Assembly: GCA_031552845.1 (NCBI GenBank)
Contig: JAVBMC010000028.1
Span: forward strand, 72,394 to 136,393
Source of the DNA: Kiritimatiellia bacterium
GTDB lineage: Bacteria > Verrucomicrobiota > Kiritimatiellia > RFP12 > DVOR01
Direction of reading: 5' to 3'
DNA length: 64,000 nucleotides
Part shown: piece by piece, positions 1 to 64,000 of the stretch
Layout of the letters: each line of letters starts with the position of its first letter
How positions within the stretch are numbered: position 1 is the stretch's first letter
Notes under the pieces: model-generated
Databases searched by the model: none
The model's input: the letters and a program-made list of their open reading frames with translations, nothing else
Told to the model about the DNA's origin: nothing
Made by a program: the position numbers and the translations under genes

Positions 1-2047
1 GGATTTGATCGTACTCAGTCGGGGCTAGCTGGCAAATAAAATCATTTTCAATGTGATATGTTTCATTAATGTACTTACGTATTACCGAATTTTTATGCGT
101 CGAATCAATGAGCCGATAGATTTGAAGCTTCTCGTACCCGTTTTTTGCATCTCGGTAGAGGGTCAAAAGAAATTTATTGTCAGCAAGACATGAAACGGTA
201 TTTTGATAATCAAATGAAGGAAGAACAAGCATCTCCCTTATCGTCTCCATACCTTTGTTTGTGTCCTTCGCGCTCAAAGGCATATATGAGCCATCCAGGT
301 TTCTTCTTCGATGATCCTCTGGCGTTTGACGTCCTTTTAAAAGATTTGAGAGCAGTTGATAAGTATCACCTAAATCATCGATGGTTTCAAAGTAACGCCT
401 CAGATAAATTAGTTTGATGATTAAAGGACATGTTGATCTAATAACGCTACTACATATTTGGCCAAAAGTGAGCATTTTGTCGGCTGTGATCAGGCGTTCA
501 GTAAGATTGCCGTCAGAAGCCTTTAAAAAATGAGCGGTTGAAATCGACGAAAACATTCTTTTCAGCACCTTCACCGTATCGATCACGGGCTCGATGTCGT
601 GAGTCAGTAACAGAACAGTCTTACCCTTGAACGAGTGAAAATCTTGAAAGAGCATGTTCAAGATCGCAAATTTCTTATCCTTGTCGAAGGAAGAAATAGG
701 GTCATCCAAAACGATCAAGTCTGGTTTTTTCGACAAACACTCAAACATGAAAAGAACCAAAGCGAAAGCATTACGTTCGCCGAAACTCAAATGCTGACTG
801 CCCCCCGAGACAGCTTCTGTGTATTCCACATGTCGAAGACGCAGGCGATGCCCATCGCTCTCATCTGTAATCAGCACCTCATATTTGTAACCGGCATTCG
901 CAAGGAAGCCATTGATCGTGCTGAGGTTTTCCTCAATGAGTTTCTTTGTAGCTTTGCGTTGTTTATTGATCTCTCCTTGCAATCTACCAGCATCGACCGA
1001 AAGCTCATCGAGTTTGCCGTTTAAGACTGCAATGATGCGCTGTGTTTCAGTTGAGTTTAGGTGCTCAAAAAAAGTTAAATCTAGACGAAGTGTCGGCAGT
1101 TTTTCAGCAACTTTCTCAGTTTCTTTAAAACTCTGGCCAGACAAGGACTTTAGTTGCTCAAGTTTGTCTGTAAGGGTGCCGATCTGAGTTTTTATGGAGA
1201 TCAAGAAATCAGTGTGCTCTTTTTGAAGCCCATCTTTCTGCTTGATAATCTGGTTAATTTTTGCCCGCGCTTCATCTGAAAAGTATTTTCCCAACTTTTC
1301 AATCACTCCAATAATCTTTGTGAGATGTTCAATAGTCTTCTTGTCGTATTCTTCGGAAAACCTTTTAATGGTCTCTCGTTTTGCGGTGGCAGGCAAGGTG
1401 CAAAACGGGCAAGCGTGGCTGATCTCAAGAAAGGGTTGTCCCTGCTGTTGCCAACCAATCCAAGATATATTTTTTTCGTGCTTCAGAAATGGTTCGTATT
1501 CCTCCAGCCCTTTGGGAATATGTTCATATTTATTACCTCTTTCCAACGCCTTATAACCGGGGCTAGCTTTTGATATCTCACTTTTTGCAGTCAATTTAAA
1601 ACATCCGGAAAGTTCACGAAGGTCCGTGAGAAAAAGATCAAGATCTGGATCCTCGGAAAAGGCCGACCTAGTTTTTTTGACGATTCCCTCTATTGCCTGA
1701 AGATGTTGCTCATAGTCAGGGGTTTTGATGAATATCTCAAAACTGTTTGCTACGAGTTCGTCCGGTTTAAATACAAATTGTTCCAAGTAATTTTCGTTGA
1801 AAATCCTGATACTGCCAATGCCCGCAAGACCATCAACCTCGGGCACAAGATTCTGCGGATTATCTTGTCTGAGCTTGAATGGAAGCAAATCAACCAGCGT
1901 AGCTTCATTTGATATCTTACGTTCTATGGCGGTGGCAATCGTACTCTTGCCGGTTCCATTGGCACCGTATTTGATATTCAGTTTTCCCTGTTCAATCTGG
2001 ATTTCTCCTTGATTGATATTATTGCAGTTCTTGAATATGATTTTCAT
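1..2047 (-). CDS. AAA-family ATPase, RloC/PrrC-like (restriction-linked anticodon-nuclease-type ATPase); partial, C-terminus beyond window start
   Basis: Hand translation of the minus strand from ATG (revcomp of cat 2045-2047) gives MKIIFKNCNNINQGEIQIEQGKLNIKYGANGTGKSTIATA... with a Walker A GANGTGKST. RBS aaggaa sits 7 nt upstream. No stop to position 1. Contains a coiled-coil-like region with an HACPFC (CxxC zinc-hook-like) motif. Lies directly downstream of hsdS in the same operon. Low GC (~40%). Confidence 0.7.
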   Translation of the reverse strand, partial: MKIIFKNCNNINQGEIQIEQGKLNIKYGANGTGKSTIATAIERKISNEATLVDLLPFKLRQDNPQNLVPEVDGLAGIGSIRIFNENYLEQFVFKPDELVANSFEIFIKTPDYEQHLQAIEGIVKKTRSAFSEDPDLDLFLTDLRELSGCFKLTAKSEISKASPGYKALERGNKYEHIPKGLEEYEPFLKHEKNISWIGWQQQGQPFLEISHACPFCTLPATAKRETIKRFSEEYDKKTIEHLTKIIGVIEKLGKYFSDEARAKINQIIKQKDGLQKEHTDFLISIKTQIGTLTDKLEQLKSLSGQSFKETEKVAEKLPTLRLDLTFFEHLNSTETQRIIAVLNGKLDELSVDAGRLQGEINKQRKATKKLIEENLSTINGFLANAGYKYEVLITDESDGHRLRLRHVEYTEAVSGGSQHLSFGERNAFALVLFMFECLSKKPDLIVLDDPISSFDKDKKFAILNMLFQDFHSFKGKTVLLLTHDIEPVIDTVKVLKRMFSSISTAHFLKASDGNLTERLITADKMLTFGQICSSVIRSTCPLIIKLIYLRRYFETIDDLGDTYQLLSNLLKGRQTPEDHRRRNLDGSYMPLSAKDTNKGMETIREMLVLPSFDYQNTVSCLADNKFLLTLYRDAKNGYEKLQIYRLIDSTHKNSVIRKYINETYHIENDFICQLAPTEYDQI

Positions 2048-2065
2048 TGAGGTGATTCCTTGAGA

Positions 2066-3241
2066 TCAAATCAATCTGGTTCTTCCGGTTAAAAGCTCCT
2101 GCATCATGGCTTGCTTGAGGGCGCGGGTCTTCTCCCGTCGCTGCTCCAACGCCGCCAGCTCCGCATCCATGTCCGTCAACACTTCGGCGATGGCGGTTTG
2201 TTCGGGGAAAGAAGGAAGTTTAAGCATAAGTGTCTTTAAGTCTTTCCCATAGAGATGATGGATTGTGATTCCTTGGGTAAGTTCGGCAATTTCATGTCTC
2301 CTTGCTTGCGTCAAGTAGTTCGCTAGAAAGACAGGGGCGTAGTCATTATCTTTTCGCCGGATGATGATAATGTCCCCGCCAAGCGCCACGTTGTCCATGA
2401 GGAGCACCGATGCAGTAGCCAAATCAATTCCGGTGGTCGTCGTAGAACCGGGCATTAGTACATCACCTTGAATTGAGGGACAACCGTCACTTGAATTTGT
2501 TAGACTGAAAACGTCCGAAATTACCCGGCCATAGGTAGTGAATAACTCGCCATAAAGAATGCATTGGTGAGTTCCTGAAGTCGTTGTCAGTGATTTCGAA
2601 AGTGCGTTTCCTTTCAAAACATCTGCGATGCTCCCCAATCGTATTTCTCGCCACTCGCCGGAAAAGCCGGAGAGACGGGTTTGGCTGGTGAGGAGTTGCT
2701 GCATGGTGGCCTGTTTGAGGTCGCGTTTTTTGGCGATTAGCCGATCCAACCCACCCAGCAGCTCATCCACATCGCTTAACGCCTCCGCGATAGCGTGTTG
2801 TTCGTTTTTGGATCGTGGCACTCCGATCCTAAGTTGAAGAATCTTGGAGACTGATAATCCCGGCTGGGCCGATGCTTCGGATAAGCGATTAAGGCGCATT
2901 TCTCCGAGGGCATAGGTTAAGAACTTGATGTTCGTGTCTTCGAGAGGGGTCACAACCACAGCGTGCTCTGATGCGAAGAACATCCCGGTTACACCAATTA
3001 CGTTACCGCATAGTGCGCCTTGCCGACCAATGATCGCAAATGATCCGGAGTGGGTATATTGGGACGTAAAGCCCCGCAGTCCATTCCCACCGTAGCAAGG
3101 ATATTGCGAGTGCTCGGTAATTCTTGACGCCGTGATGGTCTCGCCACTCTTCATCGAGGATATTGCTGAAAGTGTCTTTACCTCCCACTCCTCCGGAATG
3201 ACTCCGACCTCGGTCTGCTTGTATCCGGTCTTCACTTCCAT
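2066..3241 (-). CDS. hsdS: Type I restriction-modification specificity subunit HsdS
   Basis: 391-aa ORF with two target-recognition domains and conserved HsdS coiled-coil repeats (LPSFPEQTAIAEVLTDMDAELAALEQRREKTRALKQAMMQELLTGRTRL, and the central ...LIAKKRDLKQATMQQLLT...). Overlaps hsdM by 10 nt. Confidence 0.9.
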   Translation of the reverse strand: MEVKTGYKQTEVGVIPEEWEVKTLSAISSMKSGETITASRITEHSQYPCYGGNGLRGFTSQYTHSGSFAIIGRQGALCGNVIGVTGMFFASEHAVVVTPLEDTNIKFLTYALGEMRLNRLSEASAQPGLSVSKILQLRIGVPRSKNEQHAIAEALSDVDELLGGLDRLIAKKRDLKQATMQQLLTSQTRLSGFSGEWREIRLGSIADVLKGNALSKSLTTTSGTHQCILYGELFTTYGRVISDVFSLTNSSDGCPSIQGDVLMPGSTTTTGIDLATASVLLMDNVALGGDIIIIRRKDNDYAPVFLANYLTQARRHEIAELTQGITIHHLYGKDLKTLMLKLPSFPEQTAIAEVLTDMDAELAALEQRREKTRALKQAMMQELLTGRTRLI

Positions 3242-5748
3242 ATCATCCCCATCTGTTTGAGATGCTTTTTTACTTTAGCGGCGAGCACGGCCACTTCGTC
3301 GGTAAGCTGTGGCAACGGGGTGGCGTAGCGTTCCGCAAGTTGGCAGATGCGGCTGGTGAGAGTTCGTGAGACACGATCCAACTCGTCCTGTACAGCGGTT
3401 GTTATGATGGCCATCCATTTGTCGTCCACGACGAGGGTCTTGATGTCGTCCTCGGTGAGCGTGGGGTATTTGACGTAGAGTTTGTTTTCGAGATCTGTCT
3501 GTGCGGCTTTGAGCCGTGCCTTGGTGCCGGTCTGTCTGTTGAGCAGAGCGGCGTAGTCTTTGAGGGCTTGGCGTTCCTCGGCGTAATCTGGATCACTCTC
3601 GATTTCCTTGAGACGGGTTTGCACGGATTTTGATGTGATTTTCTGCTTGTCACCTTGGCCTTCGATGGCTTCCGCGAGTAGCCCTTTCTCACCGCTGTGC
3701 TCCTCGCCGCTGTGCTCCTCACGCATTTCGTCGAGCTGTTGCTCAATGCCGGCTAGTCTAGCTTTGATGGTTGCAATGGCATGGCGTTCAGCGGTGAAGT
3801 AACGGGCAATCAGCAGGTCAGCGGGGAGGAGATCGGACTTGAAGCGGCGCGTACCTTTCTTGACGTCTTCCTCCTCGGGCCAGACGAGTTTGCCTTCCTT
3901 GTTTTTGATCTGCGTGATTTCGCGGAGCAATGCCCCCGCTTTCCATCCGGCGTCGGAAATCAGGTAGCAATCATCCTTCATGGTCGAGTCCCAGTGATCC
4001 ATGAGGTGTTGATAGACATCGTAAGCGTCGAGCAGCGGCACGGTCTTGAAGGTGGCGAGCAAGTCCTCGGAGATGCTTTCAATGAGCGGCTTGGGATGGC
4101 CATTCTGGGCGAAATCTTTGAGCTGAGGAACGGTGGTCTTTTGCCATTTTACGAAGAGCTTTTTGGTCTTGGCTGTGAATGCAATGAATTCGGCGTGAGA
4201 AAAGATTGTCGGATTTACCTTGTCAATGGAACGTTTGAGCTCAAAGTAGCCGGAGCGACTGGACTTGAACAAGGCAGCACGCAGATTAGGCATAATTTTC
4301 CAGTAATTGCCGAGTGCATCAAGGTCGTGTTTCGGGATGCCGCCGCGCAGGTGGCCGTCGATGTCCTGTAGGTCCTCCGGCTCGGTGCTGTCGATGTAGC
4401 GCGGGAGGTTGAGGTTGTAGTCATTTTTTGGGTCGGCGATTTCGGCGACGGAGACCATACGGGCGTAGCGCGGGTCGCTTTCATCCTGCCGGGCGAAGGT
4501 GTCCACGATCCTGTGGATGTCCTGCTCTCGGAGTCTGTTTTTCGGACCGTCCTTTCTGAAGCCTTTGGAGGCATCCATCATGAAGATGCCCTTGCGGGCG
4601 GTGGCGTTTTCCTTGTCAAGCACAATGATGCAGGCAGGAATACCCGTGCCGTAAAAAAGGTTGGCAGGCAGGCCGATGATGGCCTTAAGGTAGCCGGAGC
4701 GGACGAGCTGCTGGCGAATGACAGCCTCGGCATTACTGCGGAAAAGGACGCCGTGCGGAAGAATGCACGCGCCTTTGCCCGTGCTCTTCAGGGAGCGGAT
4801 AATGTGGAGAAGGTAGGCGTAGTCGCCTTGCTTTTTCGGTGGCAAGCCCCAAGGGAAGCGCTGGAATTTGTCATCGCTGCCGTTCTCGCCTAGAGTGAGG
4901 CCGGTGGACCAAGCTTTGTCGGAGAACGGAGGATTGGCAACGACGTAGTCGTAGGTGCGGAGTTTTTGTTCGTTGTCTTTGTCTCTGAACTTGGGATCGA
5001 AGAGGGTGTTGCCCGAAAGGACATTGGCTGTCGGAAAGTCATGCAGGATCATGTTCATACGGGCGAGACCGGCAGTAGTCACATCCTTCTCCTGCCCTTC
5101 GAGTGTAATGTGTTTGCCCGCTTCGGCAGCGACTTTCAATAGTAACGATCCCGATCCGCAGGTGGGATCGTAGGCAGTGGTCCCAGCCTTGGAATTGGCT
5201 GGAGAGATACCGATGACTTTCGCCATGATCCGGCTGACTTCGGATGGAGTGTAGAATTGCCCCTTACTTCTTCCGCTTTCGCTGGCAAAGTGCCGCATGA
5301 GATACTCGTAAGCGTCGCCGAGGATGTCATCGTTTTCTGCGCGGTTCTTTGAAAAATCGAGTGCGGGGGTTTCAAAGATGGCGATGAGGTTGCCCAACTT
5401 TTCGACCTTTTGCGCGCCATCACCGAGCTTGTTGGAGTCGTTAAAGTCTGGAAAATAGCTGCGGGCGAGACGGGAGTTGGTGTCAATGAGCGGTTGGATG
5501 ACCCGCGTGTTGATGAGGTTGCCGATGTCGCTGTTGCCTTTAAGCGCGACCATGTCTTTGAAGCTCGCGCCCTTCGGAATGACGACCGGTGGCTTGAATC
5601 CATCGTAGTCCCCGTATTTGTCGGAGATGTATTTGATGAAAAGCATGAACAGGACGTAGTCCTTGTATTGGCTGGCATCCATTCCTCCGCGCAGCTCATC
5701 GCAGGAAGCCCATAGAGACGAATAAAGGTCAGATTTCTTGATGGCCAT
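3232..5748 (-). CDS. hsdM: Type I R-M N6-adenine DNA methyltransferase HsdM (long form, ~838 aa)
   Basis: N-terminal HsdM_N-like region, SAM-binding motif I, catalytic NPPF motif (VVANPPFSDKAW), and a long C-terminal coiled-coil extension. Confidence 0.9.
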   Translation of the reverse strand: MAIKKSDLYSSLWASCDELRGGMDASQYKDYVLFMLFIKYISDKYGDYDGFKPPVVIPKGASFKDMVALKGNSDIGNLINTRVIQPLIDTNSRLARSYFPDFNDSNKLGDGAQKVEKLGNLIAIFETPALDFSKNRAENDDILGDAYEYLMRHFASESGRSKGQFYTPSEVSRIMAKVIGISPANSKAGTTAYDPTCGSGSLLLKVAAEAGKHITLEGQEKDVTTAGLARMNMILHDFPTANVLSGNTLFDPKFRDKDNEQKLRTYDYVVANPPFSDKAWSTGLTLGENGSDDKFQRFPWGLPPKKQGDYAYLLHIIRSLKSTGKGACILPHGVLFRSNAEAVIRQQLVRSGYLKAIIGLPANLFYGTGIPACIIVLDKENATARKGIFMMDASKGFRKDGPKNRLREQDIHRIVDTFARQDESDPRYARMVSVAEIADPKNDYNLNLPRYIDSTEPEDLQDIDGHLRGGIPKHDLDALGNYWKIMPNLRAALFKSSRSGYFELKRSIDKVNPTIFSHAEFIAFTAKTKKLFVKWQKTTVPQLKDFAQNGHPKPLIESISEDLLATFKTVPLLDAYDVYQHLMDHWDSTMKDDCYLISDAGWKAGALLREITQIKNKEGKLVWPEEEDVKKGTRRFKSDLLPADLLIARYFTAERHAIATIKARLAGIEQQLDEMREEHSGEEHSGEKGLLAEAIEGQGDKQKITSKSVQTRLKEIESDPDYAEERQALKDYAALLNRQTGTKARLKAAQTDLENKLYVKYPTLTEDDIKTLVVDDKWMAIITTAVQDELDRVSRTLTSRICQLAERYATPLPQLTDEVAVLAAKVKKHLKQMGMIWK

Positions 5749-5847
5749 AAATTAGCTTAAAAGGTTGAAATGAAAAAATACAGTTAAATTTCTAGCAACA
5801 GTTAATACCCATATTTGTCCGGAGAGAGCAAACGTCTTGTGCTAACC

Positions 5848-6996
5848 CTAACCGTTTTCCCCAGTGAAATACTCGGCGAGGGTGTGGAGAAACTCTGGTT
5901 TGAGAGAAACGGCTAGGTTTTCTTTCTGGATAACATCCAATTTCTTGGTCAGTTTTGAGAAGCTGATGTATCCGCAGACTTTGCCGAGTGGTTTTTCGCG
6001 GAGCGAGAAGGTGGGGCGGCGGATTTCTTGCGCGACTTTGTTGCGGCGTTCATCCGGTGCCACAAGGAAAAGGTTGATGGATAGATTGGGTTGTAGTGCC
6101 AGCAGGTCACTCATGCGCAGCAGTCCGGAGTAAACCGAGGTGGTGCATTCAATCTCAAACGCAGCCAAGATAGAGTTTCCTTTGAGCCAGAGTACATCAA
6201 TCAGTTCAATTGTCCGATTCGTGGCCTCATTAAATTGTGTGGGGAGCTCTTTCACCATGCGGTCAAATGCACCTAGTTCTTTACTTTTCCATTGGCGTGA
6301 GCGGTCGTTCCGCGCAACCCACAAATCAAATCCCATCTCTTCGCCTAGCTTGAGCAAGCGGTACTGAATCTCGGTGTGCCGTGTAGTGGCAGCGTCTTCG
6401 CCATCTATTACGGTGGATTGTTTTTTAGTCTTTACTGTCTCTTCTGTTTCCGGCACAGTGACCTGTACCTTAATAGTTGCTTTTCCCTTGCGTCGTTCCG
6501 CCATGTAGGTTGGCTTATAGGCTAGCTGTTTGGGGTCAACGGCACGCCAAGTCGGATTTGTATCAGCTTTCTTGAGCAAGGAGAAAATCAAGTCACCATC
6601 GGCCGTATTTTGAACACGCTTAGGACCGCCACGGATCATACACTTATACTTATTCCGATCTTCCGGTCCCGTGTAAAATGCTACTCGTCCTTCTAATTCT
6701 TCCATGGGAACACCGTGTTCGGGCGAAAGCAAAACAAGAGGCTTTACTACAAATCGTACCGGAAAGACATCATCCTGCCAAATTCTTGATTGATCTTTTG
6801 AGCGTTCAACGACCTTTAATGCTCCAACAAGACGCTTCATGCCTCCAGTCAGATAGCACAAGAAGATATCCCCGGATCTTACTTGCTCTATCGCAGCCTC
6901 ATTGGTTTTGCTTTGACGAAATCCTGAAATCCGTGCTCCGGATTTTTGAAACTCCGCCCATGTTGTGGCGGTAAACATATTAAACCAATAGGTCAT
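5848..6996 (-). CDS. EVE/PUA-like domain protein fused to an uncharacterised C-terminal domain (possible PD-(D/E)xK-like nuclease)
   Basis: 382-aa ORF. The N-terminus MTYWFNMFTATTWAEFQKSG...IFLCYLTGG...LVGALKVV resembles EVE/PUA-like modified-base readers. The C-terminal ~150 aa (IDVLWLKGNSILAAFEIECTTS...) has no obvious family. Driven by a TGgTATAAT promoter and a GAGGAG RBS. Confidence 0.5.
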   Translation of the reverse strand: MTYWFNMFTATTWAEFQKSGARISGFRQSKTNEAAIEQVRSGDIFLCYLTGGMKRLVGALKVVERSKDQSRIWQDDVFPVRFVVKPLVLLSPEHGVPMEELEGRVAFYTGPEDRNKYKCMIRGGPKRVQNTADGDLIFSLLKKADTNPTWRAVDPKQLAYKPTYMAERRKGKATIKVQVTVPETEETVKTKKQSTVIDGEDAATTRHTEIQYRLLKLGEEMGFDLWVARNDRSRQWKSKELGAFDRMVKELPTQFNEATNRTIELIDVLWLKGNSILAAFEIECTTSVYSGLLRMSDLLALQPNLSINLFLVAPDERRNKVAQEIRRPTFSLREKPLGKVCGYISFSKLTKKLDVIQKENLAVSLKPEFLHTLAEYFTGENG

Positions 6997-7035
6997 TGTT
7001 CAGGCTCCTCAAAAGCAAACGTCGATCTAAACGCT

Positions 7036-7128
7036 CAACCATGTGCCGATTATACCACGTCATCCCCTTAAAAGCAATCCTCAAGAAATCTTTCTGCGGT
7101 GGCCTTTTGTGGACGGTGTTTCTTGATG
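7036..7128 (-). promoter_or_regulatory. Conserved ~93-bp promoter cassette, copy 1 (-35 TTGCTT, 17 bp, extended -10 TGgTATAAT), driving the EVE-domain gene
   Basis: The minus strand reads ...aagatttcttgaggATTGCTTttaaggggatgacgTGgTATAATcggcacatggttg... ending ~45 nt before the ATG at 6996. It is ~80% identical to the 8696-8788 copy. Confidence 0.6.
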
Positions 7129-7619
7129 CGACTAGCGCGATGTCCATACGCCGTCCGCGGCTGGTATTTTCAATCGGTTCATTTTTCTCGCTCTTCTTCA
7201 GCGTCTCCGTATCTGCCGGGAGTTTCTTCGTTATTTTCAGGGGTCGTATATCAGGTGATATCGTGCTCATAAATCAGGTGATGTCGTACTCGTGTATCAA
7301 GTGATATGGTACCCCGAAAGAAGAGGAGTTTGCACACCTGGCAAATAACTGCTTCAGATACCTCTCCTATCCTCCGCGCCTCCGCGTGAGTTTTTTAGGT
7401 GTCGAGTAGTTTTAGGTATTGCTGCTGGCGTTCTTTGTTTTAATGCAGTATCGGAATGATATCAAACAAAAAAAGTCTTTTAATTCCGTATTGTTCCGAA
7501 TGGATTGCCGCACATATGTGTGTTTGAGCGAGTGTTTCTTGATGGTGGATGCGGGGCTGGTGGTGCGAGTTGCGTGTTTTGAGGTACATTTTGCGGGGGA
7601 GCGAATGGAGTATGTGGGA

Positions 7620-8618
7620 TTACTCACTATTCTTGCCGCCAGTGTCTTTTTGCATTAATGCCCGAATGGCGCGGTCGAAGTCACTTTCAAGCTGCTTCAT
7701 TTCGCGTGCGCGGTAGAGCTCGAATTCTTTTTCAGCCTTTTCGATTGCCTGTTTGTGAGATATGCGTCCGGCATCTTGCAAAATCTTTCTTTTGTGGCTG
7801 AGTATTTGATTGTCGAGTGCTTCAACCCAGTCTTGCATGGTCATTGGGGCTTGTTCCAGCGCCTGAAACTCCGCAAAGTCCAAGAATTGCGATACTAAAA
7901 GATTGAGGCGCTGTAATTCAAGCTCGGAAAGGTAATTTTTCGCTATCCTCACATCGTCTTTTGTGATGTAACCGCCCTTGAAATTGGTCATGCCGACAAG
8001 CGGCTTTTCGTTGTCGACCCGCTCGTGAATCACTTCGGCGGCGGTATGCTCGTGTACTGCAAAATGCAGTTTGTTTTGCACCGTTGCAAAGAATGTTTTG
8101 GTCATATCAGAGCGCGGATCGTAATCCGTCGCCGTAGCGTAAATGTCGGTAACTTGCTGGTAAAAGTTGCGTTCGCTGCTGCGAATGTCGCGGATGCGTT
8201 GTAGGAGTTCCCGGAAATAACGGCCGCCACCGTTTTTCAAGCGATCGTCGTCAAGCGTAAACCCTTTGCGGATATACTCGTTCAGTCGCTTCGTAGCCCA
8301 TTGACGGAACTGTGTGCCGCGTAAAGATTTAACTCGGTAACCGACCGAGATTACCACATCAAGGTTATAATAGTCAACTTGATACGTTTTGCTGTCGGCA
8401 GCAGTTGTTGCAAACTTTGCAACAACTGAATCCCTCATCAATTCGCCCTCTTCAAATACGTTTTTGATATGGCGGGAAATGGTAGATTTGTCACGTTCAA
8501 ATAACTTTGCCATTCGATCGAGAGACAACCACGCAGTTTCTGCATCAAAGTGCGTATCAATTGATATTTTCCCATCTTCTGTCGTAAAAATGATCATTTG
8601 ATTTTCTTTGCCGGTCAT
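7620..8618 (-). CDS. RhuM-family virulence/defense-associated protein
   Basis: The 332-aa product begins ...IIFTTEDGKISIDTHFDAETAWLSLDRMAKLFERDKSTISRHIKNVFEEGEL, the characteristic RhuM N-terminal HTH-like region. RBS AGGAGAA. Confidence 0.8.
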   Translation of the reverse strand: MTGKENQMIIFTTEDGKISIDTHFDAETAWLSLDRMAKLFERDKSTISRHIKNVFEEGELMRDSVVAKFATTAADSKTYQVDYYNLDVVISVGYRVKSLRGTQFRQWATKRLNEYIRKGFTLDDDRLKNGGGRYFRELLQRIRDIRSSERNFYQQVTDIYATATDYDPRSDMTKTFFATVQNKLHFAVHEHTAAEVIHERVDNEKPLVGMTNFKGGYITKDDVRIAKNYLSELELQRLNLLVSQFLDFAEFQALEQAPMTMQDWVEALDNQILSHKRKILQDAGRISHKQAIEKAEKEFELYRAREMKQLESDFDRAIRALMQKDTGGKNSE

Positions 8619-8695
8619 ATCACTGTTCTCCTAATTTCCGTAGCAATGAGTTCGCCCCTGCGGCGGAGTACATGCTTGTGTTGTGTACGTACAAG

Positions 8696-8788
8696 CAACC
8701 ATGTGCGGATTATATCACGTAGTATCGTCCAAAGCAATGCTCAAGAAATCTTTTTGAGCCGGCCTTTTGGGGCGGCGTTTCCTGATGG
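8696..8788 (-). promoter_or_regulatory. Conserved ~93-bp promoter cassette, copy 2 (-35 TTGCTT, 17 bp, extended -10 TGaTATAAT), driving the RhuM gene
   Basis: The minus strand reads ...aagatttcttgagcATTGCTTtggacgatactacgTGaTATAATccgcacatggttg..., ~85 nt upstream of the RhuM ATG at 8618. Confidence 0.6.
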
Positions 8789-9039
8789 AGGATGAGCGGG
8801 CTCTATATTTGATGGCGGAAAGTAGGCTGTGACTGAAGATAGGTTTTATAATTCGGCAGATGCGGAGTGTTTGTGAAATAGAAGGTCGGTTTGGTCGCGA
8901 TGTTCATGCATTATATTCACCTTACGTTATTCTTCGCGACCGAGTCGAGCACATTAAAAGCTATAACCACGCGATTCATCCCCTATTATCTATTCTTTAT
9001 CACTTATTACTTCGCCTTTCATGTTGGAGTCCCCCGACG

Positions 9040-9420
9040 TAGCTCGGATATTTGTGTGAGCCGGGCGGGTATTTTGTCTGAGCCCAGTGTGAAAAATGTG
9101 TGAGCTGAGTCAATATTTTGTCTGAGCCGTATGGATAATTTGTGCGAGCCGGGCAAGAATTTTGTACCACGTGCCTCGCACAAATTCAACATGCGCGTTT
9201 TTCGAGCGTGTTATATCGTCCGTACTCGCGGAGCACGAATCATAATTTTGCGGGATACGTATCAGCGTACCACGCATCACGTATCATCCATTTGCGCATC
9301 ACGTGCTATCGTACTGCGGGATACGTGATATAAGTTTGTGTGTCACGTGACATCGTACCGGATGATGTGTGTCATCGTACTGCGGGACACGTGTCATCCG
9401 TTTGCAGTACACGTATCCTT
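9040..9420. repeat. AT-rich degenerate tandem repeats (TTTGTNNGAGCCGGGC units; cluster of CACGTG-centred palindromes)
   Basis: 9040-9170 holds 4-5 units ...tttgtgtgagccgggc / ttttgtctgagcc / tttgtgcgagccgggc. 9230-9420 holds repeated ...atcgtactgcgggaYacgtg..., cacgtgctat, gtcacgtgacat and gacacgtgtcat. GC content is far below the flanks. Confidence 0.6.
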
Positions 9421-10369
9421 GTGCTGAGAAGCGAAGTAATATGTAGTAGATTAGAGGCAATAAATTGAGCCGAAAATGTTATAATGCCCAATATATGTAG
9501 GTGTTTTGAAGGTAGGGAGGGGTTCACCGAAGGCAGGCGCAGAGGAGGATGGGTGTTACGCGGAGATGCTGAATAAGCGAGCTCCCAACCTGTCTCGACT
9601 TCTCCGAGTTCTTCGACTTCATCACCACTACGAATACGCAACACCGACACTGTCAACGAAAATGTAGGTGCTCCAAAAGAAGGCACAAGCCCGACTTCAC
9701 CGATTTTCGCCGACTTCATCGACATGCAAAGTAGCGCAACAGCGAACATCATAACAAGAGCAGATAATGTGAGTACAGTAAACATGATAAAAGAAAAGTT
9801 GAAAGGTGAAAGAAACGAGAGTCTCGTAGCAGGCTCGACCCAATAGCCTGTTTGTTGTTGATGGCTCCTTGGAGCTTAAGCTCTCGTATGTCGGGGGGCG
9901 GAGATTCGTATTGAACTCCGAGCCACAAGGTCCGAATCAGTGACGAGTCACTCAATGGGGTCAACAGGGATGCAGTTTAGCAGAATTAAGGAATAAGTCA
10001 AGAAGAGAAGCAATAGGTAATAAGTGATAGGTAATAAGTTGTTGAACAGGAGGGAATAGGATGAAGAAAATAAATGGAGAGGGGTAAGCAGGAAAGGCTC
10101 ACGCGGAGGTGCGGAGAGAGAGGGGAAGGGTATCCGCAGATTGCACAGATGCTCGCAGATGGGGGGTGAGAGGAAGGGAGAGAAGGGGCTAGGCGTGGTG
10201 TAGCGGTTTCGGCGAAACGCGCCCTACCTACTGACGCACGCCAAAGAATTCGCATAATGCCGGCGAGGACGTCGGGTGCTTTCAAGCGGCATAACCGGCA
10301 CGCGATTTCGTCGATTTCATAGGCTTCTGCAACAAGCCAACACACCCTGACTGATGGCGCGTCGAGGAG

Positions 10370-11092
10370 TTATTTGATGGCGCCGTAGGCGGCGAAGGTG
10401 GTGTTTTTGTGGAGGAGTTCGACTTGGCGGAAGCCGGATTGGCGGAGGAGGTCGAGCTGGTAGGGGATGGAGCGGGGGGTGTCTTCTTGCGCGATGTAGT
10501 CGAAAACTTGTTGGCAGTAGTCGGCACCGCCGAGGGCGGTGAGGTAGTCGGCGTAGCGTTGTTGCATGAGGCGGTCGATGGCGGGGTTGTCGTGTGCGAC
10601 GAGGTCGGTGATCCAGAGGCTGCCGCCGGGGCGCAGAAGGCGGTGGAGTTTGGCGAAAACGGCTTGCCAGTCGGCATCGTCGCGGAGGTGGTGGAGGACG
10701 GCGGCGGCGAGGATGATGTCGTAGCCTTCAGCGGGGAGGTCGGCGGTCCGGATGTCGGATTGGATGAGGGTGACGGTGCCGGTGGTGCAGGGGGTGACGC
10801 GTTGTTGGGCGCGTTGGAGCATGGGTTGGCTGAGGTCGAGGAGGGTGCAGTTGGCGTCGGGGACGAGTTGGAGGAGTTTGAGGGTGTTGTTGCCGGCGCC
10901 GCAGCCGATGTCGAGGATGTTGCGGATGGGGGTGGTGACGGCATGGGCGGCTTGGGTGATGAGGTCCATGGCGAGGGCGGCGTCGATGGTGGAGGTTTGG
11001 CCGGTTTGGAGGTTGCTGAAGCGGTCGACGTCGGAGTCGAAGCGTTGGCGGATTTGGTCGACGGTGGCTTTGGGGGTGGGTTTGTTGTTCAT
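10370..11092 (-). CDS. Class I SAM-dependent methyltransferase
   Basis: Motif I ILDIGCGAGNNTL, with post-I acidic and motif II regions. The start is assigned to the internal Met (MNNKPTPKATVDQIRQRF...). The upstream 60 codons are low-complexity and probably not translated. Confidence 0.75.
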   Translation of the reverse strand: MNNKPTPKATVDQIRQRFDSDVDRFSNLQTGQTSTIDAALAMDLITQAAHAVTTPIRNILDIGCGAGNNTLKLLQLVPDANCTLLDLSQPMLQRAQQRVTPCTTGTVTLIQSDIRTADLPAEGYDIILAAAVLHHLRDDADWQAVFAKLHRLLRPGGSLWITDLVAHDNPAIDRLMQQRYADYLTALGGADYCQQVFDYIAQEDTPRSIPYQLDLLRQSGFRQVELLHKNTTFAAYGAIK

Positions 11093-11341
11093 GAAGGTAG
11101 TGTAGTATAAAGCGGGGGCGGGGGCAAGCTTTTTAGATGGTTGGGCCGACGGTGTGGAGTGGGGGAGGGTGATTGGTTTTGAGTGGGCGAGCTTGGGTTT
11201 TTGCTGGATAAAGTGTATTAAAATATGGTTTTTATTGGCAGAGGCTGAAAAAGCCTTGCTTTTTGCGTGCATAAAGAGTACAATTACTGCATGTTTAGAG
11301 GGTATGACAAAATAGAGGCCAGATAAAGGAGTGGAAAAGGT

Positions 11342-11881
11342 ATGAAGCGATTATTTTCTGCCTTGCTGTTATTTTCAGTGTTGGCGTGCCGGGCGCAAGC
11401 AGCGGATCCGGCGGTAAATCTGAGTGAGATTCCGACAATCTCGCTGGAGCAGGCTATGGCCCGGGCGAAGGAGGAATTGCCCGATCATGGGTTGGTTTGT
11501 ACGTTGGCATGTTCGCAACGGCAGATGTATGGGGGCGGCTGGTTTTTGGATTTTCGTAACGATCAGGAGCGGATTGTGCTGCGCGTGACGACGACGAAGA
11601 CGTTGCGGAAGTCGAAGGGTAAGAACCGTGGTTATGCTGTGCCGGCGATTGTTTTGACGGATGCTACAAAGGCGTTGGCGTCGAAGACGCTGAGCCCGGT
11701 GATTCATTCGATGTGGGATGGCGTGGCGGAGCGGTGGGAATTGACTGTTTGTACGCGCGGCCATGCGGAGCATTTTACGTATGATGCCAAGAATGGCGTG
11801 CAGACGTTTAAGCCGGCTCCGGGGCATTTTCCGGATAAGATCTCGGATGAGTTGAAGAATCCGACCCCCCTGAAGAAGTAA
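11342..11881 (+). CDS. Secreted hypothetical protein (signal peptide)
   Basis: 179 aa with an N-terminal signal peptide MKRLFSALLLFSVLACRAQA. RBS aaaggag upstream. No recognisable domain. Confidence 0.6.
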   Translation: MKRLFSALLLFSVLACRAQAADPAVNLSEIPTISLEQAMARAKEELPDHGLVCTLACSQRQMYGGGWFLDFRNDQERIVLRVTTTKTLRKSKGKNRGYAVPAIVLTDATKALASKTLSPVIHSMWDGVAERWELTVCTRGHAEHFTYDAKNGVQTFKPAPGHFPDKISDELKNPTPLKK

Positions 11882-11894
11882 TGAGGGTTGAGGT

Positions 11895-11927
11895 TTAAGT
11901 GAAAGGGGCTGCCGAGAGGCGGCCCTT
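11895..11927 (+). terminator. Putative rho-independent terminator
   Basis: GC-rich hairpin ggggctgccgagaggcggccc followed by tttttcg, 14 bp after the stop of the 11342..11881 gene. Confidence 0.45.
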
Positions 11928-11960
11928 TTTCGTATCTTGATGGAGGCAGAAGCTGTAAAT

Positions 11961-11992
11961 AAAAACGCCCCGATTTTTAACCGGGGCGTTCT
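11961..11992 (-). terminator. Rho-independent terminator for the TM2 gene
   Basis: The minus strand reads gaacgccccggttaaaaatcggggcgttttt: an 8-bp GC stem (cgccccgg / cggggcg) followed by a U-tract. Confidence 0.6.
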
Positions 11993-12012
11993 TGTGTGAT
12001 GACTGCGGTTGG

Positions 12013-12225
12013 TTAGACCAACGGGTTGCCGCCGGCGTTCTTATAATTGCCGGAGATAATGAGGATCAGGTCGATAATTACCCAGATGCCGAAGAGGCCT
12101 CCAGTCAGGAGTTGAATGATGCCGATGAGGATGTGGCCGGTATAAAACCGGTGGACTCCAAGCCATCCGAGAAAGAAGCACAACAGTCCAACAACAAGTT
12201 TGCTTTTTGCTTGAGCCATAACCAA
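12013..12225 (-). CDS. TM2 domain-containing membrane protein
   Basis: 70 aa. GWLGVHRFYTGHILIGIIQLLTGGLFGIWVIIDLILI matches the TM2-domain signature (GxHRFYxG...GGxxGIWxxID). Confidence 0.8.
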   Translation of the reverse strand: MVMAQAKSKLVVGLLCFFLGWLGVHRFYTGHILIGIIQLLTGGLFGIWVIIDLILIISGNYKNAGGNPLV

Positions 12226-12325
12226 CCTTTCAATTAGAGTAGAGGTTTGTAATCATGCGGACAGGCACAGTTTACTTTTTTTAAAACTGCATGTCAATGC
12301 AGATGAACGGGGCCTCAGCAATTAT

Positions 12326-13690
12326 TTAGACGCTGATATCGGTATAATTGTGGGGGGTGTTGGATGGGGGTGGCGGTTGGAGGGCGGGCTGGGTTTCGAC
12401 GTGTTGGAAGGTGATGTTGCGTTTGACGATCATCATGCGCACGAGCATGGGCACCGGGAGGGTGGTGGCGAGGGAGAGGACGACGATGGCGTTGAAGAAG
12501 TCGGCGCTGATCATTTGGAGGTTGAGCGCGACGGCCGCGGCGGCGAGGGTGGCGGAGAGTTGGGGGACGGTCATGAGGCCGGCGCAGATGCCTTTCTCGT
12601 TGCTGAAGCCGGATAGGCGCATGGCGATCCAGCCGGAGAAGACTTTGCTGCCGACGAGGCCGATAACGGTAACGAGCGCGATGAGGACGTTGGTCCAGTT
12701 GCCGACGAGCACTTTGATGTTGGCTTGGAAGCCGATGCTGATGAAGAGAAAGGGTATGACGAGTCCGAACCCGATGCCTTCGAGTTTGTGGAGGATGCCG
12801 CGCCGGGGGATGTTGAAGCCTTTGGTGCGGGCGACGGCCATGCCGGAGACGAATGCGCCGACGATGAGGTTGATGCCGAGGAGTTCGCCGAGCAGCACGA
12901 CGGTGAGCACGGTGAGCAGGAAGTAGGTAACGTTGAGGTCGTCGCCCATGGGCAGGCGGCGGGCGATGCGCAGGCGGCGCCAGAGCATCGGCAGGAAGAT
13001 GATAACGAGCGCGATGTAGACGCAGATGAGCGCGACGAAGGCGACGCCAAACCAATTGCCAAGGAAGCTGAGGTCAATCTTGTCGATGAGGGAGAAGTTA
13101 TCGAGCTTGAGAGTTTCGGCGACGGCGAGGCGTTTGTATTGTACGCAGACCGCGAGGAGGATGAGGCTGGCGATGTCGGTGATGACGGTGGAGGAGAGCA
13201 CCGCAATGCCGAAGCGGGTTTTGATGATGCCGAGTTCACGGATGACGGGGAACACGATGCCGATGGAGTGCGAGGCGAAGAGCGAGGCATAGACGTAGGC
13301 GCCGATTTTGTCGGTGGGCTCGAACAGCCAGTAGACGAAGTAACCCGCCGCCGCCGGGATGAGGAAGGTGGCGATGCTCAATAGGCTGACAGCTTTCTTT
13401 TCGCTGCGTAGCATCTTGAGATCGACCTCCATGCCTGCGAGTGCCATGAGGAAGACGAGGCCGAGGAAGCCGATGGCGTCAACAACTTTGTAGAGCGCGG
13501 AGGTGTCGACGGCGTGGCCGAGGAAGTTGTTCATGTGCCCGATGTAGTCGAGCGCGTTCGGGCCGATGATGATGGCAACCGTCATGATCGCGACGACGGC
13601 GGGGACGTGCCAGCGCTTGAAGCATTGGGGGATGATTGCGACGAGGGCAATCAGCGAGAGAAACATCACGAGATAAGTCAGTTGTTCCAT
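12326..13690 (-). CDS. Cation:proton antiporter (CPA/Kef-type Na+/H+ exchanger)
   Basis: 454-aa polytopic membrane protein with ~12 TM segments and a typical CPA-family glycine-rich helix pattern. Confidence 0.8.
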   Translation of the reverse strand: MEQLTYLVMFLSLIALVAIIPQCFKRWHVPAVVAIMTVAIIIGPNALDYIGHMNNFLGHAVDTSALYKVVDAIGFLGLVFLMALAGMEVDLKMLRSEKKAVSLLSIATFLIPAAAGYFVYWLFEPTDKIGAYVYASLFASHSIGIVFPVIRELGIIKTRFGIAVLSSTVITDIASLILLAVCVQYKRLAVAETLKLDNFSLIDKIDLSFLGNWFGVAFVALICVYIALVIIFLPMLWRRLRIARRLPMGDDLNVTYFLLTVLTVVLLGELLGINLIVGAFVSGMAVARTKGFNIPRRGILHKLEGIGFGLVIPFLFISIGFQANIKVLVGNWTNVLIALVTVIGLVGSKVFSGWIAMRLSGFSNEKGICAGLMTVPQLSATLAAAAVALNLQMISADFFNAIVVLSLATTLPVPMLVRMMIVKRNITFQHVETQPALQPPPPSNTPHNYTDISV

Positions 13691-13705
13691 GGTGTCGGGA
13701 GATTG

Positions 13706-15472
13706 TTAGTCGCGCCCGAAGCGGCGGGCGAGCTCGCGCCAGCTGGTCAGGAGCATGGTGGGGCGTCCCTTCGGACACGTATAAGGCATTTGCGTTTGAA
13801 GGAGGCGCCGCAGGAGTTCCTCAATCGCGCGGGCATCAAAGGTTTTGTGGAAGCCGGCGGCGGCGCGTCCGGCGGCTTTGGCGAGAACCTCCTCGCGCCA
13901 GCGTTCGGAGCCGCGTTTTGTTTCGGCGGCTAAGTCGGTCGCGAGGGTGATGAGCAGTTCGCGTGCCGAAACCTCTTGCAAGATGGCAGGGACGGCATCA
14001 ATCATGAAACGGTCGCTACCCATGTCAGCGATTTGAAAACCCATCGTCTGTGCGGCATCGAGAAACGAGCGCAGGCGTGCGGCATCGGTGGGCGGAAGTT
14101 GAAGCGTCTCAGGAATCAACAGCGTCTGCGATGGTACCGGTGCTTCGGCGGTGCGGCGGATGAGCGTGTCGTAAACGATCCGCTCGTAAGCCGCGCGAGG
14201 GTCGAGAGTGATGTAACCCGTGTCAGTCTCTAATAAAATGTACCGTCCGCCTGCGAGGCCGAGAATCTTGTGGTGCTTCCACTGCGGCGTGTCGGGCGAG
14301 GGCGGCAAGTCGAACGGATCAAAGGCGTCGGGTGTCGAGGCGGGTGTCGGAGCCGTCACGGGTAAAGAAGGTTGCGCTGGTTGAGTCAGCGAAATATAAG
14401 GATGCTTGATTGGCGGGAGTTCAAACTCAGCGGTCGGTATCGAAGGAGTTTCCGGAGCTACAACGGGCTGCGCGGGATGGTGTTGGGTCAACGCATTGGA
14501 GATCGCGCGACAGAGAGCATCGCGCAGGTCGTTGGGTTTACGGAAGCGGACTTCACGCTTGGCTGGGTGGACGTTGACGTCGAGGTCTTCCGGCGGGAGG
14601 TCGATGAAGAGGATGAGGATCGGCTTGGTGTCGTTGTCGGTCTTGGGATACGCGGCAGAGACGGCGTAGTTGATGACAGCGGCTGAGGCGGGGCGGTTGT
14701 TGATAAAGGTATAGTATTCGCTGCGGTCGCCGCGCGTGAAGGTGGGATGACCGATCCAGCCGTGGATGCGGATGCCGTTGTAGGTGGCGTCGACCGGGCG
14801 CATGAGTCCGCTGAGGTCGATGTCGAGCAGTTCGGCGATGCGTTCTTCCAGCGTGGCGCCGGCGGGCAGGCGGTAGAGTTCGCGGCCATCGCTTTTGAGG
14901 ATGAGACCGATGTCGGGATGCGCAAGCGCATTGAGGATGAACGTGGCGCGGATGCGGGCGTTCTCAGTGGCGTAGGCACGGAGGAACTTGCGGCGTGCGG
15001 GGACGTTGAAGAATAGGTCGCGGACTTCGACGGTGGTGCCGGGCGGAGTTCCGGCGTCCTTAACGTCGAGGACTTTACCGCCTGCGATGGCGATCTCGGT
15101 GCCGACATCGTCTTGCGGGCGGCGGGTACGCAGAAGGAAGCGCGAGACGGAGGCGATGGAGGGAATGGCTTCGCCGCGGAAGCCGAGGGTGTTGATGCGC
15201 TCGATGTCGTCAACGTCTTTGATCTTGCTGGTGGCTTGACGTTCGAGACAGAGGAGGGCGTCGGCGCGGTTCATGCCACAGCCGTCGTCGTGCACGCCGA
15301 TGAGCGTGCGCCCGCCGTCGGCAGTTTCGATGGTGACGTGGGTAGCACCGGCGTCGATGGCGTTCTCGAGCAGCTCTTTGACGACGGAGGCCGGGCGTTC
15401 AACAACCTCACCCGCCGCAATTTTGTTTGCGACGTGGGCGGGGAGTTGAATGATGCGGGCTTCGGTGTCCAT
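13706..15472 (-). CDS. mutL: DNA mismatch repair protein MutL
   Basis: N-terminus MDTEARIIQLPAHVANKIAAGEVVERPASVVKELLENAIDAGATHVTIE (GHKL ATPase box). 588 aa with a C-terminal dimerisation domain. Confidence 0.95.
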   Translation of the reverse strand: MDTEARIIQLPAHVANKIAAGEVVERPASVVKELLENAIDAGATHVTIETADGGRTLIGVHDDGCGMNRADALLCLERQATSKIKDVDDIERINTLGFRGEAIPSIASVSRFLLRTRRPQDDVGTEIAIAGGKVLDVKDAGTPPGTTVEVRDLFFNVPARRKFLRAYATENARIRATFILNALAHPDIGLILKSDGRELYRLPAGATLEERIAELLDIDLSGLMRPVDATYNGIRIHGWIGHPTFTRGDRSEYYTFINNRPASAAVINYAVSAAYPKTDNDTKPILILFIDLPPEDLDVNVHPAKREVRFRKPNDLRDALCRAISNALTQHHPAQPVVAPETPSIPTAEFELPPIKHPYISLTQPAQPSLPVTAPTPASTPDAFDPFDLPPSPDTPQWKHHKILGLAGGRYILLETDTGYITLDPRAAYERIVYDTLIRRTAEAPVPSQTLLIPETLQLPPTDAARLRSFLDAAQTMGFQIADMGSDRFMIDAVPAILQEVSARELLITLATDLAAETKRGSERWREEVLAKAAGRAAAGFHKTFDARAIEELLRRLLQTQMPYTCPKGRPTMLLTSWRELARRFGRD

Positions 15473-15526
15473 GGGTGCGGATTATACCACAGGCAAAGCC
15501 CGGTTTCAATTCTAAAGGGGTGAGGC

Positions 15527-16594
15527 TCAGGGCGCGGGCTGAAGGAGCTTGGCGATTGCCGGGCCGAAGATTTGGCCTTGGCGCATCATGCCGAGATCGT
15601 TGGGGTGGGTGTTGTCGACGGTTGCTTCGCCGTCGGTGCCGAGCATGCCTTTGGCGGGGAGGTAGTGGAGGTTCGCCCACTTGACGGGGTCGGCTTTCTT
15701 GAGCTTGGCGTAGATGCCGGCGAGGAGTTTGGAACGGCTGGTCTGCCGATCATCGCGGTCGCATTGTTCGCAGATGAGGATGGGCGTATTGGGGCGGGCG
15801 GCTTTGATGATTTCGAGGAAGGGTTCGACGTTGCTGGAGACGAGCTGGTCGCTCATGTTCCACAGGCAGTCGAGCACGTAGAGCGAAGCGGGGATTTGGA
15901 TGAGCTGCTGTGCGAGCTCGGGTTCCATGCGGGCGGCACCCGCGAAGCCGAGGTTGACGATGGGGGTCTCGGCGATGCGTCCGACAATAGCGGTGTAGGC
16001 CAAACCGGGGCGCGAGGCGCAAGCGCCTTGCGTGATGGAAGTGCCGTAAATCACAACCGGCAGCTTTACTTTACGGCTGGCGATGGGAGCGATGGTTTGG
16101 CCTTTGGGCAGCTTGAGTTCAAAGAGAACGGTGGGGTTGTAGAGTGGCAGGTAGACGAGCGTTTCGGCTTTCGGCGTGATGGCGATGCTTACGGTGTTGG
16201 TGTGTTTATGAGGGCGGCCATGGACGATGGAGCACCAGGTGCCGTTGAGGCGTTGGTAGACGTCGATGCCGCTGACGCCGCTGGCGGACATGTGTGTGAA
16301 GGCGAGGTTGGCGCTGCCGGGAATGCCCCATGTGATGTTGAGTTCCTTGGCGTCGGTGGTGAACGCAAAGGCCATGCCGGTGGAGTGGCGCGAGGCGTTC
16401 CACACTTTCTCCGGGAGCACTTCCTTCGCGGCAAGCGGGAAGCGGTCGAAGGGTTTCTCGGTGTTGGCGAAGCCTTTGCCTTCGAGGCATTCCATCAGCA
16501 GTGCATCCGGCACGGCCACGAGGTTGGGCTTGTCTTGTGCAGAAGCGATGGAGGCGCTCAGGAGAAGAGTGCAGGCTATGAGAAGGTGTTTCAT
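15527..16594 (-). CDS. Secreted SGNH/GDSL-family hydrolase (probable carbohydrate O-acetylesterase) with an N-terminal beta-sandwich domain
   Basis: Signal peptide MKHLLIACTLLLSASIASA. GDSL-like block VVIYGTSITQGACASRPGLAY. C-terminal DxxH-like TVDNTHPNDLG. Confidence 0.7.
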   Translation of the reverse strand: MKHLLIACTLLLSASIASAQDKPNLVAVPDALLMECLEGKGFANTEKPFDRFPLAAKEVLPEKVWNASRHSTGMAFAFTTDAKELNITWGIPGSANLAFTHMSASGVSGIDVYQRLNGTWCSIVHGRPHKHTNTVSIAITPKAETLVYLPLYNPTVLFELKLPKGQTIAPIASRKVKLPVVIYGTSITQGACASRPGLAYTAIVGRIAETPIVNLGFAGAARMEPELAQQLIQIPASLYVLDCLWNMSDQLVSSNVEPFLEIIKAARPNTPILICEQCDRDDRQTSRSKLLAGIYAKLKKADPVKWANLHYLPAKGMLGTDGEATVDNTHPNDLGMMRQGQIFGPAIAKLLQPAP

Positions 16595-16603
16595 GTGAGT
16601 TCC

Positions 16604-17779
16604 TTATTTGATCTTACGTTTGCCGAGGACGTGTTTGGCCAGACAATCCCGCACAGGGATATCGTAAAGTTTCAACGAGGCGTAGGCCAAGCCGATGGCG
16701 AGAATGTACACCGAGCAAGCCACGGCGATGTGCGTGCCGAGTGGGGCATCGGGGTGGTGCTTTGCCCAAGCCATTTGCAGGTAGACGAGCGGGAAGTGCG
16801 TCACGTACAATGGATAGGAGATGTCGCCAAAGAACTTACACACGGCAATGGATTTCGGGTGGGTGATATCGCTCCCCGCGCCGATGACAACGATCAGCGG
16901 GAAGAGCACGAGGATGGCGAGCGCTTCATAGGTGCCGTTCATCCACATGGCATCGGTGCCGCCGATGCGCGGCATTACGAGGATGGCCGCCACAGCCAGC
17001 GAACACCACGCAAACGCATTCTTAATGCGGATGAGTTTGTTGATGCGCGAGAGCAGGAGGCCTGCGAAGAAGGGGTAGAATAAACGCGTGAGGCCGATAT
17101 ACACTTCCGAGGGCGTGATGCTCCAGCCGCCGATGACGGTGAACGGCGCGAAACGGTCGGCCGGCAGCAGGCCGGTCACGTTGAGATTCATCGTCAGGTC
17201 AATGGTGAAGAACGCCGTGCAGGCCACAAATACCGCGAGCACCGCCTTGGAGAAGTGTCGGACGACGAGGGCGTAGAGGATGTTCGCCAGATACTCCCAC
17301 AGCAGCGTCCACGTCGCGCCATTGAGCGAGTTGGTCTCTGTCCAACCGCGGATATCCCAACGTGGCAGCGCGGGCAGCATGGTGCAGCCCAGCAAAAACA
17401 TCAGCCCCATCCGCCACCACGGCGTCGATTTAATCAGCGGGAACCCTTCGCAGTCGCCAAAGTAAAACAACAGCGCGCCGATGAACGTCCCCATCAACAG
17501 CATTGGATGCAGACGCACCAACCGCCGTTTGAAGAACTCCCATGTCGAAAGCTTGCCCCAACGGTCGTCATACGCATACCCCACCACAAACCCCGACAGC
17601 GCAAAGAAAAAATCCACCGCGAGATAACCATGATTCAGTATCTGCGTCAACGGCCCCTGCGAATAGGTCTCGAACAAATGATACGCCACGACCACCAAAG
17701 CCGCCACGCCCCGCAGACCATCCAAAATCTCATACCGCTTCTTCGAGGGCAGCGGCGTCCCTGCTACGCTACTTGACAT
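16604..17779 (-). CDS. Acyltransferase family 3 (OafA-like O-acyltransferase) membrane protein
   Basis: N-terminus YEILDGLRGVAALVVVAYHLFE and ~10 TM helices, typical of acyltransferase_3. Confidence 0.85.
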   Translation of the reverse strand: MSSSVAGTPLPSKKRYEILDGLRGVAALVVVAYHLFETYSQGPLTQILNHGYLAVDFFFALSGFVVGYAYDDRWGKLSTWEFFKRRLVRLHPMLLMGTFIGALLFYFGDCEGFPLIKSTPWWRMGLMFLLGCTMLPALPRWDIRGWTETNSLNGATWTLLWEYLANILYALVVRHFSKAVLAVFVACTAFFTIDLTMNLNVTGLLPADRFAPFTVIGGWSITPSEVYIGLTRLFYPFFAGLLLSRINKLIRIKNAFAWCSLAVAAILVMPRIGGTDAMWMNGTYEALAILVLFPLIVVIGAGSDITHPKSIAVCKFFGDISYPLYVTHFPLVYLQMAWAKHHPDAPLGTHIAVACSVYILAIGLAYASLKLYDIPVRDCLAKHVLGKRKIK

Positions 17780-18656
17780 GGGGTTTCACCTTCGGCAGCG
17801 TCCACACATCGGCTTGAGTCAGGTTTAGCCACTCCACTGCCTCGAACCAACGCGCGAGGTCGTGAGGGCGGTCGGTGAAGTTGTTTGAGCCGAACGAGAA
17901 CTTCGCGCCCATCTGCTTGGCGAGCTTCAAGAACGCGGGCTTCGGGAACAACGCCTCCGCCTGCACCTCCAACGCGACATTCTTCTCAATCGCTTTGGCG
18001 ATAATCTTACGCATACGCGCCTCTGTCCACAGCTCATCATAACGGTCGGCCAAACACGCGGGCAAGTAAGTCGGCACCGCCAAGATGCTGATCGGCTCAT
18101 CGAGAATCTGCAAGTGATGCGCCACATACTTCTCCATCCATGCCTCGGCATCATCAATCACCAACCCCGGCACAAACAACCGGCACGGCTTGCCATCCGC
18201 ATTCACCCCCATGATCAACGGATCCGCCAGCACATAATCCAGCCGCTTCAACACCGCCGGATCAATCCGCTCAAACCAATCGCGGTCATTCACCTGAATC
18301 CCCACCAACAGCGGCTTGCCTTCATTTCTTATCACTGTTTGGCATGCATCGATAAACGCCGCCACTTTCGTCGAGTCCGACAGCTCCCACTCGCGCCCAT
18401 AATTATCCAACACGCCGCTTGCAATGCCATTGATCAGCTGCCGCTCCGAGGCCTTCTGCGGCGTCATGCCGCCACGGATATGAATATGCCAATCAGTAAA
18501 CTCAATCCCCCGCGCCTGCATCCGCTTCATCTCATGCACGAACGCCGGCGACTGTGGATACAAATACCCCGCCTCCGCCGCCAGTCCCAGCGAAGCCGAC
18601 ACCACGCACCACCCCGCCGCCAAAAGCCCCCTCAATGCCCTCTGATTCATACCCAT
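17769..18656 (-). CDS. Secreted metal-dependent hydrolase, PHP/amidohydrolase-like (function uncertain)
   Basis: Signal peptide, then an HxH motif (EFTDWHIHIRGG) typical of PHP/TIM-barrel metal hydrolases. Overlaps the acyltransferase start by 11 bp. Confidence 0.45.
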   Translation of the reverse strand: MGMNQRALRGLLAAGWCVVSASLGLAAEAGYLYPQSPAFVHEMKRMQARGIEFTDWHIHIRGGMTPQKASERQLINGIASGVLDNYGREWELSDSTKVAAFIDACQTVIRNEGKPLLVGIQVNDRDWFERIDPAVLKRLDYVLADPLIMGVNADGKPCRLFVPGLVIDDAEAWMEKYVAHHLQILDEPISILAVPTYLPACLADRYDELWTEARMRKIIAKAIEKNVALEVQAEALFPKPAFLKLAKQMGAKFSFGSNNFTDRPHDLARWFEAVEWLNLTQADVWTLPKVKPHVK

Positions 18657-19539
18657 CCCTTTAAGCTACAAATATCTCGCATTGTCGCAAAAAAACGCTC
18701 CCAAAGCAAGCCCTAAATCTCAATGTGTAGCGGCAAGCTCACGCGGAGACGCAGAGGCGCGGAGAGAAAAGAGAAGAGGACACCAGCGATGAAGTCGACG
18801 AAAATCGGAGAAGTCGTGCTAAGAGAATATGGAGGGCGGCTTTGCCAAAACCGCCGACCTTTTTAATACGGCTAACGCAAACAAACTTGTGATGAACGCC
18901 TTAACCCTTCCAAAACGTTGTTTCGCCCGCTGTTCCCTGAAACGGATGGATTGGGTGCCACGTTCTTTCTTTTGCCACCATTTTTTATAGCCTCAATATG
19001 GCGTCAAAAACGAAGTGCTTTTGGGTTTGAAGGCACGTGCCTTCAACTTCAAAGGCACCTGTAATGTACTCTTACTTACACGTGTAACCAAACTTTACTT
19101 ACGCCTGTAAGTAGAACTCACTTGCACGTGCGAGTGAAGTTGAATACACCTCGATTTTGCATAGTGTAAAACAGAGAGTAAGGCTGGATCTTTAAATTAG
19201 GGAGTGTAGAGTTGCAAGGAGGCTTGTTTTGGCACGTTCGATTCCTTGATTGGTATCCTGTTACCTGTTTCTGCTGTTTGTTCGCTGAGCAATTGAAGTG
19301 AAAACTCAAAACCGGGCTGTTTGGGGGCATGTTGGAGAAGGTGATCGCGGTGCCCATGGAAGCAAGTTCGCAGGGTGTGCGATTTTGAATGTCTTGTCTT
19401 TTCTGCTTGCTATTGGCGGTTGGGTCTGTTACACTTGAGATTGTTGGAGGGATTATGCCGCGTGTCGGTAGGTGTGCATTGCGTGTCGGTTTTTGAGGCG
19501 GGGACGGTTAGAGAATTTTTCGATAAAGGATGGCACAGG

Positions 19540-20973
19540 ATGAGTTTGAAGAAACGGTTTATCTGTCTGCTTGTTTTCTTGTTGTGTTGCGGGAGCGGTT
19601 TGCTGGTGTTGAATGGACCGGTGATTCGGGCAGATTCGGTGGCGTCTGCGAATGAGGAGGTGAGGCCGATTGATTTTATTGTGCGGACAACGGTGGATTA
19701 TTTTGAGGCGGTGCGGCAATTCCGTGTGTTGGCACCGGAGCTTGTTGCAGGGGAGAGGTTCAGTGCAGAGACGGCATCGGCGAATCTGTTCTTGTATTAT
19801 ATTACATCGCAGTATGGGTTGCATTGGCATACGCCGGAGTTTGATAGTCTGGTTTTGAGTGAGTTTAAAAAGACCTATCCGCCTATTACGCGCGAGGTAC
19901 TTGAGGCTGTGCGCGTGCGTTTGGATGAGACGCCGCCGCCTAGGCCTTGGCCGCGTGAGTGGGTGTTGAAATCAGAGTTAGCTATGCCGGAGTATTTTTT
20001 GCCGCATCCGCGTATTACGCTTATCAATGACAAAACGGTGCTGATTTATTATAAGATCTGTCAGGTTGACGATAGTGCATGGGAGGGGGTTAAGGAGGAA
20101 TTTCTGGTGTTCTTTGCAGATGGGCAGCGTCCACCTCAGGCAGTTGCTGCGGCAGAGAAGCAGGAGTTTTTACCAGTGATAGATTTGAAACTGAAGGAGC
20201 GCACGAATGGCTTCTTCCAGCCTCGTCGTTCAGGTCCTGATCTTTTGTGGAGAACGATGGCCAAGTATTGCTGTGTATTGGCGGATAGCTATCATGAACT
20301 GTTATTGGATGGATTGCAATGCGGGAATCCACAGGTTGAGGAGGGTGCATTTAATTCCTTGCACCATCGGTTTGTCTCGGCGTATTATTTTAATCAACGT
20401 GCGCTGCCGCCGAAGATCGATTATTTGAATCTTTGCTGCATGGCGTTGTCCTCAAAATTGCACGTTGAAGAGAATGAAAAGGTTGTATCTTTTTGGGCAC
20501 TTGGCAACCCGTTCACGATTAAGCATATCAAGCATCGTAATTGTTTTTGTCAAACGGATGAGTTTCTTTCGTTTGGGAAGCGGTTAAAGTTGAAGCTTGA
20601 TCTGTTTTGTTTTATGTGGCCTCGTGTAGAGAAACGTTGCGTTGTGGTTCCGCTGACGCGCGAGGACCTCAAGGCTGAAGTATTGTTAAACTTTCAGTTT
20701 CTGGGCAAATGCTCGGACGTGTGGAATGCGCTGTTTGAACAATTGAATGTCGGCCTGCGAATATCGAATAAGATGGGGGGCGTATTGCTGCCTGCCGAGG
20801 CGATTGAAGATTTTAAGCTGCATCCGCCGGTCATTATTCAGAATTCGCGTGATGTACAAGTGGATTCGCAAGTAAAGAAAGCTCAGAAAGCATTTGATAA
20901 GACAGCTGAAAAGATATCTCCAGCGACGCAGAATGACGGGCAGAAAATATCGTCGGGGCAATTAGAAAAGTAA
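19540..20973 (+). CDS. Secreted hypothetical protein (orphan, low GC)
   Basis: In-frame ATG at 19540 preceded by RBS aaagga. Signal peptide MSLKKRFICLLVFLLCCGSGLLVLNG. ~477 aa with no recognisable domain. The region is ~45% GC against ~60% in the flanks. Confidence 0.6.
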   Translation: MSLKKRFICLLVFLLCCGSGLLVLNGPVIRADSVASANEEVRPIDFIVRTTVDYFEAVRQFRVLAPELVAGERFSAETASANLFLYYITSQYGLHWHTPEFDSLVLSEFKKTYPPITREVLEAVRVRLDETPPPRPWPREWVLKSELAMPEYFLPHPRITLINDKTVLIYYKICQVDDSAWEGVKEEFLVFFADGQRPPQAVAAAEKQEFLPVIDLKLKERTNGFFQPRRSGPDLLWRTMAKYCCVLADSYHELLLDGLQCGNPQVEEGAFNSLHHRFVSAYYFNQRALPPKIDYLNLCCMALSSKLHVEENEKVVSFWALGNPFTIKHIKHRNCFCQTDEFLSFGKRLKLKLDLFCFMWPRVEKRCVVVPLTREDLKAEVLLNFQFLGKCSDVWNALFEQLNVGLRISNKMGGVLLPAEAIEDFKLHPPVIIQNSRDVQVDSQVKKAQKAFDKTAEKISPATQNDGQKISSGQLEK

Positions 20974-20981
20974 AGGAGCGT

Positions 20982-21395
20982 ATGATGAAGAAACTAGGGT
21001 TTGTGTTATTGGTGCTTTCCACACTCGGCGTTTTTGTGTGTTGTTGGGCCTCGGACGTTTTTTTGAAATCAGTTGGCTGGGAGGGGCTGTCGCATGAACA
21101 ACAGTTTTTGATTGATCGATTGTGCAACTTGATGTGGATTCCACCCGCGCTCTGTATGCTTGGGGGACTTCTCATTACGGCAGGGAGTCTTCGGATGAAG
21201 TCCAATGCCGGACGGTGGTGGATGCTGATTGCCACGTGTAGTATGCTCGCGTTGGGATTGTCCGGGTGGCTCGCTTTGTTTATCAATAGCGTGCTGTTTG
21301 CGTTCTTCCTGACGTTCTATCCCAAAGAGAAAGGGACGTTGACCGATGGTTCGGTTTTTCTGGACGGCATGCAATCCGATAGCGGATGCCGATAA
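20982..21395 (+). CDS. Small membrane protein (hypothetical)
   Basis: 137 aa with 3-4 predicted TM helices. RBS aaggag 8 nt upstream. Follows the previous gene by 8 bp, so probably the same operon. Confidence 0.55.
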   Translation: MMKKLGFVLLVLSTLGVFVCCWASDVFLKSVGWEGLSHEQQFLIDRLCNLMWIPPALCMLGGLLITAGSLRMKSNAGRWWMLIATCSMLALGLSGWLALFINSVLFAFFLTFYPKEKGTLTDGSVFLDGMQSDSGCR

Positions 21396-21428
21396 GGCTG
21401 GTGATCGAGTGTTTTTGAAAGGGGTGTT

Positions 21429-21818
21429 GTGGTGCTTGCTTCGTTCGGTTATTTGCTCTGGGCCGTGTATGCTCCCTTATTCTTACTTTTGGCCTGTGCG
21501 TGGGTGTTTCGTCGTTATCTGACGCTGACGCGTATTCTCTGCATCTGTTGGCTTATTATTTGCCTGTTGCTAGTGGTTTGTGAAGTGGGTTGTAATTCCA
21601 TTGTGCCTGTTCGAAGGGTGCGTTGGTTTTCTGTTTTATTGCAGAGCCTATTGCCTATCTTGTTGCCGGCTATCGTCATCATCGTGACTGCTAAAAAAAA
21701 GCATGGATGGCTGCATGGATTGGCGACGATATTGTGGCTAGTCCCTCCTTCTGTTCTTTTGAGCGAATGGATTTTTAACTACTTTGGCTTCATCAGTCGT
21801 TATCAGGTTATTTGGTAG
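21429..21818 (+). CDS. Small membrane protein (hypothetical)
   Basis: 129 aa, hydrophobic (~4 TM). GTG start. Third gene of the low-GC operon. Confidence 0.45.
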   Translation: MVLASFGYLLWAVYAPLFLLLACAWVFRRYLTLTRILCICWLIICLLLVVCEVGCNSIVPVRRVRWFSVLLQSLLPILLPAIVIIVTAKKKHGWLHGLATILWLVPPSVLLSEWIFNYFGFISRYQVIW

Positions 21819-21948
21819 TCTGTTCGTGGAGAGATTTTATGGTCAATGATTGGAGATAGCGATGAAAGCATATTGGTTGTGTTGCGGCGTCCGGTGCCGA
21901 GGGCTGAGGATGGGGCTTTTTGGTGGGGTGGAGAATTGGTAAATGTGA

Positions 21949-24465
<2,517 letters not shown>

Positions 24466-24715
24466 CGCGGGGCTTATATTTAACGCCCATTGGCCAGAAA
24501 TCCGGCGGCAGTTTGTTAAACAGGCTGTCTGCCGGAAATTGGTATACTGGTACTCCTGCCTTTACGGTTAGAGCTGTTTTCAACAGTTTCTAGCTTGCAA
24601 CATTTCTTTGGACGTGCTATCATACCTTTAATGGTTGAATGCTAAAGGGCAGAAATTTGCATGTGCCATGCAACTGGAAGGTGTTTGCGTGACGAGTCTC
24701 TAAAGGAGTCGAACT

Positions 24716-25696
24716 ATGAAAACGATACATTGGGTTGTAGTGTGTTTGATGAGCACGATGGCGGGTGCCAGTTACGGCGCAGACGGTAATTGGACGAACT
24801 TCGCGGCGGGACCGCATAGTTGGTTTGATGTCGATTGTTGGTCGAATGGGATTGTCGCCAATGGTTCGGGCACTACCATGGCGTTTGTCTCGAGAACGGC
24901 AGGAGATATCACGATTCTCATTGATGATGATCTGACATTGGGTGGAATAATATCCAATACAGTGATTGTTTCGCAAACGTTATTGGGTGTAGATGGACAT
25001 CGCCTTACTGTCGAGAATGAGGGGACGGCTATTTTTAATCTTGGAGCATCTCAGAATAATCCGAAGATTTGGGTGCCGTTGGTTTTGTCAAATACGGATC
25101 TCCAACTGACAAAAACTGTCTCCGGTTCTCGTAGTAATACAATATTGCTGGGAGGCGGCATCAGTGGTGTTGGAAACGTGGAGCTGTATTTGGAAACATC
25201 AGCAGCAGAACGATATTATCCCGTGCAATATATCGTGACAAATACACCGCTGACATTTACCGGAACATTGACTTTGACCGGGGTGTTGATTGGTACATTA
25301 ACAGAGAGGACCTTGCTCACAAATGCTTGGTTTGAAATGTATACGACCAATCTGTGCAGTGGCGGAACTATGATTAATGGCGCGTATGTTAAAGCGAACA
25401 CAGAGGGGGCTTTTGGTACTAAGTCCGTGAGGTTGACATCCACTGCTCGATTGGATTTGCAGAAGTCGCTTGTGTTGGAGGGCGGAAGTGATTTATATTT
25501 GATGTCGGATGCGAATGGTTCTTCCAAGGTTTATCTAGGTGTCGCTGACTCGACGAACGTGGTGCAGTGTTTGTATTTGAATGGTGTGAAGCAGTCGACG
25601 GGTATTTATAGTGCTGGGACGCATCCGCAGTATTTCGCTGAAGCCGGAGTGTTGAAGGTGAAGGGCGAGAAGCAGACTGTGCTGTTGTTGAACTAA
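24716..25696 (+). CDS. Secreted protein with autotransporter-associated beta-strand repeats
   Basis: Signal peptide MKTIHWVVVCLMSTMAGASYGADG. Repeats of the type LQLTKTVSGSRSNTILLGGGISGVGNVELY. 326 aa. Promoter-like TTGCAA-17-TATCAT upstream. Confidence 0.65.
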   Translation: MKTIHWVVVCLMSTMAGASYGADGNWTNFAAGPHSWFDVDCWSNGIVANGSGTTMAFVSRTAGDITILIDDDLTLGGIISNTVIVSQTLLGVDGHRLTVENEGTAIFNLGASQNNPKIWVPLVLSNTDLQLTKTVSGSRSNTILLGGGISGVGNVELYLETSAAERYYPVQYIVTNTPLTFTGTLTLTGVLIGTLTERTLLTNAWFEMYTTNLCSGGTMINGAYVKANTEGAFGTKSVRLTSTARLDLQKSLVLEGGSDLYLMSDANGSSKVYLGVADSTNVVQCLYLNGVKQSTGIYSAGTHPQYFAEAGVLKVKGEKQTVLLLN

Positions 25697-25747
25697 TCGA
25701 TGCCGGTGCTGTTTTCCAAAACCATTTAAATAGTCAGGGAGGCCGGG

Positions 25748-28700
25748 ATGAAGCGGTTGTGTGTTGTGTTTTGTTTGTTGGCGTGGGGTGTTGGTGCGGT
25801 GCCGGGTGAGATTAAATTTACGCTCAAGGAGCCGCGGCATGTGACGCTGGCGGTGGATTCGGCGCAGGGGGTGCGCGTCCGGAATCTGTTGGCGGATACG
25901 CCGTATCCGGCGGGCGAACATACGGTGGAGTGGGATGGCCGCGATGATGCCGGGAAGAAACTGCCGCCGGGTGATTATAAGTGGACAGGGCTGACGCATG
26001 CACCGATTCATGCGCTGTATGAAGGTGCTTATTCCCACGGCACACCGCCGTGGTCGTACGGAACAACGGGCGGTTGGACGGCTGACCATAGTTACGTGGC
26101 GGCGATTGTCAATGCACAAGGCGTGATGCTGTTGGGCTCGACGGAGTCGGAGTGGGGCACCGGCGGGTTGATCGGCTGTACGCCTGATGGTCGCAAGCTG
26201 TGGGGTAAACGTTGGTTGGACGGCAAGCCGTGGGCGGGTGCTGACGCATTGGTGACGGACGGCAAGCGGGTCTTTGCCGGTTCGTATGTTCAGGCCGAGG
26301 GACCGGTGTGGGAGATAAATCCGTTGACGGGCGAGTGCAAAATTGTTTGGCAAGCGAAGGGTGATATTCCGGCGTCGTTGCGTAATGTGGTGGGTGCGCG
26401 TGAGGGATTGGAGGCGCCGCGTTTCCGCTTGGCGGGTTTTATTGACGATGAGCTTTTTCTGACGGATATCTTTGGCAAGCTGCCTTATACCTACGTTTTT
26501 AAAATCGGCACGGAGTTCGGCGCACCATTGACGTTTGACCGTGCTTTGAATGTGCGGGCTTGGCAGTTGATTAAAACTCCGGGCGGGCAGACGCTGGCGA
26601 TTGTCAACCGCCAGATTGTCGCGCTGGATACGAAGACCGGCTCCACGAAAGATTTCATTGCAACGGGTCTCTCCAATCCGTATGACCTTGTTGCCGCCGC
26701 CGATGGTACGCTCTATGTGTCTGACATGGGCGCCACGGGAATGCATGCTTTCAATCCTTACGCGCAGCTCAAAGAACGCGCATTGCATTTTGAGGGCGAA
26801 GCGTCGCATCAGATTAAGTTGTTCACTGTCGCCGGTAAACCGTTGTCAGTGTGGGGACGTAAAGGCGGACAGCAGCCGGGATTAGTCAACCCGAATGATT
26901 TCTGGCGGCCTGCTGGTTTGGCGTTTGATCCCAAGGGACGCCTTTGGGTGAGCGAGATGACGTATCAGCCCAAGCGCGTGAGCGTTTGGGAGCCTGCCGG
27001 TGCTAAGGGGAAACAGAAGTTGGCCGCACAGTTTATCGGCCCTGGCACTTATGGCGGCGGCGGCGTGATGGTAAATCCGGACAAGCCGTGGGAGATTATG
27101 GACACGAACTACGGCACGGTGTTTGATGTGAATCTGGACAAGCAGACGTATGATGCCGTGAGCTTTCCGTTTCGCCAGATTCTTGCCCGTAAAGAACATG
27201 CTGTGAATGAAGGGCTGCCATTTGACGGCAAACCGACGCGCGCTTTCCCGCTCGAAGGCCGTACCTTCGCGGTGATGCAGGGCGGATATGAACACGGCCC
27301 CGAGGCGACATGGGAACCATACTCCTGCACCGCCGCAGGCGTGGTCGGTATCGGCGAGTATACGAACAACGTCTTCCGTCCGCTGGGCGCGTTTGGCAAT
27401 GTCCCCTTTATTATCCGCATGCGCGAGCTTGATGCGCGCCGCGAAGTACAGTGGGTGCCGAAGGCGGTGATGACCGCGGCGAAGGCACTGCCCGACTGGC
27501 CGCGCTTGGCGCGTTCGGTTGGACTCAACCCTGCTGCAACGGACACGCTGCATCTTGAACACAAACGCGGCAGTCCCGATTGGATTGTCAACCCGTGGCC
27601 GCGTGAGATCGGCGGGTTTAAATGGACGGATGCCAATGGCGATGGTTCCATGCAACCCGAAGAGATTGTCTTCTTTCCGATGGGTGATGCCGACCGTGTG
27701 ACCTTCAGTGATAATCTGGATGTCTACCTGCCGCAACCCAAAAAGCATGGCGATGGAACGTTGGTATTCAAACGCGAAGGATTCAATGCCTGCGGTGCGC
27801 CAACTTATCCCGACAAGCCATCGCGTGTGCTTGCAGGCGTGACCGATGTCCGTTATATTGCGCCCGATGGTTCGCTCTTGACGATGAACTCGCTACGCGA
27901 CCGCGATGGCAAACCGGTTTGGACCTATCCGGCGGATCCGCGCGGCGCACGTGACCTCGGTGCTGAAGGCGAAAATTTGTTGGAGCGCGGCACCATGCAC
28001 CGTCTGCACGCGCTGCGCGGTGTGGCTCCGCTTGAAAAGGAGCAGGGCGACGTCATGTGCGTACAGTCAACGGATGGCATGCTCTACTTCCTCACGCGTG
28101 AAGACGGGCTGTTCATTACAACGCTCTTCCGTCCCTTTGCATTCGCGGCGGGATGGGACAGTATTCCGCAGGCGGCCCGCGGCATGCGGCTGGATGAGTA
28201 TTCCTTGCAGGACGAATGTTTCAACGGCTCGTTCCAACAAGCGCGCGCCTCCGGCAAAGGATTTGAAAAGGATGGCTATTATCTAATCGGTTTTGGGCGT
28301 TCGGCGATTGCGCGTGTGACGGGATTGGATAGCGTGACGCACCTGCCGGGCGGGACGGTTTCGTTGATGGAAGGGGTCGGGCTTTATGCCGCCGCACGTG
28401 TTGAGAAACCCAAAGGTGATTCGCTCAAGACCCGCGCCATTGACCGTGAACCGTTGGAAGTCAAATACGGCACGCCCCCACAGACTTGCATTTACATTGC
28501 GGGCAGTCCCATCCGTTTTGCGTGGGACAAGCGCGGCCTCATCATCAAGGCCGAGGTTGCCGATGTCACGCCGCGCCTGAACAAGAGCGGCGATCAGACG
28601 ATGCTGTTTGCGACGGGCGATGGCGTCGACCTCTTCTTCAAATCCCCCAAGTACAGACGCATCCGAATCGTGCTGGCACCCACGCCGCAAGCCATCGTGG

Positions 28701-29590
28701 CCGATGCGCACAGCCCCGGCATTGCCGTGCGTTACCATTATGACGGCGCACCGACGTCCTCCGCAGTTGCGTATAAGAGCGGTGTCGGGCAGGCCGATGT
28801 CACGGCAGTTGAAAAACTTGATGCCGATGTGCGCTTGCGTCCCATGCGCTCCGGCTATGTGCTCGAGACGATTCTCAGCTGGCAGGATCTCGGCATTGAC
28901 CCTGCCGCGCTGCCTGCCCCGGGAGGGAAGCAACTCAATCTCGATTTTGAAGCCGGCATACTCCAATCTGATGCCGCAGGTTCAAAGACCCAAAGCCGTT
29001 ATTATTGGAGCGGACACATCGGCATGGTGGCGGATATTCCCACCGAAGCCGCGCCGGTGCCCAACTGGGGCAAGCTGCAGATTTGCCCACCGCCTCCGCC
29101 GGAACCGCCTAAGCAACCTCCTGTCGCTGCACCTGTTGCACGCGTCGATTCGGCTGCGCCCGTCAAAATACATTATGGATTGCCGCATCAAACCGCCGTC
29201 AAATTCGGGCAAGACCCCATACGCCTTGCCTGGGACAAGCGGGGCTTAATTCTCAAGGCTGAGCTTTTGCGGGGGGACAGCAGCGACGGGTTTGAGTTGC
29301 AGTTCACACTCGCCGAAAAACCTGCGGCGCGTATCACCCTTCAACCCGGCACAGATGGGAAGGGTGTTGGCAAGTGTTACTCCGGTGCGGCATCCCAAGG
29401 GACAGTATTGAACAGCCCCATTCGCGTACGCGCCGTGCAGGCCGGATACGTGCTGGAAACAATCCTGACATGGGACGAAATGGGCGCAACGCCCCCCGGT
29501 ACCCCTACGGTTATATTACCCTGCCACATCAAAGCCATCGGCGGGACTATAAAGACCGATGCCTTGTTGGTTTTTGAGCCTCAGCCTTAG
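25748..29590 (+). CDS. Large secreted protein (1280 aa): N-terminal FlgD-Ig-like domain, beta-propeller-like repeats, two C-terminal CBM9/DOMON-like modules
   Basis: Signal peptide. HVTLAVDSAQGVRVRNLL...GEHTVEWDGRDDAGKKLPPGDYKW (FlgD Ig-like). NHL/propeller-like YDLVAAADGTLYVSDMG. Internal duplicate modules: ...IRFAWDKRGLIIKAEVADVTP...YVLETILSWQDLGIDPAALP and ...IRLAWDKRGLILKAELLRGD...YVLETILTWDEMGATPPG. Confidence 0.8.
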   Translation: MKRLCVVFCLLAWGVGAVPGEIKFTLKEPRHVTLAVDSAQGVRVRNLLADTPYPAGEHTVEWDGRDDAGKKLPPGDYKWTGLTHAPIHALYEGAYSHGTPPWSYGTTGGWTADHSYVAAIVNAQGVMLLGSTESEWGTGGLIGCTPDGRKLWGKRWLDGKPWAGADALVTDGKRVFAGSYVQAEGPVWEINPLTGECKIVWQAKGDIPASLRNVVGAREGLEAPRFRLAGFIDDELFLTDIFGKLPYTYVFKIGTEFGAPLTFDRALNVRAWQLIKTPGGQTLAIVNRQIVALDTKTGSTKDFIATGLSNPYDLVAAADGTLYVSDMGATGMHAFNPYAQLKERALHFEGEASHQIKLFTVAGKPLSVWGRKGGQQPGLVNPNDFWRPAGLAFDPKGRLWVSEMTYQPKRVSVWEPAGAKGKQKLAAQFIGPGTYGGGGVMVNPDKPWEIMDTNYGTVFDVNLDKQTYDAVSFPFRQILARKEHAVNEGLPFDGKPTRAFPLEGRTFAVMQGGYEHGPEATWEPYSCTAAGVVGIGEYTNNVFRPLGAFGNVPFIIRMRELDARREVQWVPKAVMTAAKALPDWPRLARSVGLNPAATDTLHLEHKRGSPDWIVNPWPREIGGFKWTDANGDGSMQPEEIVFFPMGDADRVTFSDNLDVYLPQPKKHGDGTLVFKREGFNACGAPTYPDKPSRVLAGVTDVRYIAPDGSLLTMNSLRDRDGKPVWTYPADPRGARDLGAEGENLLERGTMHRLHALRGVAPLEKEQGDVMCVQSTDGMLYFLTREDGLFITTLFRPFAFAAGWDSIPQAARGMRLDEYSLQDECFNGSFQQARASGKGFEKDGYYLIGFGRSAIARVTGLDSVTHLPGGTVSLMEGVGLYAAARVEKPKGDSLKTRAIDREPLEVKYGTPPQTCIYIAGSPIRFAWDKRGLIIKAEVADVTPRLNKSGDQTMLFATGDGVDLFFKSPKYRRIRIVLAPTPQAIVADAHSPGIAVRYHYDGAPTSSAVAYKSGVGQADVTAVEKLDADVRLRPMRSGYVLETILSWQDLGIDPAALPAPGGKQLNLDFEAGILQSDAAGSKTQSRYYWSGHIGMVADIPTEAAPVPNWGKLQICPPPPPEPPKQPPVAAPVARVDSAAPVKIHYGLPHQTAVKFGQDPIRLAWDKRGLILKAELLRGDSSDGFELQFTLAEKPAARITLQPGTDGKGVGKCYSGAASQGTVLNSPIRVRAVQAGYVLETILTWDEMGATPPGTPTVILPCHIKAIGGTIKTDALLVFEPQP

Positions 29591-29636
29591 CGGCGATATC
29601 AATTAGTGGCATTTGCGACGGGTGTTACCCATCCGC

Positions 29637-29738
29637 GGGCTTGTAAGCCCGCGAGTGTAGGCTTGTAAGCCCGTTGGAGCGGGCTTATAAGCCCCTGAGT
29701 GTGGGCTTGCAAGCCCGTGGATGCGGGGTTCGAAGCCC
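29637..29738. repeat. Tandem array of 5 x 22-bp units each containing the palindrome GGGCTT-NN-AAGCCC
   Basis: Palindrome centres at 29643/44, 29665/66, 29687/88, 29709/10 and 29731/32, exactly 22 bp apart: gggcttgtaagccc, aggcttgtaagccc, gggcttataagccc, gggcttgcaagccc, ggggttcgaagccc. Confidence 0.85.
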
Positions 29739-29920
29739 GTGAAATGCAAGCGTATGGATGGCGGAATGTTAGGAGCACATTTTCAGGCGGTTGTTGCCTG
29801 TATTTCGAATACGCCGACGTTATCTGCGCAAGCTGCTGAAGTTGACCCGAAATAGGGTTTCTCCTCTGTTGCAAGGATAATTCATGTTCCATTTTAGTAG
29901 GTGAAAGTCAGTTTTGTGGG

Positions 29921-29949
29921 TTGCCTTATCGGTGGAGGTGTGTTATACT
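29921..29949 (+). promoter_or_regulatory. Sigma70-like promoter (-35 TTGCCT, 17 bp, -10 TgtTATACT) for the paralog operon
   Basis: ttgccttatcggtggaggtgtgttatact lies ~120 nt upstream of the ATG at 30071. Confidence 0.5.
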
Positions 29950-30070
29950 CCGTATGTTTTCGACAGACAGAAAAGCGAGAGGACATATAGTGCGTTTGGC
30001 GGGGGGCTGCTGGCGCGCGGAATCTGCCGAAAGCCATGGGGTAACTGTACCTTATTATAAAGGCTGTATT

Positions 30071-33000
30071 ATGAAACGAAATGTATTGTTAGTCTCCGCT
30101 TTAGCGCTTGTTTCAATGTGCCATGGTTTTACGATGCCTGTGTGGGAGGTTGGGACGATTACCGGTGATACCGACGTCATTTCCGAAGGGACAACGGTTA
30201 CGGCGTATGCAGTTGGCGGCGCGACGGAGGTGAATGGCGTGAGTTTTGTGAAGACGCCGAACAACGGTAATACGAGCGTTCAATATTGGGGGACTTATTT
30301 GACCGTCAATATCGGCATTCGGGGAACGCGCGCTTATTCGGCTACACGCGGTACCCCAAGCGGAATGAGTGAGGCTTATGTTACGATGTTGCGGGGAGAG
30401 CTGATGGCGTATACGGATGCGAACTCGACCTTTGAGGCGGAGGGAGTGATTCAGCTGCAGGGCTTGATTCCGGGCGCGCAATATATTTTGCAGGTGTGGT
30501 GTAATGATAGCTCAGGGTCGTCATCCGCCTCGCGGCAGACGATGTTGATTGCGAATATTTTTGATGCAACAGTGACGGTGCGGCAGAACATGGAGGCGAA
30601 GGCAGGAGGGGCGGGGCAGTATGCTGTTTTGCGCTTTACGGCCCCGGCGACTGCGCTGACGATCGATTTGACGGCTCCGCATGTGATCGGGGCAACGGAT
30701 GCTATTTTGATTTCCGCGATTCAGTTGCGGGAGGTTGCTGCTACGACGCCGAATGCCTATGCGTGGAGCGGTGGCGTTAATAATGTTTGGGCGGCGGATG
30801 ATTTAAACTGGGGCGGCGATGGGGCGCAGGCGCCTTGGGCAGTTGGCAGCGGCACGGAGGCGATGGCGTTGATTTATCCGCCGCAACCCACCACCACCAC
30901 GGTATTGCGGGTGGAGTCGACCATTGAAGCGGGAGTGGTGTCTTCAGTGGGCAGTACAGTTTTGCAAGGCAACGGGATGTTGAATACCACAGCTGCCGTG
31001 GTTGATAGCGATCTGCTTGCAGATGTGCGCGTGCAAACGGATGTGTTGCAAAAACATGGCGGCGGCGTGTTGTCGTTTGTCAATCCGTTAGGGCATGCAG
31101 TAGGTGTACTGGCGGTTTCAAACGGTGCGGTGCGCTTGTCGCCACTGCCGATATTTGGCGGTCTGACGACCCACTTGGATGCGTCCGATATCACGAGCAT
31201 GGATGTTGACGCGAATGGCGGCGTGGTAGCGTGGCGGTCGGTGAATGGAGCTCCGGCGCGTTATACGTTCCCGACTGCCGATGCAGCCACGTTTGTTCCG
31301 CCGGTGTATGCGGCGGATGCGTTTGGCGGACGCGGTGGCGTACGGTTTGGTTCCGAGGGGCCGTCAAAGTTGACGTCGACAGTAACAACAAATGCCCGCA
31401 GCGTTTTCTTGGTGATGAAGCTGAGTGTATTCAAGGACTATCAAGAGGTCTGGGGGATTAATGCGCAAAACAGTGATACGATCCGCGGTATACGGTTGTG
31501 GGGAGCAGGCTCGCCGAACAACATGAAGTGGTTTACTGACCGTGGCAATACAACCGGCGGGAATGGAGTATTGAACGATGAAGAGCTGTTCTGGGTAGAT
31601 GGAGTTTGGAGCGAAAATTATCCATTGGCGTCGACAACGGCAGCGCAGGTGTTGAGTTTGCAAACGAGCGGCGGCGCGGTGGGTAAGTATTTTGCGATGG
31701 GGTCGTATTTTTATGCGTCGGCTAATCGGACTGGACGGTATCTGCAAGGTGATGTGGCGGAATTGATTGTGTATGACCGGTTGTTGTCGAGTGCTGAACG
31801 GCAGGTCATTGAACAGTATTTGATTGCCAAGTGGGCGGGAGCTGAGCGGCAGAGTCTGGCGGCGAATATTTTGTCGGACTCCATGAAAGTGATTGTGGAG
31901 GCGCAGGGGACTTTATCGCTGGATGGCGTTTCGCAAGAGGTGAGCGGCTTGTCTGGAGACGGCACGGTTGCCGCTACGGCTCCGGCGGAGTTGGTCGTGA
32001 ACACAACACAGGATGCGGTGTTTAATGGGGCATTTAAAGGGGCGTTAAATGTCCGCAAGCAAGGCACGGCGGCGTTGAAATTGTTGGGCAGCAGCACTCA
32101 CAGTGGCATGTTGGATATCCGTGAGGGCAGCGTCATCGCGGGGCAGGAGTTCCCTACGGAGGGTTTGTTGTACCGCTTGGATGCGGGTCGCCCAGAAACG
32201 TTGACTGTAAATGCATCCGGGCAGGTGTCGGCATGGGCTGACTCGCAAGCCGACAGCACTGTGGTGTTCAGTCAGGCCAACGCGGCGACTCAGCCGGATT
32301 ATGTGCCAAGTGCTTTTAACGGCCAGGGTGGCGTGCGTTTTGGTGCAGAAGGGAAAGTAACCTCGTTGGAATATGACCAGAGCACTGTGAATAAGACGGT
32401 GTTTCTGGTGGTGTATACCGAGTCCACCACGGTTGAGTTTGCGGGCGTGTGGGGGAGTTGTGCCAGTGGACAAAATGTAGGATTCCGTTCAAGCGGAACT
32501 GCAACCTCAGGCGGGTATGGCGCTTCAAACCAATGGGGATTCGCAAAGGGGAGTTCCGGCGACTTTGTTCCAGATAACAATAACGGGTCTTTCCGGACAA
32601 ATGGTGTTGCGGTGGGTAATGTAGGTCCCGTTATTCCGGAGTTTGAGGTACAGGTAATCGCACTGAATCGTAAGACGGCGTCTACCTTTGCCCAGACGGC
32701 TGTCGGCGAATATTATTGGGAGGGCGAACGGCCTTACATGGGTATTATCGGCGAAGTGATTGTTTACGACCGTGACCTGACGGCGGACGAGTTTGCTCAA
32801 GTAGAGGGGCTGTTGATGTTGAAGTGGGGGGCACGAAAGGAGACTGCGGCATCGCACTTGTCGTCCTCGTCGGGGTTGGTAATGACAAAGGGTACGGTCT
32901 TGGATTTGAAGGGGAGCGATCAGGCGGTGCGCAGTTACAGCGGTGCCGGGCAAGTGGTGAATGGGCGTTTGATTGTCAGCGAACAGGTCACGGCTACGGG

Positions 33001-33277
33001 GGATGTCGGTATATTCGGATTACCGCAAACTATTCATGTCACGTCGCCTGTTGGCTTGATCAGCATATCTGGTGCCGGAGATTTGAGTACTGTGACCGTT
33101 ACTGTTGATACGGACAGTCTCAAGATCGGCCAGCGCTACCCGATTCTCTTGTGTGATGGTGAGTTTACAGGACTGCCCGTTGTGTCGGGCGTGAATCCGG
33201 ATGTCTGGATGATTCGGCGTATAGGCGATGTGGTTGAGCTGTTCTCCAAAGGCGGCATGGTATTGCAGTTGTTTTAA
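30071..33277 (+). CDS. Giant secreted protein, paralog 1: N-terminal jelly-roll-like domain, autotransporter-associated beta-strand repeats, two LamG-like (concanavalin A-like) domains, conserved C-terminal module
   Basis: The start is set at the internal Met (30071) that precedes a signal peptide MKRNVLLVSALALVSMCHG. LamG signatures VAELIVYDRLLSSAERQVIEQYLIAKW and IGEVIVYDRDLTADEFAQVEGLLMLKW. Beta-strand repeat VRKQGTAALKLLGSSTHSGMLDIREGSV. C-terminus ...ELFSKGGMVLQLF. Confidence 0.8.
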   Translation: MKRNVLLVSALALVSMCHGFTMPVWEVGTITGDTDVISEGTTVTAYAVGGATEVNGVSFVKTPNNGNTSVQYWGTYLTVNIGIRGTRAYSATRGTPSGMSEAYVTMLRGELMAYTDANSTFEAEGVIQLQGLIPGAQYILQVWCNDSSGSSSASRQTMLIANIFDATVTVRQNMEAKAGGAGQYAVLRFTAPATALTIDLTAPHVIGATDAILISAIQLREVAATTPNAYAWSGGVNNVWAADDLNWGGDGAQAPWAVGSGTEAMALIYPPQPTTTTVLRVESTIEAGVVSSVGSTVLQGNGMLNTTAAVVDSDLLADVRVQTDVLQKHGGGVLSFVNPLGHAVGVLAVSNGAVRLSPLPIFGGLTTHLDASDITSMDVDANGGVVAWRSVNGAPARYTFPTADAATFVPPVYAADAFGGRGGVRFGSEGPSKLTSTVTTNARSVFLVMKLSVFKDYQEVWGINAQNSDTIRGIRLWGAGSPNNMKWFTDRGNTTGGNGVLNDEELFWVDGVWSENYPLASTTAAQVLSLQTSGGAVGKYFAMGSYFYASANRTGRYLQGDVAELIVYDRLLSSAERQVIEQYLIAKWAGAERQSLAANILSDSMKVIVEAQGTLSLDGVSQEVSGLSGDGTVAATAPAELVVNTTQDAVFNGAFKGALNVRKQGTAALKLLGSSTHSGMLDIREGSVIAGQEFPTEGLLYRLDAGRPETLTVNASGQVSAWADSQADSTVVFSQANAATQPDYVPSAFNGQGGVRFGAEGKVTSLEYDQSTVNKTVFLVVYTESTTVEFAGVWGSCASGQNVGFRSSGTATSGGYGASNQWGFAKGSSGDFVPDNNNGSFRTNGVAVGNVGPVIPEFEVQVIALNRKTASTFAQTAVGEYYWEGERPYMGIIGEVIVYDRDLTADEFAQVEGLLMLKWGARKETAASHLSSSSGLVMTKGTVLDLKGSDQAVRSYSGAGQVVNGRLIVSEQVTATGDVGIFGLPQTIHVTSPVGLISISGAGDLSTVTVTVDTDSLKIGQRYPILLCDGEFTGLPVVSGVNPDVWMIRRIGDVVELFSKGGMVLQLF

Positions 33278-33306
33278 ACATAGGTGAGAAATATAGGAAG
33301 CAGATT

Positions 33307-36300
33307 ATGAACTGGAAAACGATAGTCGGGATTGTTGTATTGACGGCGGGAGCAGTGTTTGCGTGGCCGCAGTATTCGTGGCAGATGGGTGATGTGACTG
33401 CGGATACGGATGTAGTGACAGAGGGGGAACTCATTGCGGCGTATGCTATCCACGCGGCAACAGAGGTCAATGGCGTGCCGTTTGAAAAGGGATCTGCTCC
33501 TAAAAGTTCCATTAATTGGGGTAGTGCATTTACGGTTAATATTGGATATGTCGGCACACGTGCGCCAGATGAGAATCGCGCGAAACCTGAGGATATTTTG
33601 CCGGCCGTAGCAGAGATTTCGGCTGGGTACCGTAGTCTGTTGTCAGGAGTTATTCTGGCAAATAATCAGTGGGCGGATGAGTTTTCTCCGCAGGGCAGGA
33701 TTACAATTCGCAATTTGACTCTCGGTTCAGTTTATCTGTTGCAGGTGTGGTGTAGTGATCCGTCTGCGTATGCTGCGGAACGGCGGATGATTCTTTCGAC
33801 AGATGTGCTTCCTTCTTCTGTGGAGATGCGGGAGAATGTGACAGGAGGCAATGGGGGCGCGGGGCAGTGGGCTATTTTAAAATTTGTTGCATTGGGGCCG
33901 GAGCAATCGGTGTATTTGTCTGCTCCGGTGACAACGGCAACGGATGCAATTGTCTTGACGGCATTGCAGTTGCGCAAGATTGCTGATTCGGCACCTGGGA
34001 CCGGCACCTTTATTTGGTCCGGTGGTTATTGGGGAGTTTGGGATAAGTCGGATTTGAATTGGGGCGGCGATGGCGAAGCGATGCCATGGATCGTTGGTTC
34101 GTCATCCCAAGGGGTGAGTAACACGGCTGTGGTGATGCCGTCGTCGGCAGATGGTTATGGAATTGAGCTGAATGTGCTGGAGGATCTTGAAGCGGCGGCA
34201 TTTGTTGCATCTTCGGGTGGTCCGGTGACGATGATTGGTGAAGGGTCAATGAGTACGCCGCTTATCGCTGCCGGAACAAATTTGTTTGTGGGTACGCGTT
34301 TGAAGGCGGAGTTGCTGGCGAAGCATGACCTTGGAACACTGCAATTGATTGCTGCGCCACTGGCACATGAGATCGGAGCATTGGATGTGAATAAAGGTAC
34401 GGTGGCGTTGGTGCCGTATCCGAATGTGACAGATGGGGCTATGTTTCATTTGGATGCCTCAGCACGTGAGAGCATTGTCATGGATGCAAACGGCCGTGTG
34501 AGTAGCTGGCGTTCAATTGGCGGGGTCAGTAACGTGAGTTACGATTTTCCGCCGGATGATCCTTCGGAGTTCGTGATGCCCTTGTATAACGCATCTGAGT
34601 TTGACGGTAAGGGCGGAATTGTATTCGGCACGCAAGGCCCAAGCAAGTTGTTGGCTTCGACAAGAATGCGGGTGAAAACGGTTTTGATGGCCGTGCAGAT
34701 CAGGGAGTTTGCCGATTTTCAAGAGGTGTGGGGGGTTAATGGAACAGAGAATGCTTTTCCGCCTGCGGTAAAGTTGGGTGGCTCTGGATGGGGGGGGCGC
34801 GATAAGTGGTTTGGCGATAGCAGCAACCCGGCTATTTTTTGCGATGAAACGAACTTTTGGGTCGATGCAAGCGAGAAGCTGCCTTATCCGCCTGCATTGC
34901 TCACGGAGCCACAAGTGGTGACGTCACTGGCTCGTGCACGGGGGGAAGCGGTCAATAACAAGATCTTTGCCTTGGGGTCGGTTGATTTTCGTTCAACATA
35001 TCGGCAAAGCAGATATTTGCGCGCAAGCATTGCTGAGGTGATTGGTTTTGATCGTGATTTGAGCCGTGCAGAGCGGGCTGCATTGCAGACGTATTTGACC
35101 GCCAAGTGGAAACAGAATGCATTTTCGGTTGTGGTGACAAACTTGTTGCCCGCCAGTATTAAGGTGAATCTGGCGGAGGGTGCTTCGTTGCGGATTGATC
35201 AGGCGCATCAGAACGTTTCAACTTTGACGGGGAGCGGAAAAGTTACCGGTCAGGGAAGAGGAGCAACTTTGGTTGTCGATATGCTGCAAGACGCCAAGTT
35301 TGATGGCACGTTTGAGGGTGGTCTCAGCCTGTATAAACAGGGGAGCGGCGTATGGACGCTGGCGGATAAGGTCAATACGTTGAGCGGCCCCTTGTCGGTG
35401 CAAGCCGGTACGCTAAAGTTGGGAACTATTCCAGCGGTACCAACGGATGGATTGGTTTATTGTATAGATGCCAGCAAGCCTTCGACATTGGTCGTTGATG
35501 CGGATTCTAAAGTTTCGATCTGGCGGGATGTGCGTCCAAGTAGCACAATGGCATTTCGGCAGAGTGACCCGGCTGCTCAGCCGACTTATGATCCAGCGGC
35601 TTTCTATGGCCTAGGTGCCGTGCGGTTTGGTGCAGACGGCCAAGTTACATCATTGCTTAATGAACGGGTGACGACTAATCAAACAGTTGTAATTGTAGCA
35701 TGGACGGAAAACCGTGAGATTCCATATGCCGGTGTCTGGGGGCTCAACAATGTTAACTATGGTTTTCGTGCCGCCGGGTCAGCCTATTCGAGTGGCTCTT
35801 CAAGGCAATGGGCGTATGGGGCCGGTAATTCTGGGGATTTCCTGACGGATTCTAAGGGGGGTATTTTCCGTATCAATGGCAGTACGACTGGCGGTTTGCC
35901 ATCTGTCGCGGAGAGTATCCCGCAGGTGATTTTAATGAATCGCGTGACTCCCAGCAATTTTACTGCGACGGCGATTGGCAAATATTGGGATGCCACGCCG
36001 ACACGGCAGTATGCAGGCTGCATTGGCGAGATATTGGTGTATGACCGCCGCTTGACGGAAGATGAGTATCTTCAGTTGGAACAAACGCTGATGAAAAAAT
36101 GGAGTGCCTCCTCACGCAGTCTGATCAAGGTTCTTCCGGGTGCGATTGATATTGAAGTCGCCGCAGGTGCAACGCTCGACTTGGGAGATCGCGAACAAAC
36201 AGTCAATAGCTTTAGTGGTGGAGGTGCAGTTGTAAATGGACGCTTGTTTGTTTCTGGTACCATCACGCCGACTGGTGCAATTGAGGTCGTCAACATTCCG

Positions 36301-36552
36301 CTTGCGTTGCATATAGAATCGCCTGATGCAAAGGTGACGATTGCTGCCAACGGTGATTTGAGCACAATGACAATCACGATTGATAAAGACAAGCTAGAGC
36401 TGGGTACTCGTTATCCAATTATTATTTGCAATGGTGACCTCACCGGCTTGCCGGTGCTTGAAGGCGTCAACACGCTTGTGTGGAAAGTGCGCCGCGTGGG
36501 TGATGTGATTGAACTCTATTCGATTGCCCGTACTGTGCTGGAGCTATTCTAA
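33307..36552 (+). CDS. Giant secreted protein, paralog 2 (same architecture)
   Basis: 1081 aa. Signal peptide MNWKTIVGIVVLTAGAVFA. Same domain order as paralog 1. LamG motifs IAEVIGFDRDLSRAERAALQTYLTAKW and IGEILVYDRRLTEDEYLQLEQTLMKKW. C-terminus ...IELYSIARTVLELF. Confidence 0.8.
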   Translation: MNWKTIVGIVVLTAGAVFAWPQYSWQMGDVTADTDVVTEGELIAAYAIHAATEVNGVPFEKGSAPKSSINWGSAFTVNIGYVGTRAPDENRAKPEDILPAVAEISAGYRSLLSGVILANNQWADEFSPQGRITIRNLTLGSVYLLQVWCSDPSAYAAERRMILSTDVLPSSVEMRENVTGGNGGAGQWAILKFVALGPEQSVYLSAPVTTATDAIVLTALQLRKIADSAPGTGTFIWSGGYWGVWDKSDLNWGGDGEAMPWIVGSSSQGVSNTAVVMPSSADGYGIELNVLEDLEAAAFVASSGGPVTMIGEGSMSTPLIAAGTNLFVGTRLKAELLAKHDLGTLQLIAAPLAHEIGALDVNKGTVALVPYPNVTDGAMFHLDASARESIVMDANGRVSSWRSIGGVSNVSYDFPPDDPSEFVMPLYNASEFDGKGGIVFGTQGPSKLLASTRMRVKTVLMAVQIREFADFQEVWGVNGTENAFPPAVKLGGSGWGGRDKWFGDSSNPAIFCDETNFWVDASEKLPYPPALLTEPQVVTSLARARGEAVNNKIFALGSVDFRSTYRQSRYLRASIAEVIGFDRDLSRAERAALQTYLTAKWKQNAFSVVVTNLLPASIKVNLAEGASLRIDQAHQNVSTLTGSGKVTGQGRGATLVVDMLQDAKFDGTFEGGLSLYKQGSGVWTLADKVNTLSGPLSVQAGTLKLGTIPAVPTDGLVYCIDASKPSTLVVDADSKVSIWRDVRPSSTMAFRQSDPAAQPTYDPAAFYGLGAVRFGADGQVTSLLNERVTTNQTVVIVAWTENREIPYAGVWGLNNVNYGFRAAGSAYSSGSSRQWAYGAGNSGDFLTDSKGGIFRINGSTTGGLPSVAESIPQVILMNRVTPSNFTATAIGKYWDATPTRQYAGCIGEILVYDRRLTEDEYLQLEQTLMKKWSASSRSLIKVLPGAIDIEVAAGATLDLGDREQTVNSFSGGGAVVNGRLFVSGTITPTGAIEVVNIPLALHIESPDAKVTIAANGDLSTMTITIDKDKLELGTRYPIIICNGDLTGLPVLEGVNTLVWKVRRVGDVIELYSIARTVLELF

Positions 36553-36576
36553 TTGTAACTGAGAAGGACTAAAAAG

Positions 36577-39500
36577 ATGAACTGGAAAATGCTTGCGGGC
36601 GTAGCTTTGCTGAGTGCTGGTGTCGCTTGGGGACAGATTGGGTCTGTCTGGCAGTCTGGAGATATCACGGGTGATTCGGATGTGGTGACGGAGGGAGAAC
36701 TGCTCGCGGCGTATGCGGTGAGTGCCGCGACAGAGGTGAATGGTGTCGCATTTGCAAAACCGACTGCTTATAATACGAATGCATGTGCATGGGGTACTAT
36801 GTTCACAATGGACATGGGGTACTATGGAACTCGTAGTCTTAATACAGCTCGTGGAACGCCAACAAATCCGGAGTTGAGCAACGCGTACATTACTCTATTA
36901 AAAGGCATGACATATGCTAGTAATAGTCAAAGTGATTTGCTGTCGCCCTTGGGGCGCGTGACCATTCAAAACTTAAAACCGGGGGCTGTTTATTTGGTGC
37001 AGATTTGGAGCAGCGATTCTTCGGAGTGGTCCACGACCAATCGTCTGACAACTTTCACAGCGTCATCAACCATTTCACCCTCGGTTTCGGTTACGGTGCG
37101 GCATAATTTAACTGCAGCAAAGGGTGGCACGGGACAGTACGTTGTGCTACGGTTCACGGCGACAGCCGAACAGCATATGATTGAAATGTCAGCGCCGGAT
37201 TTTGCAAATTCGGTTGAGGCCATTGCGCTGAGTGCGATTCAGCTGCGGAAGTTGGCGGATTCGACAGAGGGGGTATCTGCTTGGCAGCAAGAATTGAATG
37301 AAGCTGAGTGGGATGTGACAGACCGCAACTGGGGTGGAGATGGCGAGACGGTGCTATGGTCGGCTGAGGCCGGAGCAGGCCGCGCAGGCGTTATGGCGGT
37401 GTCGGGAACAACGGATGGACTGATAACGGTCAACTCTGATGTGACAGCAGGTACGATTTATGCCTCAGGCGGATTCCAAACACTGCAGGGGACAGGCAGT
37501 TTGAAGGTGTCGCAGATTAATTCGGCAGGTGTGTTGTCGATTCAGGTGCCGTTGATGGGCGATTCGCTTTTGAAAGATGATGCGGGCTCATTGTTCTTCT
37601 TGAAGTCGGACGTTCCACACCAAACCAAGCGGATTACGGTGGATAATGGTTCTGTGATTTTAGGAGGCTTGCCGAGCTTCTGGGAGAATAGCGTTTTCCG
37701 TTTGGACGCTTCCATGCCGGATAGTATTGTACGAGATGCCAATGGCGCGATCAGCAGCTGGAAGTCAGTTGGAGACGTGACATTAAGTTATGATTTTACG
37801 GAGGCGATGGATGCGGACTTTGTCAAGCCGGTGTATGATGCCAATGCATTTGGCGGTAAGGGTGGTGTTGTATTCGGCGCTAACGGCCCCTCTAAATTAT
37901 TGTCGTCGCTGCCGGTGACGGTGCGGACTGTTTTTGCGGTGATGCACTTTGATACATTTGCCGATTACTCAGAAGTCTGGGGCATTAATGGTTTGGACAA
38001 CAATACAGTGCGCGGTATTCGTTTGGCAGGGAGCACTACCGCTACGAGCGCGAAGTGGTATCAAGATGCATCGAACACTGGCAACTTCAATGAGACTGAT
38101 TGCTTCTGGGTGGATGGGGTCGCCTCTACGACTTATCCGGAGGCATCCTTGACCGAGCTACAGGTGGTGACAGCGACGAGCCGGGTGAGAAATGATTCGG
38201 TAGATAAGCTTTTTGGGTTGGGGTCATACAGTTTTTTGCCGGCTAATCGTACAGGGCGCTATCTGCAGGGACGTATTGCTGAGGTTGTCGGATTCAGCCG
38301 TGACTTAACCCGCTCGGAGCGGATTGCTGTCGAAGAGTATTTGAGGACTAAGTGGCAGCAGCCGGTGACACGGCACAACCTGTTGCCCATTGACACAAAA
38401 ATCACGCTTGAGGAGAAAGGCGTGCTGCAGCTGAGTAACGTTCCGCAAGAGCTGGCTCAGCTCAGCGGTAACGGTTCGGTGGTTGCCTCGGAGCCGGTGA
38501 ATGCATTGATTGTCAATGCCGTTGAGGATCATGCGTATGCAGGCACAATTGCCGCCAATGTGCGTGTTGAGAAAAAAGGCCCCGCCTTGTGGCAACTGTC
38601 GGGCGATAAAACATTTCACGGCATACTTGCCATTCAAGAGGGAACGGTCATGGCGGGTATCGACTGTTCTTTGCCTGAGGATGGGTTAGCGTATCGAATT
38701 GATGCTTCGAGGAGTAGTACGTTGACGCATGATGAAGAAGGCAAAGTCTCTGCATGGCGGGATGCGCGTCCCGATAGTTCGGTGGTCTTTCGGCAAGAAA
38801 ATGCGGAAGCGCAACCCATTTATACTCCTACGGCATTTGGCGGTATTGGTGGAGTACGGTTTGGAACGGATGGGCGGGTCACTAGTTTGATCAACTCACA
38901 AAGTGCAAGTATCAAAACCGTCTTCATTGTTGCATGGACAGAGAAGGCCAATATTGAATTTGCGGGCATCTGGGGTTCTGCAGGGGCTAACTTGGGGCTG
39001 CGCGCTGCTGGTTTAGTGATCCACAACAGCAAATCAACCCAGTGGGCGTTTAACCTGTTTAACAGTGCTGACTTCATTGAAGGCCCAACGAAAGGATTAT
39101 TTCGTTCCAACGGAGTGACGCTGACAAGCACGCCCACAATTCCGCTCGGACAACCGCAGTTGATTATGCTGAAGCGTGATGCAACGGCAACGTTCCCCGG
39201 GACTGCTATCGGCAAATATTGGGATGCTACGCCAACGCGGCAATATACGGGCTATATTGGCGAGATACTCGCTTACGATAGAGACTTCACGGAGGAAGAG
39301 TACGAGGCTGTTGAACAGGCGCTCATGATGAAATGGGGTTTGGTTGAGCAAAAGCTGACGCAATGTTTTGCACCGGAGGCCAGTCTTGAGATCGCAACCG
39401 GTGGCACCTTGCATCTCGCCGGTACTGAACAAAAGGTGACTAACTATAAGGGTGCCGGAGCCATCATCAATGGTGAGTTAATTGTGACAGGAACAGTCAC

Positions 39501-39786
39501 GCCGACCGGTGCGGTGGAGATCTTTAACATTCCGGCTGAACTTGCCGTGATATCCCCGAATGGCAATCTAAAGATTTCTGCGGATGGCGATTTGAGCACG
39601 ATGATTATTACGATTGATAAAGATAAACTGGTGCTGGGCGCCCGCTATTCAATTATCACGTGTAATGGTGAGTTGACTGGCCTGCCCGTGGTGTTCGGTG
39701 TAAATCCTGAGGTTTGGATGGTCAGGCGTGTGGGTGATGCGATTGAATTATATTCGATCGCACCCACGGTGTTAGAGTTATTCTAA
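36577..39786 (+). CDS. Giant secreted protein, paralog 3 (same architecture)
   Basis: 1069 aa. Signal peptide MNWKMLAGVALLSAGVAWG. LamG motifs IAEVVGFSRDLTRSERIAVEEYLRTKW and IGEILAYDRDFTEEEYEAVEQALMMKW. C-terminus ...IELYSIAPTVLELF. Confidence 0.8.
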   Translation: MNWKMLAGVALLSAGVAWGQIGSVWQSGDITGDSDVVTEGELLAAYAVSAATEVNGVAFAKPTAYNTNACAWGTMFTMDMGYYGTRSLNTARGTPTNPELSNAYITLLKGMTYASNSQSDLLSPLGRVTIQNLKPGAVYLVQIWSSDSSEWSTTNRLTTFTASSTISPSVSVTVRHNLTAAKGGTGQYVVLRFTATAEQHMIEMSAPDFANSVEAIALSAIQLRKLADSTEGVSAWQQELNEAEWDVTDRNWGGDGETVLWSAEAGAGRAGVMAVSGTTDGLITVNSDVTAGTIYASGGFQTLQGTGSLKVSQINSAGVLSIQVPLMGDSLLKDDAGSLFFLKSDVPHQTKRITVDNGSVILGGLPSFWENSVFRLDASMPDSIVRDANGAISSWKSVGDVTLSYDFTEAMDADFVKPVYDANAFGGKGGVVFGANGPSKLLSSLPVTVRTVFAVMHFDTFADYSEVWGINGLDNNTVRGIRLAGSTTATSAKWYQDASNTGNFNETDCFWVDGVASTTYPEASLTELQVVTATSRVRNDSVDKLFGLGSYSFLPANRTGRYLQGRIAEVVGFSRDLTRSERIAVEEYLRTKWQQPVTRHNLLPIDTKITLEEKGVLQLSNVPQELAQLSGNGSVVASEPVNALIVNAVEDHAYAGTIAANVRVEKKGPALWQLSGDKTFHGILAIQEGTVMAGIDCSLPEDGLAYRIDASRSSTLTHDEEGKVSAWRDARPDSSVVFRQENAEAQPIYTPTAFGGIGGVRFGTDGRVTSLINSQSASIKTVFIVAWTEKANIEFAGIWGSAGANLGLRAAGLVIHNSKSTQWAFNLFNSADFIEGPTKGLFRSNGVTLTSTPTIPLGQPQLIMLKRDATATFPGTAIGKYWDATPTRQYTGYIGEILAYDRDFTEEEYEAVEQALMMKWGLVEQKLTQCFAPEASLEIATGGTLHLAGTEQKVTNYKGAGAIINGELIVTGTVTPTGAVEIFNIPAELAVISPNGNLKISADGDLSTMIITIDKDKLVLGARYSIITCNGELTGLPVVFGVNPEVWMVRRVGDAIELYSIAPTVLELF

Positions 39787-39804
39787 TGAATTGATGGTGG
39801 TTAA

Positions 39805-39840
39805 GCCCGCAGGTATTCGCAAAATACCTGCGGGCTCTTG
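39805..39840 (+). terminator. Rho-independent terminator after the paralog operon
   Basis: aagcccgcaggtattcgcaaaatacctgcgggctcttgtt: a 12-bp perfect stem gcccgcaggtat/atacctgcgggc plus a T-rich tail. Confidence 0.75.
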
Positions 39841-39855
39841 TTAGACGGGGATGGA

Positions 39856-42195
39856 ATGATGAGGTTTGCGTTGATGGCGGTGATATTGTGCGGGGGACTG
39901 CAATGTTCGGCGATGGAGAAGCTGCCGGAGATTGTGACGCCGTCATTGACTGTTCGTGCACTGACGCCGACGCAGATTCGCATTGAGACTGCCGATGGAA
40001 AGAAGATTGTAGACTACAACGGCATCCGCCTCAAAGGAACATTATCGGCAAAGACTGTTGATGGCGGGAGTGTCCGGCGTACGGTCAATGCTGATGGATT
40101 GCCGACGCTGGAAGTTCGTTATGCGGTCAGCGTTGATGGCGATGAGAAGACCAAGCCGGTTGTCGTTGGACGCTTTACGCCGAATAAAGATAGTGTCCGC
40201 GTAACGTATGATATTACCGGTGTTCCGACCGATAAGAAGTTTACGCTGGGCAACTCCATGCTGCAACGCAGTTATGTCTCCGGCACAGAGCTTCTCGTGG
40301 AACAGCGCAGTATGCTGACTCATTGGGAACGTCATGAGGCGGGCGGGATTCCTTATGAAGTCAACGATGGCACCGTGGTTCCTTACCGTTCACCTTCCGG
40401 GGCATTTGCTGTTGTCGTTGATGGGCACCCGAATCTCAAGTGGCGTGATGGACATCAAGAACATATCTCAATCAACCGTGTGGAGCCGGGACACTTTAAA
40501 TCAGAGTTCGCTGTGGTGCTTGCTGATATTGAAAAAGTGGGCGCGCCTGCAATCGGCGGCATCTGGCGGAACTGTCCCGTGGGATTAACGTTGCGGACGG
40601 ACCGCGCGTTTCATTGCTGGCAGTCGGCCAAAGAGCCTCTCTGCTTCACTGCCGACATCAACAGCTCACTTGCAGTTACACAGCGCGTAGAGCGTGCGTA
40701 TTGGGTGCGCGATTTTGCGGGCAGGGTGATTGCTCAAGACACGCGACAGATCAATCTTCCTCCATTGACTCTCTACTCGGAACCCTTGAAGGTGCAGACG
40801 AGCGATACGCGCGGCATTTACTTTGTGGAGGTTTCGTTGAAGGATCTGCGCGGGCACGAGCTTGCGTTTGCACGAATCAATCTGACCGTGCTGCCGCCGC
40901 ACACGTTTTCATCTACGCCTCAAGACAGTATCTTTGGCCTCGCCGCCTATTGGCCTTTGCCGTCGGAGGAAGTTGTGCAGGACTTGATGGATCGCATGGG
41001 CGTGCGTTGGTTGCGCGAAGGCGACACCCGCAAGCAGCACCCGCCGCGTATTGCCAACCATCACAGCAACACATCATTCGGTAAAGAGTGGAATCCGACT
41101 GAGCGCGATGCTTGGATCCGCAAACAGTTTGAGATCTGTGTTGAGAATAAAAACCCCTGCTGGGAGTTCGGCAACGAGATCAACATGTCCACTTTTGGCA
41201 TTGCGTTGGAAGGCGGCGGGATCGGCAAAGCGTTGCTCGCACCACAATATATCGATTGGATTAATGCTGTGCGCCGCGTACAAAAAGAGAAGCCGGAGTG
41301 GCAGCAGATTCAGCTACTGAGTTTCGGTGTGGCGGGAATGGATACAGTGTTCGTGCGCAAGCTGATTGATGCCGGAACTTTCGCGCAGCTTGACGGACTC
41401 TGCCTGCATCCGGGGCGCGGTAACTTCGCGCCTGATTATCCGCTGGCACAGCCGTGGCTGCCGCATGATCTCAAGCGTGATAAGGGGAGCTTTTGGAACT
41501 ATTACGGCGCCGTGCGGACAGCGCATGACATCTGCAGCAGTAACGGTAGCAAGCCCTTATGGCTCACAGAGGTTTATGCGCCGACTAACCCCAACAGCCA
41601 TTGGGAAGACACGCCCCGCCATGCGGCGGAGAATGTGTTGTTGAGCTTTATCTTGGCAAAGGTTGAGAGTGTTAAGGCCGTGATGTACTATCAACTCTTT
41701 GACTCCGTTTGGTATGACCGCCTCGGCGTCAATCACAAAGAGCGCGAGTATTTCTTTGGGCTGATCCACCGCGACTATAGTCTCAAGCCCGCACTGCTCG
41801 CCTACTGCGCGGCGGCAGAACATTTGGAGAGTGCAGTGTTTAAAGGCTGGGTGAAGTTTGATGGCACGGAAGTCCGTGGTGTAGTCTTTGATACGCCGCG
41901 TGGCGCATTGACGATTTTGTGGAACCGTGCCGATGGCTATATCCTCACAGAGAAAGTTAAACCCTTCGCAACACCGGAACCTTGGGTAGACTTGTGGAAA
42001 ACTAAAACAGCCGTTACACTGCCGACATCTGCCTCATCCGTACGCATTATCAATGCCATCGGTCAACACTCCACTGTCGCATCCAACAATAAGACTGTCA
42101 CGCTCAAAATAGATGGCGCACCGACGATGATCTACGGACTCGACATCGCGCAGTTCAAACTATTGCCAAACGGTGCAGTTGCGGTGAAACATTAA
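39856..42195 (+). CDS. Secreted glycoside hydrolase, clan GH-A-like (TIM barrel) with an N-terminal beta-sandwich region
   Basis: Signal peptide MMRFALMAVILCGGLQCSA. Candidate catalytic acid/base in ...CWEFGNEINMSTFG and nucleophile in ...KPLWLTEVYAPTNP (the NE(P)...TE pattern of GH-A). Family not assignable by eye. Confidence 0.55.
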   Translation: MMRFALMAVILCGGLQCSAMEKLPEIVTPSLTVRALTPTQIRIETADGKKIVDYNGIRLKGTLSAKTVDGGSVRRTVNADGLPTLEVRYAVSVDGDEKTKPVVVGRFTPNKDSVRVTYDITGVPTDKKFTLGNSMLQRSYVSGTELLVEQRSMLTHWERHEAGGIPYEVNDGTVVPYRSPSGAFAVVVDGHPNLKWRDGHQEHISINRVEPGHFKSEFAVVLADIEKVGAPAIGGIWRNCPVGLTLRTDRAFHCWQSAKEPLCFTADINSSLAVTQRVERAYWVRDFAGRVIAQDTRQINLPPLTLYSEPLKVQTSDTRGIYFVEVSLKDLRGHELAFARINLTVLPPHTFSSTPQDSIFGLAAYWPLPSEEVVQDLMDRMGVRWLREGDTRKQHPPRIANHHSNTSFGKEWNPTERDAWIRKQFEICVENKNPCWEFGNEINMSTFGIALEGGGIGKALLAPQYIDWINAVRRVQKEKPEWQQIQLLSFGVAGMDTVFVRKLIDAGTFAQLDGLCLHPGRGNFAPDYPLAQPWLPHDLKRDKGSFWNYYGAVRTAHDICSSNGSKPLWLTEVYAPTNPNSHWEDTPRHAAENVLLSFILAKVESVKAVMYYQLFDSVWYDRLGVNHKEREYFFGLIHRDYSLKPALLAYCAAAEHLESAVFKGWVKFDGTEVRGVVFDTPRGALTILWNRADGYILTEKVKPFATPEPWVDLWKTKTAVTLPTSASSVRIINAIGQHSTVASNNKTVTLKIDGAPTMIYGLDIAQFKLLPNGAVAVKH

Positions 42196-42788
42196 CGTGC
42201 CGGAGGAGTACGGAATATATTTTTACGCCAAAGAGGCGGTGGTTTGCCAATCTGCTGTTGGATTTCGGCTTCCATCGTTTGTAAGTCAGTGCCCGAGAGC
42301 TGGGGAATCAGCGTGGTGCGTAGTTCCCAGGGGATAGATGAGGAGGCTGTTCGTTTGATAGTTTCGTGAACGACGCCAGAATCGGCAGCGGGGCCACAGA
42401 TTTCTAGGTAGCGTGACGCAGGGCACTTGTAATCAATGGCAATGTAGTCTAGTAGATTCTTTGCAAGAAGCTCAGACACGACGTCGGGGTGACAGCCGTT
42501 TGTGTCGAGTTTGACTTGGTAGTTGAGGGTTTTGAGGTAGCGGCAGAATGTGATCAAGTCAGCTTGGATTGTAGGTTCGCCACCGCTGATGACTACGCCT
42601 GCCAACAGGCCGGCACGTTTTTCAAGGAACAAGCGGACTTCTTCCTCAGGCACCAAGTCCGCGCCATCGCGCGTTTGCGGATTATGGCAGAAACAGCAGT
42701 CATAGGGACACCCGGAGGTGAAGGCAACGCAGGCCGGCACCCCCGGGTAATCTATTAACGAAGTCTTGATTAGCCCGGCAAAGATCAC
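42192..42788 (-). CDS. nrdG: Anaerobic ribonucleoside-triphosphate reductase activating protein (radical SAM)
   Basis: 198 aa. CxxxCxxC cluster in GCPYDCCFCHN. Glycine-rich SAM motif VVISGGEPT. Immediately downstream of nrdD. Confidence 0.85.
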   Translation of the reverse strand: MIFAGLIKTSLIDYPGVPACVAFTSGCPYDCCFCHNPQTRDGADLVPEEEVRLFLEKRAGLLAGVVISGGEPTIQADLITFCRYLKTLNYQVKLDTNGCHPDVVSELLAKNLLDYIAIDYKCPASRYLEICGPAADSGVVHETIKRTASSSIPWELRTTLIPQLSGTDLQTMEAEIQQQIGKPPPLWRKNIFRTPPAR

Positions 42789-44878
42789 GCGGTGGCTTTC
42801 TTCATGACATAAGGTTTGCGCTCGTTGTATTCGGCCTTCTTGCCTTTGTTGAAGTTTTTAACCGGTCGCAGGTAGCCGACCACACGCGTCCAAACCTCGG
42901 TCTCTGCGCCGCACTTCGGGCAGGCCGTATGTTCGCCATCGAGATAGCCATGCGCATCGCACGTGCTAAAGGTCGGCGTCAGTGAGACGTAGGGGAGTTT
43001 GTAGCGTGTGAAGATGGTTCGGATGAGTTCCCGCGCCGCTTGGGTATCGGTGATACGCTCGCCGAGATAGAGGTGCAGAACCGTGCCGCCGGTGTAGGCC
43101 GATTGCAAGTCGTCTTGCAGGTCGAGCGTTTCAAAGATATCATCGGTGAAGGCAACGGGCAGTTGGGATGAGTTCGTATAGTACGGTTCGTTTTCGCCGG
43201 CTGCAAGAATTGCCGGATGGCGCGCCTTGTCGATCCGTGCCAAGCGGTAGCTGGTGCCCTCGGCGGGTGTTGCTTCCAAGTTGAAGAAGTGTCCCGTCTC
43301 TTCTTGGAATCCCGTCATCAGGTTTCGCAGCGCCTCAAGTACGTCGTTAGCGAACTTCTGCCCCTTCTCGCTTGTCAGGTCAACATCGGAATCGAAGAGG
43401 TTGCGGATAGCTTCGTTCATGCCGACGATGCCGATGGTGCTGAAGTGATTCGCCCAGTAAGAGCCTTCGCGTTTGCGGATGTCTTCAAGGTAGCGGGCGG
43501 AGAAAGGATACATGCCGCGGGCGGTCTCCTTCTCGATAATGCCGCGCTTCATCTCAAGGCTGTCTTTCGCCAACACGGCGTAGCTGCGCAGGATTTCGTA
43601 GAAGCGTTTCTCGTCGCCCTGTGCTTCGTAAGCAAGGCGCGGCAGGTTGAGCGTGACGACGCCGATGCTGCCGGTGAGCGGATTGGAACCGAAAAGGCCG
43701 CCGCCGCGTTTGCGCAGCTCGGAGGTGTCGAGCCGCAGACGGCAGCACATGGAGAGCGCGTCTTCCGGCGAGAGGTCGCTGTTGATGTAATTGGAGAAGT
43801 AGGGAATGCCATATTTACACGTCATCTCGAATATGGCATCGCTCACAGGGTTATCCCACTGGAAGTCACGCGTGATGTTGATGGTGGGGATCGGGAAGGT
43901 GAACACACGTCCCGACGCATCGCCCTCCATCATAACTTCGCAGAAGGCGCGGTTGAAAATATCCATCTCTGCCTGATACTCGCCGTAGCAGGTGTCCTGT
44001 GGTTTGCCGCCGATGATGATGGGACGGTCCTTTAACGTGGAGGGAACACGTAAATCAAAGGTGAGGTTGGAGAATGGGCATTGGAATCCGACACGCGTGG
44101 GAACGTTGAGGTTGAAGATGAATTCTTGAAGTGCTTGCTTCACGGATTTGAAGTCGAGCTTGTCCAGGCGGATGAACGGCGCGCAGTAGGTGTCGATGGA
44201 TGACCATGCTTGCGCACCCGCAGTTTCGCCTTGCGTTGAGAAGGTCGAGTTGACAATCTGCCCCAGGAACGAGCGCAGGTGTTTGGCCGGATTGGATGAC
44301 ACTTTGCCGGGAATGCCGCCGAAGCCGATACACAGCAATTGATACAGATCCCAGCCCGCGCAGTAGGGGCCGAAGAAGCCCAGGTCGTGCAGGTGAAAAT
44401 AACCATCTGCATGCGCGGCGCGGATTTCGGCCGGATAGACTTCGTTCAGCCAATACTGCCGCGTGAATGCTTCACGGATGTAGTTGTTCATGCCGTTGAC
44501 GCTGCGGGAGGTGTTGGCGTTTTCGCGCACCTTCCAATCGCGGTCGTCGAGGTAATCATGGAACAAACGGATCGTCGCATCGACCACAGCTTGGCCATCG
44601 CGGATTTTCCGCCGCTGTTCACGGTAAAGGATGTAAGCCTTTGCGGTGGCCGTCAGGCCGTTGCGCATGAGCACCTGTTCGACAGTGTCTTGGATTTGTT
44701 CGACTTGGATATTGTCAGCCGCGGTACTCCAGCACAGTTCGAGGACTTCTTCCGCGAGGCGCCGCGGATTACCCGACGTCTCACCCGATACCTTGAGGGC
44801 CTTTTCGATTGCATTCTGGATTTTCTGTCCGTCGCAGAAAACCACGGTGCCATCCCGTTTCACAACATGTTTGAGCAT
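42785..44878 (-). CDS. nrdD: Anaerobic ribonucleoside-triphosphate reductase (class III)
   Basis: The start is set at MLKHVVKRDGTVVFCDGQKIQNAIEKA (ATP-cone) with RBS aaggagag. C-terminal glycyl-radical and Zn region ...CPKCGAETEVWTRVVGYLRPVKNFNKGK. Confidence 0.9.
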   Translation of the reverse strand: MLKHVVKRDGTVVFCDGQKIQNAIEKALKVSGETSGNPRRLAEEVLELCWSTAADNIQVEQIQDTVEQVLMRNGLTATAKAYILYREQRRKIRDGQAVVDATIRLFHDYLDDRDWKVRENANTSRSVNGMNNYIREAFTRQYWLNEVYPAEIRAAHADGYFHLHDLGFFGPYCAGWDLYQLLCIGFGGIPGKVSSNPAKHLRSFLGQIVNSTFSTQGETAGAQAWSSIDTYCAPFIRLDKLDFKSVKQALQEFIFNLNVPTRVGFQCPFSNLTFDLRVPSTLKDRPIIIGGKPQDTCYGEYQAEMDIFNRAFCEVMMEGDASGRVFTFPIPTINITRDFQWDNPVSDAIFEMTCKYGIPYFSNYINSDLSPEDALSMCCRLRLDTSELRKRGGGLFGSNPLTGSIGVVTLNLPRLAYEAQGDEKRFYEILRSYAVLAKDSLEMKRGIIEKETARGMYPFSARYLEDIRKREGSYWANHFSTIGIVGMNEAIRNLFDSDVDLTSEKGQKFANDVLEALRNLMTGFQEETGHFFNLEATPAEGTSYRLARIDKARHPAILAAGENEPYYTNSSQLPVAFTDDIFETLDLQDDLQSAYTGGTVLHLYLGERITDTQAARELIRTIFTRYKLPYVSLTPTFSTCDAHGYLDGEHTACPKCGAETEVWTRVVGYLRPVKNFNKGKKAEYNERKPYVMKKATA

Positions 44879-44989
44879 ATTCTCTCCTTGCGTTTTGGAA
44901 AAAGAAGAGAAGGGGAAGACACCAGCGTTCATCGCGGGGTTTTCCACACGCTCTCCATTCTCCGTGGGTGTGTGTTCGGGCGGGGCAGG

Positions 44990-45155
44990 TCTTCTGGCTC
45001 GGGCTTATCCACGGCGCCTTCCCGGGATGACTCCCAGTGGCTTGATGCCGTAGCTATATTGCCCTCACAGCGGCGGGACCGCGAAGGTTTTGCACCTTCT
45101 TCCCTTTTCACCGGCGTTTCCGCCGGACCTCGTCCGATACGCCATTTGGCGTATG
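44990..45155 (-). promoter_or_regulatory. Cobalamin (B12) riboswitch in the nrdDG leader
   Basis: The minus strand reads ...ggtgaaaagggaagaaggtgcaaaaccttcgcggtcccgccgctgtgagggc...ggcatcaagccactgggagtcatcccgggaaggcgcc. Core GGTGaAAAGGGAA...GGTGCAAAACC...CCCGCCgCTGT and B12 box AAGCCACTGGGA...CCGGGAAGGC are both present. Confidence 0.75.
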
Positions 45156-45161
45156 GGTTGG

Positions 45162-45190
45162 AGTATATCCTGTTTTGGTGAGCAAGGCAA
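45162..45190 (-). promoter_or_regulatory. Sigma70-like promoter for nrdDG (-35 TTGCCT, 17 bp, -10 TATACT)
   Basis: The minus strand reads cttgccttgctcaccaaaacaggatatactcc. The hexamers and 17-bp spacing are identical to the 29921-29949 promoter. Confidence 0.5.
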
Positions 45191-45302
45191 GGAAAACTTC
45201 CTCGTCTGGCTATGCCACCGTCGGCAAACGCCTCGACTACGTGCGTCACTGCCTCTATCCACGTCCGTGAGACAACGGAAAGCAACATGTCGTCCCCCTG
45301 TC

Positions 45303-45424
45303 TGTAACGTTGCTTTCTGCGGGCAGTAACATTACTTAGCGTTGTCAGCAACGTTACTTCCTGTGCTGAGTAACATTACTGCCAGTCATAAGTAACATTG
45401 CTCATGGTTGTGAGTAACGTTACT
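45303..45424. repeat. Tandem array of 6 x 22-bp units each containing the 12-bp palindrome AGTAAC|RTTRCT
   Basis: Palindromes at 45303-45314, 45325-45336, 45347-45358, 45369-45380, 45391-45402 and 45413-45424. Centres are exactly 22 bp apart. Located between the aroKB stop and the nrdD promoter. Confidence 0.85.
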
Positions 45425-45472
45425 CACGTTCCTGTTACGGGGCTAAAAGAGGTGTGTGAGCCAAGTGAGGGA

Positions 45473-47056
45473 TTATTCCGCGATGCAGAGAGCGCCGTCG
45501 CGAAGTTCGAGAGTCAGCGGAATACCGACTTTCACTTCGCCGGGGGCGACGGGTAACGCAAAGCGGACAGCACCATCGGCTTTCTTTTTATCGTGCCGGA
45601 CGGCTTCGAGGATTGCCGCTTTGTCGAGCTGTTCAGGGATTCCCGTCGGCAGGTTGTGCAGATGGAGGCAAGCCGTAAGCGCATCAACAAATTCCTGCTT
45701 GGCTAAGCCTTTTTGCACTGCATACCGCACCGCCGCGACCAGTCCAATCGCAACAGCTTCACCATGTGGAATGGAAAAGTTGGCCGCTTGTTCCACACCA
45801 TGTCCAATCGTGTGTCCAAGGTTCAGCGCCGCGCGGATGCCCTGCTCATAGGGGTCTTCACAAATGACGCGCACCTTGACCGCCAGCGAACGGGCGATGA
45901 GTGTTTGCAGTTCTGCCGGGGTGAAAGTATTTTTGCGGCACAGCAATTCAAACAGCTCTGCATCGTCAATCACGGCATGCTTGATTGTTTCGGCCATGCC
46001 GCAAGCAAACTCCTGTGGCGGTAATGTTGCCAGCACTTCCGGATCGGTTACAACCAACACCGGCGCATGGAATGCGCCAATCAGATTTTTTGCCTGTGGC
46101 AAGTCGGCGCCGGTTTTACCGCCGAGCGATGAATCGACCATCGCCAACATCGTGGTCGGGATGTTGACCCAGTCCACGCCGCGCAGCCAAGTCGCCGCCG
46201 CAAATCCGGTGAGGTCGCCGACCACACCGCCGCCTAAGGCGAACACGGTGTCGCCGCGTTCAATGCCGCCCGCAAGGAATCCGTTCCAAATCTGCTGGAC
46301 GGTATCAATGGTCTTGGTGGCTTCACCGGCGGGGATCGCAATTGTTTTCACCGTCAAACCAGCGGCGGCGAGCTGTTCTTCGACTTGCGCGGCGTAGAGC
46401 CGGTGAGTATTGGTGTCGCACACCAGCGCGGCGCGGCGGCCAAGCTTCAAGGGACGGAGCAGGGCGGAGAGGTTTTTCAATATGCCGTTACGGACGTAAA
46501 CTTCGTAATCGTTGTCCATGCCATAGATACGGTAAACGCCGAAGGCCGCCTGCACTGCCGCCGCGTTGGTCTTCTTGCTGTGATGTTCGACATTCACCTG
46601 CCGCTCGAACGTAGCATAATGCGGCGCTCGCTCAGCCATCAAATCATGAATGCTGCGTGTCGTGAGCAGCGGGCGGTATCCGGGTCTGCCGGAGGCACGT
46701 ACTTCCAAATACTCCGCTCCGGCCATCAAGCATACTACGTGTCCCATCGCTTCTACTTCACGCCGCAGCTCGGAATCAAGCAATGCCCCGCCGCCCAGTG
46801 AAACGACGCATCGAGGCTTGTCGAAGAGCGCACGGATCATCCGCGCTTCACGTGCCCGAAATGCCGCTTCACCCTCTGCCGCAAAAATCTCCGGGATGGT
46901 ACGTCCGGCCTCGGCTTCAATCTCCGCATCCACCTCGACCAGCGGCAGCCCCAGCTGTTCGGCGATCCGTTTGGCGTGTGTTGTCTTACCGCTCGCGGGT
47001 GGCCCGTATAAAAAAAGATGCTGCTGCTCAACTCGCATAATTATGCACTCCGACAA
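45473..47056 (-). CDS. aroKB: Bifunctional shikimate kinase / 3-dehydroquinate synthase (AroK-AroB fusion)
   Basis: N-terminal P-loop LFLYGPPASGKTT (shikimate kinase). C-terminal DHQ synthase core (...ALGGGVVGDLTGFAAATWLRGVDWVNIPTTMLAMVDSSLGGKTG...). The true start is likely the Met at 47038. Confidence 0.9.
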   Translation of the reverse strand: MSECIIMRVEQQHLFLYGPPASGKTTHAKRIAEQLGLPLVEVDAEIEAEAGRTIPEIFAAEGEAAFRAREARMIRALFDKPRCVVSLGGGALLDSELRREVEAMGHVVCLMAGAEYLEVRASGRPGYRPLLTTRSIHDLMAERAPHYATFERQVNVEHHSKKTNAAAVQAAFGVYRIYGMDNDYEVYVRNGILKNLSALLRPLKLGRRAALVCDTNTHRLYAAQVEEQLAAAGLTVKTIAIPAGEATKTIDTVQQIWNGFLAGGIERGDTVFALGGGVVGDLTGFAAATWLRGVDWVNIPTTMLAMVDSSLGGKTGADLPQAKNLIGAFHAPVLVVTDPEVLATLPPQEFACGMAETIKHAVIDDAELFELLCRKNTFTPAELQTLIARSLAVKVRVICEDPYEQGIRAALNLGHTIGHGVEQAANFSIPHGEAVAIGLVAAVRYAVQKGLAKQEFVDALTACLHLHNLPTGIPEQLDKAAILEAVRHDKKKADGAVRFALPVAPGEVKVGIPLTLELRDGALCIAE

Positions 47057-47807
47057 ATAAGCGCGATACGTTAATCCACGTCAGCGTCAGCGCAATCATC
47101 AACAGTCCCAACCACAACAGTCCGGCGGAAGTTTTGGGACGCGCTGCGCCATAACGCAAACGAAAATGAAAATAAGCTCCATAGGTCAGCCACGTTGCCA
47201 GCGACCACATCTCCTTCGGATCCCACTGCCAATAGTGCCCCCACGCCAGCTTGCCCCACACCGCACCCAACACAAATGCAATGCTCAATGGCAGGAATCC
47301 GCACACCGCTGTCACAAATGCCGCCCGCTCTAGTTTCGCATCCGGCTGTTTGAACAACGGCAGTGCCATCACCGCCGCGCGCGCCAGCATCACATAACCG
47401 ATAATATACAACGCCACGTGTGGAAGGAACAGCGGACTCTGCAACGCCGGCGGCAACCGCCGCAGCTCATCGCTAAATACAAACCCCACCGGCCACAACA
47501 AAACGAATCCTAACACAGCATCCTGAACAGTGGTGTCAATCCCCGTCAACCGCCGCGTCAACCATGCCAGCGGCCACAATGCCGCCGCCATGCACAAGAA
47601 GACTTCGAACAGATTCTGCATCGGCAAATGACTGCTGTGCAAGCCACGGTAAATCACCGACGCGGTGGCAACGGCAAATCCAACGAACCACACAGCATTG
47701 CCCACTCGTTCGCGCTTGCACCTCAATAATGTCGCCGCCGTCAGAAACGCCGCCATCGTCAGATAAACCAACAACCCTTGAACTGTAAACTTAATCTCCA
47801 CGCTCAA
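47028..47807 (-). CDS. ccsA: Cytochrome c-type biogenesis protein CcsA/ResC family (heme-handling, WWD domain)
   Basis: 259-aa polytopic membrane protein with the tryptophan-rich WWD signature WGKLAWGHYWQWDPKEMWSLATWL. Confidence 0.8.
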   Translation of the reverse strand: MSVEIKFTVQGLLVYLTMAAFLTAATLLRCKRERVGNAVWFVGFAVATASVIYRGLHSSHLPMQNLFEVFLCMAAALWPLAWLTRRLTGIDTTVQDAVLGFVLLWPVGFVFSDELRRLPPALQSPLFLPHVALYIIGYVMLARAAVMALPLFKQPDAKLERAAFVTAVCGFLPLSIAFVLGAVWGKLAWGHYWQWDPKEMWSLATWLTYGAYFHFRLRYGAARPKTSAGLLWLGLLMIALTLTWINVSRLFVGVHNYAS

Positions 47808-47911
47808 TCCTTACACTCATTGCCATGCCCGCCAGTATAGACTATTTTCGCCCGCTTTGCAATGCCGCAATCTTTTTGGCGGGCGTGTAGAAATGTAATG
47901 CGACTAAAACA

Positions 47912-47950
47912 AAAAACCGGCGGGGCGGGTTCCCTGCCGGTCTTTTGTCT
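47912..47950 (-). terminator. Rho-independent terminator downstream of asd
   Basis: The minus strand reads gaccggcagggaacccgccccgccggttttttgtttt: a GC stem ccggc...gccgg followed by a U-tract. Confidence 0.6.
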
Positions 47951-47964
47951 GTTGGCTGGTCCGG

Positions 47965-48981
47965 TTAGACGAGCTTGCGGGCGATGAGCGCTTCCGCGAT
48001 TTGGACGGCGTTTTGCGCCGCGCCTTTGCGGATGTTGTCGCCGCAGCACCAGAGCGCCACGCCGTTGGTTGCGCTGGGGTCGAGGCGGATGCGGCCAATG
48101 CCGACATCATCGCCGCCTTGGATATCCAGCGGCATCGGATAAGCCGCAGTGTCAAGGTCATCGATGAGCTTGACGCCGGGCGACTGCTTGACAATCTCGC
48201 GGATCTGCCCGACCGTGAAGGGATTCTCGAACTGCGCATGCACCGCGACGGAGTGCGCATAGAACACCGGCACGCGCACGCAGGTGCAGCCGATTTGCAG
48301 ATTGGGGTTGGAGAGAATCTTGCGTGACTCGTAGGTGAGCTTGGCTTCTTCCGAAGTGAAGCCGGGCATCTCCTTCTTGGCACCGCCGATTTGCGGAATC
48401 ACGTTGCAGGCGATCTGGTGCGGATAGACCTTCTTCTCAATGGGCGTACCATTGACAACGGCTTTGATCTGGCTGTCGAGCTCGGTCACTGCCGCCGCAC
48501 CCGAACCGCTGACGGATTGGAAGGTGACCGCGGTGAGGTGCTTCAAAGGATTGGCGCGATGCAACGGGGCGATGCCCATCAGGGTGATGATGGTGGAGCA
48601 GTTGGGGTTGGCGATAAAACCCTGATGCTTGTCCAATGCCTCGGCGTTGATTTCCGGCACGACCAACGGCACGCGGTCATCCATGCGGTAATCGTCACCA
48701 TTGTCGATCACGATGGCGCCGCGCTTGACGGCTTCCCAGCCCCACATCTTCGAGGCACCCTTGGAGCCCTCGGTTCCGGCAAACAAAACGATGTCGAGTC
48801 CGTCGAAAGCTTCGGCAGTTGTCTCGCGCACGGCAAAGGTTTCGCCTGCGATGACCTCATCGCGGTTACGCGTCGCCAACACCCGGATTTCGGACGCGGG
48901 GAAGTTACGTTGACGCAGGATCTTAATCATCTCCGTGCCCACCGCGCCAATACCAACCAGACCAACTTTATACTGCTTCAT
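47965..48981 (-). CDS. asd: Aspartate-semialdehyde dehydrogenase
   Basis: MKQYKVGLVGIGAVGTEMIKIL... (NAD-binding). Active-site ANPNCSTIITL. The start is assigned to the internal Met. Confidence 0.9.
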   Translation of the reverse strand: MKQYKVGLVGIGAVGTEMIKILRQRNFPASEIRVLATRNRDEVIAGETFAVRETTAEAFDGLDIVLFAGTEGSKGASKMWGWEAVKRGAIVIDNGDDYRMDDRVPLVVPEINAEALDKHQGFIANPNCSTIITLMGIAPLHRANPLKHLTAVTFQSVSGSGAAAVTELDSQIKAVVNGTPIEKKVYPHQIACNVIPQIGGAKKEMPGFTSEEAKLTYESRKILSNPNLQIGCTCVRVPVFYAHSVAVHAQFENPFTVGQIREIVKQSPGVKLIDDLDTAAYPMPLDIQGGDDVGIGRIRLDPSATNGVALWCCGDNIRKGAAQNAVQIAEALIARKLV

Positions 48982-49140
48982 TCTACCCTCTAACGAGACT
49001 AACATTAATATGCAATTCGGGGTGATAGTATGCCAAAAACGAGGGGGCTTGTAAAGCACGAACCCTGCCCCTTACAGACAAGACGGCGCAATGGTCCTGC
49101 TTGTTCCTAATGGGTCGGCAGAGAAGGGCGGGGAATGAGG

Positions 49141-49731
49141 TTAAACGTCAGGGCAGTCGCCGCCGCCGCTGATGGGGTTGATGCGCTGCCAAATGGCAAT
49201 GCGGGTATGGCCGTATTCGCGTTCGCGCAGGAGGTTCCAGCCGGGGATGTCTTCAACCCGGGCGCGGGTGGACATCTCGCCGATGAAGAGTCCGCCGGTT
49301 TTGAGGCAGTTGCCATCGGCAAGCGCTTGCATGAGGGGCGTAAAGCCAAACTCTTCCGCACGGATATAAGGCGGATCGGCAAAGACCATATCGTATTCAC
49401 GGCCGCGCCCGGCAGTCTGCACCCAGCGCAAGGCATCGCCTTGGCAGATCTCGGTACGGCAGTTCTGCGCGAGCGTTTGAACATTCTCTTTGAGGATGCT
49501 CAGGACGTACTTGTCGGCCTCGACCCACGTCACAGCACCTGCGCCACGGCTGAGGGCATCGAGTCCGAACGAGCCGGAACCGGCATACAAATCAAGCAGC
49601 ATTACGCCGGGGAGTTCATTCATGAGCATGGAAAAGACCGCCCCGCGAACTCTATCTTGAGTCGGGCGCACCTTGTCACCGCCGGGCACTTTTAATTTAC
49701 GCCCGCACCACTCTCCGCCGGATATACGCAT
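49141..49731 (-). CDS. rsmD: 16S rRNA (guanine966-N2)-methyltransferase RsmD
   Basis: RISGGEWCGRKL...LDLYAGSGSFGLDALSRGA...VFADPPY (DPPY motif). Confidence 0.85.
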   Translation of the reverse strand: MRISGGEWCGRKLKVPGGDKVRPTQDRVRGAVFSMLMNELPGVMLLDLYAGSGSFGLDALSRGAGAVTWVEADKYVLSILKENVQTLAQNCRTEICQGDALRWVQTAGRGREYDMVFADPPYIRAEEFGFTPLMQALADGNCLKTGGLFIGEMSTRARVEDIPGWNLLREREYGHTRIAIWQRINPISGGGDCPDV

Positions 49732-49798
49732 GGAGGGAGTATACCTTATTTGGGTTGAAATGTAAAGCAAACCCCGTGGCGCCGTTGACGGGAGGGGA

Positions 49799-50722
49799 TT
49801 ACTGGACGATGTAGCCGAGCTGTTTGAGGAGGAAGAAGTTCTTCATCCAGTTGGGTTCGACTTTGATCCAGATGTTGATGGTGGGCTCACAGCCGAATTG
49901 TTCGGTGATATCGTTTTCGGCTTCGCGTTTGACGTAGCGCAGGTTGCGCCCCTTGTCGCCAATGGCCATGCCTTTTTGTGCAGGGCGGTTGACGAAGACT
50001 GTGGCGTCGATCTCCCAGCGATTGCCTTGCTCGGTAATATTCTCGACGCGTACGCCGAGTTCGTGCGGGATTTCTTGAAAGAGCTTGTGGAAGAACTTCT
50101 CGCGGATGATGTCGGCAATGGCGAGCTTGCGGGGGTAGTCGGTGATGGTCTCTTCATCAAACAGGAGCTGCTCGGTCGGCAGTGCGAACTTAAAGAGGTG
50201 GTCAGCGAGCTTATCGACGTTGTCCCCTGCATGGGCGGAGGCCGTAAACCACGTGACTTCGCGGCGGTGTTCTTTTTCAACCTGAATGTCTTCCCACAGT
50301 TTCTTGTAGGGCGCGGGATCGAAACCTCTGGCATCGGATTTGTTGAGGACGAAGACGATAGGCTGTCCTTCGGCAAAGAGTACGCGGCGCATCCAGCCGT
50401 CGTCTTCAATCTGCGGAGGCTCGGCGGCATCGAATACAACCATCATGATGTCGGTGCCGGCGGCAGCTTGGCGTGCCATGCGGTTCATGATGGAGCCGAG
50501 TGCGCTCTCAGCTTTGTGCAAGCCGGGCGTATCAAGGAATACAAGCTGTCCGCGGCTGTCGGTGAGAATCCCCCGCACGAGATTGCGCGTGGTTTGTTCG
50601 ACGGGGCTGACGATGCTGACTTTCTCGCCGAGGATGCGGTTGAGCAGCGTCGACTTGCCGGAGTTGGTGCGGCCGACAATGCCGACGACCGCACAGCGCA
50701 GGGGAGTAGCAGATTGTTCCAT
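49799..50722 (-). CDS. era: GTPase Era
   Basis: G1 GRTNSGKST, G3 DTPG, NKSD, and a C-terminal KH domain. ~307 aa. Confidence 0.9.
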   Translation of the reverse strand: MEQSATPLRCAVVGIVGRTNSGKSTLLNRILGEKVSIVSPVEQTTRNLVRGILTDSRGQLVFLDTPGLHKAESALGSIMNRMARQAAAGTDIMMVVFDAAEPPQIEDDGWMRRVLFAEGQPIVFVLNKSDARGFDPAPYKKLWEDIQVEKEHRREVTWFTASAHAGDNVDKLADHLFKFALPTEQLLFDEETITDYPRKLAIADIIREKFFHKLFQEIPHELGVRVENITEQGNRWEIDATVFVNRPAQKGMAIGDKGRNLRYVKREAENDITEQFGCEPTINIWIKVEPNWMKNFFLLKQLGYIVQ

Positions 50723-50737
50723 CAAGTGTAGTCCGGC

Positions 50738-52102
50738 TTAGGGCAGTGCGCGATAGGTTTCGGCGGCGTCCGGATGGAAGTAGCGTTCCTGTCCGGTGGC
50801 GTCGAGCAGCGCATGCCACAAGTCGCTGTTGAGGTCGAGCACGTTGCGTTCGAGCGTCGCAATGCGGATTGGCACGAGCGTGTAATCGTTGTTTAGATTG
50901 CCGACGACGCAGTTGGTGCGTCCGGCCATCGCAGCATGCACGGCGGCACGGGCGAGTTGGTAACAGCGGATGGCGTCTGTGCCTTTCGCGGGCACGCTGC
51001 GGATCGAGTAACTGGGATCAAAGTATTTGACGGAGATGTTGAGATCGTGCCCTTTGAAGTGATCCATTAGGCGCATTTTGAGATAGTCGCCGATATCCTT
51101 CTTCAACACGTTGCCTGAGGCATCGCGCATTTCGGAGCCTTTGACGTGACGCTGTCCGGCGCCTTCGGCCACGACGATGACGCAATGGTCTTTACCGCCT
51201 TCAAAGCGGCGTTCGACGGCTTGCAACAGACCTTCAGGGCCGTCCATTTCGAAGTCGCTCTCAGGCACGAGGCAGAAGTTCACAACCGGATTGGCGAGTG
51301 CGGCATAGGCGGCGATGAAGCCGGAGTCGCGTCCCATCAGCTTGACGAGGCCGATGCCATTGAGCGCACCGCGTGCTTCGGTGTGGGCGGATTGGATGAT
51401 GGGCACTGCTTCGCCGACGGCGGTTTCAAATCCGAAACTGCGGCCAATGAAGTTGAGGTCGTTATCAATTGTCTTCGGGATGCCGATGACGCTGATGGCG
51501 AGTTTGCGCTTGATGCACTCTTCGGCAATATCACGGGCGCAGCGCAGTGAGCCGTCGCCGCCGATGCAGAAGAGTAAGTTGATGTTCATCCGGCACAGGG
51601 TGTCGACCATGGCTTCGGTGTCCTGCTGGCCGCGGGATGAACCAAGGATAGTGCCGCCTTGTTCATGGATGGTGTCCACGACGTCGGGGTTGAGCATCAT
51701 GGGCGTGTAACCCGATGTAGGGATGAGGCCGGCATAACCGTAACGGATGCCGTAAATGGTTTTGATGTTGTAATCAAAGGTCAACACCTCGGTCAGCCCC
51801 TTGATCACGTGGTTGAGTCCGGGGCAGAGTCCGCCGGCAGTCACGATTGCCGCACGCGACCATGCGGGGTCGTGATAGATTTTGCGATGGGCGCCGGCGC
51901 GTTCAAAGCTCGGCGGCTCAGCGAGGACTTGGATGGTTTTCTTGACGTAAGCAACGCGCACGGAGAGCAGCGAGCGCTCGCCGTCATCAAGGAAATCACG
52001 GCGCTGCAAAGGCGAATCAATCTTGCAAGGCCCCAGCTCTTGTACATTAAAATTGAACTTGTCAGGCTGTTCCAAAATACGGGTGTACAATGACGATGAC
52101 AT
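50738..52102 (-). CDS. pfk: 6-phosphofructokinase (ATP/PPi-dependent PFK family)
   Basis: GGDGS motif (IGGDGSLRCA), MGR motif, PKTIDNDL. The start is set at MSSSLYT with RBS gggggag. Confidence 0.85.
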   Translation of the reverse strand: MSSSLYTRILEQPDKFNFNVQELGPCKIDSPLQRRDFLDDGERSLLSVRVAYVKKTIQVLAEPPSFERAGAHRKIYHDPAWSRAAIVTAGGLCPGLNHVIKGLTEVLTFDYNIKTIYGIRYGYAGLIPTSGYTPMMLNPDVVDTIHEQGGTILGSSRGQQDTEAMVDTLCRMNINLLFCIGGDGSLRCARDIAEECIKRKLAISVIGIPKTIDNDLNFIGRSFGFETAVGEAVPIIQSAHTEARGALNGIGLVKLMGRDSGFIAAYAALANPVVNFCLVPESDFEMDGPEGLLQAVERRFEGGKDHCVIVVAEGAGQRHVKGSEMRDASGNVLKKDIGDYLKMRLMDHFKGHDLNISVKYFDPSYSIRSVPAKGTDAIRCYQLARAAVHAAMAGRTNCVVGNLNNDYTLVPIRIATLERNVLDLNSDLWHALLDATGQERYFHPDAAETYRALP

Positions 52103-52194
52103 ACTATTTCTCCCCCATGTTGCTAAGACGTCAGTATACCGAGACACCCTCGGCGAATCAAGATTAAAACGCCCGCCCGGCCGATTTGACCGGG

Positions 52195-53562
52195 TTAGGT
52201 CTTTGCATTCTTCACGAATGCGTTGTAAAGCGTGCGCACCGCTTTTTCGCGCTGATCGGAACGCACGCCGAACATCATGCTGATCTCAGAAGAACCTTGG
52301 TTCATCATCTCGATGTTGATGTTCGCCTGCGCCAACGCGGCAGTTGCGCGAGCGGCCATGCCGGGCGTGTAGTAGAGGCCTTCGCCCACAACCATGATCA
52401 GCGCATAACCGCGCTCGACGAGCAGATTGTCCGGCTTGAGTTCATACGACACGCGGTCGAACACGCGGCGCTCTTTCTCCACCGGGAAGCTGTCTTCACG
52501 GATGATGACCGAGATGTTGTCGATGCCGGAGGGCATGTGCTCATACGACACGCCTTCATCTTCCAATATCTGCAACAGACGGCGCCCGAAGCCGATCTCG
52601 CGGTTCATCATATACTTGTCGATGAACAGATTGCTGAACCCCGAACCGCTCGCAATACCCACTACGCCGCCGCGTTCCGCCACGCGGTGACGCACAATCA
52701 TCGTGCCGGGTTGGTCAGGACGGTTGGTGTTGCGGATGTTGATCGGGATGCCTGCATGCACGACCGGCACAACAGCCTCGTCATGAAACACACCAAAGCC
52801 GGAATACGACAGCTCGCGCATCTCGCGGTACGTCATTTCCTCAATACCCTCGGTGACGTCCGGCACAATGCGCGGGTCAACCGGATAGACGTTGTCGACG
52901 TCGGTAAAGTTTTCATACACATCCGCCTTCAACGCAGCCGCCAAAATCGCGCCGGTGATGTCTGACCCGCCGCGTGGGAAGGTCGCCACTTTGCCGGAGT
53001 GCGTGTAACCGAAGAACCCGGGATAGATCACGATGCAGGGGATGTCCTTCAAATAATCGTTGAGCTTCTGATAAGACTCCGGCAGCAGCTGTGCCGCGCC
53101 GAATTCTTCGGAGAGCGTCATGCCGGAATCTTTCGGCGAGACGTATTGTGCATCAACACCGCGCGCACGGAACGCCGCCGCGACGATACGTGCGGAGTTG
53201 TCTTCGCCTGCGGCCTTCATGGAATCCATGAACATGCCGTGGTGGCGCTTGTCACCTGCCAAGCGGGCACGCAAGTCGGTCTCAATCTCCTCCAGCACGC
53301 CGAGCTCTAAACCCAAGCCGCGCTGGATGACTGCGTACCGTTCCACGAGCGCCGCGATATCCTCATCGGTGTTTTCCTTAGCCAATGCTTTCGTCGCGCA
53401 AGCAATCAGCATATCGGTGACTTTGGTGTCGGAGCGATTGCGCTTGCCGGGGGCGGAAACCACCACCACGCGCCGTGAAGGGTCGGAGAGAACGATGTCG
53501 CAGATCTTCGAGACCTGCACATCATCTGCAACAGAAGAACCACCGAACTTACAAACTTTCAT
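52195..53562 (-). CDS. lysC: Aspartate kinase
   Basis: MKVCKFGGSSVADD... (amino-acid kinase N-terminus). C-terminal ACT domains. RBS aagaggtga. Confidence 0.9.
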   Translation of the reverse strand: MKVCKFGGSSVADDVQVSKICDIVLSDPSRRVVVVSAPGKRNRSDTKVTDMLIACATKALAKENTDEDIAALVERYAVIQRGLGLELGVLEEIETDLRARLAGDKRHHGMFMDSMKAAGEDNSARIVAAAFRARGVDAQYVSPKDSGMTLSEEFGAAQLLPESYQKLNDYLKDIPCIVIYPGFFGYTHSGKVATFPRGGSDITGAILAAALKADVYENFTDVDNVYPVDPRIVPDVTEGIEEMTYREMRELSYSGFGVFHDEAVVPVVHAGIPINIRNTNRPDQPGTMIVRHRVAERGGVVGIASGSGFSNLFIDKYMMNREIGFGRRLLQILEDEGVSYEHMPSGIDNISVIIREDSFPVEKERRVFDRVSYELKPDNLLVERGYALIMVVGEGLYYTPGMAARATAALAQANINIEMMNQGSSEISMMFGVRSDQREKAVRTLYNAFVKNAKT

Positions 53563-53586
53563 ACGTCACCTCTTGCTTCAAATCAC

Positions 53587-54888
53587 TTACAGAACCCGCA
53601 GCACCACCGGCTCGCCATCAATAATGCCGGCCGCTTGAATCGCCGCCAGCGCGGCAGCCATGTCAGCCTCACGCGCGGTATTCGTCAACACCACCACCGG
53701 CTGGAACTCGCAAGCATCCTCCGCTTGTCCCTCGCGCTGCATCACGGCCTTGATGCTCACACCCTTGCCGCCGAGCAGCGTGGTGAGCTGTCCCATCATG
53801 CCTGCTTTATCGCGCAGCATCACGCGCAGATAGAAACGGCTGGAGCACGCGCTCTCTTCCCGCATGCGCGGTGCGGTGCGTTCTTCCTTCGCTAGCGCGC
53901 GCTTGTGGCGCGCCTTGCCGGCGCAGAGGTTGCGGGCGATGTCGGCAATGTCACCAATCACCGTCGAAGCGGTCGGCTCACGCCCGGCACCACGGCCATA
54001 ATAAAGCGTCTCGCCGCTCATATCGCCATTCACCAGTGCGGCGTTGAATACGTTCGACACCGAAGCAAGCATGTTGCCGTGCGGCACGAGCGTCGGATGT
54101 ACGCGCACCTCGGTCTCGTCACCCTCGCGGCGGATCATTGCCAATAACTTGATGCGGTAACCCAACTCGGCGGCATACTTCACGTCGATGCCTGCAAGGT
54201 TACGGATACCGGAGACAGACACGCGGTCGAGCGGCACATGAAAACCATACGCGAGCGATGCCAAGATCGCCGCCTTGTGCCCGGTGTCCCACCCATCAAT
54301 ATCCAGCGTCGGGTCGGCCTCGGCATAACCCGCCTTCTGTGCGGCGTCGAGCACCACGTCAAACGGCAAACCCTCATTCTCCATGCGCGTGAGGATGTAG
54401 TTGCACGTGCCATTGAGAATCCCGTAAATGGAATGAATATCGTTACCCGCCAAACCCTCACGCAGCACGCGGATGATCGGAATGCCGCCGCCCACGCTCG
54501 CGCCAAAGTAAATGTCGACGCCCTTACGTTCAGCCAGCGAGAAGATCTCCTCGCCATATTCCGCCAACAACTTCTTATTTGCCGTCACGACCGACTTGCC
54601 GGCTTCAATAGCGGCGATGATGAGCTTCTTGGCAATCCCGGTACCGCCAATCAGTTCGACAATAATCTGAATCGACGGGTCAGCAATCACCGCCATCGCA
54701 TCGGTCGTCAGTAGTTTTGAATCAATCGCCACGCCGCGGTCGGTCGTGATATCAAGGTCGGCAATCGCGCGCAACTCCACTGTCGCGCCCAGACGCCGCT
54801 CCAGCAACGCACGGTTCTTCAACAACCCCTGCGCCACGCCGGCCCCAACCGTCCCGAAACCCAAAATTCCAACGCCGATGCTCTTCAT
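53587..54888 (-). CDS. hom: Homoserine dehydrogenase
   Basis: MKSIGVGILGFGTVGAGVAQGL (NAD-binding), ...TANKKLLAEYGEEI..., C-terminal ACT domain. Start at the internal Met with RBS aggagc. Extended -10 TGtTATACT promoter. Confidence 0.9.
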   Translation of the reverse strand: MKSIGVGILGFGTVGAGVAQGLLKNRALLERRLGATVELRAIADLDITTDRGVAIDSKLLTTDAMAVIADPSIQIIVELIGGTGIAKKLIIAAIEAGKSVVTANKKLLAEYGEEIFSLAERKGVDIYFGASVGGGIPIIRVLREGLAGNDIHSIYGILNGTCNYILTRMENEGLPFDVVLDAAQKAGYAEADPTLDIDGWDTGHKAAILASLAYGFHVPLDRVSVSGIRNLAGIDVKYAAELGYRIKLLAMIRREGDETEVRVHPTLVPHGNMLASVSNVFNAALVNGDMSGETLYYGRGAGREPTASTVIGDIADIARNLCAGKARHKRALAKEERTAPRMREESACSSRFYLRVMLRDKAGMMGQLTTLLGGKGVSIKAVMQREGQAEDACEFQPVVVLTNTAREADMAAALAAIQAAGIIDGEPVVLRVL

Positions 54889-55146
54889 ACCTGCTCCTAC
54901 AACACAAAAGGCAACAAGTATAACAAAACTCCCCCCACAAAGCCACCAAAACACCACCCCCGTGCCAAAAAACAAGCCCACTTTACCGATGGTACGCCAG
55001 ACCACCTGATTTCCCCCTGTCACCGCCTGCTTCCTGAAACAGATTGCGGCTTCTGTTTCGCCGCCTTATACGCCGTTTATTGTCTGCAAGACCTTCCCTT
55101 TTCGCTGCCTTCTCGACTCCTTTTCGCATCACACCTACGATCGGAG

Positions 55147-55215
55147 TCTCATTCCCTCTAGGATGCGAGTCCCATCCTCTCTACAATGCGGGTCCCATCG
55201 TCTCTACAATGCGAC
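55147..55215. repeat. Three tandem 23-bp repeats (CTCTAcaATGCGrgTCCCATCsT) flanked by an inverted repeat
   Basis: Units ctctaggatgcgagtcccatcct, ctctacaatgcgggtcccatcgt and ctctacaatgcgactctcatcct. cctctaggatgcgagtc (55146) pairs with gactctcatcctagagg (55210) as an inverted repeat. Confidence 0.7.
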
Positions 55216-55266
55216 TCTCATCCTAGAGGCACTCCAGTCACACTGCAAAAACACCTCAGCCGACAG

Positions 55267-55295
55267 ACTCCCTTTTCTTGCAAGTCAGATTTGTT
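55267..55295 (+). promoter_or_regulatory. Sigma70-like promoter (-35 TTGCAA, 17 bp, -10 TAGACT) for the 55338 gene
   Basis: cttgcaagtcagatttgtttgtgctagactg lies ~45 nt upstream of the ATG. Confidence 0.45.
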
Positions 55296-55337
55296 TGTGC
55301 TAGACTGTTGCGAAATTGGACAGAAAGACCTCCGACC

Positions 55338-56453
55338 ATGCGACGCAATCCCATCATTAATTTCTTGCGCGAATACGGCCCGTTCCTCCTGTTGGGTGCA
55401 GTTCTCGGGCTTCCGCTTGCGTATCTGACACACCGCTTGACCACCAACCGGGCTCTCGAAAAGGAAATCGCTGAGCTGAAAGAAAACGTAGCCGCCAAAG
55501 CTGAGGCTATTGAAAACATCAAAGCCCGCTACGCCGCGACAGATGACCAGCTGAAACGCTTGGAGAAATATCCCTCCGAGCAAATCGTCTGCCTGGCGAT
55601 TGAAGATCAGGATGGCTCCTCCGTCACACAAGCCGTTGCAGATGTCACCCTCTATATGGCCGATCGCAGCGCCATCCGCGAAACCCAAACCGCAACCAAC
55701 GGCGTCTGCCTCTTCCGTGCCACAACTCCGCTGGCGATCGCCTACACCATTACACATGGCAGCTATTACACCACCAAAGGCCATCAAGCCTTCAACGGAA
55801 CTCCCCTCAACTACTACGACCCCGCACTCCTCTACGGACGCAAGCTCACCCTCCAGCTCAAAAAGAAAAACACGCCCGTCCCCCACTACGCCAAACACGT
55901 CCGCGTCGAACTCCCCGACAACAACCGCCCCGTCGGCTTCGACCTCCAAGCCGGCGACCTCGTCGCGCCCTACGGCAAAGGCAGCATTGCCGACCTCACC
56001 CTCTGCTACCATACCGATACCACGCCCGAACCCCAAGAAGTCACCTCCAACACGCTCACCTTCGCCGTCGCCCATGGCGGATTCCAAACACAATCAGGCG
56101 ATACCTGGAGCGAACTGCGCACCTCCTCCCGCGCGCCCTCCGGTGGCTACACCCCCAACTGGACATTGACGCGCATCTGGCAAAGCGAAAAGCTCACCAA
56201 GGACGACTACCTCCCCACGGCCTCCTACATCGCCTTCTGCGTTCCCGCGCGTGAAACCTCTGCCGATGGTTCCCTCAACTACGGCAAAATCTACGGCCCC
56301 ATCAGCTACGCCAACGCCCTCGGCGACGCCAGCGGCGGAGTCGTCAACTTCACCTACTACTACAACCCCGCGCCCGGCGACCGCACCATCGAATTCGCTC
56401 CCTCCGCCAACCTCCTCAAAGACGGCTACCGCACCCGCATCAGCGAACCCTAA
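55338..56453 (+). CDS. Membrane-anchored hypothetical protein (N-terminal TM, coiled coil)
   Basis: Start at the internal Met MRRNPIINFLREYGPFLLLGAVLGLPLAYL. 372 aa with no recognisable domain. Confidence 0.55.
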   Translation: MRRNPIINFLREYGPFLLLGAVLGLPLAYLTHRLTTNRALEKEIAELKENVAAKAEAIENIKARYAATDDQLKRLEKYPSEQIVCLAIEDQDGSSVTQAVADVTLYMADRSAIRETQTATNGVCLFRATTPLAIAYTITHGSYYTTKGHQAFNGTPLNYYDPALLYGRKLTLQLKKKNTPVPHYAKHVRVELPDNNRPVGFDLQAGDLVAPYGKGSIADLTLCYHTDTTPEPQEVTSNTLTFAVAHGGFQTQSGDTWSELRTSSRAPSGGYTPNWTLTRIWQSEKLTKDDYLPTASYIAFCVPARETSADGSLNYGKIYGPISYANALGDASGGVVNFTYYYNPAPGDRTIEFAPSANLLKDGYRTRISEP

Positions 56454-56478
56454 TCACCGTCACCCGAGAGGACCGCCC

Positions 56479-58512
56479 ATGACAAAACCATCACAACACA
56501 TTTCCACGCCATCGCTCCTCTCTGCGCTCGGCAAAGTAATATGCTCTAAGCGTAAAGCCGCTTATTGGATTTATCTGCTGCTTTTCGGCGGACTGTGGTG
56601 CCTGTTGCGATTGCCGTGGATTGATTGTGATGGCGGCGTGCCCTCCATCTGGGAATACGGCTACTTTGTGACCGACGAAGGCTACTACCTCAGCGGCGGC
56701 AAAGAGAAATACTTATTCGGCCATTTCGTCGATATGCTCCGCCACGAATCCTTTTCCTACGGATTCTCAGCCGGCACGCACATCCTCAGCTGGCTAGCGC
56801 ATCTTGCATTCGGACTCTCCGCCTGGAAGTGGCGCATTCCATTCCTGCTCATCAACTTCACCGCGTGGACAGCGCTCTTCACATTTACGGCCAAGCGTAC
56901 CCGCCCACTCTTCGCCTTCCTCACTTGCGCCGCAGTCTCCTGCACGCCACTGCTGATCGCCTACGAACGCACCGCCAGCAACGACGTACTCATCGCCTCC
57001 CTGCTTGTCTTAGCGTATGTTATCGCAACCGGCAGGAAATGGTGGATGATTCCAATTGCGGCACTGATTGCCTGCTCCATTGTCCTCGTCAAGCCCTCCG
57101 TTTATGTGCTGCTGCCGATTGTGCTTTGCGGCATACTCACACGCCGTAAACTCAACTGCCGCTGGCAAGATGTGTTGGTGTTTGCAGGCTCCTGTGCCAT
57201 TGCCTTGCTGCTCTACAAATACTTGCTGCATGCGCTCGTCCGCAGCGATGCCGCAGCCTGCGGAATCACAACCGCTGAACTGATACGTCAAACAACGACC
57301 CACTATCCGCTACCGAACCTGCTGGACATTCCCGGCTTGCTCAAAGGCCTCGCAGCATTTCCCCGCACACCGGCAAACATCCTGCTCGGCGTTTGGACTG
57401 TTGTAATTGTCGTCTGCCCCATCGCCATGTTCCTGCGCCGTCTGGTGTCCGATAAAATACAGCGCCTGAATTACAGGATGCTGCTCTATCTGACCATTCC
57501 GGCCTATGCTGCGGCTGTGAGCATCATGAACACGCTCTATACGCACTACTACATTCCACTGCTTATGATGATTCCCGTTCTTTGGACAGAAATGCGTTTA
57601 GACCTGCGCCGCTATTCCGATGGCCCGCAACGGCTATGGATCAGATTTGGAATCGCTGCGACAACGCTAGCATTGATTGGCGTCGGGCTGGCTATCGTCG
57701 CGGAGCTCAAGGCCAACCCGCAAGAAGTACAACCCTACTTCTCGCAGATTTACAACCTGCCCGCCAAGAACGTCTGGGGGCTGACTTGGCCTTATTTTCT
57801 CAGCTTTGGCGCGCTGTTGCTTTGCGCAGGTTTCTTCTTAGGACGCAAACAACAGCGTTTGCTTGTTTTTTGCGCCTTCGCTGCGGCCGCCTTCGGATGC
57901 CTGAGCGTCAGCTTCGCAACACTCCCGGCATTCTTTCTTGCACCATTCATCAAGCAGCAAGCAGGCGATTATTTAGGCTGCATCACGGCAGTTCTCATTG
58001 CAGGGATCGTGCTCATTTTCATCATATTCTATTTCTCCCGCTTCATGTCATCCACACGACGCTGGTTCTACCTGTTGCCCATTTTATTTATATTTTCAGT
58101 GATAGCCTGTCCCCACTGGCAGCAAAGCATAGGCGAACTATTACGCCCCGGGATGCATCATCAAGAAAAAGCGGTTGCCGAATTCATGCGGCTGCTCCCC
58201 CCCAATGCAATCGTCATCGGCGAACGTTCCAACCACCTCTTCCTCTCTACTCCAATCCGTACGGCAACCACATTCGCCCACAACAGCGACCCGACAACCA
58301 TCATCAAGGCGGCCTATAAGAAAGACCCCACGACCCCCTTATTCGCTCTTGTCGATTCTCAGCACACCTATTGCCTCCAGCATTACAAAAAAGCGCAAAA
58401 CTGGTGCATGCTCACTCCTCTTACAAAAGTCCGCCTTCCCTCATGCGGAGATGCCCGCCTCATTGATATCCACCTCTGCACCATCCGCATAACCAAACAG
58501 CCCCCGGATTAA
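56479..58512 (+). CDS. Polytopic membrane glycosyltransferase, GT-C fold (GT39/ArnT/PMT-like)
   Basis: ~677 aa with >10 TM helices. First-loop acidic motif FVTDEGYY. The start is set at the ATG at 56479. The upstream in-frame part of the ORF is low-complexity and overlaps the previous gene. Confidence 0.5.
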   Translation: MTKPSQHISTPSLLSALGKVICSKRKAAYWIYLLLFGGLWCLLRLPWIDCDGGVPSIWEYGYFVTDEGYYLSGGKEKYLFGHFVDMLRHESFSYGFSAGTHILSWLAHLAFGLSAWKWRIPFLLINFTAWTALFTFTAKRTRPLFAFLTCAAVSCTPLLIAYERTASNDVLIASLLVLAYVIATGRKWWMIPIAALIACSIVLVKPSVYVLLPIVLCGILTRRKLNCRWQDVLVFAGSCAIALLLYKYLLHALVRSDAAACGITTAELIRQTTTHYPLPNLLDIPGLLKGLAAFPRTPANILLGVWTVVIVVCPIAMFLRRLVSDKIQRLNYRMLLYLTIPAYAAAVSIMNTLYTHYYIPLLMMIPVLWTEMRLDLRRYSDGPQRLWIRFGIAATTLALIGVGLAIVAELKANPQEVQPYFSQIYNLPAKNVWGLTWPYFLSFGALLLCAGFFLGRKQQRLLVFCAFAAAAFGCLSVSFATLPAFFLAPFIKQQAGDYLGCITAVLIAGIVLIFIIFYFSRFMSSTRRWFYLLPILFIFSVIACPHWQQSIGELLRPGMHHQEKAVAEFMRLLPPNAIVIGERSNHLFLSTPIRTATTFAHNSDPTTIIKAAYKKDPTTPLFALVDSQHTYCLQHYKKAQNWCMLTPLTKVRLPSCGDARLIDIHLCTIRITKQPPD

Positions 58513-59777
58513 ACATCTAAGATATTCAACACATTCCGAGCCATGGTCGATGCGGTGAAATGTTGGGCGGCGGAGCGGGCTTCGCTGGAGAGACGGTTGT
58601 GCAGGGGTTGGTCTGCAAGGAGTTGTTCGAGATGCAGTAGCAAGGCTTCTGGATTGGTTGTGTCGTAAAGGAGTCCACCCCCGTGCTGGGTGATGATTTC
58701 GGTGAAGGCGCCGTGGTTGGGCAGGATGACGGGGACTCCGGCGGCGAAGGCTTCGATGAGGTAGAGGCCAAAGGCTTCCGGCTGGCGGGTGGGCACGCTG
58801 AACACGGTCAGCGATTGCAGCAGGCGGATCTTCTCCTCACGCGACACGTTGGGATGGAACGTTGCATCTGCCTCATATCCCGCGGCGGCAATGCGCGTTT
58901 GGATGTCATTCACAAATTCCTCATCTGCGGGCGTCATGCTGCCGCCAATCATCAAGCGCAACTGTTGTGAGGGATTGCGCCGGCGGTAAGCGATATATGC
59001 CTCCACCAGCACATCGACTCCCTTGTCCGGCGTCATGCGCGCAAAGTAACCGAGCACCGGCACATCAGGGGCAGTGGCTTGTGCAAAGTCTGCAACGTTC
59101 AGCCCGCACGGCACGACATGAATGCAATCCGCCGGCAGTTCTAAACGCTCCTCCATCATATCCGCATAATAACGGCTGGGGGCAATCAGCACATCCACCG
59201 TGGTAGCATGTTCGCGTAGCACACCCCAGCACAACGAACGGAAAGGCTCCGGCAGCGCATCCAAGAATGCATCCTCACCCGCCAGAAAGCACACGGTTCG
59301 CGCAGGCAAACGCTGCTTCAGCTCCGGATGAATCCCCAACAGCAATGCGTTGGAATAACACACCGCATCGGGCGCGTGTTCGGCTAGCCAATCCGCCAAG
59401 GGCGCCAGCTCGCGGGCTTGATTGCCCTCTTGGCCGCGTAGCATCGAGAGTGTCATGGGACCGAGCTTGGCAGGCGCGGTTGTTGCGGCAAACTTCCCCG
59501 CCCAGCGCAGCAGCGCACGTGCATTCAACAGCTTCTTAAACCATTGCGGCATCCACCGCCACAACGCCGAATGCTGTTCCAAGTAAACATTCACCCCGCC
59601 ATAGAACACCGGTGCATCCGCACTCTCATCCGGCTCATCGAGCGTGAGCGGCAGATATAAAGGCAGCAGGCTGGCATCATGTCCTGCTTCACGCAGCGTA
59701 CGCACAAACGCATTGTCCCGCAGACAGTTTCCGCAGTACATCATTCCCGCGCCGGGTGTCAGTTGGATAATACGCAT
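58509..59777 (-). CDS. Glycosyltransferase family 4 (GT-B, group 1)
   Basis: C-terminal GT1 signature ...VFSVPTRQPEAFGLYLIEAFAAGVPVILPNHGAFTEII... (the EX7E region). Start at MRIIQLTPGAG. Confidence 0.8.
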   Translation of the reverse strand: MRIIQLTPGAGMMYCGNCLRDNAFVRTLREAGHDASLLPLYLPLTLDEPDESADAPVFYGGVNVYLEQHSALWRWMPQWFKKLLNARALLRWAGKFAATTAPAKLGPMTLSMLRGQEGNQARELAPLADWLAEHAPDAVCYSNALLLGIHPELKQRLPARTVCFLAGEDAFLDALPEPFRSLCWGVLREHATTVDVLIAPSRYYADMMEERLELPADCIHVVPCGLNVADFAQATAPDVPVLGYFARMTPDKGVDVLVEAYIAYRRRNPSQQLRLMIGGSMTPADEEFVNDIQTRIAAAGYEADATFHPNVSREEKIRLLQSLTVFSVPTRQPEAFGLYLIEAFAAGVPVILPNHGAFTEIITQHGGGLLYDTTNPEALLLHLEQLLADQPLHNRLSSEARSAAQHFTASTMARNVLNILDV

Positions 59778-59827
59778 AACGAATGTTCCCGTGCTGTACA
59801 GTCTAACATATTCCACCCGCCACGCCA

Positions 59828-59860
59828 AACAAAAACGCCGCCTCCTGACCGGAAGCGGCG
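59828..59860 (-). terminator. Rho-independent terminator after PEP-CTERM gene A
   Basis: The minus strand reads cgccgcttccggtcaggaggcggcgtttttg. Confidence 0.65.
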
Positions 59861-59879
59861 TATAAATTCAAACAGCCGG

Positions 59880-60536
59880 TTACACCCGCCGACGCAACGC
59901 CAGCAATACTCCACCAACAGCCAACAACGCCATCGTCGCCGGTTCCGGAACCGGTTCCCAAGGGGGAGTAAAAGTAAAAGTGACTGTGATTATTGGATTT
60001 TCTTTATCTTCATCAACGAGGGGATTGGAAATAACGATCCAATCCGTAGCATTTTTAATGTCCTTCGCGTTGAATGCAATCATAAAAAAAAGTCCCTCGT
60101 TTACAGAGTTAAGAGACGGTTGGGACGGTGCTTCAGTTGTTGGTGCCCTATCGGTTACCTCGATCCAACGTTCAGGATGCCAAACTTCGATGGCACCGGG
60201 GTTACCATTGTACTCAATCTCTTGCCAACTCCAAACATTCAGCTTGAGATGTCCGGCAGTGCCTTGGGCAAACTCTCCAGCGTTAAACTGTGCAATGCCA
60301 TACACAAGAGCCGGGGTGTCCAAGGTTGTTTTGCCATTTGCATCGCGTGAAACAACCGGCACCGGGTAATCATCCCATGCGGCATCAAAACCGTTATAAA
60401 CCAATGCTACGGTGTAATTGGCATACTGAGAATAGTCTGCGGTATAGACGATATTCCAATTGACTTCTCCAGCCATTAAAGCCTGACACGCAAACAACCC
60501 CAAACACGCCGCAAATACATGATACGCTTTCATCAT
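59880..60536 (-). CDS. PEP-CTERM domain secreted protein, paralog A
   Basis: Signal peptide MMKAYHVFAACLGLFACQALMA. C-terminus ...VPEPATMALLAVGGVLLALRRRV (PEP motif, TM helix and basic tail: the exosortase sorting signal). Confidence 0.85.
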   Translation of the reverse strand: MMKAYHVFAACLGLFACQALMAGEVNWNIVYTADYSQYANYTVALVYNGFDAAWDDYPVPVVSRDANGKTTLDTPALVYGIAQFNAGEFAQGTAGHLKLNVWSWQEIEYNGNPGAIEVWHPERWIEVTDRAPTTEAPSQPSLNSVNEGLFFMIAFNAKDIKNATDWIVISNPLVDEDKENPIITVTFTFTPPWEPVPEPATMALLAVGGVLLALRRRV

Positions 60537-60547
60537 CTCTCTTTCGC

Positions 60548-61234
60548 TTACACCCGTCGGCGCAAGGCCAGCAATGCAAACCCCACCCCAAGCAACGTTG
60601 CCGTCGCCGGTTCCGGAATCGTCACCCAAGGAGCTGCTGCTGGGTCAAACGTGAACTTCGTATAAATCGTCTCAGATGTATCTTGATCGTCGTGATCGTC
60701 TGAGCTATACATATCATTCAATACAGCATACGCCGTTGCGTCATCAATATTTTTAGCATTAAACGCAATCAGGTAATACATGCGAGAGTCACCGGTGCCA
60801 GTACTATTGCCTGCTTCAGAGGGTGCCTCAGTTGTAGGGTTTTCGCCAGTTGCTTCTGTCCAGCGCTCCGGATGAAAAACATCAATGGATCCAGGCTCAA
60901 AGGCTTGCGGCATTAGTCCCCATTCGTCAACATTCAACGAGATATTCCCCGCACCTCCGCTATTGGCAAATTCCGAACTGTTGAATTGTGCTATCCCATA
61001 TACAAGAGCGTGCGTGTCGAGAATTGTCTCGCCATTTTCATTACGTGAAACCGTCGGGGGCGGATCACGATAGACCGCCGCCCAAAACCCGTTATAGACC
61101 AGAGCAACGGTATAATTTTCATATTGAGCATAGGGTGCTGCGTTGTAGATCAGGCTCCAACTGACTTCTCCAGCGTGTGCAGCCGCCACTCCAAATAACA
61201 AGGCGCCGAGGAAACATGCACTACATTTTTTCAT
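60548..61234 (-). CDS. PEP-CTERM domain secreted protein, paralog B
   Basis: MKKCSACFLGALLFGVAAAHA, with C-terminus ...IPEPATATLLGVGFALLALRRRV. ~55% identical to paralog A across the mature region. Confidence 0.85.
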   Translation of the reverse strand: MKKCSACFLGALLFGVAAAHAGEVSWSLIYNAAPYAQYENYTVALVYNGFWAAVYRDPPPTVSRNENGETILDTHALVYGIAQFNSSEFANSGGAGNISLNVDEWGLMPQAFEPGSIDVFHPERWTEATGENPTTEAPSEAGNSTGTGDSRMYYLIAFNAKNIDDATAYAVLNDMYSSDDHDDQDTSETIYTKFTFDPAAAPWVTIPEPATATLLGVGFALLALRRRV

Positions 61235-61262
61235 GAACACCACTTTTAATTGCATAAGAGGG

Positions 61263-61295
61263 GCGAATTATAGAATTACCTTGCCAATAGTCAAG
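61263..61295 (-). promoter_or_regulatory. Consensus sigma70 promoter for the PEP-CTERM gene pair (-35 TTGACT, 16 bp, -10 TATAAT)
   Basis: The minus strand reads cTTGACTattggcaaggtaattcTATAATtcgcc, ~30 nt upstream of the start of gene B. Confidence 0.6.
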
Positions 61296-61391
61296 CTGAA
61301 ATGCCCGCTATTGTTCTGGATCGGAATTGTCTATTGGTTGCCCGGGTTGCCGTTGTGGCAAGGTACGTTGGCCCAAATGTTGCATGCCGCA

Positions 61392-62183
61392 TTATTTTTG
61401 CGTACGCAGGAGGTGTGCTTCGCCGGAGTCGATGGCGAGGCAGGTGCCATCGGATAAGAGCAGGCGGAGGGTACCGTCAGGATTGACGCCATCGGCCATG
61501 CCGGAGTAGAGCTTGCCGCCTTGGTTGACGGTGATGGATTTGCCGTACAGGGCGTCGCGCTGCGTGAAGTCACTCACAAGCGCGGCGAAACCTTCTGCTT
61601 GCCAACGCTGGTAAAGCGGCTCAAAGGCGGAGAGTGTTTCGGCGAGGCATTTTGCACGGTTGGCCTGTGTATGGGTTACTAAAGCCAAAGATGTGGCGAT
61701 GTCTTGCAGCTCTGCAGGGAATTCGGTTTGGTTGATGTTAATCCCAATACCAATCACAACCATTGGGCGGTCGTTAATTAAACGCATCTCGCAGAGGATG
61801 CCGCAGACTTTCTTACCGTCGAGCCAAATATCATTCGGCCATTTGACTTGCGGCTGGAGTCCATGTTCCTCTAACATCATCGCGACGGCGAGTCCGGCAA
61901 CGAGCGGCAGCGTGACAACTGTCTCGGGCGCGGTGGAGGGGTGGAGCAAAAAGGAGAAGTAAAGGTTTTGTCCCGCAGGGGAGTGCCACACACGGCCTTG
62001 GCGGCCTTGGCCTTGCGTTTGCGTATCGGCGGTGAGGCAATATCCTTCCGGCAGTTCGAGACCGGTTTCGAGGCGTGTGATGAGTTCGCGGTTGGTGGAG
62101 TCGAGTTCGGCAAAGCTCTCCCCCGTGCGTCCGATGAATCGCGTACGCAGCAGCGGCTGAAGAGCTTGGAAGAAATCAGTCAT
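61392..62183 (-). CDS. birA: Biotin--[acetyl-CoA-carboxylase] ligase
   Basis: BPL catalytic domain: ...GQGRQGRVWHSPAGQNLYFSFLL...KWPNDIWLDGKKVCGILCE... Confidence 0.85.
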   Translation of the reverse strand: MTDFFQALQPLLRTRFIGRTGESFAELDSTNRELITRLETGLELPEGYCLTADTQTQGQGRQGRVWHSPAGQNLYFSFLLHPSTAPETVVTLPLVAGLAVAMMLEEHGLQPQVKWPNDIWLDGKKVCGILCEMRLINDRPMVVIGIGININQTEFPAELQDIATSLALVTHTQANRAKCLAETLSAFEPLYQRWQAEGFAALVSDFTQRDALYGKSITVNQGGKLYSGMADGVNPDGTLRLLLSDGTCLAIDSGEAHLLRTQK

Positions 62184-63315
62184 GTTGACCCGGCAAGAGT
62201 GCGGTGTCCCAATCTTTCATCACGACATCATACCCCATGCGCGTGATGACGGCGGAGAGTTCTTCAAGCGAACGCTCGTCCGACACTTCAAACTGCGCAC
62301 CGCCCTCGGCCTCTTCCTGCTGGTAACCGCCGGGGGTTGTCTTGGCGCCTGCGGAGAGTTTGGTTGCGGCAATGTGCACGAGCTGTTCGCGGAAGCCTGC
62401 GGGTTCACGCGTGGAGATGGTCATGCAAGCTTCGGGCAGCTGCAGGCGCAACGCGGCCATGAGCTGGACGAACTCCGCATCACTCACCGGATAGGGTGGC
62501 GGCTCACCGCCGTCAGCCGGGCGGATGCGCGGAAAGGATAGCGCTGTGCTCTGCCGCCACTGCACGCGGCGCAAGTAGTCGGCGTGGAGGCCGAGATAAA
62601 AAGCTTCAATGCGCCAATCGGTGAGCCCGAGCAGTGCGCCGAGTCCGATGAATGTCATGCCGGCGTTGCAGGCACGTTCGACGGCATCAATGCGGTTGTC
62701 AAAGTTGGCCTTGGGCCCTGCGGGATGGTAGTGGCGGAAGGCTTCGCGGTCGTAAGTTTCTTGGAACATCGTGATACCGTCAATGCCCGCCGCGACCATA
62801 GCTTCGTAGTCGGTTTGTGATACCGCATAGATCTCGACGTTGATGGAGGCGAAGCGGGGACGGATGCGCCGTGCGAGTTCGACGAAGTAGGCCGGCGGTG
62901 TATTGACGAGGTCCTCCGAGGCTACTAACAGCAGATGAGCAAAACCTTTGTCGGCGAGGCAGTTGGCTTCGGCAACCGCTTCGTCGAGCGTGAGTGCCTT
63001 GCGCACAACGCCGGTCGAACGGCAGTTGAAGCCACAGTAGATGCAGGCATTGCAGCAGATGTTGGAGACATACAGCGGCACGAAGAATTGGATGGCGCGT
63101 CCGAAGTGGCTGCGGGTCAATCGCGCCGAGGTTTGCGCGAGCGGTTCGAGATAGGCGGCTGCGGATGGGGAGACCAGCGCGGCGAGGTTCTCAGGGACGA
63201 AGCGTCCGGCTTCGGCGAGTGCGCGTCGCACGCCGGCAACGTTGTCCTGCTGTTGGATAAGGACGCGTACGCGTTCAACAGGCCATTGGTTTAGAAGCTC
63301 CGAGAAGTGCGGCAT
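62176..63315 (-). CDS. thiH: Radical SAM 2-iminoacetate synthase ThiH (ThiH/HydG family)
   Basis: Strong colinear match to the ThiH pattern: LVSPSAAAYLEPLAQ, VPLYVSNICCNACIYCGF (CxxxCxxC), TMFQETY, LSFPRIRP, and a C-terminal ...VMKDWD. Confidence 0.8.
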   Translation of the reverse strand: MPHFSELLNQWPVERVRVLIQQQDNVAGVRRALAEAGRFVPENLAALVSPSAAAYLEPLAQTSARLTRSHFGRAIQFFVPLYVSNICCNACIYCGFNCRSTGVVRKALTLDEAVAEANCLADKGFAHLLLVASEDLVNTPPAYFVELARRIRPRFASINVEIYAVSQTDYEAMVAAGIDGITMFQETYDREAFRHYHPAGPKANFDNRIDAVERACNAGMTFIGLGALLGLTDWRIEAFYLGLHADYLRRVQWRQSTALSFPRIRPADGGEPPPYPVSDAEFVQLMAALRLQLPEACMTISTREPAGFREQLVHIAATKLSAGAKTTPGGYQQEEAEGGAQFEVSDERSLEELSAVITRMGYDVVMKDWDTALLPGQHD

Positions 63316-63327
63316 GGCAAGGCTCGT

Positions 63328-64000
63328 TTAGGAGGAGACGCGTGCGGCGATTTGCTTGAGCACGGTGTCAATCGCTTGGTCGAGCGGCAGTGGAATATCG
63401 CAGCCTGCCGCACGGGTATGCCCGCCGCCGCCGAAGTGCAGCGCTAAGTCCGCTGCGTCAAAAGGATCGCGGGTGCGGATGCTCATGCGGGTGACGTTGG
63501 GGTTATCGAGCGTTTGATAGAAGAAGAGCGCGACCTTGACTCCGGCCAAGCTGCGGGGAATTTCGATGACGTCTTCGGCATCGGACTTGTTGCCATTGAC
63601 CTCGCGGAAGTCTTGCGCAGTCAGCACCACGTAAGCGACGATGCCGTCAAGTGCGGTTTGGAAGGAGGCATAAGCGCGCTTCTTCAACTCGATCGCAGTG
63701 CGCGGGAAGGTGCAGTAAAGGCGGTCGTTGATCTGCGAAGTGCGCACGCCTTTTTCGACAAGCGTGCGGGCAACGCGCAGGGTGCGCGGGGAGGTCATGT
63801 CGTAAGCGAAGCGCCCGGTGTCAGTGATAAGCGAAACCCAGAGGGCCTCGGCTGTTTGCAGATCGATCTCCCATCCGGCGGCTTCGGCAAGGCAGAAGAT
63901 CAGCTCGCCTGTGGAGGAGGCATGCGTCTCAACCCAGTTCAACTCGGCGAAGCTGGTGTTAGTGCGGTGGTGGTCGATGCAGAGCGCGGGCTTGCCTTGG
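63328..64000 (-). CDS. DHH-family phosphoesterase (NrnA-like), C-terminal DHHA1 part; N-terminus beyond window end
   Basis: DHHA1 GGGH motif HFGGGGHTRAAGC. The ORF is open to the window edge. Confidence 0.7.
   Translation of the reverse strand, partial: QGKPALCIDHHRTNTSFAELNWVETHASSTGELIFCLAEAAGWEIDLQTAEALWVSLITDTGRFAYDMTSPRTLRVARTLVEKGVRTSQINDRLYCTFPRTAIELKKRAYASFQTALDGIVAYVVLTAQDFREVNGNKSDAEDVIEIPRSLAGVKVALFFYQTLDNPNVTRMSIRTRDPFDAADLALHFGGGGHTRAAGCDIPLPLDQAIDTVLKQIAARVSS

Follow-up and report, generated by a model that had tools for sequence, protein, structure and literature searches.

The question raised by this locus is what a large ATPase, encoded directly behind a pair of type I restriction-modification (R-M) genes, contributes to defense, and whether it acts under the control of those genes or independently of them. 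Position 1 of the window, by which we mean the whole 64,000-nucleotide stretch of DNA analyzed here, lies inside the ATPase gene. An earlier note on this sequence had read the layout as hsdM-hsdS-prrC-(hsdR), the arrangement in which a latent anticodon nuclease is kept silent by its R-M partner, and had singled out a zinc-hook motif of the kind described for RloC.

Organization of the defense island

The genes of the cluster are all on the minus strand, in the order RhuM, an EVE-like/NmeDI-type fusion, hsdM, hsdS and the ATPase, which runs off the window edge; Pfam and PADLOC matches bear out both the identities and the order proposed for the last three. The RhuM gene, the EVE-like/NmeDI-type nuclease, the type I R-M operon and the ATPase cassette are four defense modules in one orientation, and the proposal of a multi-layered immunity locus built around a type I hsdM-hsdS pair is supported. 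As a bacterial anti-virus island, it is of an ordinary, textbook kind and is therefore not surprising. Comparative genomics has already described the neighborhood "R-M + PrrC-like ABC-HEPN + RhuM" as a multi-pronged defense locus (Anantharaman et al. 2013, PMC3710099), and the present neighborhood resembles the ABC-HEPN fusions adjoining R-M and RhuM genes in that survey.

The methyltransferase gene hsdM (3232..5748) encodes a protein of the long, 838-aa subfamily, with Pfam matches to N6_Mtase (E 7e-94) and HsdM_N, an NCBIfam TIGR00497 score above the cut-off and an end-to-end match to the PADLOC MTase_I model PDLC03027. It overlaps by 10 nt the gene for the 391-aa specificity subunit, hsdS (2066..3241; Methylase_S, E 1e-30; PADLOC Specificity_I, E 1e-78). 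The proposed prr-like layout holds in that the ATPase occupies the prrC slot after hsdS, but no hsdR was found within the 64-kb window. That gene very probably lies just past the edge, beyond position 1, which would place the ATPase cassette between hsdS and hsdR, because hsdR is found downstream in the three closest R-M-linked homologues.

Upstream of hsdM, the 382-aa product of 5848..6996 ends in an NmeDI_C nuclease domain (PF27126), with a PADLOC REase_II match at 2.5e-16. Its N-terminus gave weak profile-search matches to the UPF0310 chains 2p5d (E 0.0013) and 1wmm (E 0.034) and to NCBIfam PRK00809 (9e-5, below that model's cut-off), all of which we take to be EVE-type entries, and the Pfam search found no EVE domain in this reading frame. 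The EVE/PUA fusion that had been proposed is present as a fusion gene with a nuclease C-terminus, while its EVE part is a weak assignment (E 1e-3 to 9e-5). Judged by its domains, the protein is a probable modification-dependent (type IV-like) restriction enzyme. Such enzymes fuse a PUA-superfamily reader (EVE, SRA, YTH or ASCH) to a nuclease (PMC12191111), and the same modular plan, EVE-like reader plus NmeDI_C nuclease with no cognate methylase of its own, is seen here, with the caveat that the reader is the less certain half. Next comes the 332-aa RhuM gene (7620..8618), assigned by PF13310 (E 9e-107; 356.5 bits against a gathering threshold of 33.7) and by the PADLOC candidate PDC-S05 (E 6e-149). 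The shared promoter suspected ahead of these two genes proved to be a real repeat of 77 nt, 81% identical between its copies, both on the minus strand and both retaining TTGCTT-N17-TGnTATAAT: copy 1, upstream of the EVE-fusion gene, at 7036..7112 (-35 TTGCTT at 7077-7072, TGn-extended -10 TATAAT at 7054-7049), and copy 2, upstream of RhuM, at 8696..8772 (-35 at 8737-8732, -10 at 8714-8709).

The ATPase and its family

The ATPase gene (1..2047) begins with an ATG at 2047-2045, 18 nt after the hsdS stop codon. As had been noted, more than 680 residues are visible with the frame still open at the edge; the exact figure is 682, and because an identical 702-aa protein exists in the databases (P0001), only the last 20 residues lie beyond position 1. 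The profile search suggested at the outset places the protein in Pfam AAA_13 (PF13166) at 65.7 bits against a gathering cut-off of 36, along profile positions 443-571 of 713 only. Far more complete is the match to PADLOC sub-model PDLC04889 of PDC-S06 (E 2.7e-268), which spans protein residues 1-682 and model positions 1-675 of 693. PDC-S06 (AAA_13 ATPases) and PDC-S05 (RhuM), both matched in this window, are computationally predicted "guilt by embedding" candidates from R-M and BREX loci, and we found no experiment on any PDC-S06 member in the searchable literature. The remaining PDC-S06 sub-models match the ATPase part of the protein only; the C-terminal domain is therefore specific to the PDLC04889 sub-family.

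The ABC head has Walker A (GANGTGKST, aa 28-36, at 1940..1966; K34 kept in 76/78 homologues) followed much later by the signature HLSFGERNAF, the Walker B/D-loop LIVLDDPISSFD and the H-loop LLTHDI (aa 419-485, at 593..793), and it most resembles SMC, RecF and Rad50, which are DNA-binding ABC ATPases. Between these motifs, about 280 aa of helical sequence are inserted into the ABC domain. This insert carries HACPFC (aa 211-216, at 1400..1417), a candidate inter-subunit zinc hook in which C213, P214 and C216 are invariant in 78/78 homologues from many phyla. In the AlphaFold model the CPFC is part of a loop (aa 210-223) with helices on either side (193-209 and 224-233). Of the expected RloC-type hook, the motif and helical flanks are seen, but the insert is compact rather than drawn out into two long arms, and no long two-helix coiled coil of the Rad50 type carries the CPFC at its tip. 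The GC content of the gene (41.3%) agrees with the ~40% estimated earlier; the rest of the window, at 55.4%, is lower than the ~60% given for the host, yet the difference still fits a cassette that was acquired separately.

The C-terminal domain

The last ~200 residues (aa 500-702, of which 500-682 lie in the window at 2..550) form a mostly helical domain that has no Pfam model and that we regard as a candidate HEPN-like RNase domain. It contains an invariant RRxxE...KxxNxxxHxEN constellation in two parts. The first is YLRRYFE (aa 548-554, at 386..406), which resembles LLRNLYE of PrrC; the second, a candidate catalytic motif, is RKYINETYHIEN (aa 657-668, at 44..79), with K658, H665, E667 and N668 invariant or nearly so. 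Across the homologues, again from many phyla, R550, R551, H665 and E667 are kept in 78/78, K658 in 77/78 and E554 in 96%. The motif departs from the HEPN R-x4-6-H pattern, the invariant pair being K658-x6-H665 with lysine in place of the canonical arginine, and R657, which would give an x7 spacing, is kept in just 30/78.

Searches with this domain found little else. Against Pfam and PADLOC it matched only its own PDC-S06 sub-model, Foldseek against the PDB returned no match, PDB sequence searches, run both with the whole protein and with a profile of the C-terminal domain, yielded generic ABC matches or noise only, and none of the sequence methods used linked the domain to PrrC, to RloC or to a HEPN model. 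Nuclease activity is suggested by weak fold matches together with the motif. One might instead see the protein as a sensor or scaffold devoid of nuclease activity, which uses its C-terminal domain to bind a partner protein or nucleic acid, and which clamps or bridges DNA in an ATP-dependent, SMC-like manner or modulates the restriction enzyme encoded next to it. The affinity of the head to SMC, RecF and Rad50 and the lack of a significant nuclease match suit such a role, and some HEPN domains are known to be non-catalytic (PMC3710099). However, the polar constellation R550, R551, E554, K658, H665, E667 and N668 looks more like an active site than a binding surface, and because the ATPase occurs as a single gene with no conserved partner, a built-in effector is called for. 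We consider the scaffold role unlikely, though it deserves to be kept in mind.

Comparison with PrrC and RloC

PrrC, of which EcoPrrC is the tRNA-Lys anticodon nuclease of the prr locus, and the window ATPase have in common the AAA_13 family, a near-identical Walker B/D-loop (DDP[VI]SS[LF]D) and, for the closest R-M-linked homologues of the latter, the slot between hsdS and hsdR. Beyond this they diverge. PrrC has 396 aa, with neither insert nor CxxC, whereas the window ATPase has 702 aa and both. The PADLOC PrrC model PDLC02360, which scores 6e-148 on genuine EcoPrrC, does not match the ATPase at E<=0.01. When the ATPase family profile was compared by hhalign with single, 121-sequence and diverse 17-sequence PrrC profiles, the alignments to all three were confined to Walker A or to the region from Walker B to the H-loop, the latter pairing with PrrC YVFIDDPVSSLD over 69 columns (P 8.6e-4); for the C-terminal domain, P was 0.11-0.47, and no homology to the PrrC anticodon-nuclease domain (H295, H315, R320, E324, R349, N352, H356) was found. 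Likewise, the AAA_13 match on PrrC extends over positions 486-687 and takes in the nuclease domain, while that on the window ATPase leaves the nuclease-equivalent region uncovered. What the search for an anticodon-nuclease motif did yield is a resemblance at the motif level only. In EcoPrrC, R320/N321/E324 and R349/N352/H356 are essential (PMC3025547); LRNxxE and RxxNxxxH of PrrC are echoed by LRRxxE and KxxNxxxH here, the K658 motif resembling R349-x2-N352-x3-H356 and matching it in the N-x3-H part.

The likeness to RloC, an anticodon nuclease of Geobacillus kaustophilus and Campylobacter that excises the wobble nucleotide, lies in the overall plan. RloC proteins have 658-897 aa and are occasionally, not obligatorily, linked to R-M genes (PMC2610378, PMC3458546), and the window ATPase falls in the same size class and belongs to a family with the same loose linkage. 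Its architecture resembles that of RloC: an SMC/Rad50-like ABC head interrupted by a helical insert that bears a conserved CxxC loop, then a C-terminal helical domain with a conserved R-x3-E and a downstream His. The details differ. The published RloC motif is Arg-x3-Glu-x36-52-His, often with Ser ahead of the His (PMC2610378), whereas in the window ATPase (R550-x3-E554...H665) the Glu-to-His distance is 110 residues, no other conserved R-x3-E stands 36-52 residues ahead of H665, and the residue before the His is Tyr here and Tyr or Phe in the family. In RloC, moreover, long coiled-coil arms carry the CxxC at their apex. No model named RloC appeared among the PADLOC matches of either the window ATPase or PrrC, and the separation from RloC is made through these published motif descriptions. 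Membership in PrrC or RloC is not supported by the tests run, and the idea of an RloC/PrrC-like ATPase survives as AAA_13 membership, a position in the prrC slot and an RloC-like plan. On sequence grounds, the protein is a member of a large, uncharacterized and very widespread branch of AAA_13 ABC ATPases, separate from both.

Genomic contexts of the homologues

The family comprises thousands of sequence clusters in many phyla and more than 450 species. The homologues at 72%, 69% and 66% identity lie in operons of the form hsdM-(DUF1016)-hsdS-ATPase-(RhuM or small ORFs)-hsdR, so that the type I operon position is seen in the window and in 3/5 of the closest homologues; the other 2/5 follow a type III mod-res pair, and further homologues are found in BREX loci. 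At about 46% identity, homologues occur on 913 plasmids, mostly of E. coli, Salmonella and Klebsiella and mostly conjugative, with stand-alone copies among them; one E. coli plasmid homologue is WP_000350635.1. Type I genes lie within 10 kb at only about 20/78 species-level loci, and no partner or neighbor recurs among the 57 loci where none were detected.

These contexts bear directly on PrrC-type wiring, in which the ATPase would be a latent anticodon nuclease held by the HsdMSR of its own operon and freed by a phage anti-restriction protein. The position 18 nt past hsdS and the downstream hsdR of the R-M-linked homologues are what such wiring predicts, and all the PrrC homologues that we inspected have hsdS, together with hsdR or hsdM, as flanking genes. 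By contrast, PDLC04889-type ATPases are not obligatorily linked to type I R-M genes, as the type III associations, the stand-alone plasmid copies and the absence of a recurrent neighbor attest; a family that functions across such a range of settings is unlikely to rely on a single HsdMSR complex to silence it. PrrC-type wiring is accordingly improbable, and silencing of the ATPase by its R-M partner is not likely to hold as a general rule. With only about a quarter of the species-level loci R-M-linked, the ATPase is probably autonomous. The JGI names of homologues (EcfA2, Mn/Zn transport ATPase) and weak generic ABC matches in NCBIfam and PDB sequence searches might suggest an ordinary ATP-binding subunit of an ABC transporter. 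We reject this reading as effectively refuted, since the NCBIfam scores are all far below the cut-offs, the helical insert splits the ABC domain and the loci that we inspected show R-M, BREX or variable surroundings rather than transporter operons.

A working model and its significance

The reading we prefer, at about even odds, is that the ATPase is an autonomous abortive-infection effector of the RloC type with a HEPN-like C-terminal RNase. The steps that we infer, from zinc binding and trigger through RNase activity and substrate to the defense phenotype, would run as follows. ATP would drive dimerization of the SMC/Rad50/RecF-like heads; the CPxC hook, bridged by Zn, would modulate this dimerization, as would an infection cue, possibly DNA ends or failed restriction; and the HEPN-like C-terminal RNase, once unleashed, would cut tRNA or another RNA and stop translation. 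More tentatively, and as a conjecture that we would put somewhat below that, the PDLC04889 branch may stand beside PrrC and RloC as a third family, of independent origin, in which an ABC ATPase is coupled to an anticodon or RNA nuclease; it would be characterized by a divergent HEPN-like fold, a Lys-x2-Asn-x3-His-x-Glu-Asn motif with an Arg-Arg-x2-Glu helix and a short Zn-hook gate.

The main yield of this analysis is therefore not the locus, which is unsurprising in itself, but a sharpened hypothesis on a very common ATPase family. Should the C-terminal domain prove to be an RNase, the ABC-gated nucleases that disable translation would gain a third lineage, and a function would be in hand for a domain that now has neither a Pfam model nor a structural relative. 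The plasmid-borne homologues of E. coli, Salmonella and Klebsiella make the family easily approachable in E. coli.

Results

Positions 1-8618 are occupied by five genes, all on the minus strand: RhuM (8618-7620; 332 aa), a 382-aa ORF (6996-5848) encoding a putative EVE-like/NmeDI_C fusion, hsdM (5748-3232; 838 aa; Pfam N6_Mtase and HsdM_N), hsdS (3241-2066; 391 aa; Pfam Methylase_S) and an ATPase gene running from 2047 and still open at the window edge. hsdM and hsdS overlap by 10 nt, and 18 nt separate hsdS from the ATPase gene. Small corrections aside, this confirms what had been read from the sequence in the earlier note: the ORF positions and Pfam matches bear out the order hsdM, hsdS, ATPase, edge, RhuM is identified at a Pfam E of 9e-107, and the ATPase scores 65.7 bits against the AAA_13 cut-off of 36. 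Its 20 residues missing at the edge are supplied by P0001, a 702-aa database protein 100% identical to it. With a GC content of 41.3% against 55.4% for the remaining window, the ATPase gene is a compositional outlier, as proposed (~40%), but the host value lies nearer 55% than the claimed ~60%; RhuM, the 382-aa ORF, hsdS and hsdM have 46.2%, 47.9%, 50.9% and 54.4%. HsdM is unusually long, with ~370 aa beyond the methylase domain, and is covered end to end by a dedicated MTase_I model of PADLOC; this long form (803-965 aa) recurs at the loci of the ATPase's nearest homologues.

The supposed EVE-domain fusion is a nuclease fusion, its C-terminus being an NmeDI_C domain (PF27126, present in all homologues among the matches listed), and it matches PADLOC REase_II at 2.5e-16. 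The EVE part is matched weakly, through the UPF0310 structures 2p5d (E 0.0013) and 1wmm (E 0.034) and PRK00809 (9e-5), all of which we take to be EVE-type entries. RhuM is PADLOC candidate PDC-S05. Modification-dependent restriction enzymes have as their standard plan a PUA-superfamily reader joined to a nuclease (PMC12191111), and RhuM was already reported in 2013 to keep company with R-M and PrrC-like genes (PMC3710099).

The promoter said to be shared by these two genes is indeed there, as a 77-nt repeat in two copies (7036-7112 and 8696-8772; 81% identity) that both retain TTGCTT-N17-TGnTATAAT on the minus strand. Three tandem 23-nt units (TCGTATATCAGGTGATATCGTGC) with a palindromic core, ATATCA-nn-TGATAT, lie at 7244-7312, upstream of the promoter of the EVE fusion, and degenerate copies are found within the second promoter repeat (8708-8730) and farther upstream (9292-9314 and 9336-9358); these units look like candidate operator sites for a dimeric regulator. 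A 44-nt tandem array (9046-9165; 2.8 copies, 70% matches) and 22-25-nt repeats (9292-9393) occupy an ORF-poor stretch with the island on one side and higher-GC flanking genes on the other, and may mark the edge of the island or a region with a regulatory role.

The ATPase matches PADLOC candidate PDC-S06 (model PDLC04889) end to end at E 2.7e-268, and the locus is of a kind already catalogued computationally. The family exceeds 3,700 homologous sequence clusters, of ~700 aa in all those among the matches listed, and among species-representative genomes upward of 450 loci were confirmed, from Proteobacteria, Bacteroidota, Verrucomicrobiota, Planctomycetota, Nitrospirota, Firmicutes, Spirochaetes and CPR bacteria. 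Homologues at ~46% identity are carried by 913 plasmids, most of them conjugative plasmids of E. coli, Salmonella and Klebsiella. In the searchable literature we found no experimental test of any PDC-S06 protein.

In an AlphaFold model of the ATPase (pLDDT 84.9), a helical insert of ~280 aa (roughly aa 107-388) interrupts the ABC head; the other two parts are an ABC C-lobe rich in beta structure and a C-terminal domain (aa 500-702) that is mostly helical. CPFC (aa 213-216), invariant in 78 of 78 divergent homologues, sits in the loop linking two helices of the insert, and in these 78 no second conserved Cys or His lies near it in sequence; for these reasons an inter-subunit Zn hook is plausible. 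Of the zinc hook in a coiled coil proposed earlier, the model shows the invariant cysteines between helices, but the insert is no long Rad50-type coiled coil.

Discussion

Is this ATPase a PrrC or RloC, as had been proposed? Our reference was a genuine EcoPrrC-type protein of 396 aa, picked out of viral contigs with the published LARP peptide; the protein's numbering agrees with the literature (H23, K46, R320, N321, E324, R349, N352, H356). The PADLOC PrrC model matches this reference at E 6e-148 and does not match the window ATPase; the AAA_13 match extends through the nuclease domain in PrrC (profile 486-687) and is confined to the ATPase motifs in the window protein (443-571). When the family profile was aligned to PrrC with hhalign at three levels of diversity, the last being nine divergent plasmid homologues, only Walker A, or Walker B to the H-loop, aligned (best P 8.6e-4, 69 columns), and the C-terminal domains did not (P 0.11-0.47). 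For RloC, compared by its published motif only, the literature gives Arg-x3-Glu-x36-52-His, often with Ser ahead of the His (PMC2610378); in the ATPase, the invariant His665 comes 110 residues after R550-x3-E554 and is preceded by Tyr/Phe. By the available tests, therefore, the ATPase belongs to neither family. A 95-kb contig classed as viral (IMGVR_UViG_3300029516_000004) carries hsdS paired with a prrC that encodes an anticodon nuclease of the EcoPrrC type.

Silencing by the R-M partner, the second element of the earlier interpretation, is wrong or unproven. There is no hsdR anywhere in the 64-kb window, but the operons of three among the closest homologues (72%, 69% and 66% identical) run hsdM(803-965 aa)-DUF1016/YhcG-hsdS-ATPase-(RhuM or small ORFs)-hsdR-YgjP, so that hsdR very probably lies just past position 1. 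Two further close homologues (65-67%) come after a type III mod-res pair, and some other loci are in BREX or adjoin sbcCD. Every inspected PrrC homologue has as flanking genes hsdS plus either hsdR or hsdM; in contrast, only ~20 of 78 species-level ATPase loci have type I genes within 10 kb, and in the 57 where no type I genes were detected the directly adjacent genes match 118 different Pfam families, none recurrent. Hence the family behaves like a self-contained single-gene system for which embedding in R-M operons is frequent and not necessary, a pattern closer to the self-regulation of RloC than to the silencing of PrrC. The architecture and context of the original interpretation were right; its family membership and regulatory mode were not, or are unproven.

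The neighborhoods vary in other respects. In three close homologues' loci (L083, L085 and L089), a DUF1016/YhcG (PD-(D/E)xK-like) gene separates hsdM from hsdS, and hsdR is followed by a gene for a YgjP-like metallopeptidase; between its own hsdM and hsdS the window carries neither. L085 adds an upstream Fic gene and a RhuM between ATPase and hsdR. Around the two type III-linked homologues a longer stretch of genes is conserved: SNF2 helicase, DUF4391, PIN toxin pair, N6_N4 methylase, ResIII/RE_endonuc, small ORF, ATPase. In 4-5 genomes (L002, L006 and other GTDB loci) the ATPase gene is immediately upstream of an sbcD-sbcC-like pair, a Metallophos/SbcD_C gene followed by an AAA_23/SbcC_Walker_B gene.

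The C-terminal domain is the candidate nuclease. Modelled separately it is confident (pLDDT 89.3, pTM 0.86); searched alone it matched only its own sub-model in Pfam and PADLOC, with no meaningful match among PDB sequences and none by Foldseek against the PDB. Two motifs are conserved, Y-L-R550-R551-x-x-E554 and K658-x2-N661-x3-H665-x-E667-N668, the second almost perfectly in the 78 divergent homologues. They echo LLR320-N321-LYE324 and R349-IIN352-FTSH356 of PrrC, essential by mutagenesis (PMC3025547), and PrrC's nuclease domain and that of RloC are assigned to HEPN (PMC3710099). Of the anticodon nuclease motif sought at the C-terminus there is only this echo, with Lys in place of the canonical HEPN Arg; the likeness is suggestive of a HEPN-like nuclease, short of proof.

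A convenient experimental handle is the defence cluster of the E. coli IncF plasmid pEC195-93k (NZ_CP085190.1), whose 712-aa homologue retains every motif and neighbors an IS1-interrupted hsdS-hsdR, an S-4TM pore-forming effector gene, vapBC and a DUF3800 gene. What this work mainly offers is a prediction, concrete and testable, for a defence candidate that is very common: an ABC ATPase together with a CPxC hook would gate a HEPN-like RNase with K658/H665.

Follow-up and report, generated by a model that had tools for sequence, protein, structure and literature searches.

An EVE-like reader domain joined to an NmeDI_C nuclease domain in a Kiritimatiellia bacterium: a probable modification-dependent restriction endonuclease

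Enzymes of the MspJI family are tetramers that cut at a fixed distance from a modified cytosine. R.NmeDI, a Mg-dependent tetramer, requires two sites and cleaves 12/7 nt away on both sides of its site (PMC2095814). A computational survey (Bell, Wolf & Koonin 2020, PMC7641849) lists fusions of an EVE domain to a PD(D/E)XK domain among putative type IV enzymes, and a missing nearby methyltransferase has earlier served as an argument for the modification dependence of PUA-nuclease fusions (PMC6765204). A literature search retrieved no paper that treats both NmeDI and EVE, and none for the Pfam family PF27126. Here, we describe a gene whose product combines an EVE-like domain with a nuclease domain related to that of R.NmeDI. 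It lies in a 64-kb stretch of DNA from a Kiritimatiellia bacterium, referred to as the window.

The gene is a minus-strand open reading frame of 382 aa with an ATG start, and its bounds coincide exactly with positions 5848-6996 of the window. The exact protein is already on record, annotated with Pfam PF27126. That the reading frame is real, as the initial annotation had assumed, is far beyond chance: >4,555 proteins in the database match it, and each of the best 120 is full-length, about 380 aa long and 58-67% identical. The features of the locus are as follows.

5848..6996, minus strand: EVE + NmeDI_C fusion gene, 382 aa, stop codon included (ORF list and translation)
6517..6996, minus strand: predicted EVE / PUA-like modified-base reader domain, residues 1-160
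6394..6516, minus strand: inter-domain linker, residues 161-201, predicted to be disordered, acidic, with a conserved RKGK..T..VSVPE stretch
5863..6393, minus strand: NmeDI_C nuclease domain, residues 202-378, predicted PD-(D/E)xK fold
6196..6198, minus strand: codon (gat) of D267, the predicted metal-binding Asp at the 'PD' position, just before core strand beta-2
6148..6156, minus strand: codons (gag-att-gaa) of E281-I282-E283 at the '(D/E)xK' position, Glu replacing Lys, at the end of core strand beta-3
7005..7010, minus strand: Shine-Dalgarno-like GAGGAG, 8 nt 5' of the ATG, read from the sequence
7036..7112, minus strand: 77-nt upstream element (direct repeat D3) containing promoter-like hexamers, putative function
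3232-5748, same strand as the fusion gene: HsdM, starting 99 bp downstream of it
2066-3241: HsdS

The C-terminal domain is predicted to be a PD-(D/E)xK nuclease of the NmeDI_C family. Precomputed Pfam assignments place PF27126 (NmeDI_C) on the exact protein and on all of the best 120 of its >4,555 homologs, and the PADLOC model REase_II PDLC03534 aligns residues 203-331 to model positions 174-308 of 351 (E 2.5e-16). The earlier statement that this half matches no nameable family thus has to be given up. The PD-(D/E)xK-like pattern noticed at the same time did hold, as the segment IDVLW...FEIE constitutes the conserved catalytic core, with an acidic residue before strand 2 and E-x-E on strand 3. 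Among 63 diverse C-domains, D267 and R294 were conserved in all, and E281, E283, H207, D297, and R327 each in 62; the window protein carries every one of them. In the structural model, the domain adopts the alpha-beta-beta-beta-alpha-beta core of the PD-(D/E)xK fold, and the closest solved folds are the type IIS cleavage modules of BspD6I and FokI. The canonical Lys is missing from the catalytic motif (E-x-E). BamHI is a precedent for a competent motif of this kind, and together with the activity of NmeDI it suggests that the E-x-E of the window protein may be catalytically competent. A single-sequence search of PDB sequences gave no match, and a PDB profile search with the C-domain alignment A2 returned only TPR artefacts from some N-termini, so that no solved NmeDI_C relative is detectable by sequence. 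Other fusion partners of the C-domain are Mrr_N (10 of 43) and TPR repeats (5 of 43); the C-domain itself always occupies the C-terminal position. Ten non-EVE representatives were compared with the PADLOC NmeDI model; each matched its C-terminal half only, and no full-length NmeDI ortholog was found among them.

For the N-terminal domain, Foldseek retrieved the EVE structures 2gbs, 1zce, and 2eve at E-values of 1.7e-4 to 3.5e-3, and the fold matches indicate a PUA-like pseudo-barrel in the model. YTH domains ranked next below PH1033 in the fold searches. A profile built from 35 diverse N-domains matched PH1033 (E 9.8e-15) and MJECL36 (E 1.7e-13), and 28 of the 35 family members matched Pfam EVE (PF01878) with a best E-value of 7.9e-9. 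The window protein alone, in contrast, stayed below the Pfam threshold, without an EVE match at E<=0.1. It scored 22 bits against NCBIfam PRK00809, whose cut-off is 139, and a local Pfam scan gave only a chance match to Tea_helical (E 0.08). Sequence thus assigns the EVE domain at the level of the family and fails to do so for the window protein by itself. With this qualification, the EVE-like character that had been proposed for the N-terminal ~130 aa is borne out by the fold matches and the family profile, and the structure-based comparison recovered both an EVE fold and a PD-(D/E)xK nuclease fold. A word-indexed search with the N-domain alone found just 19 proteins, short or truncated, and is silent on other fusion partners.

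F26 of the reader domain is conserved to >=90%, and W73 (within 'PIW') is the family consensus. In the alignment with PH1033, the two are paired with the W of 'NVWGV' and the F of 'RIF'. Judged by linear position, they may correspond to the pocket residues W26/Y82 of 2eve and W82 of VcaM4I that are named in PMC7897488. Of 71 near-invariant positions in the reader domain, 14 differ from the family consensus in the window protein, among them W56L; in the nuclease domain, 8 of 107 do so. Because of the 14 departures, the reader of this particular protein may be altered or weakened. Between the domains, pLDDT values fall below 50 across residues 163-201 of the linker, in which G171 and P182 do not vary in alignment A1.

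The initial annotation had also given the gene its own promoter, which is plausible. Reading the repeated 77-nt element reveals promoter-like hexamers, TTGCTT (7077-7072) and TATAAT (7054-7049), separated by a 17-nt spacer and accompanied by a TG extension. A second copy of the element, 81% identical, lies at 8696-8772 upstream of the RhuM gene. The consensus scan for promoters and terminators, on the other hand, yielded nothing above chance; it missed the element because the -35 hexamer matches at only three of six positions. A 96-aa reading frame at 6980-7270 was dismissed as spurious, since it overlaps the gene start, has no family match, and covers the repeated upstream element. An Rfam scan of positions 5600-10400 of the window gave no match.

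The gene does adjoin a type I restriction-modification (R-M) system, as had been noted. HsdM and HsdS are encoded downstream, and no HsdR is present inside the 64-kb window. RhuM and hsdM flank the fusion gene on its own strand within one low-GC island (0.42-0.55 versus ~0.60 beyond), and an AAA_13 ATPase is also encoded in the operon. Across 80 homolog loci, an HsdM-like gene occurred within 10 kb in only four, so that the adjacency in the window is incidental and loses the functional weight that it had been given. In none of the 80 were there relatives of the window's HsdS, RhuM, or AAA_13 genes. Membership of the gene in a type I R-M operon was therefore rejected, as there is no conserved linkage to hsdM, hsdS, or hsdR. 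There was no conserved neighbour of any other kind: 383 neighbouring proteins from ~73 loci fell into 355 clusters, the largest of which covered four loci. DNA methyltransferases made up 8 of 129 immediate neighbours and belonged to three different classes; no cognate methyltransferase was conserved beside the gene across the 80 genomes. Sampled homologs were located among housekeeping genes, sugar-metabolism genes, and transposases, some of them in mobile-element regions or defence-type neighbourhoods. The gene is thus solitary across the family.

Its distribution is patchy, with 403 carriers among 185,579 species representatives (~0.2%). These carriers belong to at least ten bacterial phyla and to methanogenic archaea, and their proteins are 50-67% identical; bacteria-archaea pairs of >50% identity are included. 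The distribution cuts across phylogeny; the gene has spread horizontally. Verrucomicrobiota, Acidobacteriota, and methanogens are among the carriers. Taken together with the solitary gene, this spread speaks against a housekeeping family, in agreement with the earlier reading. No homolog was found in the phage collection. Plasmids held only relatives of the C-domain, to which PGAP gives the name 'type II restriction endonuclease', and those inspected are likewise solitary genes. A tRNA scan of window positions 1-20000 for an integration site found none. Defence-finder models register the gene only as a lone 'REase_II' component.

In our view, the gene product is likely to be a modification-dependent restriction endonuclease of a type IV or type IIM-like kind that works as a single polypeptide and independently of NTP. 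The EVE domain would scan duplex DNA, flip out a modified base, and hold it in a hydrophobic pocket, of which F26 and W73 are the likely walls. The flexible linker of ~40 residues would tether the nuclease domain, which is a homolog of the R.NmeDI cleavage half and would cut by means of a metal site formed by D267 and E281-x-E283. The protein would probably oligomerise via its nuclease domains, as do R.NmeDI and MspJI-type enzymes, and both strands would then be cut at a distance of roughly one turn of the helix from the flipped base. A protective methyltransferase would be unneeded, because host DNA would lack the modification that the enzyme reads. Two features of a modification-dependent restriction endonuclease are present, namely a reader and a predicted nuclease in one polypeptide and no cognate protective methyltransferase, and a solitary gene of this sort is what a type IV-like enzyme predicts. 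By analogy with VcaM4I, a cytosine of the 5mC/5hmC type is our default guess for the base that is read. A reader that recognised m6A irrespective of sequence context would be in conflict with the adjacent m6A-type type I methylase. EVE domains bind modified RNA too; DNA is the presumed substrate.

A conventional type II or IIS-like endonuclease that cuts unmodified DNA appears unlikely. In such an enzyme, the EVE-like domain would act as a sequence-specific binder, and a methyltransferase nearby (HsdM) or elsewhere would protect the host. The C-domain family does take its name from a genuine type II enzyme that has a cognate methylase (PMC2095814), PADLOC files the protein under the class REase_II, PGAP calls plasmid relatives type II enzymes, and the next gene on this strand, 99 bp downstream, encodes a DNA methylase, with no minus-strand terminator found in between. 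However, only positions 174-308 of the 351 in the NmeDI model are matched, so that the recognition half has been replaced, and neither the four HsdM-like genes in 80 loci, nor the eight methylases of three classes among 129 neighbours, nor a largest neighbour cluster of four loci provides a constant protector. A lone type II nuclease travelling without a linked methylase would kill the recipient, whereas the gene described here has been transferred widely, and the inspected plasmid relatives labelled type II are solitary as well. A system of the R.NmeDI type in the strict sense was rejected, given that the N-terminal half (EVE, 160 residues) is unmatched and no cognate methyltransferase is adjacent. 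We also regard as improbable an RNA-directed or abortive-infection toxin, in which the EVE domain would recognise a modified base of tRNA, rRNA, or phage RNA and the nuclease, once triggered, would cleave RNA or any nucleic acid and arrest growth. The operon in the window encodes an AAA_13 ATPase, presumably of the family of the PrrC/RloC anticodon nucleases, and AAA_21 and AAA_15 genes recur among the immediate neighbours (4 and 2 of 129). EVE and YTH domains classically bind RNA, YTH ranks just below PH1033 in the fold searches, and EVE domains occur in toxin-antitoxin contexts and beside type I R-M systems (PMC7641849). Against this stand the homology of the nuclease module to a proven dsDNA endonuclease, best structural matches that are dsDNA restriction enzymes, the lack of an antitoxin-like or other conserved partner gene, and the solved EVE-nuclease fusion VcaM4I, which acts on DNA (PMC7897488).

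Two further explanations are highly improbable. The protein might not be autonomous and might serve the adjacent type I R-M system as an accessory, for instance as a sensor with a backup or modulating role for HsdMS(R); its position between RhuM and hsdM in the same low-GC island would fit, and PIN-GNAT-EVE fusions and DCD domains are reported to associate with type I R-M operons (PMC7641849). The homolog loci argue otherwise, with HsdM-like genes in 4 of 80 and relatives of the window's HsdS, RhuM, and AAA_13 in none, sampled homologs lie amid housekeeping genes, sugar-metabolism genes, or transposases, and the gene has a promoter-like element of its own. A nuclease of DNA repair or genome maintenance, nicking near a damaged or non-canonical base like NucS/EndoMS or Vsr and without a role in defence, is hardly compatible with a very patchy occurrence in ~0.2% of species representatives and bacteria-archaea pairs of >50% identity. 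Nor is there a conserved repair-gene neighbourhood; the gene is found in mobile-element regions and defence-type neighbourhoods. A modification-dependent endonuclease remains the reading that we favour.

The initial annotation had proposed a new type IV-like effector. The type IV-like part is supported; the novelty is not, as EVE-PD(D/E)XK fusions had already been listed (PMC7641849). The EVE-nuclease design is known, and the EVE-NmeDI_C family is a member of this kind. It is a large one (>4,500 sequences, ~400 species representatives), and wherever its members carry a name, it is 'hypothetical protein'. The NmeDI_C module recurs behind N-terminal domains of at least three kinds (EVE, Mrr_N, and TPR), and the label 'type II restriction endonuclease' is probably wrong for solitary NmeDI_C proteins. 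With the C-terminal half recognised as a relative of the R.NmeDI cleavage domain, the unusual distance cutting of R.NmeDI is explained as a modular, type IIS-like design. The island in the window carries a type I R-M system and, in addition, at least one independent enzyme that is probably type IV-like. This enzyme could be used for epigenome mapping if its specificity differs from 5mC/5hmC.

Among characterised enzymes, MspJI, AspBHI, and LpnPI (type IIM/IV) likewise carry a reader of the PUA superfamily (SRA-like) N-terminal to a PD-(D/E)xK domain and are NTP-independent (PMC6765204). The VcaM4I / TspA15I group consists of modification-dependent endonucleases of the EVE-HNH type, with VcaM4I as the solved fusion (PMC7897488). 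The EVE-PD(D/E)XK class of Bell et al. 2020 is likened to the EVE-NmeDI_C family by architecture, not sequence by sequence. The one such fusion tested, YenY4I (EVE-DUF3427-PD-(D/E)XK; Lutz et al. 2019), has the extra DUF3427 domain and is rare, with six close homologs as compared to thousands of sequences in the EVE-NmeDI_C family. Neither the paper on this class nor that on YenY4I refers to NmeDI. The UPF0310 proteins PH1033 (1wmm) and MJECL36 (2p5d) are stand-alone proteins of ~145 aa without a nuclease domain. The END nucleases (Yee et al. 2025 preprint) likewise join a type IIS-derived nuclease module to a sensor of non-canonical bases and are encoded by a single gene without a methyltransferase. 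They are often found near type I R-M systems in defence islands and, as a system, are missed by DefenseFinder and PADLOC. They differ in using PLD instead of PD-(D/E)xK and an inactive EndoIII instead of EVE, and their domain order is reversed.

The likeness to R.NmeDI lies in a homologous C-terminal nuclease module (residues 203-331 versus model positions 174-308 of 351). The N-terminal half of R.NmeDI, presumably the RCCGGY-recognition domain, is replaced by the EVE reader in the window protein. R.NmeDI has an overlapping gene for a cognate C5-methyltransferase, whereas none is conserved in the EVE-NmeDI_C family, and R.NmeDI cuts unmodified DNA, whereas the EVE-NmeDI_C proteins would depend on a modification. 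Cutting at a distance on both sides of the site, with Mg2+ only, as a tetramer and with a requirement for two sites, is a behaviour of R.NmeDI that we would predict for the cleavage module of the window protein, and the fixed-distance tetramer of the MspJI family parallels the cut-at-a-distance tetramer of NmeDI.

The open reading frame at 5848-6996 on the minus strand is a real gene. In agreement with the initial annotation, it is an intact frame encoding 382 aa with an ATG start, and a Shine-Dalgarno sequence (GAGGAG, minus strand) was read from the sequence 8 nt upstream of the ATG. Among 5.8 billion proteins searched, more than 4,555 matched; the best 120 each comprise ~380 aa, can be aligned over their full length with 58-67% identity, and have a common start methionine. 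All sources giving a name list the homologs as 'hypothetical protein'. The gene lies in the following arrangement:

8618-7620, minus strand: RhuM (PF13310, E 9e-107), heading the island
6996-5848, minus strand: the gene under study, between RhuM and HsdM
5748-3232, minus strand: HsdM, 838 aa, unusually long
3241-2066, minus strand: HsdS, following HsdM
~2050 to 1, minus strand: AAA_13 ATPase, at least 682 aa, directly downstream of hsdS and running past the left window edge

The protein alone had no match to the EVE model in the Pfam scan and reached only 22 bits (E 9e-5) against NCBIfam PRK00809, below the cut-off of 139. An AlphaFold2 model, computed with 38 homologs as input, was matched by Foldseek to the EVE structures 2gbs, 1zce, and 2eve; further matches were to numerous YTH domains, to VcaM4I (EVE-HNH), and to ASCH. 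A profile built from 35 diverse family N-domains matched the archaeal UPF0310 proteins PH1033 (E 9.8e-15) and MJECL36 (E 1.7e-13) in the PDB with whole-domain coverage; individually, 28/35 N-domains matched Pfam EVE and 4/35 matched DCD. Together, the Foldseek and profile matches show that residues 1-160, the first ~130 of which were already suspected to be EVE-like, form a genuine EVE/PUA-like reader, nearest to the archaeal UPF0310 subfamily. The walls of the EVE base pocket are W26 and Y82 in 2eve and W82 in VcaM4I (PMC7897488). F26 and W73 are the inferred counterparts of these walls, judged from linear position only, and the base pocket and its specificity are predicted with them; in the profile alignment to PH1033, F26 pairs with the W of 'NVWGV', and W73 with the F of 'RIF'. 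The present copy deviates from near-invariant family positions at 14/71 sites in the reader (e.g. W56L) versus 8/107 in the nuclease, which suggests that its reader may have drifted or changed specificity. Nineteen short database proteins (P0121-P0139, 98-243 aa) match just the reader domain, with 48-58% identity. These could be free-standing EVE proteins from the same subfamily, or else truncated copies or pseudogenes; P0128 (243 aa) retains part of NmeDI_C. The reader is followed by a disordered, partly conserved linker (residues 163-201, pLDDT <50 in the AlphaFold2 model).

The C-terminal domain (residues ~202-378), initially considered unassigned, can be named. The precomputed Pfam annotation gives PF27126 (NmeDI_C) for the exact protein and all close homologs, and the PADLOC REase_II model PDLC03534 matches residues 203-331 (E 2.5e-16). 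R.NmeDI is a Mg-dependent type II enzyme of 351 aa, which recognises RCCGGY and cleaves on either side of it at a distance of 12/7 nt; it is a tetramer, requires two sites, and was already proposed by its authors to have a type IIS-like design (PMC2095814). PDLC03534 has 351 positions, the same length as R.NmeDI, and since the match covers only positions 174-308, the part common to both proteins is the cleavage module, whereas the N-terminal half of NmeDI is replaced here. No solved relative of the nuclease domain was detectable in single-sequence and profile searches of the PDB. Structural matches were the R.BspD6I small subunit (score 8.8), Hna (8.7), N.BspD6I (8.6), NgoMIV (8.2), FokI (7.5), SdaI (7.2), 3ijm with a restriction-endonuclease-like fold (7.1), and AF1548 (7.1). 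Structure prediction, the check suggested initially, thus found both an EVE fold and a nuclease fold. Across 63 diverse NmeDI_C domains, D267 and R294 are invariant, E281, E283, H207, D297, and R327 are each kept in 62, and D231 and R317 in 60; the present protein has every one of these residues. D267 directly precedes core strand 2, and E281-x-E283 stands at the end of strand 3. The predicted active site, D267...E281-x-E283, is a PD...(D/E)xK arrangement with Glu replacing Lys, and conservation and strand positions fit the PD-(D/E)xK-like pattern noticed earlier. BamHI also has Glu instead of Lys in this motif.

NmeDI_C is reused as a module. When only the C-domain was used in an exhaustive search, 1,730 representative clusters (50% identity) were obtained, of which 254 had E<=1e-30, and the domain is always C-terminal, after N-terminal regions of 0-320 residues. 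An EVE-type N-domain like the present one occurs in ~45 of the top 150 representatives. Partners among 43 non-EVE representatives include Mrr_N (10/43) and TPR repeats (5/43), and ten non-EVE representatives match the NmeDI model in its C-terminal half only. Mrr, the namesake of Mrr_N, is a type IV enzyme. Database proteins P0169, P0178, P0242, P0256, and P0276, all from outside the window, exemplify the TPR and Mrr_N fusions; the TPR fusion has no obvious DNA-reading domain. On plasmids, 180 records carry C-domain-only relatives (~40% identity), several of them named 'type II restriction endonuclease' by PGAP. Three relatives of 420-437 aa with this name, in Sphingomonas (plasmid locus L089, 3215-4528), Burkholderia (L090, 1412-2674), and Variovorax (L091, 3233-4495), have only NmeDI_C in common with the present protein; their genes are solitary in copper/heavy-metal resistance regions with no adjacent DNA methylase. 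Besides these three, 64 matching records are Enterococcus plasmids. For such solitary plasmid genes, 'type II' is probably a misannotation. A search of a phage collection found no homologs.

The noted adjacency to a type I R-M system is evident from HsdM and HsdS. HsdM gives a full-length match to the PADLOC MTase_I model PDLC03027; its N6_Mtase domain extends to near residue 460, followed by a ~380-aa extension without a Pfam domain. No HsdR is encoded within the window, and its gene may lie beyond the left edge. The AAA_13 frame (PF13166, E 4.7e-18, Walker A 'GANGTGKST') belongs to what we take to be the family of PrrC/RloC anticodon nucleases, which typically reside inside type I R-M operons. 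RhuM is a full-length match to PDC-S05, a candidate defence family in PADLOC (E 6e-149), and gave weak N-terminal HTH matches in the Pfam scan. The GC content of the island (1 to ~9,800) is 0.42-0.55, below that of the adjoining chromosome (10000-18000; 0.58-0.63, ~0.60 overall), which encodes a Na/H exchanger, MutL, and a GDSL lipase; this suggests that the R-M and accessory-gene island was horizontally acquired. No tRNA gene was found at 1-20000, and no scanned island or flanking ORF matched an integrase family.

The upstream regions contain three kinds of repeats:

7036-7112 and 8696-8772, minus strand: 77-nt direct repeat, 81% identical, directly upstream of the EVE-NmeDI_C gene and RhuM
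7244-7312, 8708-8730, 9292-9314, and 9336-9358: 23-nt repeat TCGTATATCAGGTGATATCGTGC, partly palindromic, core ATATCA-GG-TGATAT
9050-9165: 28-nt unit ATTTGTGTGAGCCGGGC...TTTTGT, four copies, start-to-start spacing 44, 22, and 22 nt

On the coding strand, the 77-nt copy upstream of our gene contains TTGCTT, a 17-nt spacer, and TATAAT extended by TG; the sequence of the RhuM copy is TGATATAAT. Both have extended -10 promoter-like motifs, TGgTATAAT and TGaTATAAT, 17 nt past TTGCTT, and the repeat seems to be a duplicated promoter/leader cassette common to both genes. The element fits the proposal that the gene has its own promoter; a consensus scanner found no promoter above chance. The 23-nt repeats, three in tandem upstream of the promoter-like element and three upstream of RhuM, look like candidate operator sites for a regulator. 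The 28-nt units lie in a ~750-bp non-coding stretch beyond RhuM and resemble iterons; their region matched no Rfam family. No minus-strand terminator-like site occurs between our gene and hsdM, so transcriptional read-through into hsdM is possible.

The family occurs in 403 of 185,579 species representatives, with 50-67% identity among bacterial carriers (including Verrucomicrobiota, Acidobacteriota, Planctomycetota, Chloroflexota, Hydrogenedentota, Myxococcota, Deinococcus, and Nitrospirales) and archaeal ones (including Methanoculleus, Methanoregula, Methanolinea, and Methanosarcinales). Genes up to three positions away from a homolog, 383 in all, fell into 355 clusters, the largest covering four loci. 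Immediate neighbours included DNA methylases (8/129; N6_N4 4, N6 2, D12 2), AAA_21 ATPases (4/129), and DDE transposases (3/129). Individual homologs were located beside a LysR regulator, within a sugar-utilisation cluster, adjoining an AAA_21/AAA_15 pair, or surrounded by integrases and transposases. These solitary, varied contexts and the patchy spread mark the family as a horizontally mobile, self-sufficient single-gene module without a cognate methyltransferase. From the absence of such a methyltransferase, Lutz et al. inferred modification dependence of PUA-nuclease fusions (PMC6765204).

We consider it probable that the protein is a modification-dependent restriction endonuclease (type IV or type IIM-like). 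By analogy with VcaM4I, its EVE domain would flip a modified base from duplex DNA into the pocket (PMC7897488), and the linker would tether the NmeDI-type module, which may oligomerise and cleave the two strands at a distance of about one helical turn through D267, E281, E283, and a divalent metal. If two or more modified sites were required, as in NmeDI, sparsely modified self DNA would be spared. It is unlikely that the protein is a conventional type II enzyme for which HsdM or a distant methylase provides protection, given that no methylase is conserved near the homologs and the N-terminal half of NmeDI is replaced. An accessory role in the type I R-M system is highly improbable: of 80 homolog loci, each from a different species, only 4 have an HsdM-like gene inside 10 kb, and none has genes related to the window's HsdS, RhuM, or AAA_13. 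We likewise give little credence to a toxin that targets RNA or acts by abortive infection. RNA binding is known for EVE and YTH domains, and the AAA_13 gene lies in the same operon, but the nuclease module is homologous to a dsDNA enzyme and no partner gene is conserved at homolog loci. The distribution, patchy and shaped by horizontal transfer, contradicts a repair nuclease, which appears very unlikely.

The initial interpretation was therefore essentially right, except that the nuclease is assignable and the protein is not a new kind of effector. PUA-superfamily reader-nuclease fusions are an established design: MspJI-type enzymes are SRA-PD-(D/E)xK fusions, YenY4I (EVE-DUF3427-PD-(D/E)XK) is the sole PUA-PD-(D/E)XK fusion in the Lutz screen (PMC6765204), and VcaM4I and TspA15I are EVE-HNH fusions. 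Bell, Wolf and Koonin already listed 'a substantial variety' of EVE-PD(D/E)XK putative type IV enzymes and fusions of YTH- and DCD-like readers to PD(D/E)XK nucleases (PMC7641849). We found no literature linking NmeDI with EVE or citing PF27126. END nucleases follow the same logic with unrelated domains. Specific to the present family is the identification of its nuclease as the NmeDI cleavage module, and the size and conservation of this uncharacterised family stand out.

Follow-up and report, generated by a model that had tools for sequence, protein, structure and literature searches.

A diverged pair of promoter-like cassettes precedes two different genes of a bacterial defence island

Two diverged copies of a cassette of about 93 bp precede two different defence genes, and together they probably represent a locally duplicated, host-adapted sigma-70 promoter module that serves both genes following their acquisition. 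The module would comprise the -35 hexamer TTGCTT, a 17-nt spacer, a TRTG-like or extended -10 element (TGnTATAAT), together with an A/T-rich stretch that resembles an UP element and, farther upstream, a conserved block. Its design would match the promoter style of the host, and its local duplication would have given the gene encoding a RhuM-family protein and the gene encoding a putative nuclease an autonomous promoter each. Genes gained by horizontal transfer frequently come without a promoter that the recipient can use, and this locus shows how two mobile defence genes may be wired into a new host via one host-style promoter.

Within the window (the whole stretch of DNA analysed, 64 kb in length), the two copies, A and B, form direct repeats that are both read on the minus strand (Table 1). 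A global alignment of the minus-strand sequences gave 75 identical columns out of 94 (79.8%), with a single 1-nt indel between the copies. Independently of this alignment, a repeat finder returned an ungapped pair at 7036-7112 and 8696-8772 that is 81% identical at an offset of 1660 bp. Each copy was also recovered from the 64-kb window by a two-copy nhmmer profile (E~2e-33); no further full copy was present there, the remaining matches having E > ~0.4. The similarity of the two copies far exceeds chance, and the longest exact run common to both is 14 nt. The original prediction, which described repeats of about 93 bp with roughly 80% identity, is borne out by these figures. Both copies have a like orientation and a like placement before a gene start: copy A ends 40 nt from the ATG (6996) of the 382-aa nuclease gene and covers -40 to -132 relative to that codon, and copy B ends 78 nt from the ATG (8618) of the RhuM gene and covers -78 to -170.

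Read on the minus strand, each copy contains, in the same order, TTGCTT, 17 nt, TG(G/A)TATAAT, C(G/C)GCAC and ATGGTTG, and the combined pattern TTGCTT-N17-TATAAT is exact in both. All of the motifs that had been listed from the sequence were found where they had been placed, in both copies. The features expected of a sigma-70 promoter with an extended -10 are present in each: the two hexamers, a spacing within 17+/-1 nt, and a TG one base before the -10 hexamer. As in known promoters of this type (TGn or TRTG), the cassettes combine TGnTATAAT with a 17-nt spacer and an A/T-rich stretch, but their -35 hexamer matches the E. coli consensus TTGACA at only three of six positions, which explains why a generic promoter scanner did not list them; TTGCTT does match the apparent host preference, TTGCYT. 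Judging from the 6-nt discriminator, transcription is predicted to start at the A of the conserved ATG in each copy, such that RNA polymerase would begin about 7 nt after the -10 element, at the A of ATGGTTG. The predicted 5' regions would be 46 nt long for the nuclease gene and 84 nt for RhuM, and these end in good Shine-Dalgarno sequences (GAGGAG and AGGAG).

The differences between the copies are unevenly distributed. Mismatches affect 8 of the 17 spacer positions and 11 of the 77 positions elsewhere (Fisher p=0.005), and the hexamers, the TG and the 17-nt spacing are unchanged. Mismatches that crowd into the spacer in this manner are expected of a promoter under constraint and not of a duplicate in neutral decay. 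As a counterpoint, only two copies enter this comparison, and conservation could therefore partly reflect the age of the duplication and not constraint. A conserved leader had also been proposed. The start of such a leader is indeed present, but conservation passes the predicted start site by only ~7 nt, and the term is too strong for so minimal a transcribed portion.

The same promoter architecture appears to be in general use by the host. The sequence TGNTATAAT occurs five times in the window, compared with 0.69 expected, and two of the three sites outside the cassettes lie directly upstream of mutL (15481-15489) and gyrB (21979-21987). When up to two mismatches were allowed, TTGCTT-N17-TATAAT was found 14 times, compared with 2.8 expected, and none of 100 shuffles reached 14. 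Of the 12 matches outside the cassettes, ~7 were judged by eye, on the ORF map, to sit shortly before ORF starts and to face the right way. The architecture precedes gyrB, mutL and ~6 other core ORFs, with the motifs enriched 5-7 fold over shuffles, and the mutL promoter shares the discriminator of the cassettes (TATAAT-CCGCACCC-ATG, as compared to TATAAT-CCGCAC-ATG). These sites suggest TTGCYT-N17-(TRTGn)TATAMT as the host consensus, which the cassettes match perfectly. A position weight matrix built from eight core-gene sites ranked the cassettes 1st and 4th of ~128,000 positions, a weak and partly circular result because the training sites were chosen by their resemblance to the motif. With identical hexamers, spacing and extended -10, a diverged spacer, and the same architecture before gyrB and mutL, the original interpretation of the repeats as promoters is well supported in silico.

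Table 1. Features of the two cassettes and their surroundings (window coordinates; promoter elements, start sites and protein functions are predictions).
Feature	Position	Strand	Description	Basis
Downstream context	2-5748	-	hsdM 3232-5748; hsdS 2066-3241; AAA_13 ORF from 2047 off the window	
382-aa gene	5848-6996	-	putative EVE/YTH-like PUA-fold reader (N-terminal) and NmeDI_C-type nuclease (C-terminal)	
Cassette copy A	7036-7128	-	upstream block, promoter and first ~7 predicted transcribed nt; precedes the EVE/YTH-like + NmeDI_C nuclease gene	alignment, repeat finder, profile
Copy A, C(G/C)GCACATGGTTG	7036-7048	-		
Copy A, TTGCTT-N17-TATAAT	7049-7077	-	exact	
Copy A, extended -10 (TGnTATAAT)	7049-7057	-	TGGTATAAT; predicted start site 7042, A of ATGGTTG	
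Copy A, -35 hexamer	7072-7077	-	TTGCTT	pattern match
Copy A, inverted repeat	7081-7126	-	TCAAGAAA (7119-7126)-N30-TTTCTTGA (7081-7088); proximal arm within A/T-rich AAAGATTTCTTGAG	
Three tandem 23-bp iterons	7244-7312	+	116-184 bp upstream of copy A	
Third U-block copy	7521-7566	-	promoter-less (AGCCCnGCnCATCCnCCATCAAGAAACAC); 54-99 nt after the RhuM stop	E 2.5e-5
RhuM-family gene	7620-8618	-		PF13310 E 9e-107; PADLOC PDC-S05
Cassette copy B	8696-8788	-	precedes RhuM	alignment, repeat finder, profile
Copy B, C(G/C)GCACATGGTTG	8696-8708	-		
Copy B, TTGCTT-N17-TATAAT	8709-8737	-	exact	
Copy B, extended -10 (TGnTATAAT)	8709-8717	-	TGATATAAT; predicted start site 8702	
Copy B, -35 hexamer	8732-8737	-	TTGCTT	pattern match
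Copy B, inverted repeat	8741-8785	-	TCAGGAAA (8778-8785)-N29-TTTCTTGA (8741-8748)	motif match
Iterons, 5 x 22 bp	9046-9165		upstream of copy B	
CACGTG-type palindromes, 22-bp period	~9256-9411 (array 9249-9415)		upstream of copy B	

The cassettes are located within an acquired island, as indicated by the low GC content of the first ~10,000 positions (42-55%, mostly <50%), compared with ~55-61% for most other DNA in the window. In minus-strand order, the island contains ~1.2 kb of non-coding DNA, copy B, RhuM, a third, partial copy of the upstream-most part of the cassette (the U block), ~390 bp of non-coding DNA, copy A, the nuclease gene, hsdM, hsdS and an ATPase gene, the last being an AAA_13 ORF of the PrrC/RloC type. 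The 382-aa protein encoded downstream of copy A found no match in a local Pfam library. Precomputed annotation assigns NmeDI_C to its C-terminal half, which also matched REase_II in PADLOC. The N-terminal ~150 residues of its AlphaFold model (mean pLDDT 72.7) resemble PH1033/1wmm and the EVE structures 2gbs and 1zce, and the same region also resembles YTH domains (m6A readers) and the EVE-HNH enzyme VcaM4I. The original designation of this gene as an EVE-domain gene is therefore reasonable, being backed by fold matches of the model although not by Pfam. As modelled, the protein resembles a fusion of a nuclease with a reader of modified bases, and it is likely to be a modification-dependent restriction enzyme. 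It is not homologous to RhuM, with which it shares no significant similarity by BLASTP.

Restriction-modification (R-M) genes, together with a PrrC-like ATPase and RhuM, form a combination already described as a defence neighbourhood (PMC3710099). The present island has the gene set of the type I R-M loci in which PrrC/RloC and RhuM or Fic/Doc genes are embedded (Anantharaman et al. 2013, PMC3710099), namely hsdM, hsdS, an AAA_13 ABC-type ATPase and RhuM. In those loci and in the closest relatives, RhuM is internal and the ORFs overlap, whereas here the RhuM and EVE-nuclease genes lie upstream, are separate, and are each provided with a copy of the putative promoter.

Both the nuclease and the RhuM gene belong to families that are highly mobile and also highly conserved. 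Thousands of nuclease homologues at 58-67% identity were found in Verrucomicrobia, Terriglobia and other groups, where the gene stands alone in settings unrelated to one another, and RhuM homologues at 73-80% identity extend from Fibrobacteres to archaea; the next-best homologues of the two (67% for the nuclease, 80% for RhuM) are scattered over phyla. The cassette was absent upstream of the homologous genes in all fetched loci, and DNA similarity to these loci stops at the ORF boundaries. Moreover, the closest RhuM relatives are internal in type I R-M operons, where they overlap their hsd neighbours and have no promoter of their own. On these grounds, the 93 bp common to both sites belong to the cargo of neither gene; they are local and host-like. 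This comparison fits the suggestion of modular promoter capture made in the original prediction.

Searches for the cassette in other sequence collections relied on exact patterns. In 185,579 GTDB species genomes, AAAGATTTCTTGAGNATTGC from the -35 block gave four single matches, which were in unrelated phyla, equalled the chance expectation and did not extend. In JGI metagenomes, ACGTGNTATAATCNGCACATGG from the -10/start block matched two contigs (one unrelated organism, by pattern only), and three cassette patterns gave zero matches in IMG/VR. A blastn search with 6990-9990 against plasmids and phages matched only the RhuM coding sequence. Publicly, the organism is represented by only two contigs, L001 and L019 of Logan, both 100% identical to the window. 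In the protein database, the nearest relative is at most 68% identical at a neighbouring core gene, and no record of hsdS was found.

Upstream of the -35 hexamer, a conserved block extends from -36 to -87 and consists of three parts, the A/T-rich AAAGATTTCTTGAG, CAAAAGGCC, and a distal CATCA(A/G)GAAAC. The first of these is exact in both copies and adjoins the -35 hexamer at about -38 to -52; by its composition it would be an UP-element-like stretch. The core promoter alone does not account for this block. Its distal and proximal parts form an inverted repeat with 8-bp arms, with one mismatch in copy B. The upstream-most ~30-45 nt, AGCCCnGCnCATCCnCCATCA(A/G)GAAAC(A/G)C, constitute the U block that recurs a third time on the same strand. 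This third copy, which includes an exact CATCAAGAAACAC (13/13), was absent from the earlier observation. An interpretation of the third region as a full decayed cassette was rejected, as similarity beyond the U block is not significant. Also rejected was descent of the U block from the start of hsdM: CCATCAAGAAA is found at 5733-5743 as well, but the similarity ends at 11 nt, and the match in hsdM is probably codon-driven. Neither a plus-strand small ORF across the repeat nor a conserved U-block peptide was retained, since an indel breaks the frame and the substitutions are, by inspection, mostly non-synonymous.

No folded structure of the cassettes rose above shuffled controls. RNA folds gave z-scores of -1.2 to +0.8, none of them significant, and single-stranded DNA folds gave 0.03, -0.02, 1.14 and -1.19. 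Any function of the upstream block is therefore more likely to be exerted at the level of duplex DNA, for example through binding of a factor. Copy B shows a GC hairpin that has no conserved counterpart in copy A.

The cassette pair may be likened to a two-member family of putative mobile promoters, which have been proposed as a promoter supply for horizontally acquired genes (Matus-Garcia, Nijveen & van Passel 2012, PMC3488235). It likewise consists of two members, and it reaches the identity used there to define families, if only at the borderline (81% without gaps across 77 nt; 79.8% across the 94 aligned columns). The flanking coding sequences are non-homologous, the upstream neighbour being RhuM for copy A and non-coding DNA for copy B, and the cassettes have no Rfam match, terminal inverted repeats or nearby transposase, features that would be expected of riboswitches or IS ends. 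In contrast, published doublets are typically ~92% identical, and the cassettes fall well below this, at the family threshold; the frame searched in that study was 150 nt, with respect to which copy B, reaching to -170, is borderline. Also unlike those doublets, the cassettes are only 1.66 kb apart, lie in one defence island and flank one of the genes. The locus is thus an instance of a known phenomenon, promoter duplication and reuse before acquired genes, with no new mechanism. The duplication could have occurred through ordinary recombination, or through tandem duplication followed by gene replacement.

One alternative extends the interpretation as a duplicated promoter and is not exclusive of it. 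The cassettes would be regulated promoter-operators, in which TCAAGAAA-N29/30-TTTCTTGA and CAAAAGGCC bind one factor that co-regulates both genes. The inverted repeat and the surrounding blocks are the best-conserved parts outside the core promoter, and the proximal arm adjoins the -35 hexamer, a position typical of activators and repressors; in addition, each copy is preceded by phased iteron arrays, and in copy B the spacer and -10 agree with one iteron family at 16 of 23 positions. However, this last match is borderline and absent in copy A, and chance alone could fairly readily place an 8-bp inverted repeat within 93 bp. No regulator gene is present in the part of the window that belongs to the island, and a profile search of 54 kb of core DNA revealed no further sites. 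The arm TTTCTTGA was rejected as a regulon motif, its excess in the island being mostly inside low-GC coding sequence. We regard common regulation of this kind as unlikely; were the upstream block to bind a factor, a small co-regulated defence unit would result, made up of the two genes and perhaps also of the R-M operon downstream.

It seems less likely again that the repeats are recombination junctions, att-like or cassette boundaries left by the entry of a RhuM module of ~1.66 kb, possibly preceded by another that has since decayed, into the promoter region of the nuclease and type I R-M genes, the promoter similarity then being a by-product of target duplication. Consistent with such an origin, the direct repeats bracket exactly one gene, RhuM, the third partial copy directly after it yields a U-gene-U-junk-U array, ATGGTTG sharply delimits the homology towards the gene, and both RhuM and the nuclease occur in many contexts as mobile units of one gene. 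Integron attC and attL-attR sites are likewise ~90-bp direct repeats that delimit single-gene units in an array, but the cassettes lack their R''/R' boxes, folded bottom strand, nearby integrase and identical core. Neither an integrase nor a transposase nor any other recombinase is encoded in the window, which does not cover the left part of the island; identity is as low as 80% with no exact stretch above 14 nt, and conservation follows the promoter elements instead of a crossover core. Nor are there attC features, as RYYYAAC/GTTRRRY are unpaired and single-strand folds have z-scores from +1.1 to -1.2, and the scans of GTDB, JGI and IMG/VR gave no other copies. An identity as integron attC sites was rejected outright: only copy A has one RYYYAAC-like box (GCTCAAC), with no partner and no fold, and the repeat, with its putative promoter, is located 5' of the genes, in a window that has no integrase. 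In a broader variant that we consider improbable, the U block and promoter together would mark the boundary of a recombination-driven cassette system, a promoter-carrying, integron-like hotspot. RhuM, the EVE-nuclease and one decayed module, represented by the third U copy, could then have been installed upstream of the type I R-M/PrrC operon, and the iteron arrays could be sites for the machinery or for a common regulator. If true, this would be considerably more interesting, as each incoming single-gene defence module would obtain a ready-made host promoter.

A generic dispersed repeat, REP or MITE-like and situated before the two genes by chance, was the finding that the original prediction had named as fatal to it. 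The genome does have dispersed intergenic repeats, for example CTCCGCGCCTCCGCGTGAG at 7362-7395, 10093-10118 and 18735-18766. However, the other 54 kb contains no cassette copy, the two full copies and the partial one all lie within 1.8 kb, and GTDB genomes, JGI metagenomes and IMG/VR yielded no matches above chance level; the cassettes also lack terminal inverted repeats and a stable hairpin, and each stands in the same place and direction with respect to a gene start. A repeat of this type is thus a very improbable source of the pair. We give the least credence to a cis-regulatory leader RNA or small RNA gene in place of a promoter. Conservation does continue for a few nucleotides past the predicted start site, and short ORFs of 20 aa (7042-6980) and 23 aa (8702-8631) begin at the conserved ATG. 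Nevertheless, ~86 of the 93 conserved nucleotides are upstream of that site, no Rfam match was obtained in the region at E<=1, the fold z-scores are not significant, and the two short ORFs share only Met-Val, with an open length that is not unlikely by chance.

The non-coding DNA upstream of each cassette carries phased iterons. The three iterons upstream of copy A are possibly related to the two arrays upstream of copy B, and no cognate gene for any of these arrays was found in the window. Operator arrays, relics of transposon ends, and a replicon or partition site that is no longer active are possible identities. The two arrays upstream of copy B are together bracketed by 38-nt imperfect inverted repeats.

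Beyond the two copies of the ~93-bp promoter cassette, copy A before the EVE/YTH-like and NmeDI_C nuclease gene and copy B before the RhuM gene, a third copy of the cassette's upstream-most block (the U block) lies at 7521-7566 on the minus strand, without the promoter, 54-99 nt past the RhuM stop. It shares CATCAAGAAACAC exactly with copy A (13/13) and is ~83% identical to copy B across 30 nt. The U-block core, CCATCAAGAAA, recurs at 5733-5743 (minus strand) within hsdM codons 2-5 (AIKK). Because similarity to the U block stops at 11 nt there, this match is probably a codon-driven coincidence.

The nuclease encoded at 5848-6996 (minus strand) belongs to a very widespread family: of 8000 candidates scored, 4555 proteins were homologous at E<=1e-5, and the 119 best non-self matches show 58-67% identity. 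Among the homologue loci examined in other organisms (L006, L009), a solitary nuclease gene splits an HSP70-family gene pair in one metagenome contig.

No hsdR was found within the window at the type I R-M locus, and the public collection holds no record of the exact hsdM or hsdS protein. In Logan, a public assembly of the same organism, the contig ends at 5653, within hsdM.

Features of the acquired low-GC island and neighboring DNA
Feature	Position	Composition
Type I R-M locus	1-5748	hsdM, hsdS and AAA_13 (PrrC/RloC-like) ATPase
Iteron array	7244-7312	3 x 23 bp
Iteron array	9046-9165	5 x 22 bp of TTTGTSTGAGCC
CACGTG-type palindromes	~9249-9415	one per 22 bp
38-nt imperfect inverted repeats	8984-9021 / 9425-9462	enclose the 9046-9165 and ~9249-9415 arrays
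Dispersed intergenic repeats	7362-7395, 10093-10118, 18735-18766; 9595-9722 and 18787-18820	

All three arrays near the cassettes, the CACGTG-type palindromes included, are helically phased iterons, and a CACGTG palindrome cluster resembling the one in the island is present at ~19040-19160. The window contains no rep, par or transposase genes. Host-type dispersed intergenic repeats carrying CTCCGCGCCTCCGCGTGAG and CCGACTTCATCG motifs occur in island and core intergenic DNA alike; the same strain's Logan assembly breaks between 9721 and 9936, directly beyond the 9595-9722 repeat copies.

Outside the island, the mutL promoter (15472-15516, minus strand) reads TTGAAA-N17-TGGTATAAT. The mutL ATG is located only 8 nt past the -10 element, and this spacing therefore implies that the mRNA would be leaderless or near-leaderless in this organism. 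A second low-GC stretch (19000-22000, 46-48%) includes, directly upstream of gyrB, three ORFs without a Pfam match (19375-21818). Finally, three tandem paralogous genes at 29921-39786 (plus strand), the first lacking a Pfam match, each encode ~1,070-1,120 aa; their DNA segments are 60-77% identical with a ~3.25-kb period.

Follow-up and report, generated by a model that had tools for sequence, protein, structure and literature searches.

Seventeen repeats in exact 22-base register within a gene-free stretch beside a Kiritimatiellota defence island

A 1.75-kb gene-free stretch between a defence island and housekeeping genes (positions 8619-10369 of the 64-kb window, the whole length of DNA that we analysed) is non-coding DNA built around 17 repeats at exact 22-base spacing. 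The block formed by these repeats belongs to an undescribed set of 22-23-base arrays that occur elsewhere in the same genome. The explanation that we consider best, held at somewhat less than even probability and drawn from sequence features, is that the repeats are arrays of helically phased operators, to which an oligomerising repressor of the defence genes would bind, such that the block would constitute an extended non-coding upstream control region of a rhuM-like gene.

No credible gene resides in this stretch. The ORFs at 9372-9785, 9749-9964 and 9998-10345 are present but look non-coding by codon usage and Pfam, in agreement with the initial annotation, which had found no convincing ORF here. 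Specifically, their codon-usage log-odds are negative (-0.10 to -0.22, versus +0.11 to +0.52 in 30 real genes), a Pfam scan of 12 ORFs from the block gives zero matches, and an exhaustive HMMER search of the 137-amino-acid ORF against 1.84 billion representatives yields three weak matches, all to giant repetitive proteins, and no conserved homologue. Together these results rule out a coding sequence or a pseudogene. The 9998-10345 ORF had also been said to overlap a methyltransferase gene, which it does not, as that gene occupies 10370-11272. The drop in GC content to about 45% that had been described is real: the values are 0.436, 0.464 and 0.488 over 8501-10000, and the 44-49% of the stretch compares with 0.58-0.66 in the housekeeping genes on its right.

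Placement of the stretch at the edge of a defence island is likewise upheld, since the block lies at a boundary that is both compositional and functional. The island genes comprise a PDC-S06 ABC-ATPase, hsdS, hsdM, an REase-like gene (5848-6996, minus strand) and the rhuM-like gene (PF13310; PADLOC PDC-S05; 7620-8618, minus strand), which is the gene downstream of the block. To the right are housekeeping genes for a SAM methyltransferase, an Na/H exchanger and MutL, and the island boundary falls between rhuM and this housekeeping-type SAM methyltransferase. The methyltransferase has a core of about 240 amino acids; it belongs to the generic class I SAM enzymes and is no DNA methylase of the island. 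When it was used for a synteny check, its best homologues (57-68% identical) came from many phyla and had no common neighbours. The gene content left of the block matches the PrrC/RloC - type I R-M - RhuM defence neighbourhoods described in the accessible part of PMC3710099, where RhuM is proposed as a toxin domain. That part of the account differs in that it concerns proteins and describes no phased upstream repeat array. Residues 29-53, at the N-terminus of the RhuM-like protein encoded here, are HTH-like, with weak Pfam matches (E about 0.003), and the protein has no solved homologue.

The core of the stretch is one unbroken 374-bp block (9051-9425) of 17 unit lengths in 22-bp phase, 22 bp corresponding to two helical turns. 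Array A (9051-9184, plus strand) contains five direct TTTGTNNGAGCC units that start at 9051, 9073, 9095 (degenerate), 9117 and 9139, followed by a hybrid sixth unit at 9161. Their spacing is exactly 22 bp, and the tandem units recognised by the initial annotation are thus more regular than it described. A single inverted TTTGTNNGAGCC copy is present at 9173-9184. Array B (9206-9425, plus strand) consists of about ten 22-bp units with the consensus GCGGGAYACGTGWCATCGTACT, each bearing a short palindrome centred on ACGT or CACGTG, and its register equals that of array A to within 1 bp. The motif of array A is different and non-palindromic. Four of the 21 CACGTG sites in the window fall in 9168-9393, where a cluster of such palindromes had been noticed, and they are part of the ACGT-centred units in 22-bp register. 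Array B also contains super-repeats of 44 and 66 bp.

This periodicity greatly exceeds chance. Autocorrelation of at least 0.55 is seen in 32 sliding windows, every one at a lag of 22 or 23, and none of ten local shuffles reaches this value (maximum 0.53). The units, each composed of a 10-14-bp core plus 8-12 bp, are only 57-72% identical in pairwise comparisons, yet the register is exact to the base pair across all 374 bp. A CRISPR array was rejected on the basis of the 22-bp total unit size, this level of identity and the lack of cas genes. The repeat block is flanked on both sides by a 38-nucleotide imperfect inverted repeat (27 of 38 positions complementary), whose AT-rich left arm (8984-9021) carries GTAATAAGTGATA on the minus strand and whose right arm is at 9425-9462. 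Inverted repeats also bracket a larger 1-kb segment, and a 14-bp tandem, ATAGGTAATAAGTG (1.9 copies; 10013-10039, plus strand), includes GTAATAAGTGATA as an exact inverted copy of 8998-9010. An invertible promoter (inverton) was rejected as well, given that the inverted repeat matches at just 27 of 38 positions, that no recombinase gene is present and that the promoter lies outside the bracketed segment.

All seven non-coding tandem arrays in the window have a unit of 22-23 bp, and their sequences are unrelated save that array B has a motif in common with three 23-bp units at 7248-7316 (plus strand), some 170 bp ahead of the promoter belonging to the REase-like gene. The remaining arrays, all given on the plus strand and each with a unit of its own, are five CACGTG-centred palindromes with unit-specific arms and a 22-23-bp period upstream of an unknown 532-amino-acid gene (19032-19142; the 19020 array), five copies of GGGCTTGTAAGCCC at 22 bp (29632-29742), six copies of AGTAACGTTACT at 22 bp upstream of the nrdD promoter and a cobalamin riboswitch (45292-45430), and four direct units of 23 bp where hom and an unknown gene diverge (55131-55240; the 55131 array). 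Phased arrays thus occupy five intergenic sites besides the block, three of which adjoin housekeeping genes (nrdD, hom, large secreted-protein genes). All seven are in intergenic regions with a promoter that serves one or more of the flanking genes, and convergent gaps contain none; five lie between co-directional genes, two begin about 40 bp past the upstream stop codon, and distances to the promoters downstream range from 60 to 700 bp. Array A and the 55131 array are non-palindromic direct repeats. The palindrome arms of array B and of the 19020 array co-vary unit by unit (p about 0.02 each), and the nrdD array shows conservation of its palindrome columns but not of its spacer columns (p=0.016-0.018). 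The comparison of core and spacer conservation across all arrays combined is not significant (p=0.15).

No such arrays were found in other loci from Kiritimatiellia and the PVC superphylum (Planctomycetes-Verrucomicrobia-Chlamydiae; about 280 kb), nor in 88.7 kb of other Kiritimatiellia loci. The nrdD array is absent from nrdD relatives with 78-88% amino-acid identity, and the one at 88% carries just one AGTAAC..TTACT palindrome ahead of its nrdD. Relative L028 does have a 22-bp array, but it is not comparable, as it forms a long hairpin on which two genes converge. Searches of the literature yielded nothing relevant on phased 22-bp arrays or on repeats in Kiritimatiellota. For the AGTAAC array, a reading as ECF promoters was set aside after the spacing worked out from the sequence proved unsuitable, and a sigma-54 enhancer idea was dropped as -24/-12 sites are not enriched.

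Because arrays of the same kind are present at five other sites, the repeats are a property of the genome and not the scar of an island or of a decayed plasmid. A relic at the island edge, whether an iteron-type origin, a Tn7/Mu-like end with multiple 22-bp transposase sites or an integrase att region with its arm-type sites, is improbable. Plasmid iterons of the R6K, pPS10, RK2 and pSC101 type are 17-22-bp direct repeats with about 22-bp spacing, and array A does resemble them in having five to six direct repeats at exactly 22 bp (9051-9182; spacings 22, 22, 22, 22) beside an AT-rich stretch at 8960-9020. Such a relic would also fit the position of the block at the border of a low-GC defence island, the inverted repeats around both the block and the larger segment, and the two copies of the 12-mer TATTTGATGGCG, one at 8806 and the other at the stop codon of the methyltransferase gene (10371). 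In addition, the minus strand of the array-A unit contains GACAAAATA, which may be part of Tn7 TnsB sites. However, Pfam, NCBIfam and PADLOC scans of ORFs of at least 110 amino acids in 1-24 kb revealed no Rep, primase or helicase-loader, and this region likewise has no transposase, integrase or relaxase gene. Neither 72,556 plasmids nor 50,697 phages gave a match to 8619-10369 in distant-mode blastn, and the viral and metagenome contigs that resemble array A show only chance two-copy duplications. The block has no cluster of DnaA boxes but one 8/9 match (9130-9138), and such matches are scattered across the whole window. Moreover, the chromosomal counterparts of the arrays lie by housekeeping genes. 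For a Tn7/Mu-like end, the direct 22-bp repeats are present, but the window holds neither a transposase gene nor a second inverted set; the other end of the island is outside the window. Of the suggestions made initially, the iteron-like appearance thus survives as a description of the 22-bp-phased repeats, but a plasmid iteron origin lacks the support of a rep gene or a plasmid match, and a decayed mobile element is likewise unsupported, given the gene content and the other intergenic arrays.

The sequence between the repeat block and the rhuM-like gene provides a different context. The gene starts with an ATG at 8618, has an AGGAG ribosome-binding site, and follows a predicted sigma-70-type promoter (8709-8737, minus strand) composed of a -35 TTGCTT (8732-8737), a 17-bp spacer and an extended -10 TGaTATAAT (8709-8717). 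A consensus promoter scanner did not list this promoter because its -35 agrees with TTGACA at just three of six positions. The arrangement TTGCTT-N17-TGgTATAAT also occurs at 7049-7077, upstream of the neighbouring REase-like gene, where a 93-bp promoter/leader block (8696-8787, minus strand) is duplicated with 81% identity (7036-7128). The spacer of the rhuM promoter is filled by a copy of the array-B motif, ATCACGTAGTATCGTCC (8714-8730, plus strand), and the repeat block begins about 310 bp further upstream. Indeed, ATCASGTGATATCGTAC has six matches in the window versus 0.16 expected, on one strand only and all upstream of the two defence genes, with 8714-8730 as the sole match outside the arrays. 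Repeat comparison separately ties 8710-8728 to 9298-9333 through one direct and one inverted pair. The spacer of the paralogous promoter has a weaker likeness to the array-B motif (CCACGTCATCC), and a position weight matrix derived from array B does not place the promoter copy above background and is too weak for genome-wide site mapping. The initial annotation mentions neither this promoter nor its duplicate nor the array-B motif copy at 8714-8730, and together these three point to a regulatory role.

We propose that a sequence-specific, oligomerising DNA-binding protein would load cooperatively on the array along one helix face and would reach the promoter-spacer operator through looping or raised local concentration, such that two potentially toxic defence genes could stay repressed until a signal frees the protein. 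The N-terminal HTH of the RhuM-like protein is a candidate autoregulator, and array A would then be the target of a second factor or of another domain. The block may be one case of a lineage-specific habit of placing arrays of sites in 22-23-bp phase within promoter-bearing intergenic regions. Several observations count for operators: sites stand at integral helical turns over 17 unit lengths, with periodicity at lag 22 or 23 only; one copy of the strongly over-represented ATCASGTGATATCGTAC overlaps the core promoter in the -35/-10 spacer; the promoter block is duplicated ahead of both genes; all seven arrays are in promoter-bearing locations; the palindrome columns of the nrdD array are conserved; the block has neither coding potential nor a known RNA; and RhuM has its weak HTH matches. 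Counting against them, none of the arrays has an identified regulator gene beside it, and 60 to 700 bp upstream of promoters is far for simple operators. Furthermore, a motif private to each locus would demand many different binders genome-wide, and the co-variation of arms within units in arrays B and 19020 is not predicted by one sequence-specific dimer. The combined conservation test, the failure of the weight matrix to single out the promoter copy and the array-less nrdD relatives also weigh on this side.

Tandem operators for oligomeric repressors are exemplified by the ArgR ARG boxes of about 21 bp, the tandem 20-bp operators of the GlpR/DeoR family, lambda OR/OL and the HipB operators. 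The block is like these in that short sites, palindromic or direct, recur about every two helical turns, one of them overlaps the core promoter, and binding would be cooperative along one face of the helix. In contrast with the two to five sites of these systems, there are 10-17 units here, most of which lie 300-700 bp ahead of the promoter; no gene for a cognate regulator was seen, arms vary between units, and the same architecture recurs with unrelated motifs at many loci of one genome. Partition centromeres are likewise made of phased repeats (R1 parC, ten of 11 bp; pSK41 parC, four of 20 bp; F sopC, twelve of 43 bp). These share with the present arrays their length and strict phasing, and they double as operators while coated by a small DNA-binding protein, but no par genes are present here and several unrelated arrays occupy one chromosome.

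A serious rival, possible if on balance doubtful, is that lineage-specific slippage or unequal recombination amplifies 22-23-bp intergenic segments, sometimes seeded by an operator or a palindrome, to give neutral or selfish minisatellites without a function of their own. Such a process would fit unrelated unit sequences of identical length at seven loci, the 44- and 66-bp super-repeats as ongoing block duplication, the array-free relatives and other Kiritimatiellia loci, and the non-significant combined test of uneven column conservation. The resemblance of array-B units to copies of the promoter-spacer segment and the lone palindrome upstream of nrdD in the 88% relative could likewise represent seeds. 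On the other hand, we know of no mutational mechanism that fixes a 22-23-bp unit. Unit-specific palindromy is kept in two arrays, the palindrome core of the nrdD array is conserved relative to its spacer, and the divergent units of the block nonetheless hold their exact register, all of which speak against neutral amplification.

The repeats might instead act as RNA, either as a ToxI-like antitoxin against a RhuM-like toxin or as a small RNA from the hairpin-rich segment 9805-9967 or from 9493 rightwards, with a 30-nucleotide repeat complementary to the start of a small ORF at 18787; we judge this quite improbable. The proposal of RhuM as a toxin domain (PMC3710099) and the tandem repeats upstream of both toxin-like genes are compatible with it. 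So is the dispersed repeat of about 30 bp, CGACTTCNCCGA..CGACTTCATC (9596-9623 and 9688-9721, plus strand), which is complementary at 90-91% to a third, inverted copy at 18787-18820. The strong promoter, however, lies between the arrays and the gene and not upstream of the arrays, and this position, together with the identity of the gene as RhuM (PF13310) and not ToxN, also sets the locus apart from a type III (ToxIN-like) toxin-antitoxin system. Promoter-like (10001-9974) and terminator-like (9827-9815) matches exist on the minus strand but are as frequent in shuffles. Array A and the 55131 array are non-palindromic, and AGTAACGTTACT stems would be weak. The suggestion of a structured non-coding RNA finds no backing in an Rfam covariance scan of 8600-10400, which is empty at E<=1, or in fold z-scores of -0.5 to -1.8; the only gathering-level Rfam match in the window is the cobalamin riboswitch (44967-45147), and a tRNA search found none. 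The hairpins described within 9840-9960 are present but do not exceed chance, with fold z-scores of -1.4 and -0.5 over 9800-9990.

Two further features of the stretch concern its repeats. A GC-rich motif reported in several copies is a short tandem of CGCGGAG in a purine-rich tract (10097-10134, plus strand). It is exact at 10100, and its relatives at 18738-18767 (plus strand; the copy at 18748 has three mismatches, with none expected by chance) and 7357-7390 (minus strand; 84% identity over 37 nucleotides) are present, but the copy placed at 9566 is a mere 13/15 match (9558-9572). Exact-protein look-ups recovered only unitigs of run SRR23967709, which are broken within the block at 9721 and 9936, and the end of Logan unitig L026 coincides exactly with 9721, the right edge of the dispersed repeat.

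It is very improbable that the arrays serve as structural DNA, in which short palindromes would extrude cruciforms or absorb supercoils and so act as topological buffers or insulators, REP/BIME-like in function. The co-varying arms of arrays B and 19020, the five arrays between co-directional genes and the two that begin shortly after a stop codon would suit such a role. Conversely, direct repeats make up array A and the 55131 array, stems span just 5-9 bp, array B folds unexceptionally as single-strand DNA (z=-1.75), and cruciform extrusion has no need of exact 22-bp phasing. REPs belong to a single sequence family or a few, scattered through the genome and bearing GTAG/CGTC tags (PMC3733652). 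The present arrays resemble REP/BIME elements in that short imperfect palindromes cluster in intergenic DNA, frequently where both neighbouring genes run in one direction. They are not members of this class, since each cluster has its own sequence, with a motif in common only between the 7248 array and array B, and the rest are united by unit length alone; some are not palindromic.

More speculatively, this lineage may possess an undescribed genome-wide class of elements, namely 22-23-bp-phased arrays of 3 to 17 palindromes or direct repeats, with their own motif at each locus, in promoter-bearing intergenic regions. Such arrays could be platforms for filament-forming DNA-binding proteins or a new architectural or topological element, and the 17-unit rhuM block would be the largest, silencing defence genes. 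Neutral arrays would imply some unknown mutational process whose step is fixed at 22-23 bp; whether the arrays are neutral or not, the block is in all likelihood neither a plasmid origin nor a non-coding RNA gene. If they are protein-loading platforms, they would explain the silence of a toxic defence cassette (RhuM and the REase-like gene, in a type I R-M / PrrC-like island), and would bring to light a regulatory architecture spanning this lineage of the little-studied Kiritimatiellota, in which many promoters have 3-17 helically phased sites.

The initial observation of a gene-free, repeat-dense block between the defense island and the housekeeping genes (8619-10369) is mostly real, and the block is non-coding and highly ordered. 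It is AT-rich as reported (GC 0.44-0.49 over 8501-10000) and holds no convincing open reading frame, with codon-usage log-odds of -0.10 to -0.22 versus +0.11 to +0.52 for 30 of 30 reference genes. Twelve ORFs of the block have no match in Pfam, and the longest (137 aa, 9372-9785) finds just three weak matches among 1.84 billion representatives, all to giant repetitive proteins. An ORF at 9998-10345 was thought to overlap the methyltransferase gene, but that gene occupies 10370-11272 and the two are separate. The tandem units and CACGTG palindromes described previously exist, and their regularity is far above that first description. The GC-rich motif, a short tandem of CGCGGAG, has real copies at 10100, at 18742/18758 and, inverted, at 7372/7380, whereas a copy placed at 9566 is marginal. 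Hairpins are present at 9840-9960, but the predicted fold is no more stable than those of shuffled sequences (z = -1.4, -0.5).

At its left end the block carries the leader and predicted promoter of the minus-strand gene rhuM (-35 TTGCTT at 8732-8737, a 17-bp spacer, and TGaTATAAT at 8709-8717). A 93-bp promoter/leader segment (8696-8787, minus strand) recurs at 81% identity upstream of the type II REase-like gene (7036-7128), and both copies share the -35, the spacing and the extended -10. Next come an AT-rich arm (8984-9021) and array A (9051-9182), in which TTTGTNNGAGCC recurs every 22 bp as five good units and a hybrid sixth, with one inverted copy at 9173-9184. After a spacer of one unit length, array B (9206-9425) comprises about ten 22-bp units with the consensus GCGGGAYACGTGWCATCGTACT, each containing an ACGT/CACGTG-centered mini-palindrome and together forming 44- and 66-bp super-repeats. 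The two arrays span 17 unit lengths (374 bp) in registers 1 bp apart, and are followed by a second arm (9425-9462) that is complementary to the first at 27 of 38 positions. Farther right are two copies of a dispersed ~30-bp repeat (9596-9623 and 9688-9721; a third, inverted, lies at 18787-18820), and then, in order, the hairpin segment, a 14-bp tandem, a purine-rich tract with the GC-rich motif, and the methyltransferase 3′ flank. The 14-bp tandem contains GTAATAAGTGATA, an exact inverted copy of 8998-9010. This 13-mer occurs in the window solely as that inverted pair (8998-9010, minus; 10017-10029, plus), 1 kb apart, with degenerate copies at 9433 and 9988. An exact 12-mer, TATTTGATGGCG, is found at 8806-8817 and at 10371-10382, where it overlaps the methyltransferase stop codon; the pair represents either an att-like duplication around a 1.56-kb insert or chance (~0.1 expected). 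Exact copies of these proteins occur in a single public run, SRR23967709, whose Logan unitigs break at 9721/9722 (L026) and 9935/9936 (L011); the breaks imply either that k-mers at these points recur elsewhere in the genome or that a 214-bp segment is polymorphic.

Other parts of the window share the 22-bp phasing of the block upstream of rhuM. When autocorrelation was scanned in sliding steps across the window, 32 scan positions scored 0.55 or more, each of them at lag 22 or 23 of the 28 lags tried, and 0 of 10 local shuffles reached this value (maximum 0.53). Similarly, Tandem Repeats Finder assigns a period of 22, 23 or 44 to every non-coding array except a 27-bp repeat with a 14-bp period (10013-10039). 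No strong non-coding periodicity in the window lies outside arrays A and B and five others. These five are three units at 7248-7316, five CACGTG palindromes at 19032-19142 (array 19020), five copies of GGGCTTGTAAGCCC at 29632-29742, six of AGTAACGTTACT at 45292-45430 upstream of the nrdD promoter and cobalamin riboswitch, and four direct 23-bp units at 55131-55240 between hom and a divergent gene. All seven arrays are intergenic, and in each region at least one of the flanking genes has a promoter. Unit sequences are unrelated between loci, with the sole shared motif linking arrays 7248 and B. On the minus strand (55182-55197), the 55131 units resemble a sigma-54 -24/-12 element (TGGGAC-N5-TTGTA) every 23 bp; they lack the -12 GC, and the likeness is probably coincidental. 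A sigma-54 enhancer role for the arrays is not supported.

The shared motif of arrays 7248 and B, the 17-mer ATCASGTGATATCGTAC, has six matches with at most three mismatches in 64 kb versus 0.16 expected, all on the plus strand and all upstream of the two defense genes, rhuM and the REase-like gene. Outside the arrays there is a single match (8714-8730), which fills the 17-bp -35/-10 spacer of the rhuM promoter, and the repeat finder independently tied this site to array B. The paralogous promoter of the REase-like gene carries a weaker relative, CCACGTCATCC. Repressors that use auxiliary operators have this layout, with one site in the promoter spacer and many phased copies farther upstream, and a 22-bp period places every site on the same helix face. 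The RhuM-like protein, whose N-terminus is HTH-like (weak Pfam matches, residues 29-53), would on this basis be a candidate autoregulator. In its working, such a block would most resemble tandem operator arrays of the ArgR, GlpR/DeoR and lambda type, and would likewise be comparable to the phased repeats of plasmid partition systems, which are centromere and operator in one.

The operator reading faces several objections, which make a neutral minisatellite process specific to this lineage, with a step of 22-23 bp and perhaps pre-existing operators as seeds, a serious alternative. None of the arrays was found to have a regulator gene nearby, most units are hundreds of base pairs away from the promoters, and each locus has an unrelated motif, such that many binders would be needed. 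Furthermore, each palindrome arm matches its partner in the same unit better than it matches the arms of other units, in array B (means of 4.6 versus 3.3) and in array 19020 (6.8 versus 3.95; permutation p ~0.02 for each), which favors self-complementarity, whether selected or generated, over a single fixed recognition sequence. A core that looks conserved relative to variable spacer is significant for the nrdD array only (p = 0.016-0.018; combined arrays, p = 0.15), and the 8714-8730 promoter site is indistinguishable from background under a PWM of array B.

To the left of the block, every defense gene is on the minus strand: a PDC-S06/PrrC-RloC-like ABC-ATPase (2-2047), hsdS (2066-3241), hsdM (3232-5748), the REase-like gene with NmeDI_C (5848-6996) and rhuM, a RhuM/PDC-S05 gene (7620-8618). 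This set corresponds to the known PrrC - R-M - RhuM neighborhood (PMC3710099). A ~40-bp junction, CCCGCxCATCCxCCATCARGAAAC, is present on both sides of the rhuM cassette (7534-7560, 8777-8803, 7108-7128) and suggests a cassette-like insertion or duplication. To the right are high-GC housekeeping genes for a class I SAM methyltransferase (minus strand), a 179-aa unknown protein, a TM2 protein, a Na/H exchanger and MutL. GC3 is 0.49-0.69 for island genes versus 0.85 for the methyltransferase, and therefore the compositional boundary lies inside the block. The methyltransferase ORF is 300 aa with a core of ~240 aa; its start is probably near Met61, given that homologues of ~240 aa align to residues 61-300. 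Its closest homologues (66-68% identity, many phyla) carry annotations of small-molecule or tRNA methyltransferases, and it is a generic class I SAM enzyme of patchy phyletic distribution rather than a DNA methylase of the island.

The iteron-like region or decayed mobile element proposed initially fits this position and array A, which alone resembles plasmid iterons. However, no rep, transposase or integrase gene was found in 1-24 kb, no similarity in plasmid or phage collections and no relatives of array A in viral or metagenome contigs, and such readings fail to explain the housekeeping-adjacent arrays. An iteron origin fails on membership, having neither a Rep gene nor plasmid similarity, and we consider a relic of any such kind (iteron origin, Tn7-like end or att arms) improbable. 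A structured non-coding RNA, also raised at the outset, draws no support from the Rfam scan, folding or promoter placement, making it very improbable that the repeats act as RNA. The block also fails each membership test for CRISPR, REP/BIME, ToxIN, inverton and any Rfam family.

Elsewhere in the window, the GC-rich motif at 18738-18880 (plus) is followed by an SD-like purine tract, the 25-codon ORF MKSTKIGEVVLREYGGRLCQNRRPF and a GGCGG...CCGCC hairpin with a T-run. The start of this ORF corresponds, in inverted orientation, to the 30-bp repeat at 9596-9623 and 9688-9721. The motif, small ORF and CACGTG array precede a low-GC3 cluster of three unknown genes (19375-21818, plus; 532, 137 and 129 aa) in the same layout as upstream of rhuM. 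These genes, which may constitute a second acquired cassette, have no match in Pfam, PADLOC or NCBIfam. Three tandem paralogous genes of ~1100 aa (29921-39786, plus; 66-73% DNA identity in parts, no Pfam domain) follow a 1280-aa FlgD_ig/NHL protein.

The best named relatives of the host GyrB (21976-24465) are Kiritimatiellia MAGs at ~70% identity. By the same periodicity scan, other Kiritimatiellia loci (88.7 kb) and loci of Planctomycetes and Verrucomicrobia (~190 kb) have no comparable arrays; the repeats that it detects there are all coding, with periods divisible by 3. In the window, the cobalamin riboswitch (44967-45147, minus; 123 bits) lies in the leader of nrdD (anaerobic ribonucleotide reductase), with a TTGCCT-N17-TATACT promoter directly upstream. 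In NrdD relatives (88, 79 and 78% identity) the riboswitch is retained and the array is absent; NrdR-box-like palindromes accompany the riboswitch in nrdD relatives. The closest (L029, 88% amino-acid identity) has a single AGTAAC-N7-TTACT palindrome (235-262) upstream of the riboswitch, where the window carries six phased AGTAACGTTACT units, and this palindrome could be a seed for amplification. In a relative with 76% GyrB identity (L028), a 22-bp-periodic pair of duplicated arms (4489-4599) forms a ~26-bp hairpin between convergent lipocalin and XRE-type genes, probably a bidirectional terminator of another kind than the window arrays.

Phased arrays of 22-23 bp, in Kiritimatiellota or as a genome-wide feature, have no description in the literature searched. 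The block is neither a decayed plasmid origin nor a recognizable non-coding RNA, and is the largest local example of a lineage-specific family of 22-23-bp arrays. That this family represents a genome-wide class of phased loading platforms seems rather unlikely. Our preferred reading, operator arrays, is a real possibility that we hold tentatively: the block would be an extended control region of rhuM and the REase-like gene, composed of helically phased arrays of predicted binding sites.
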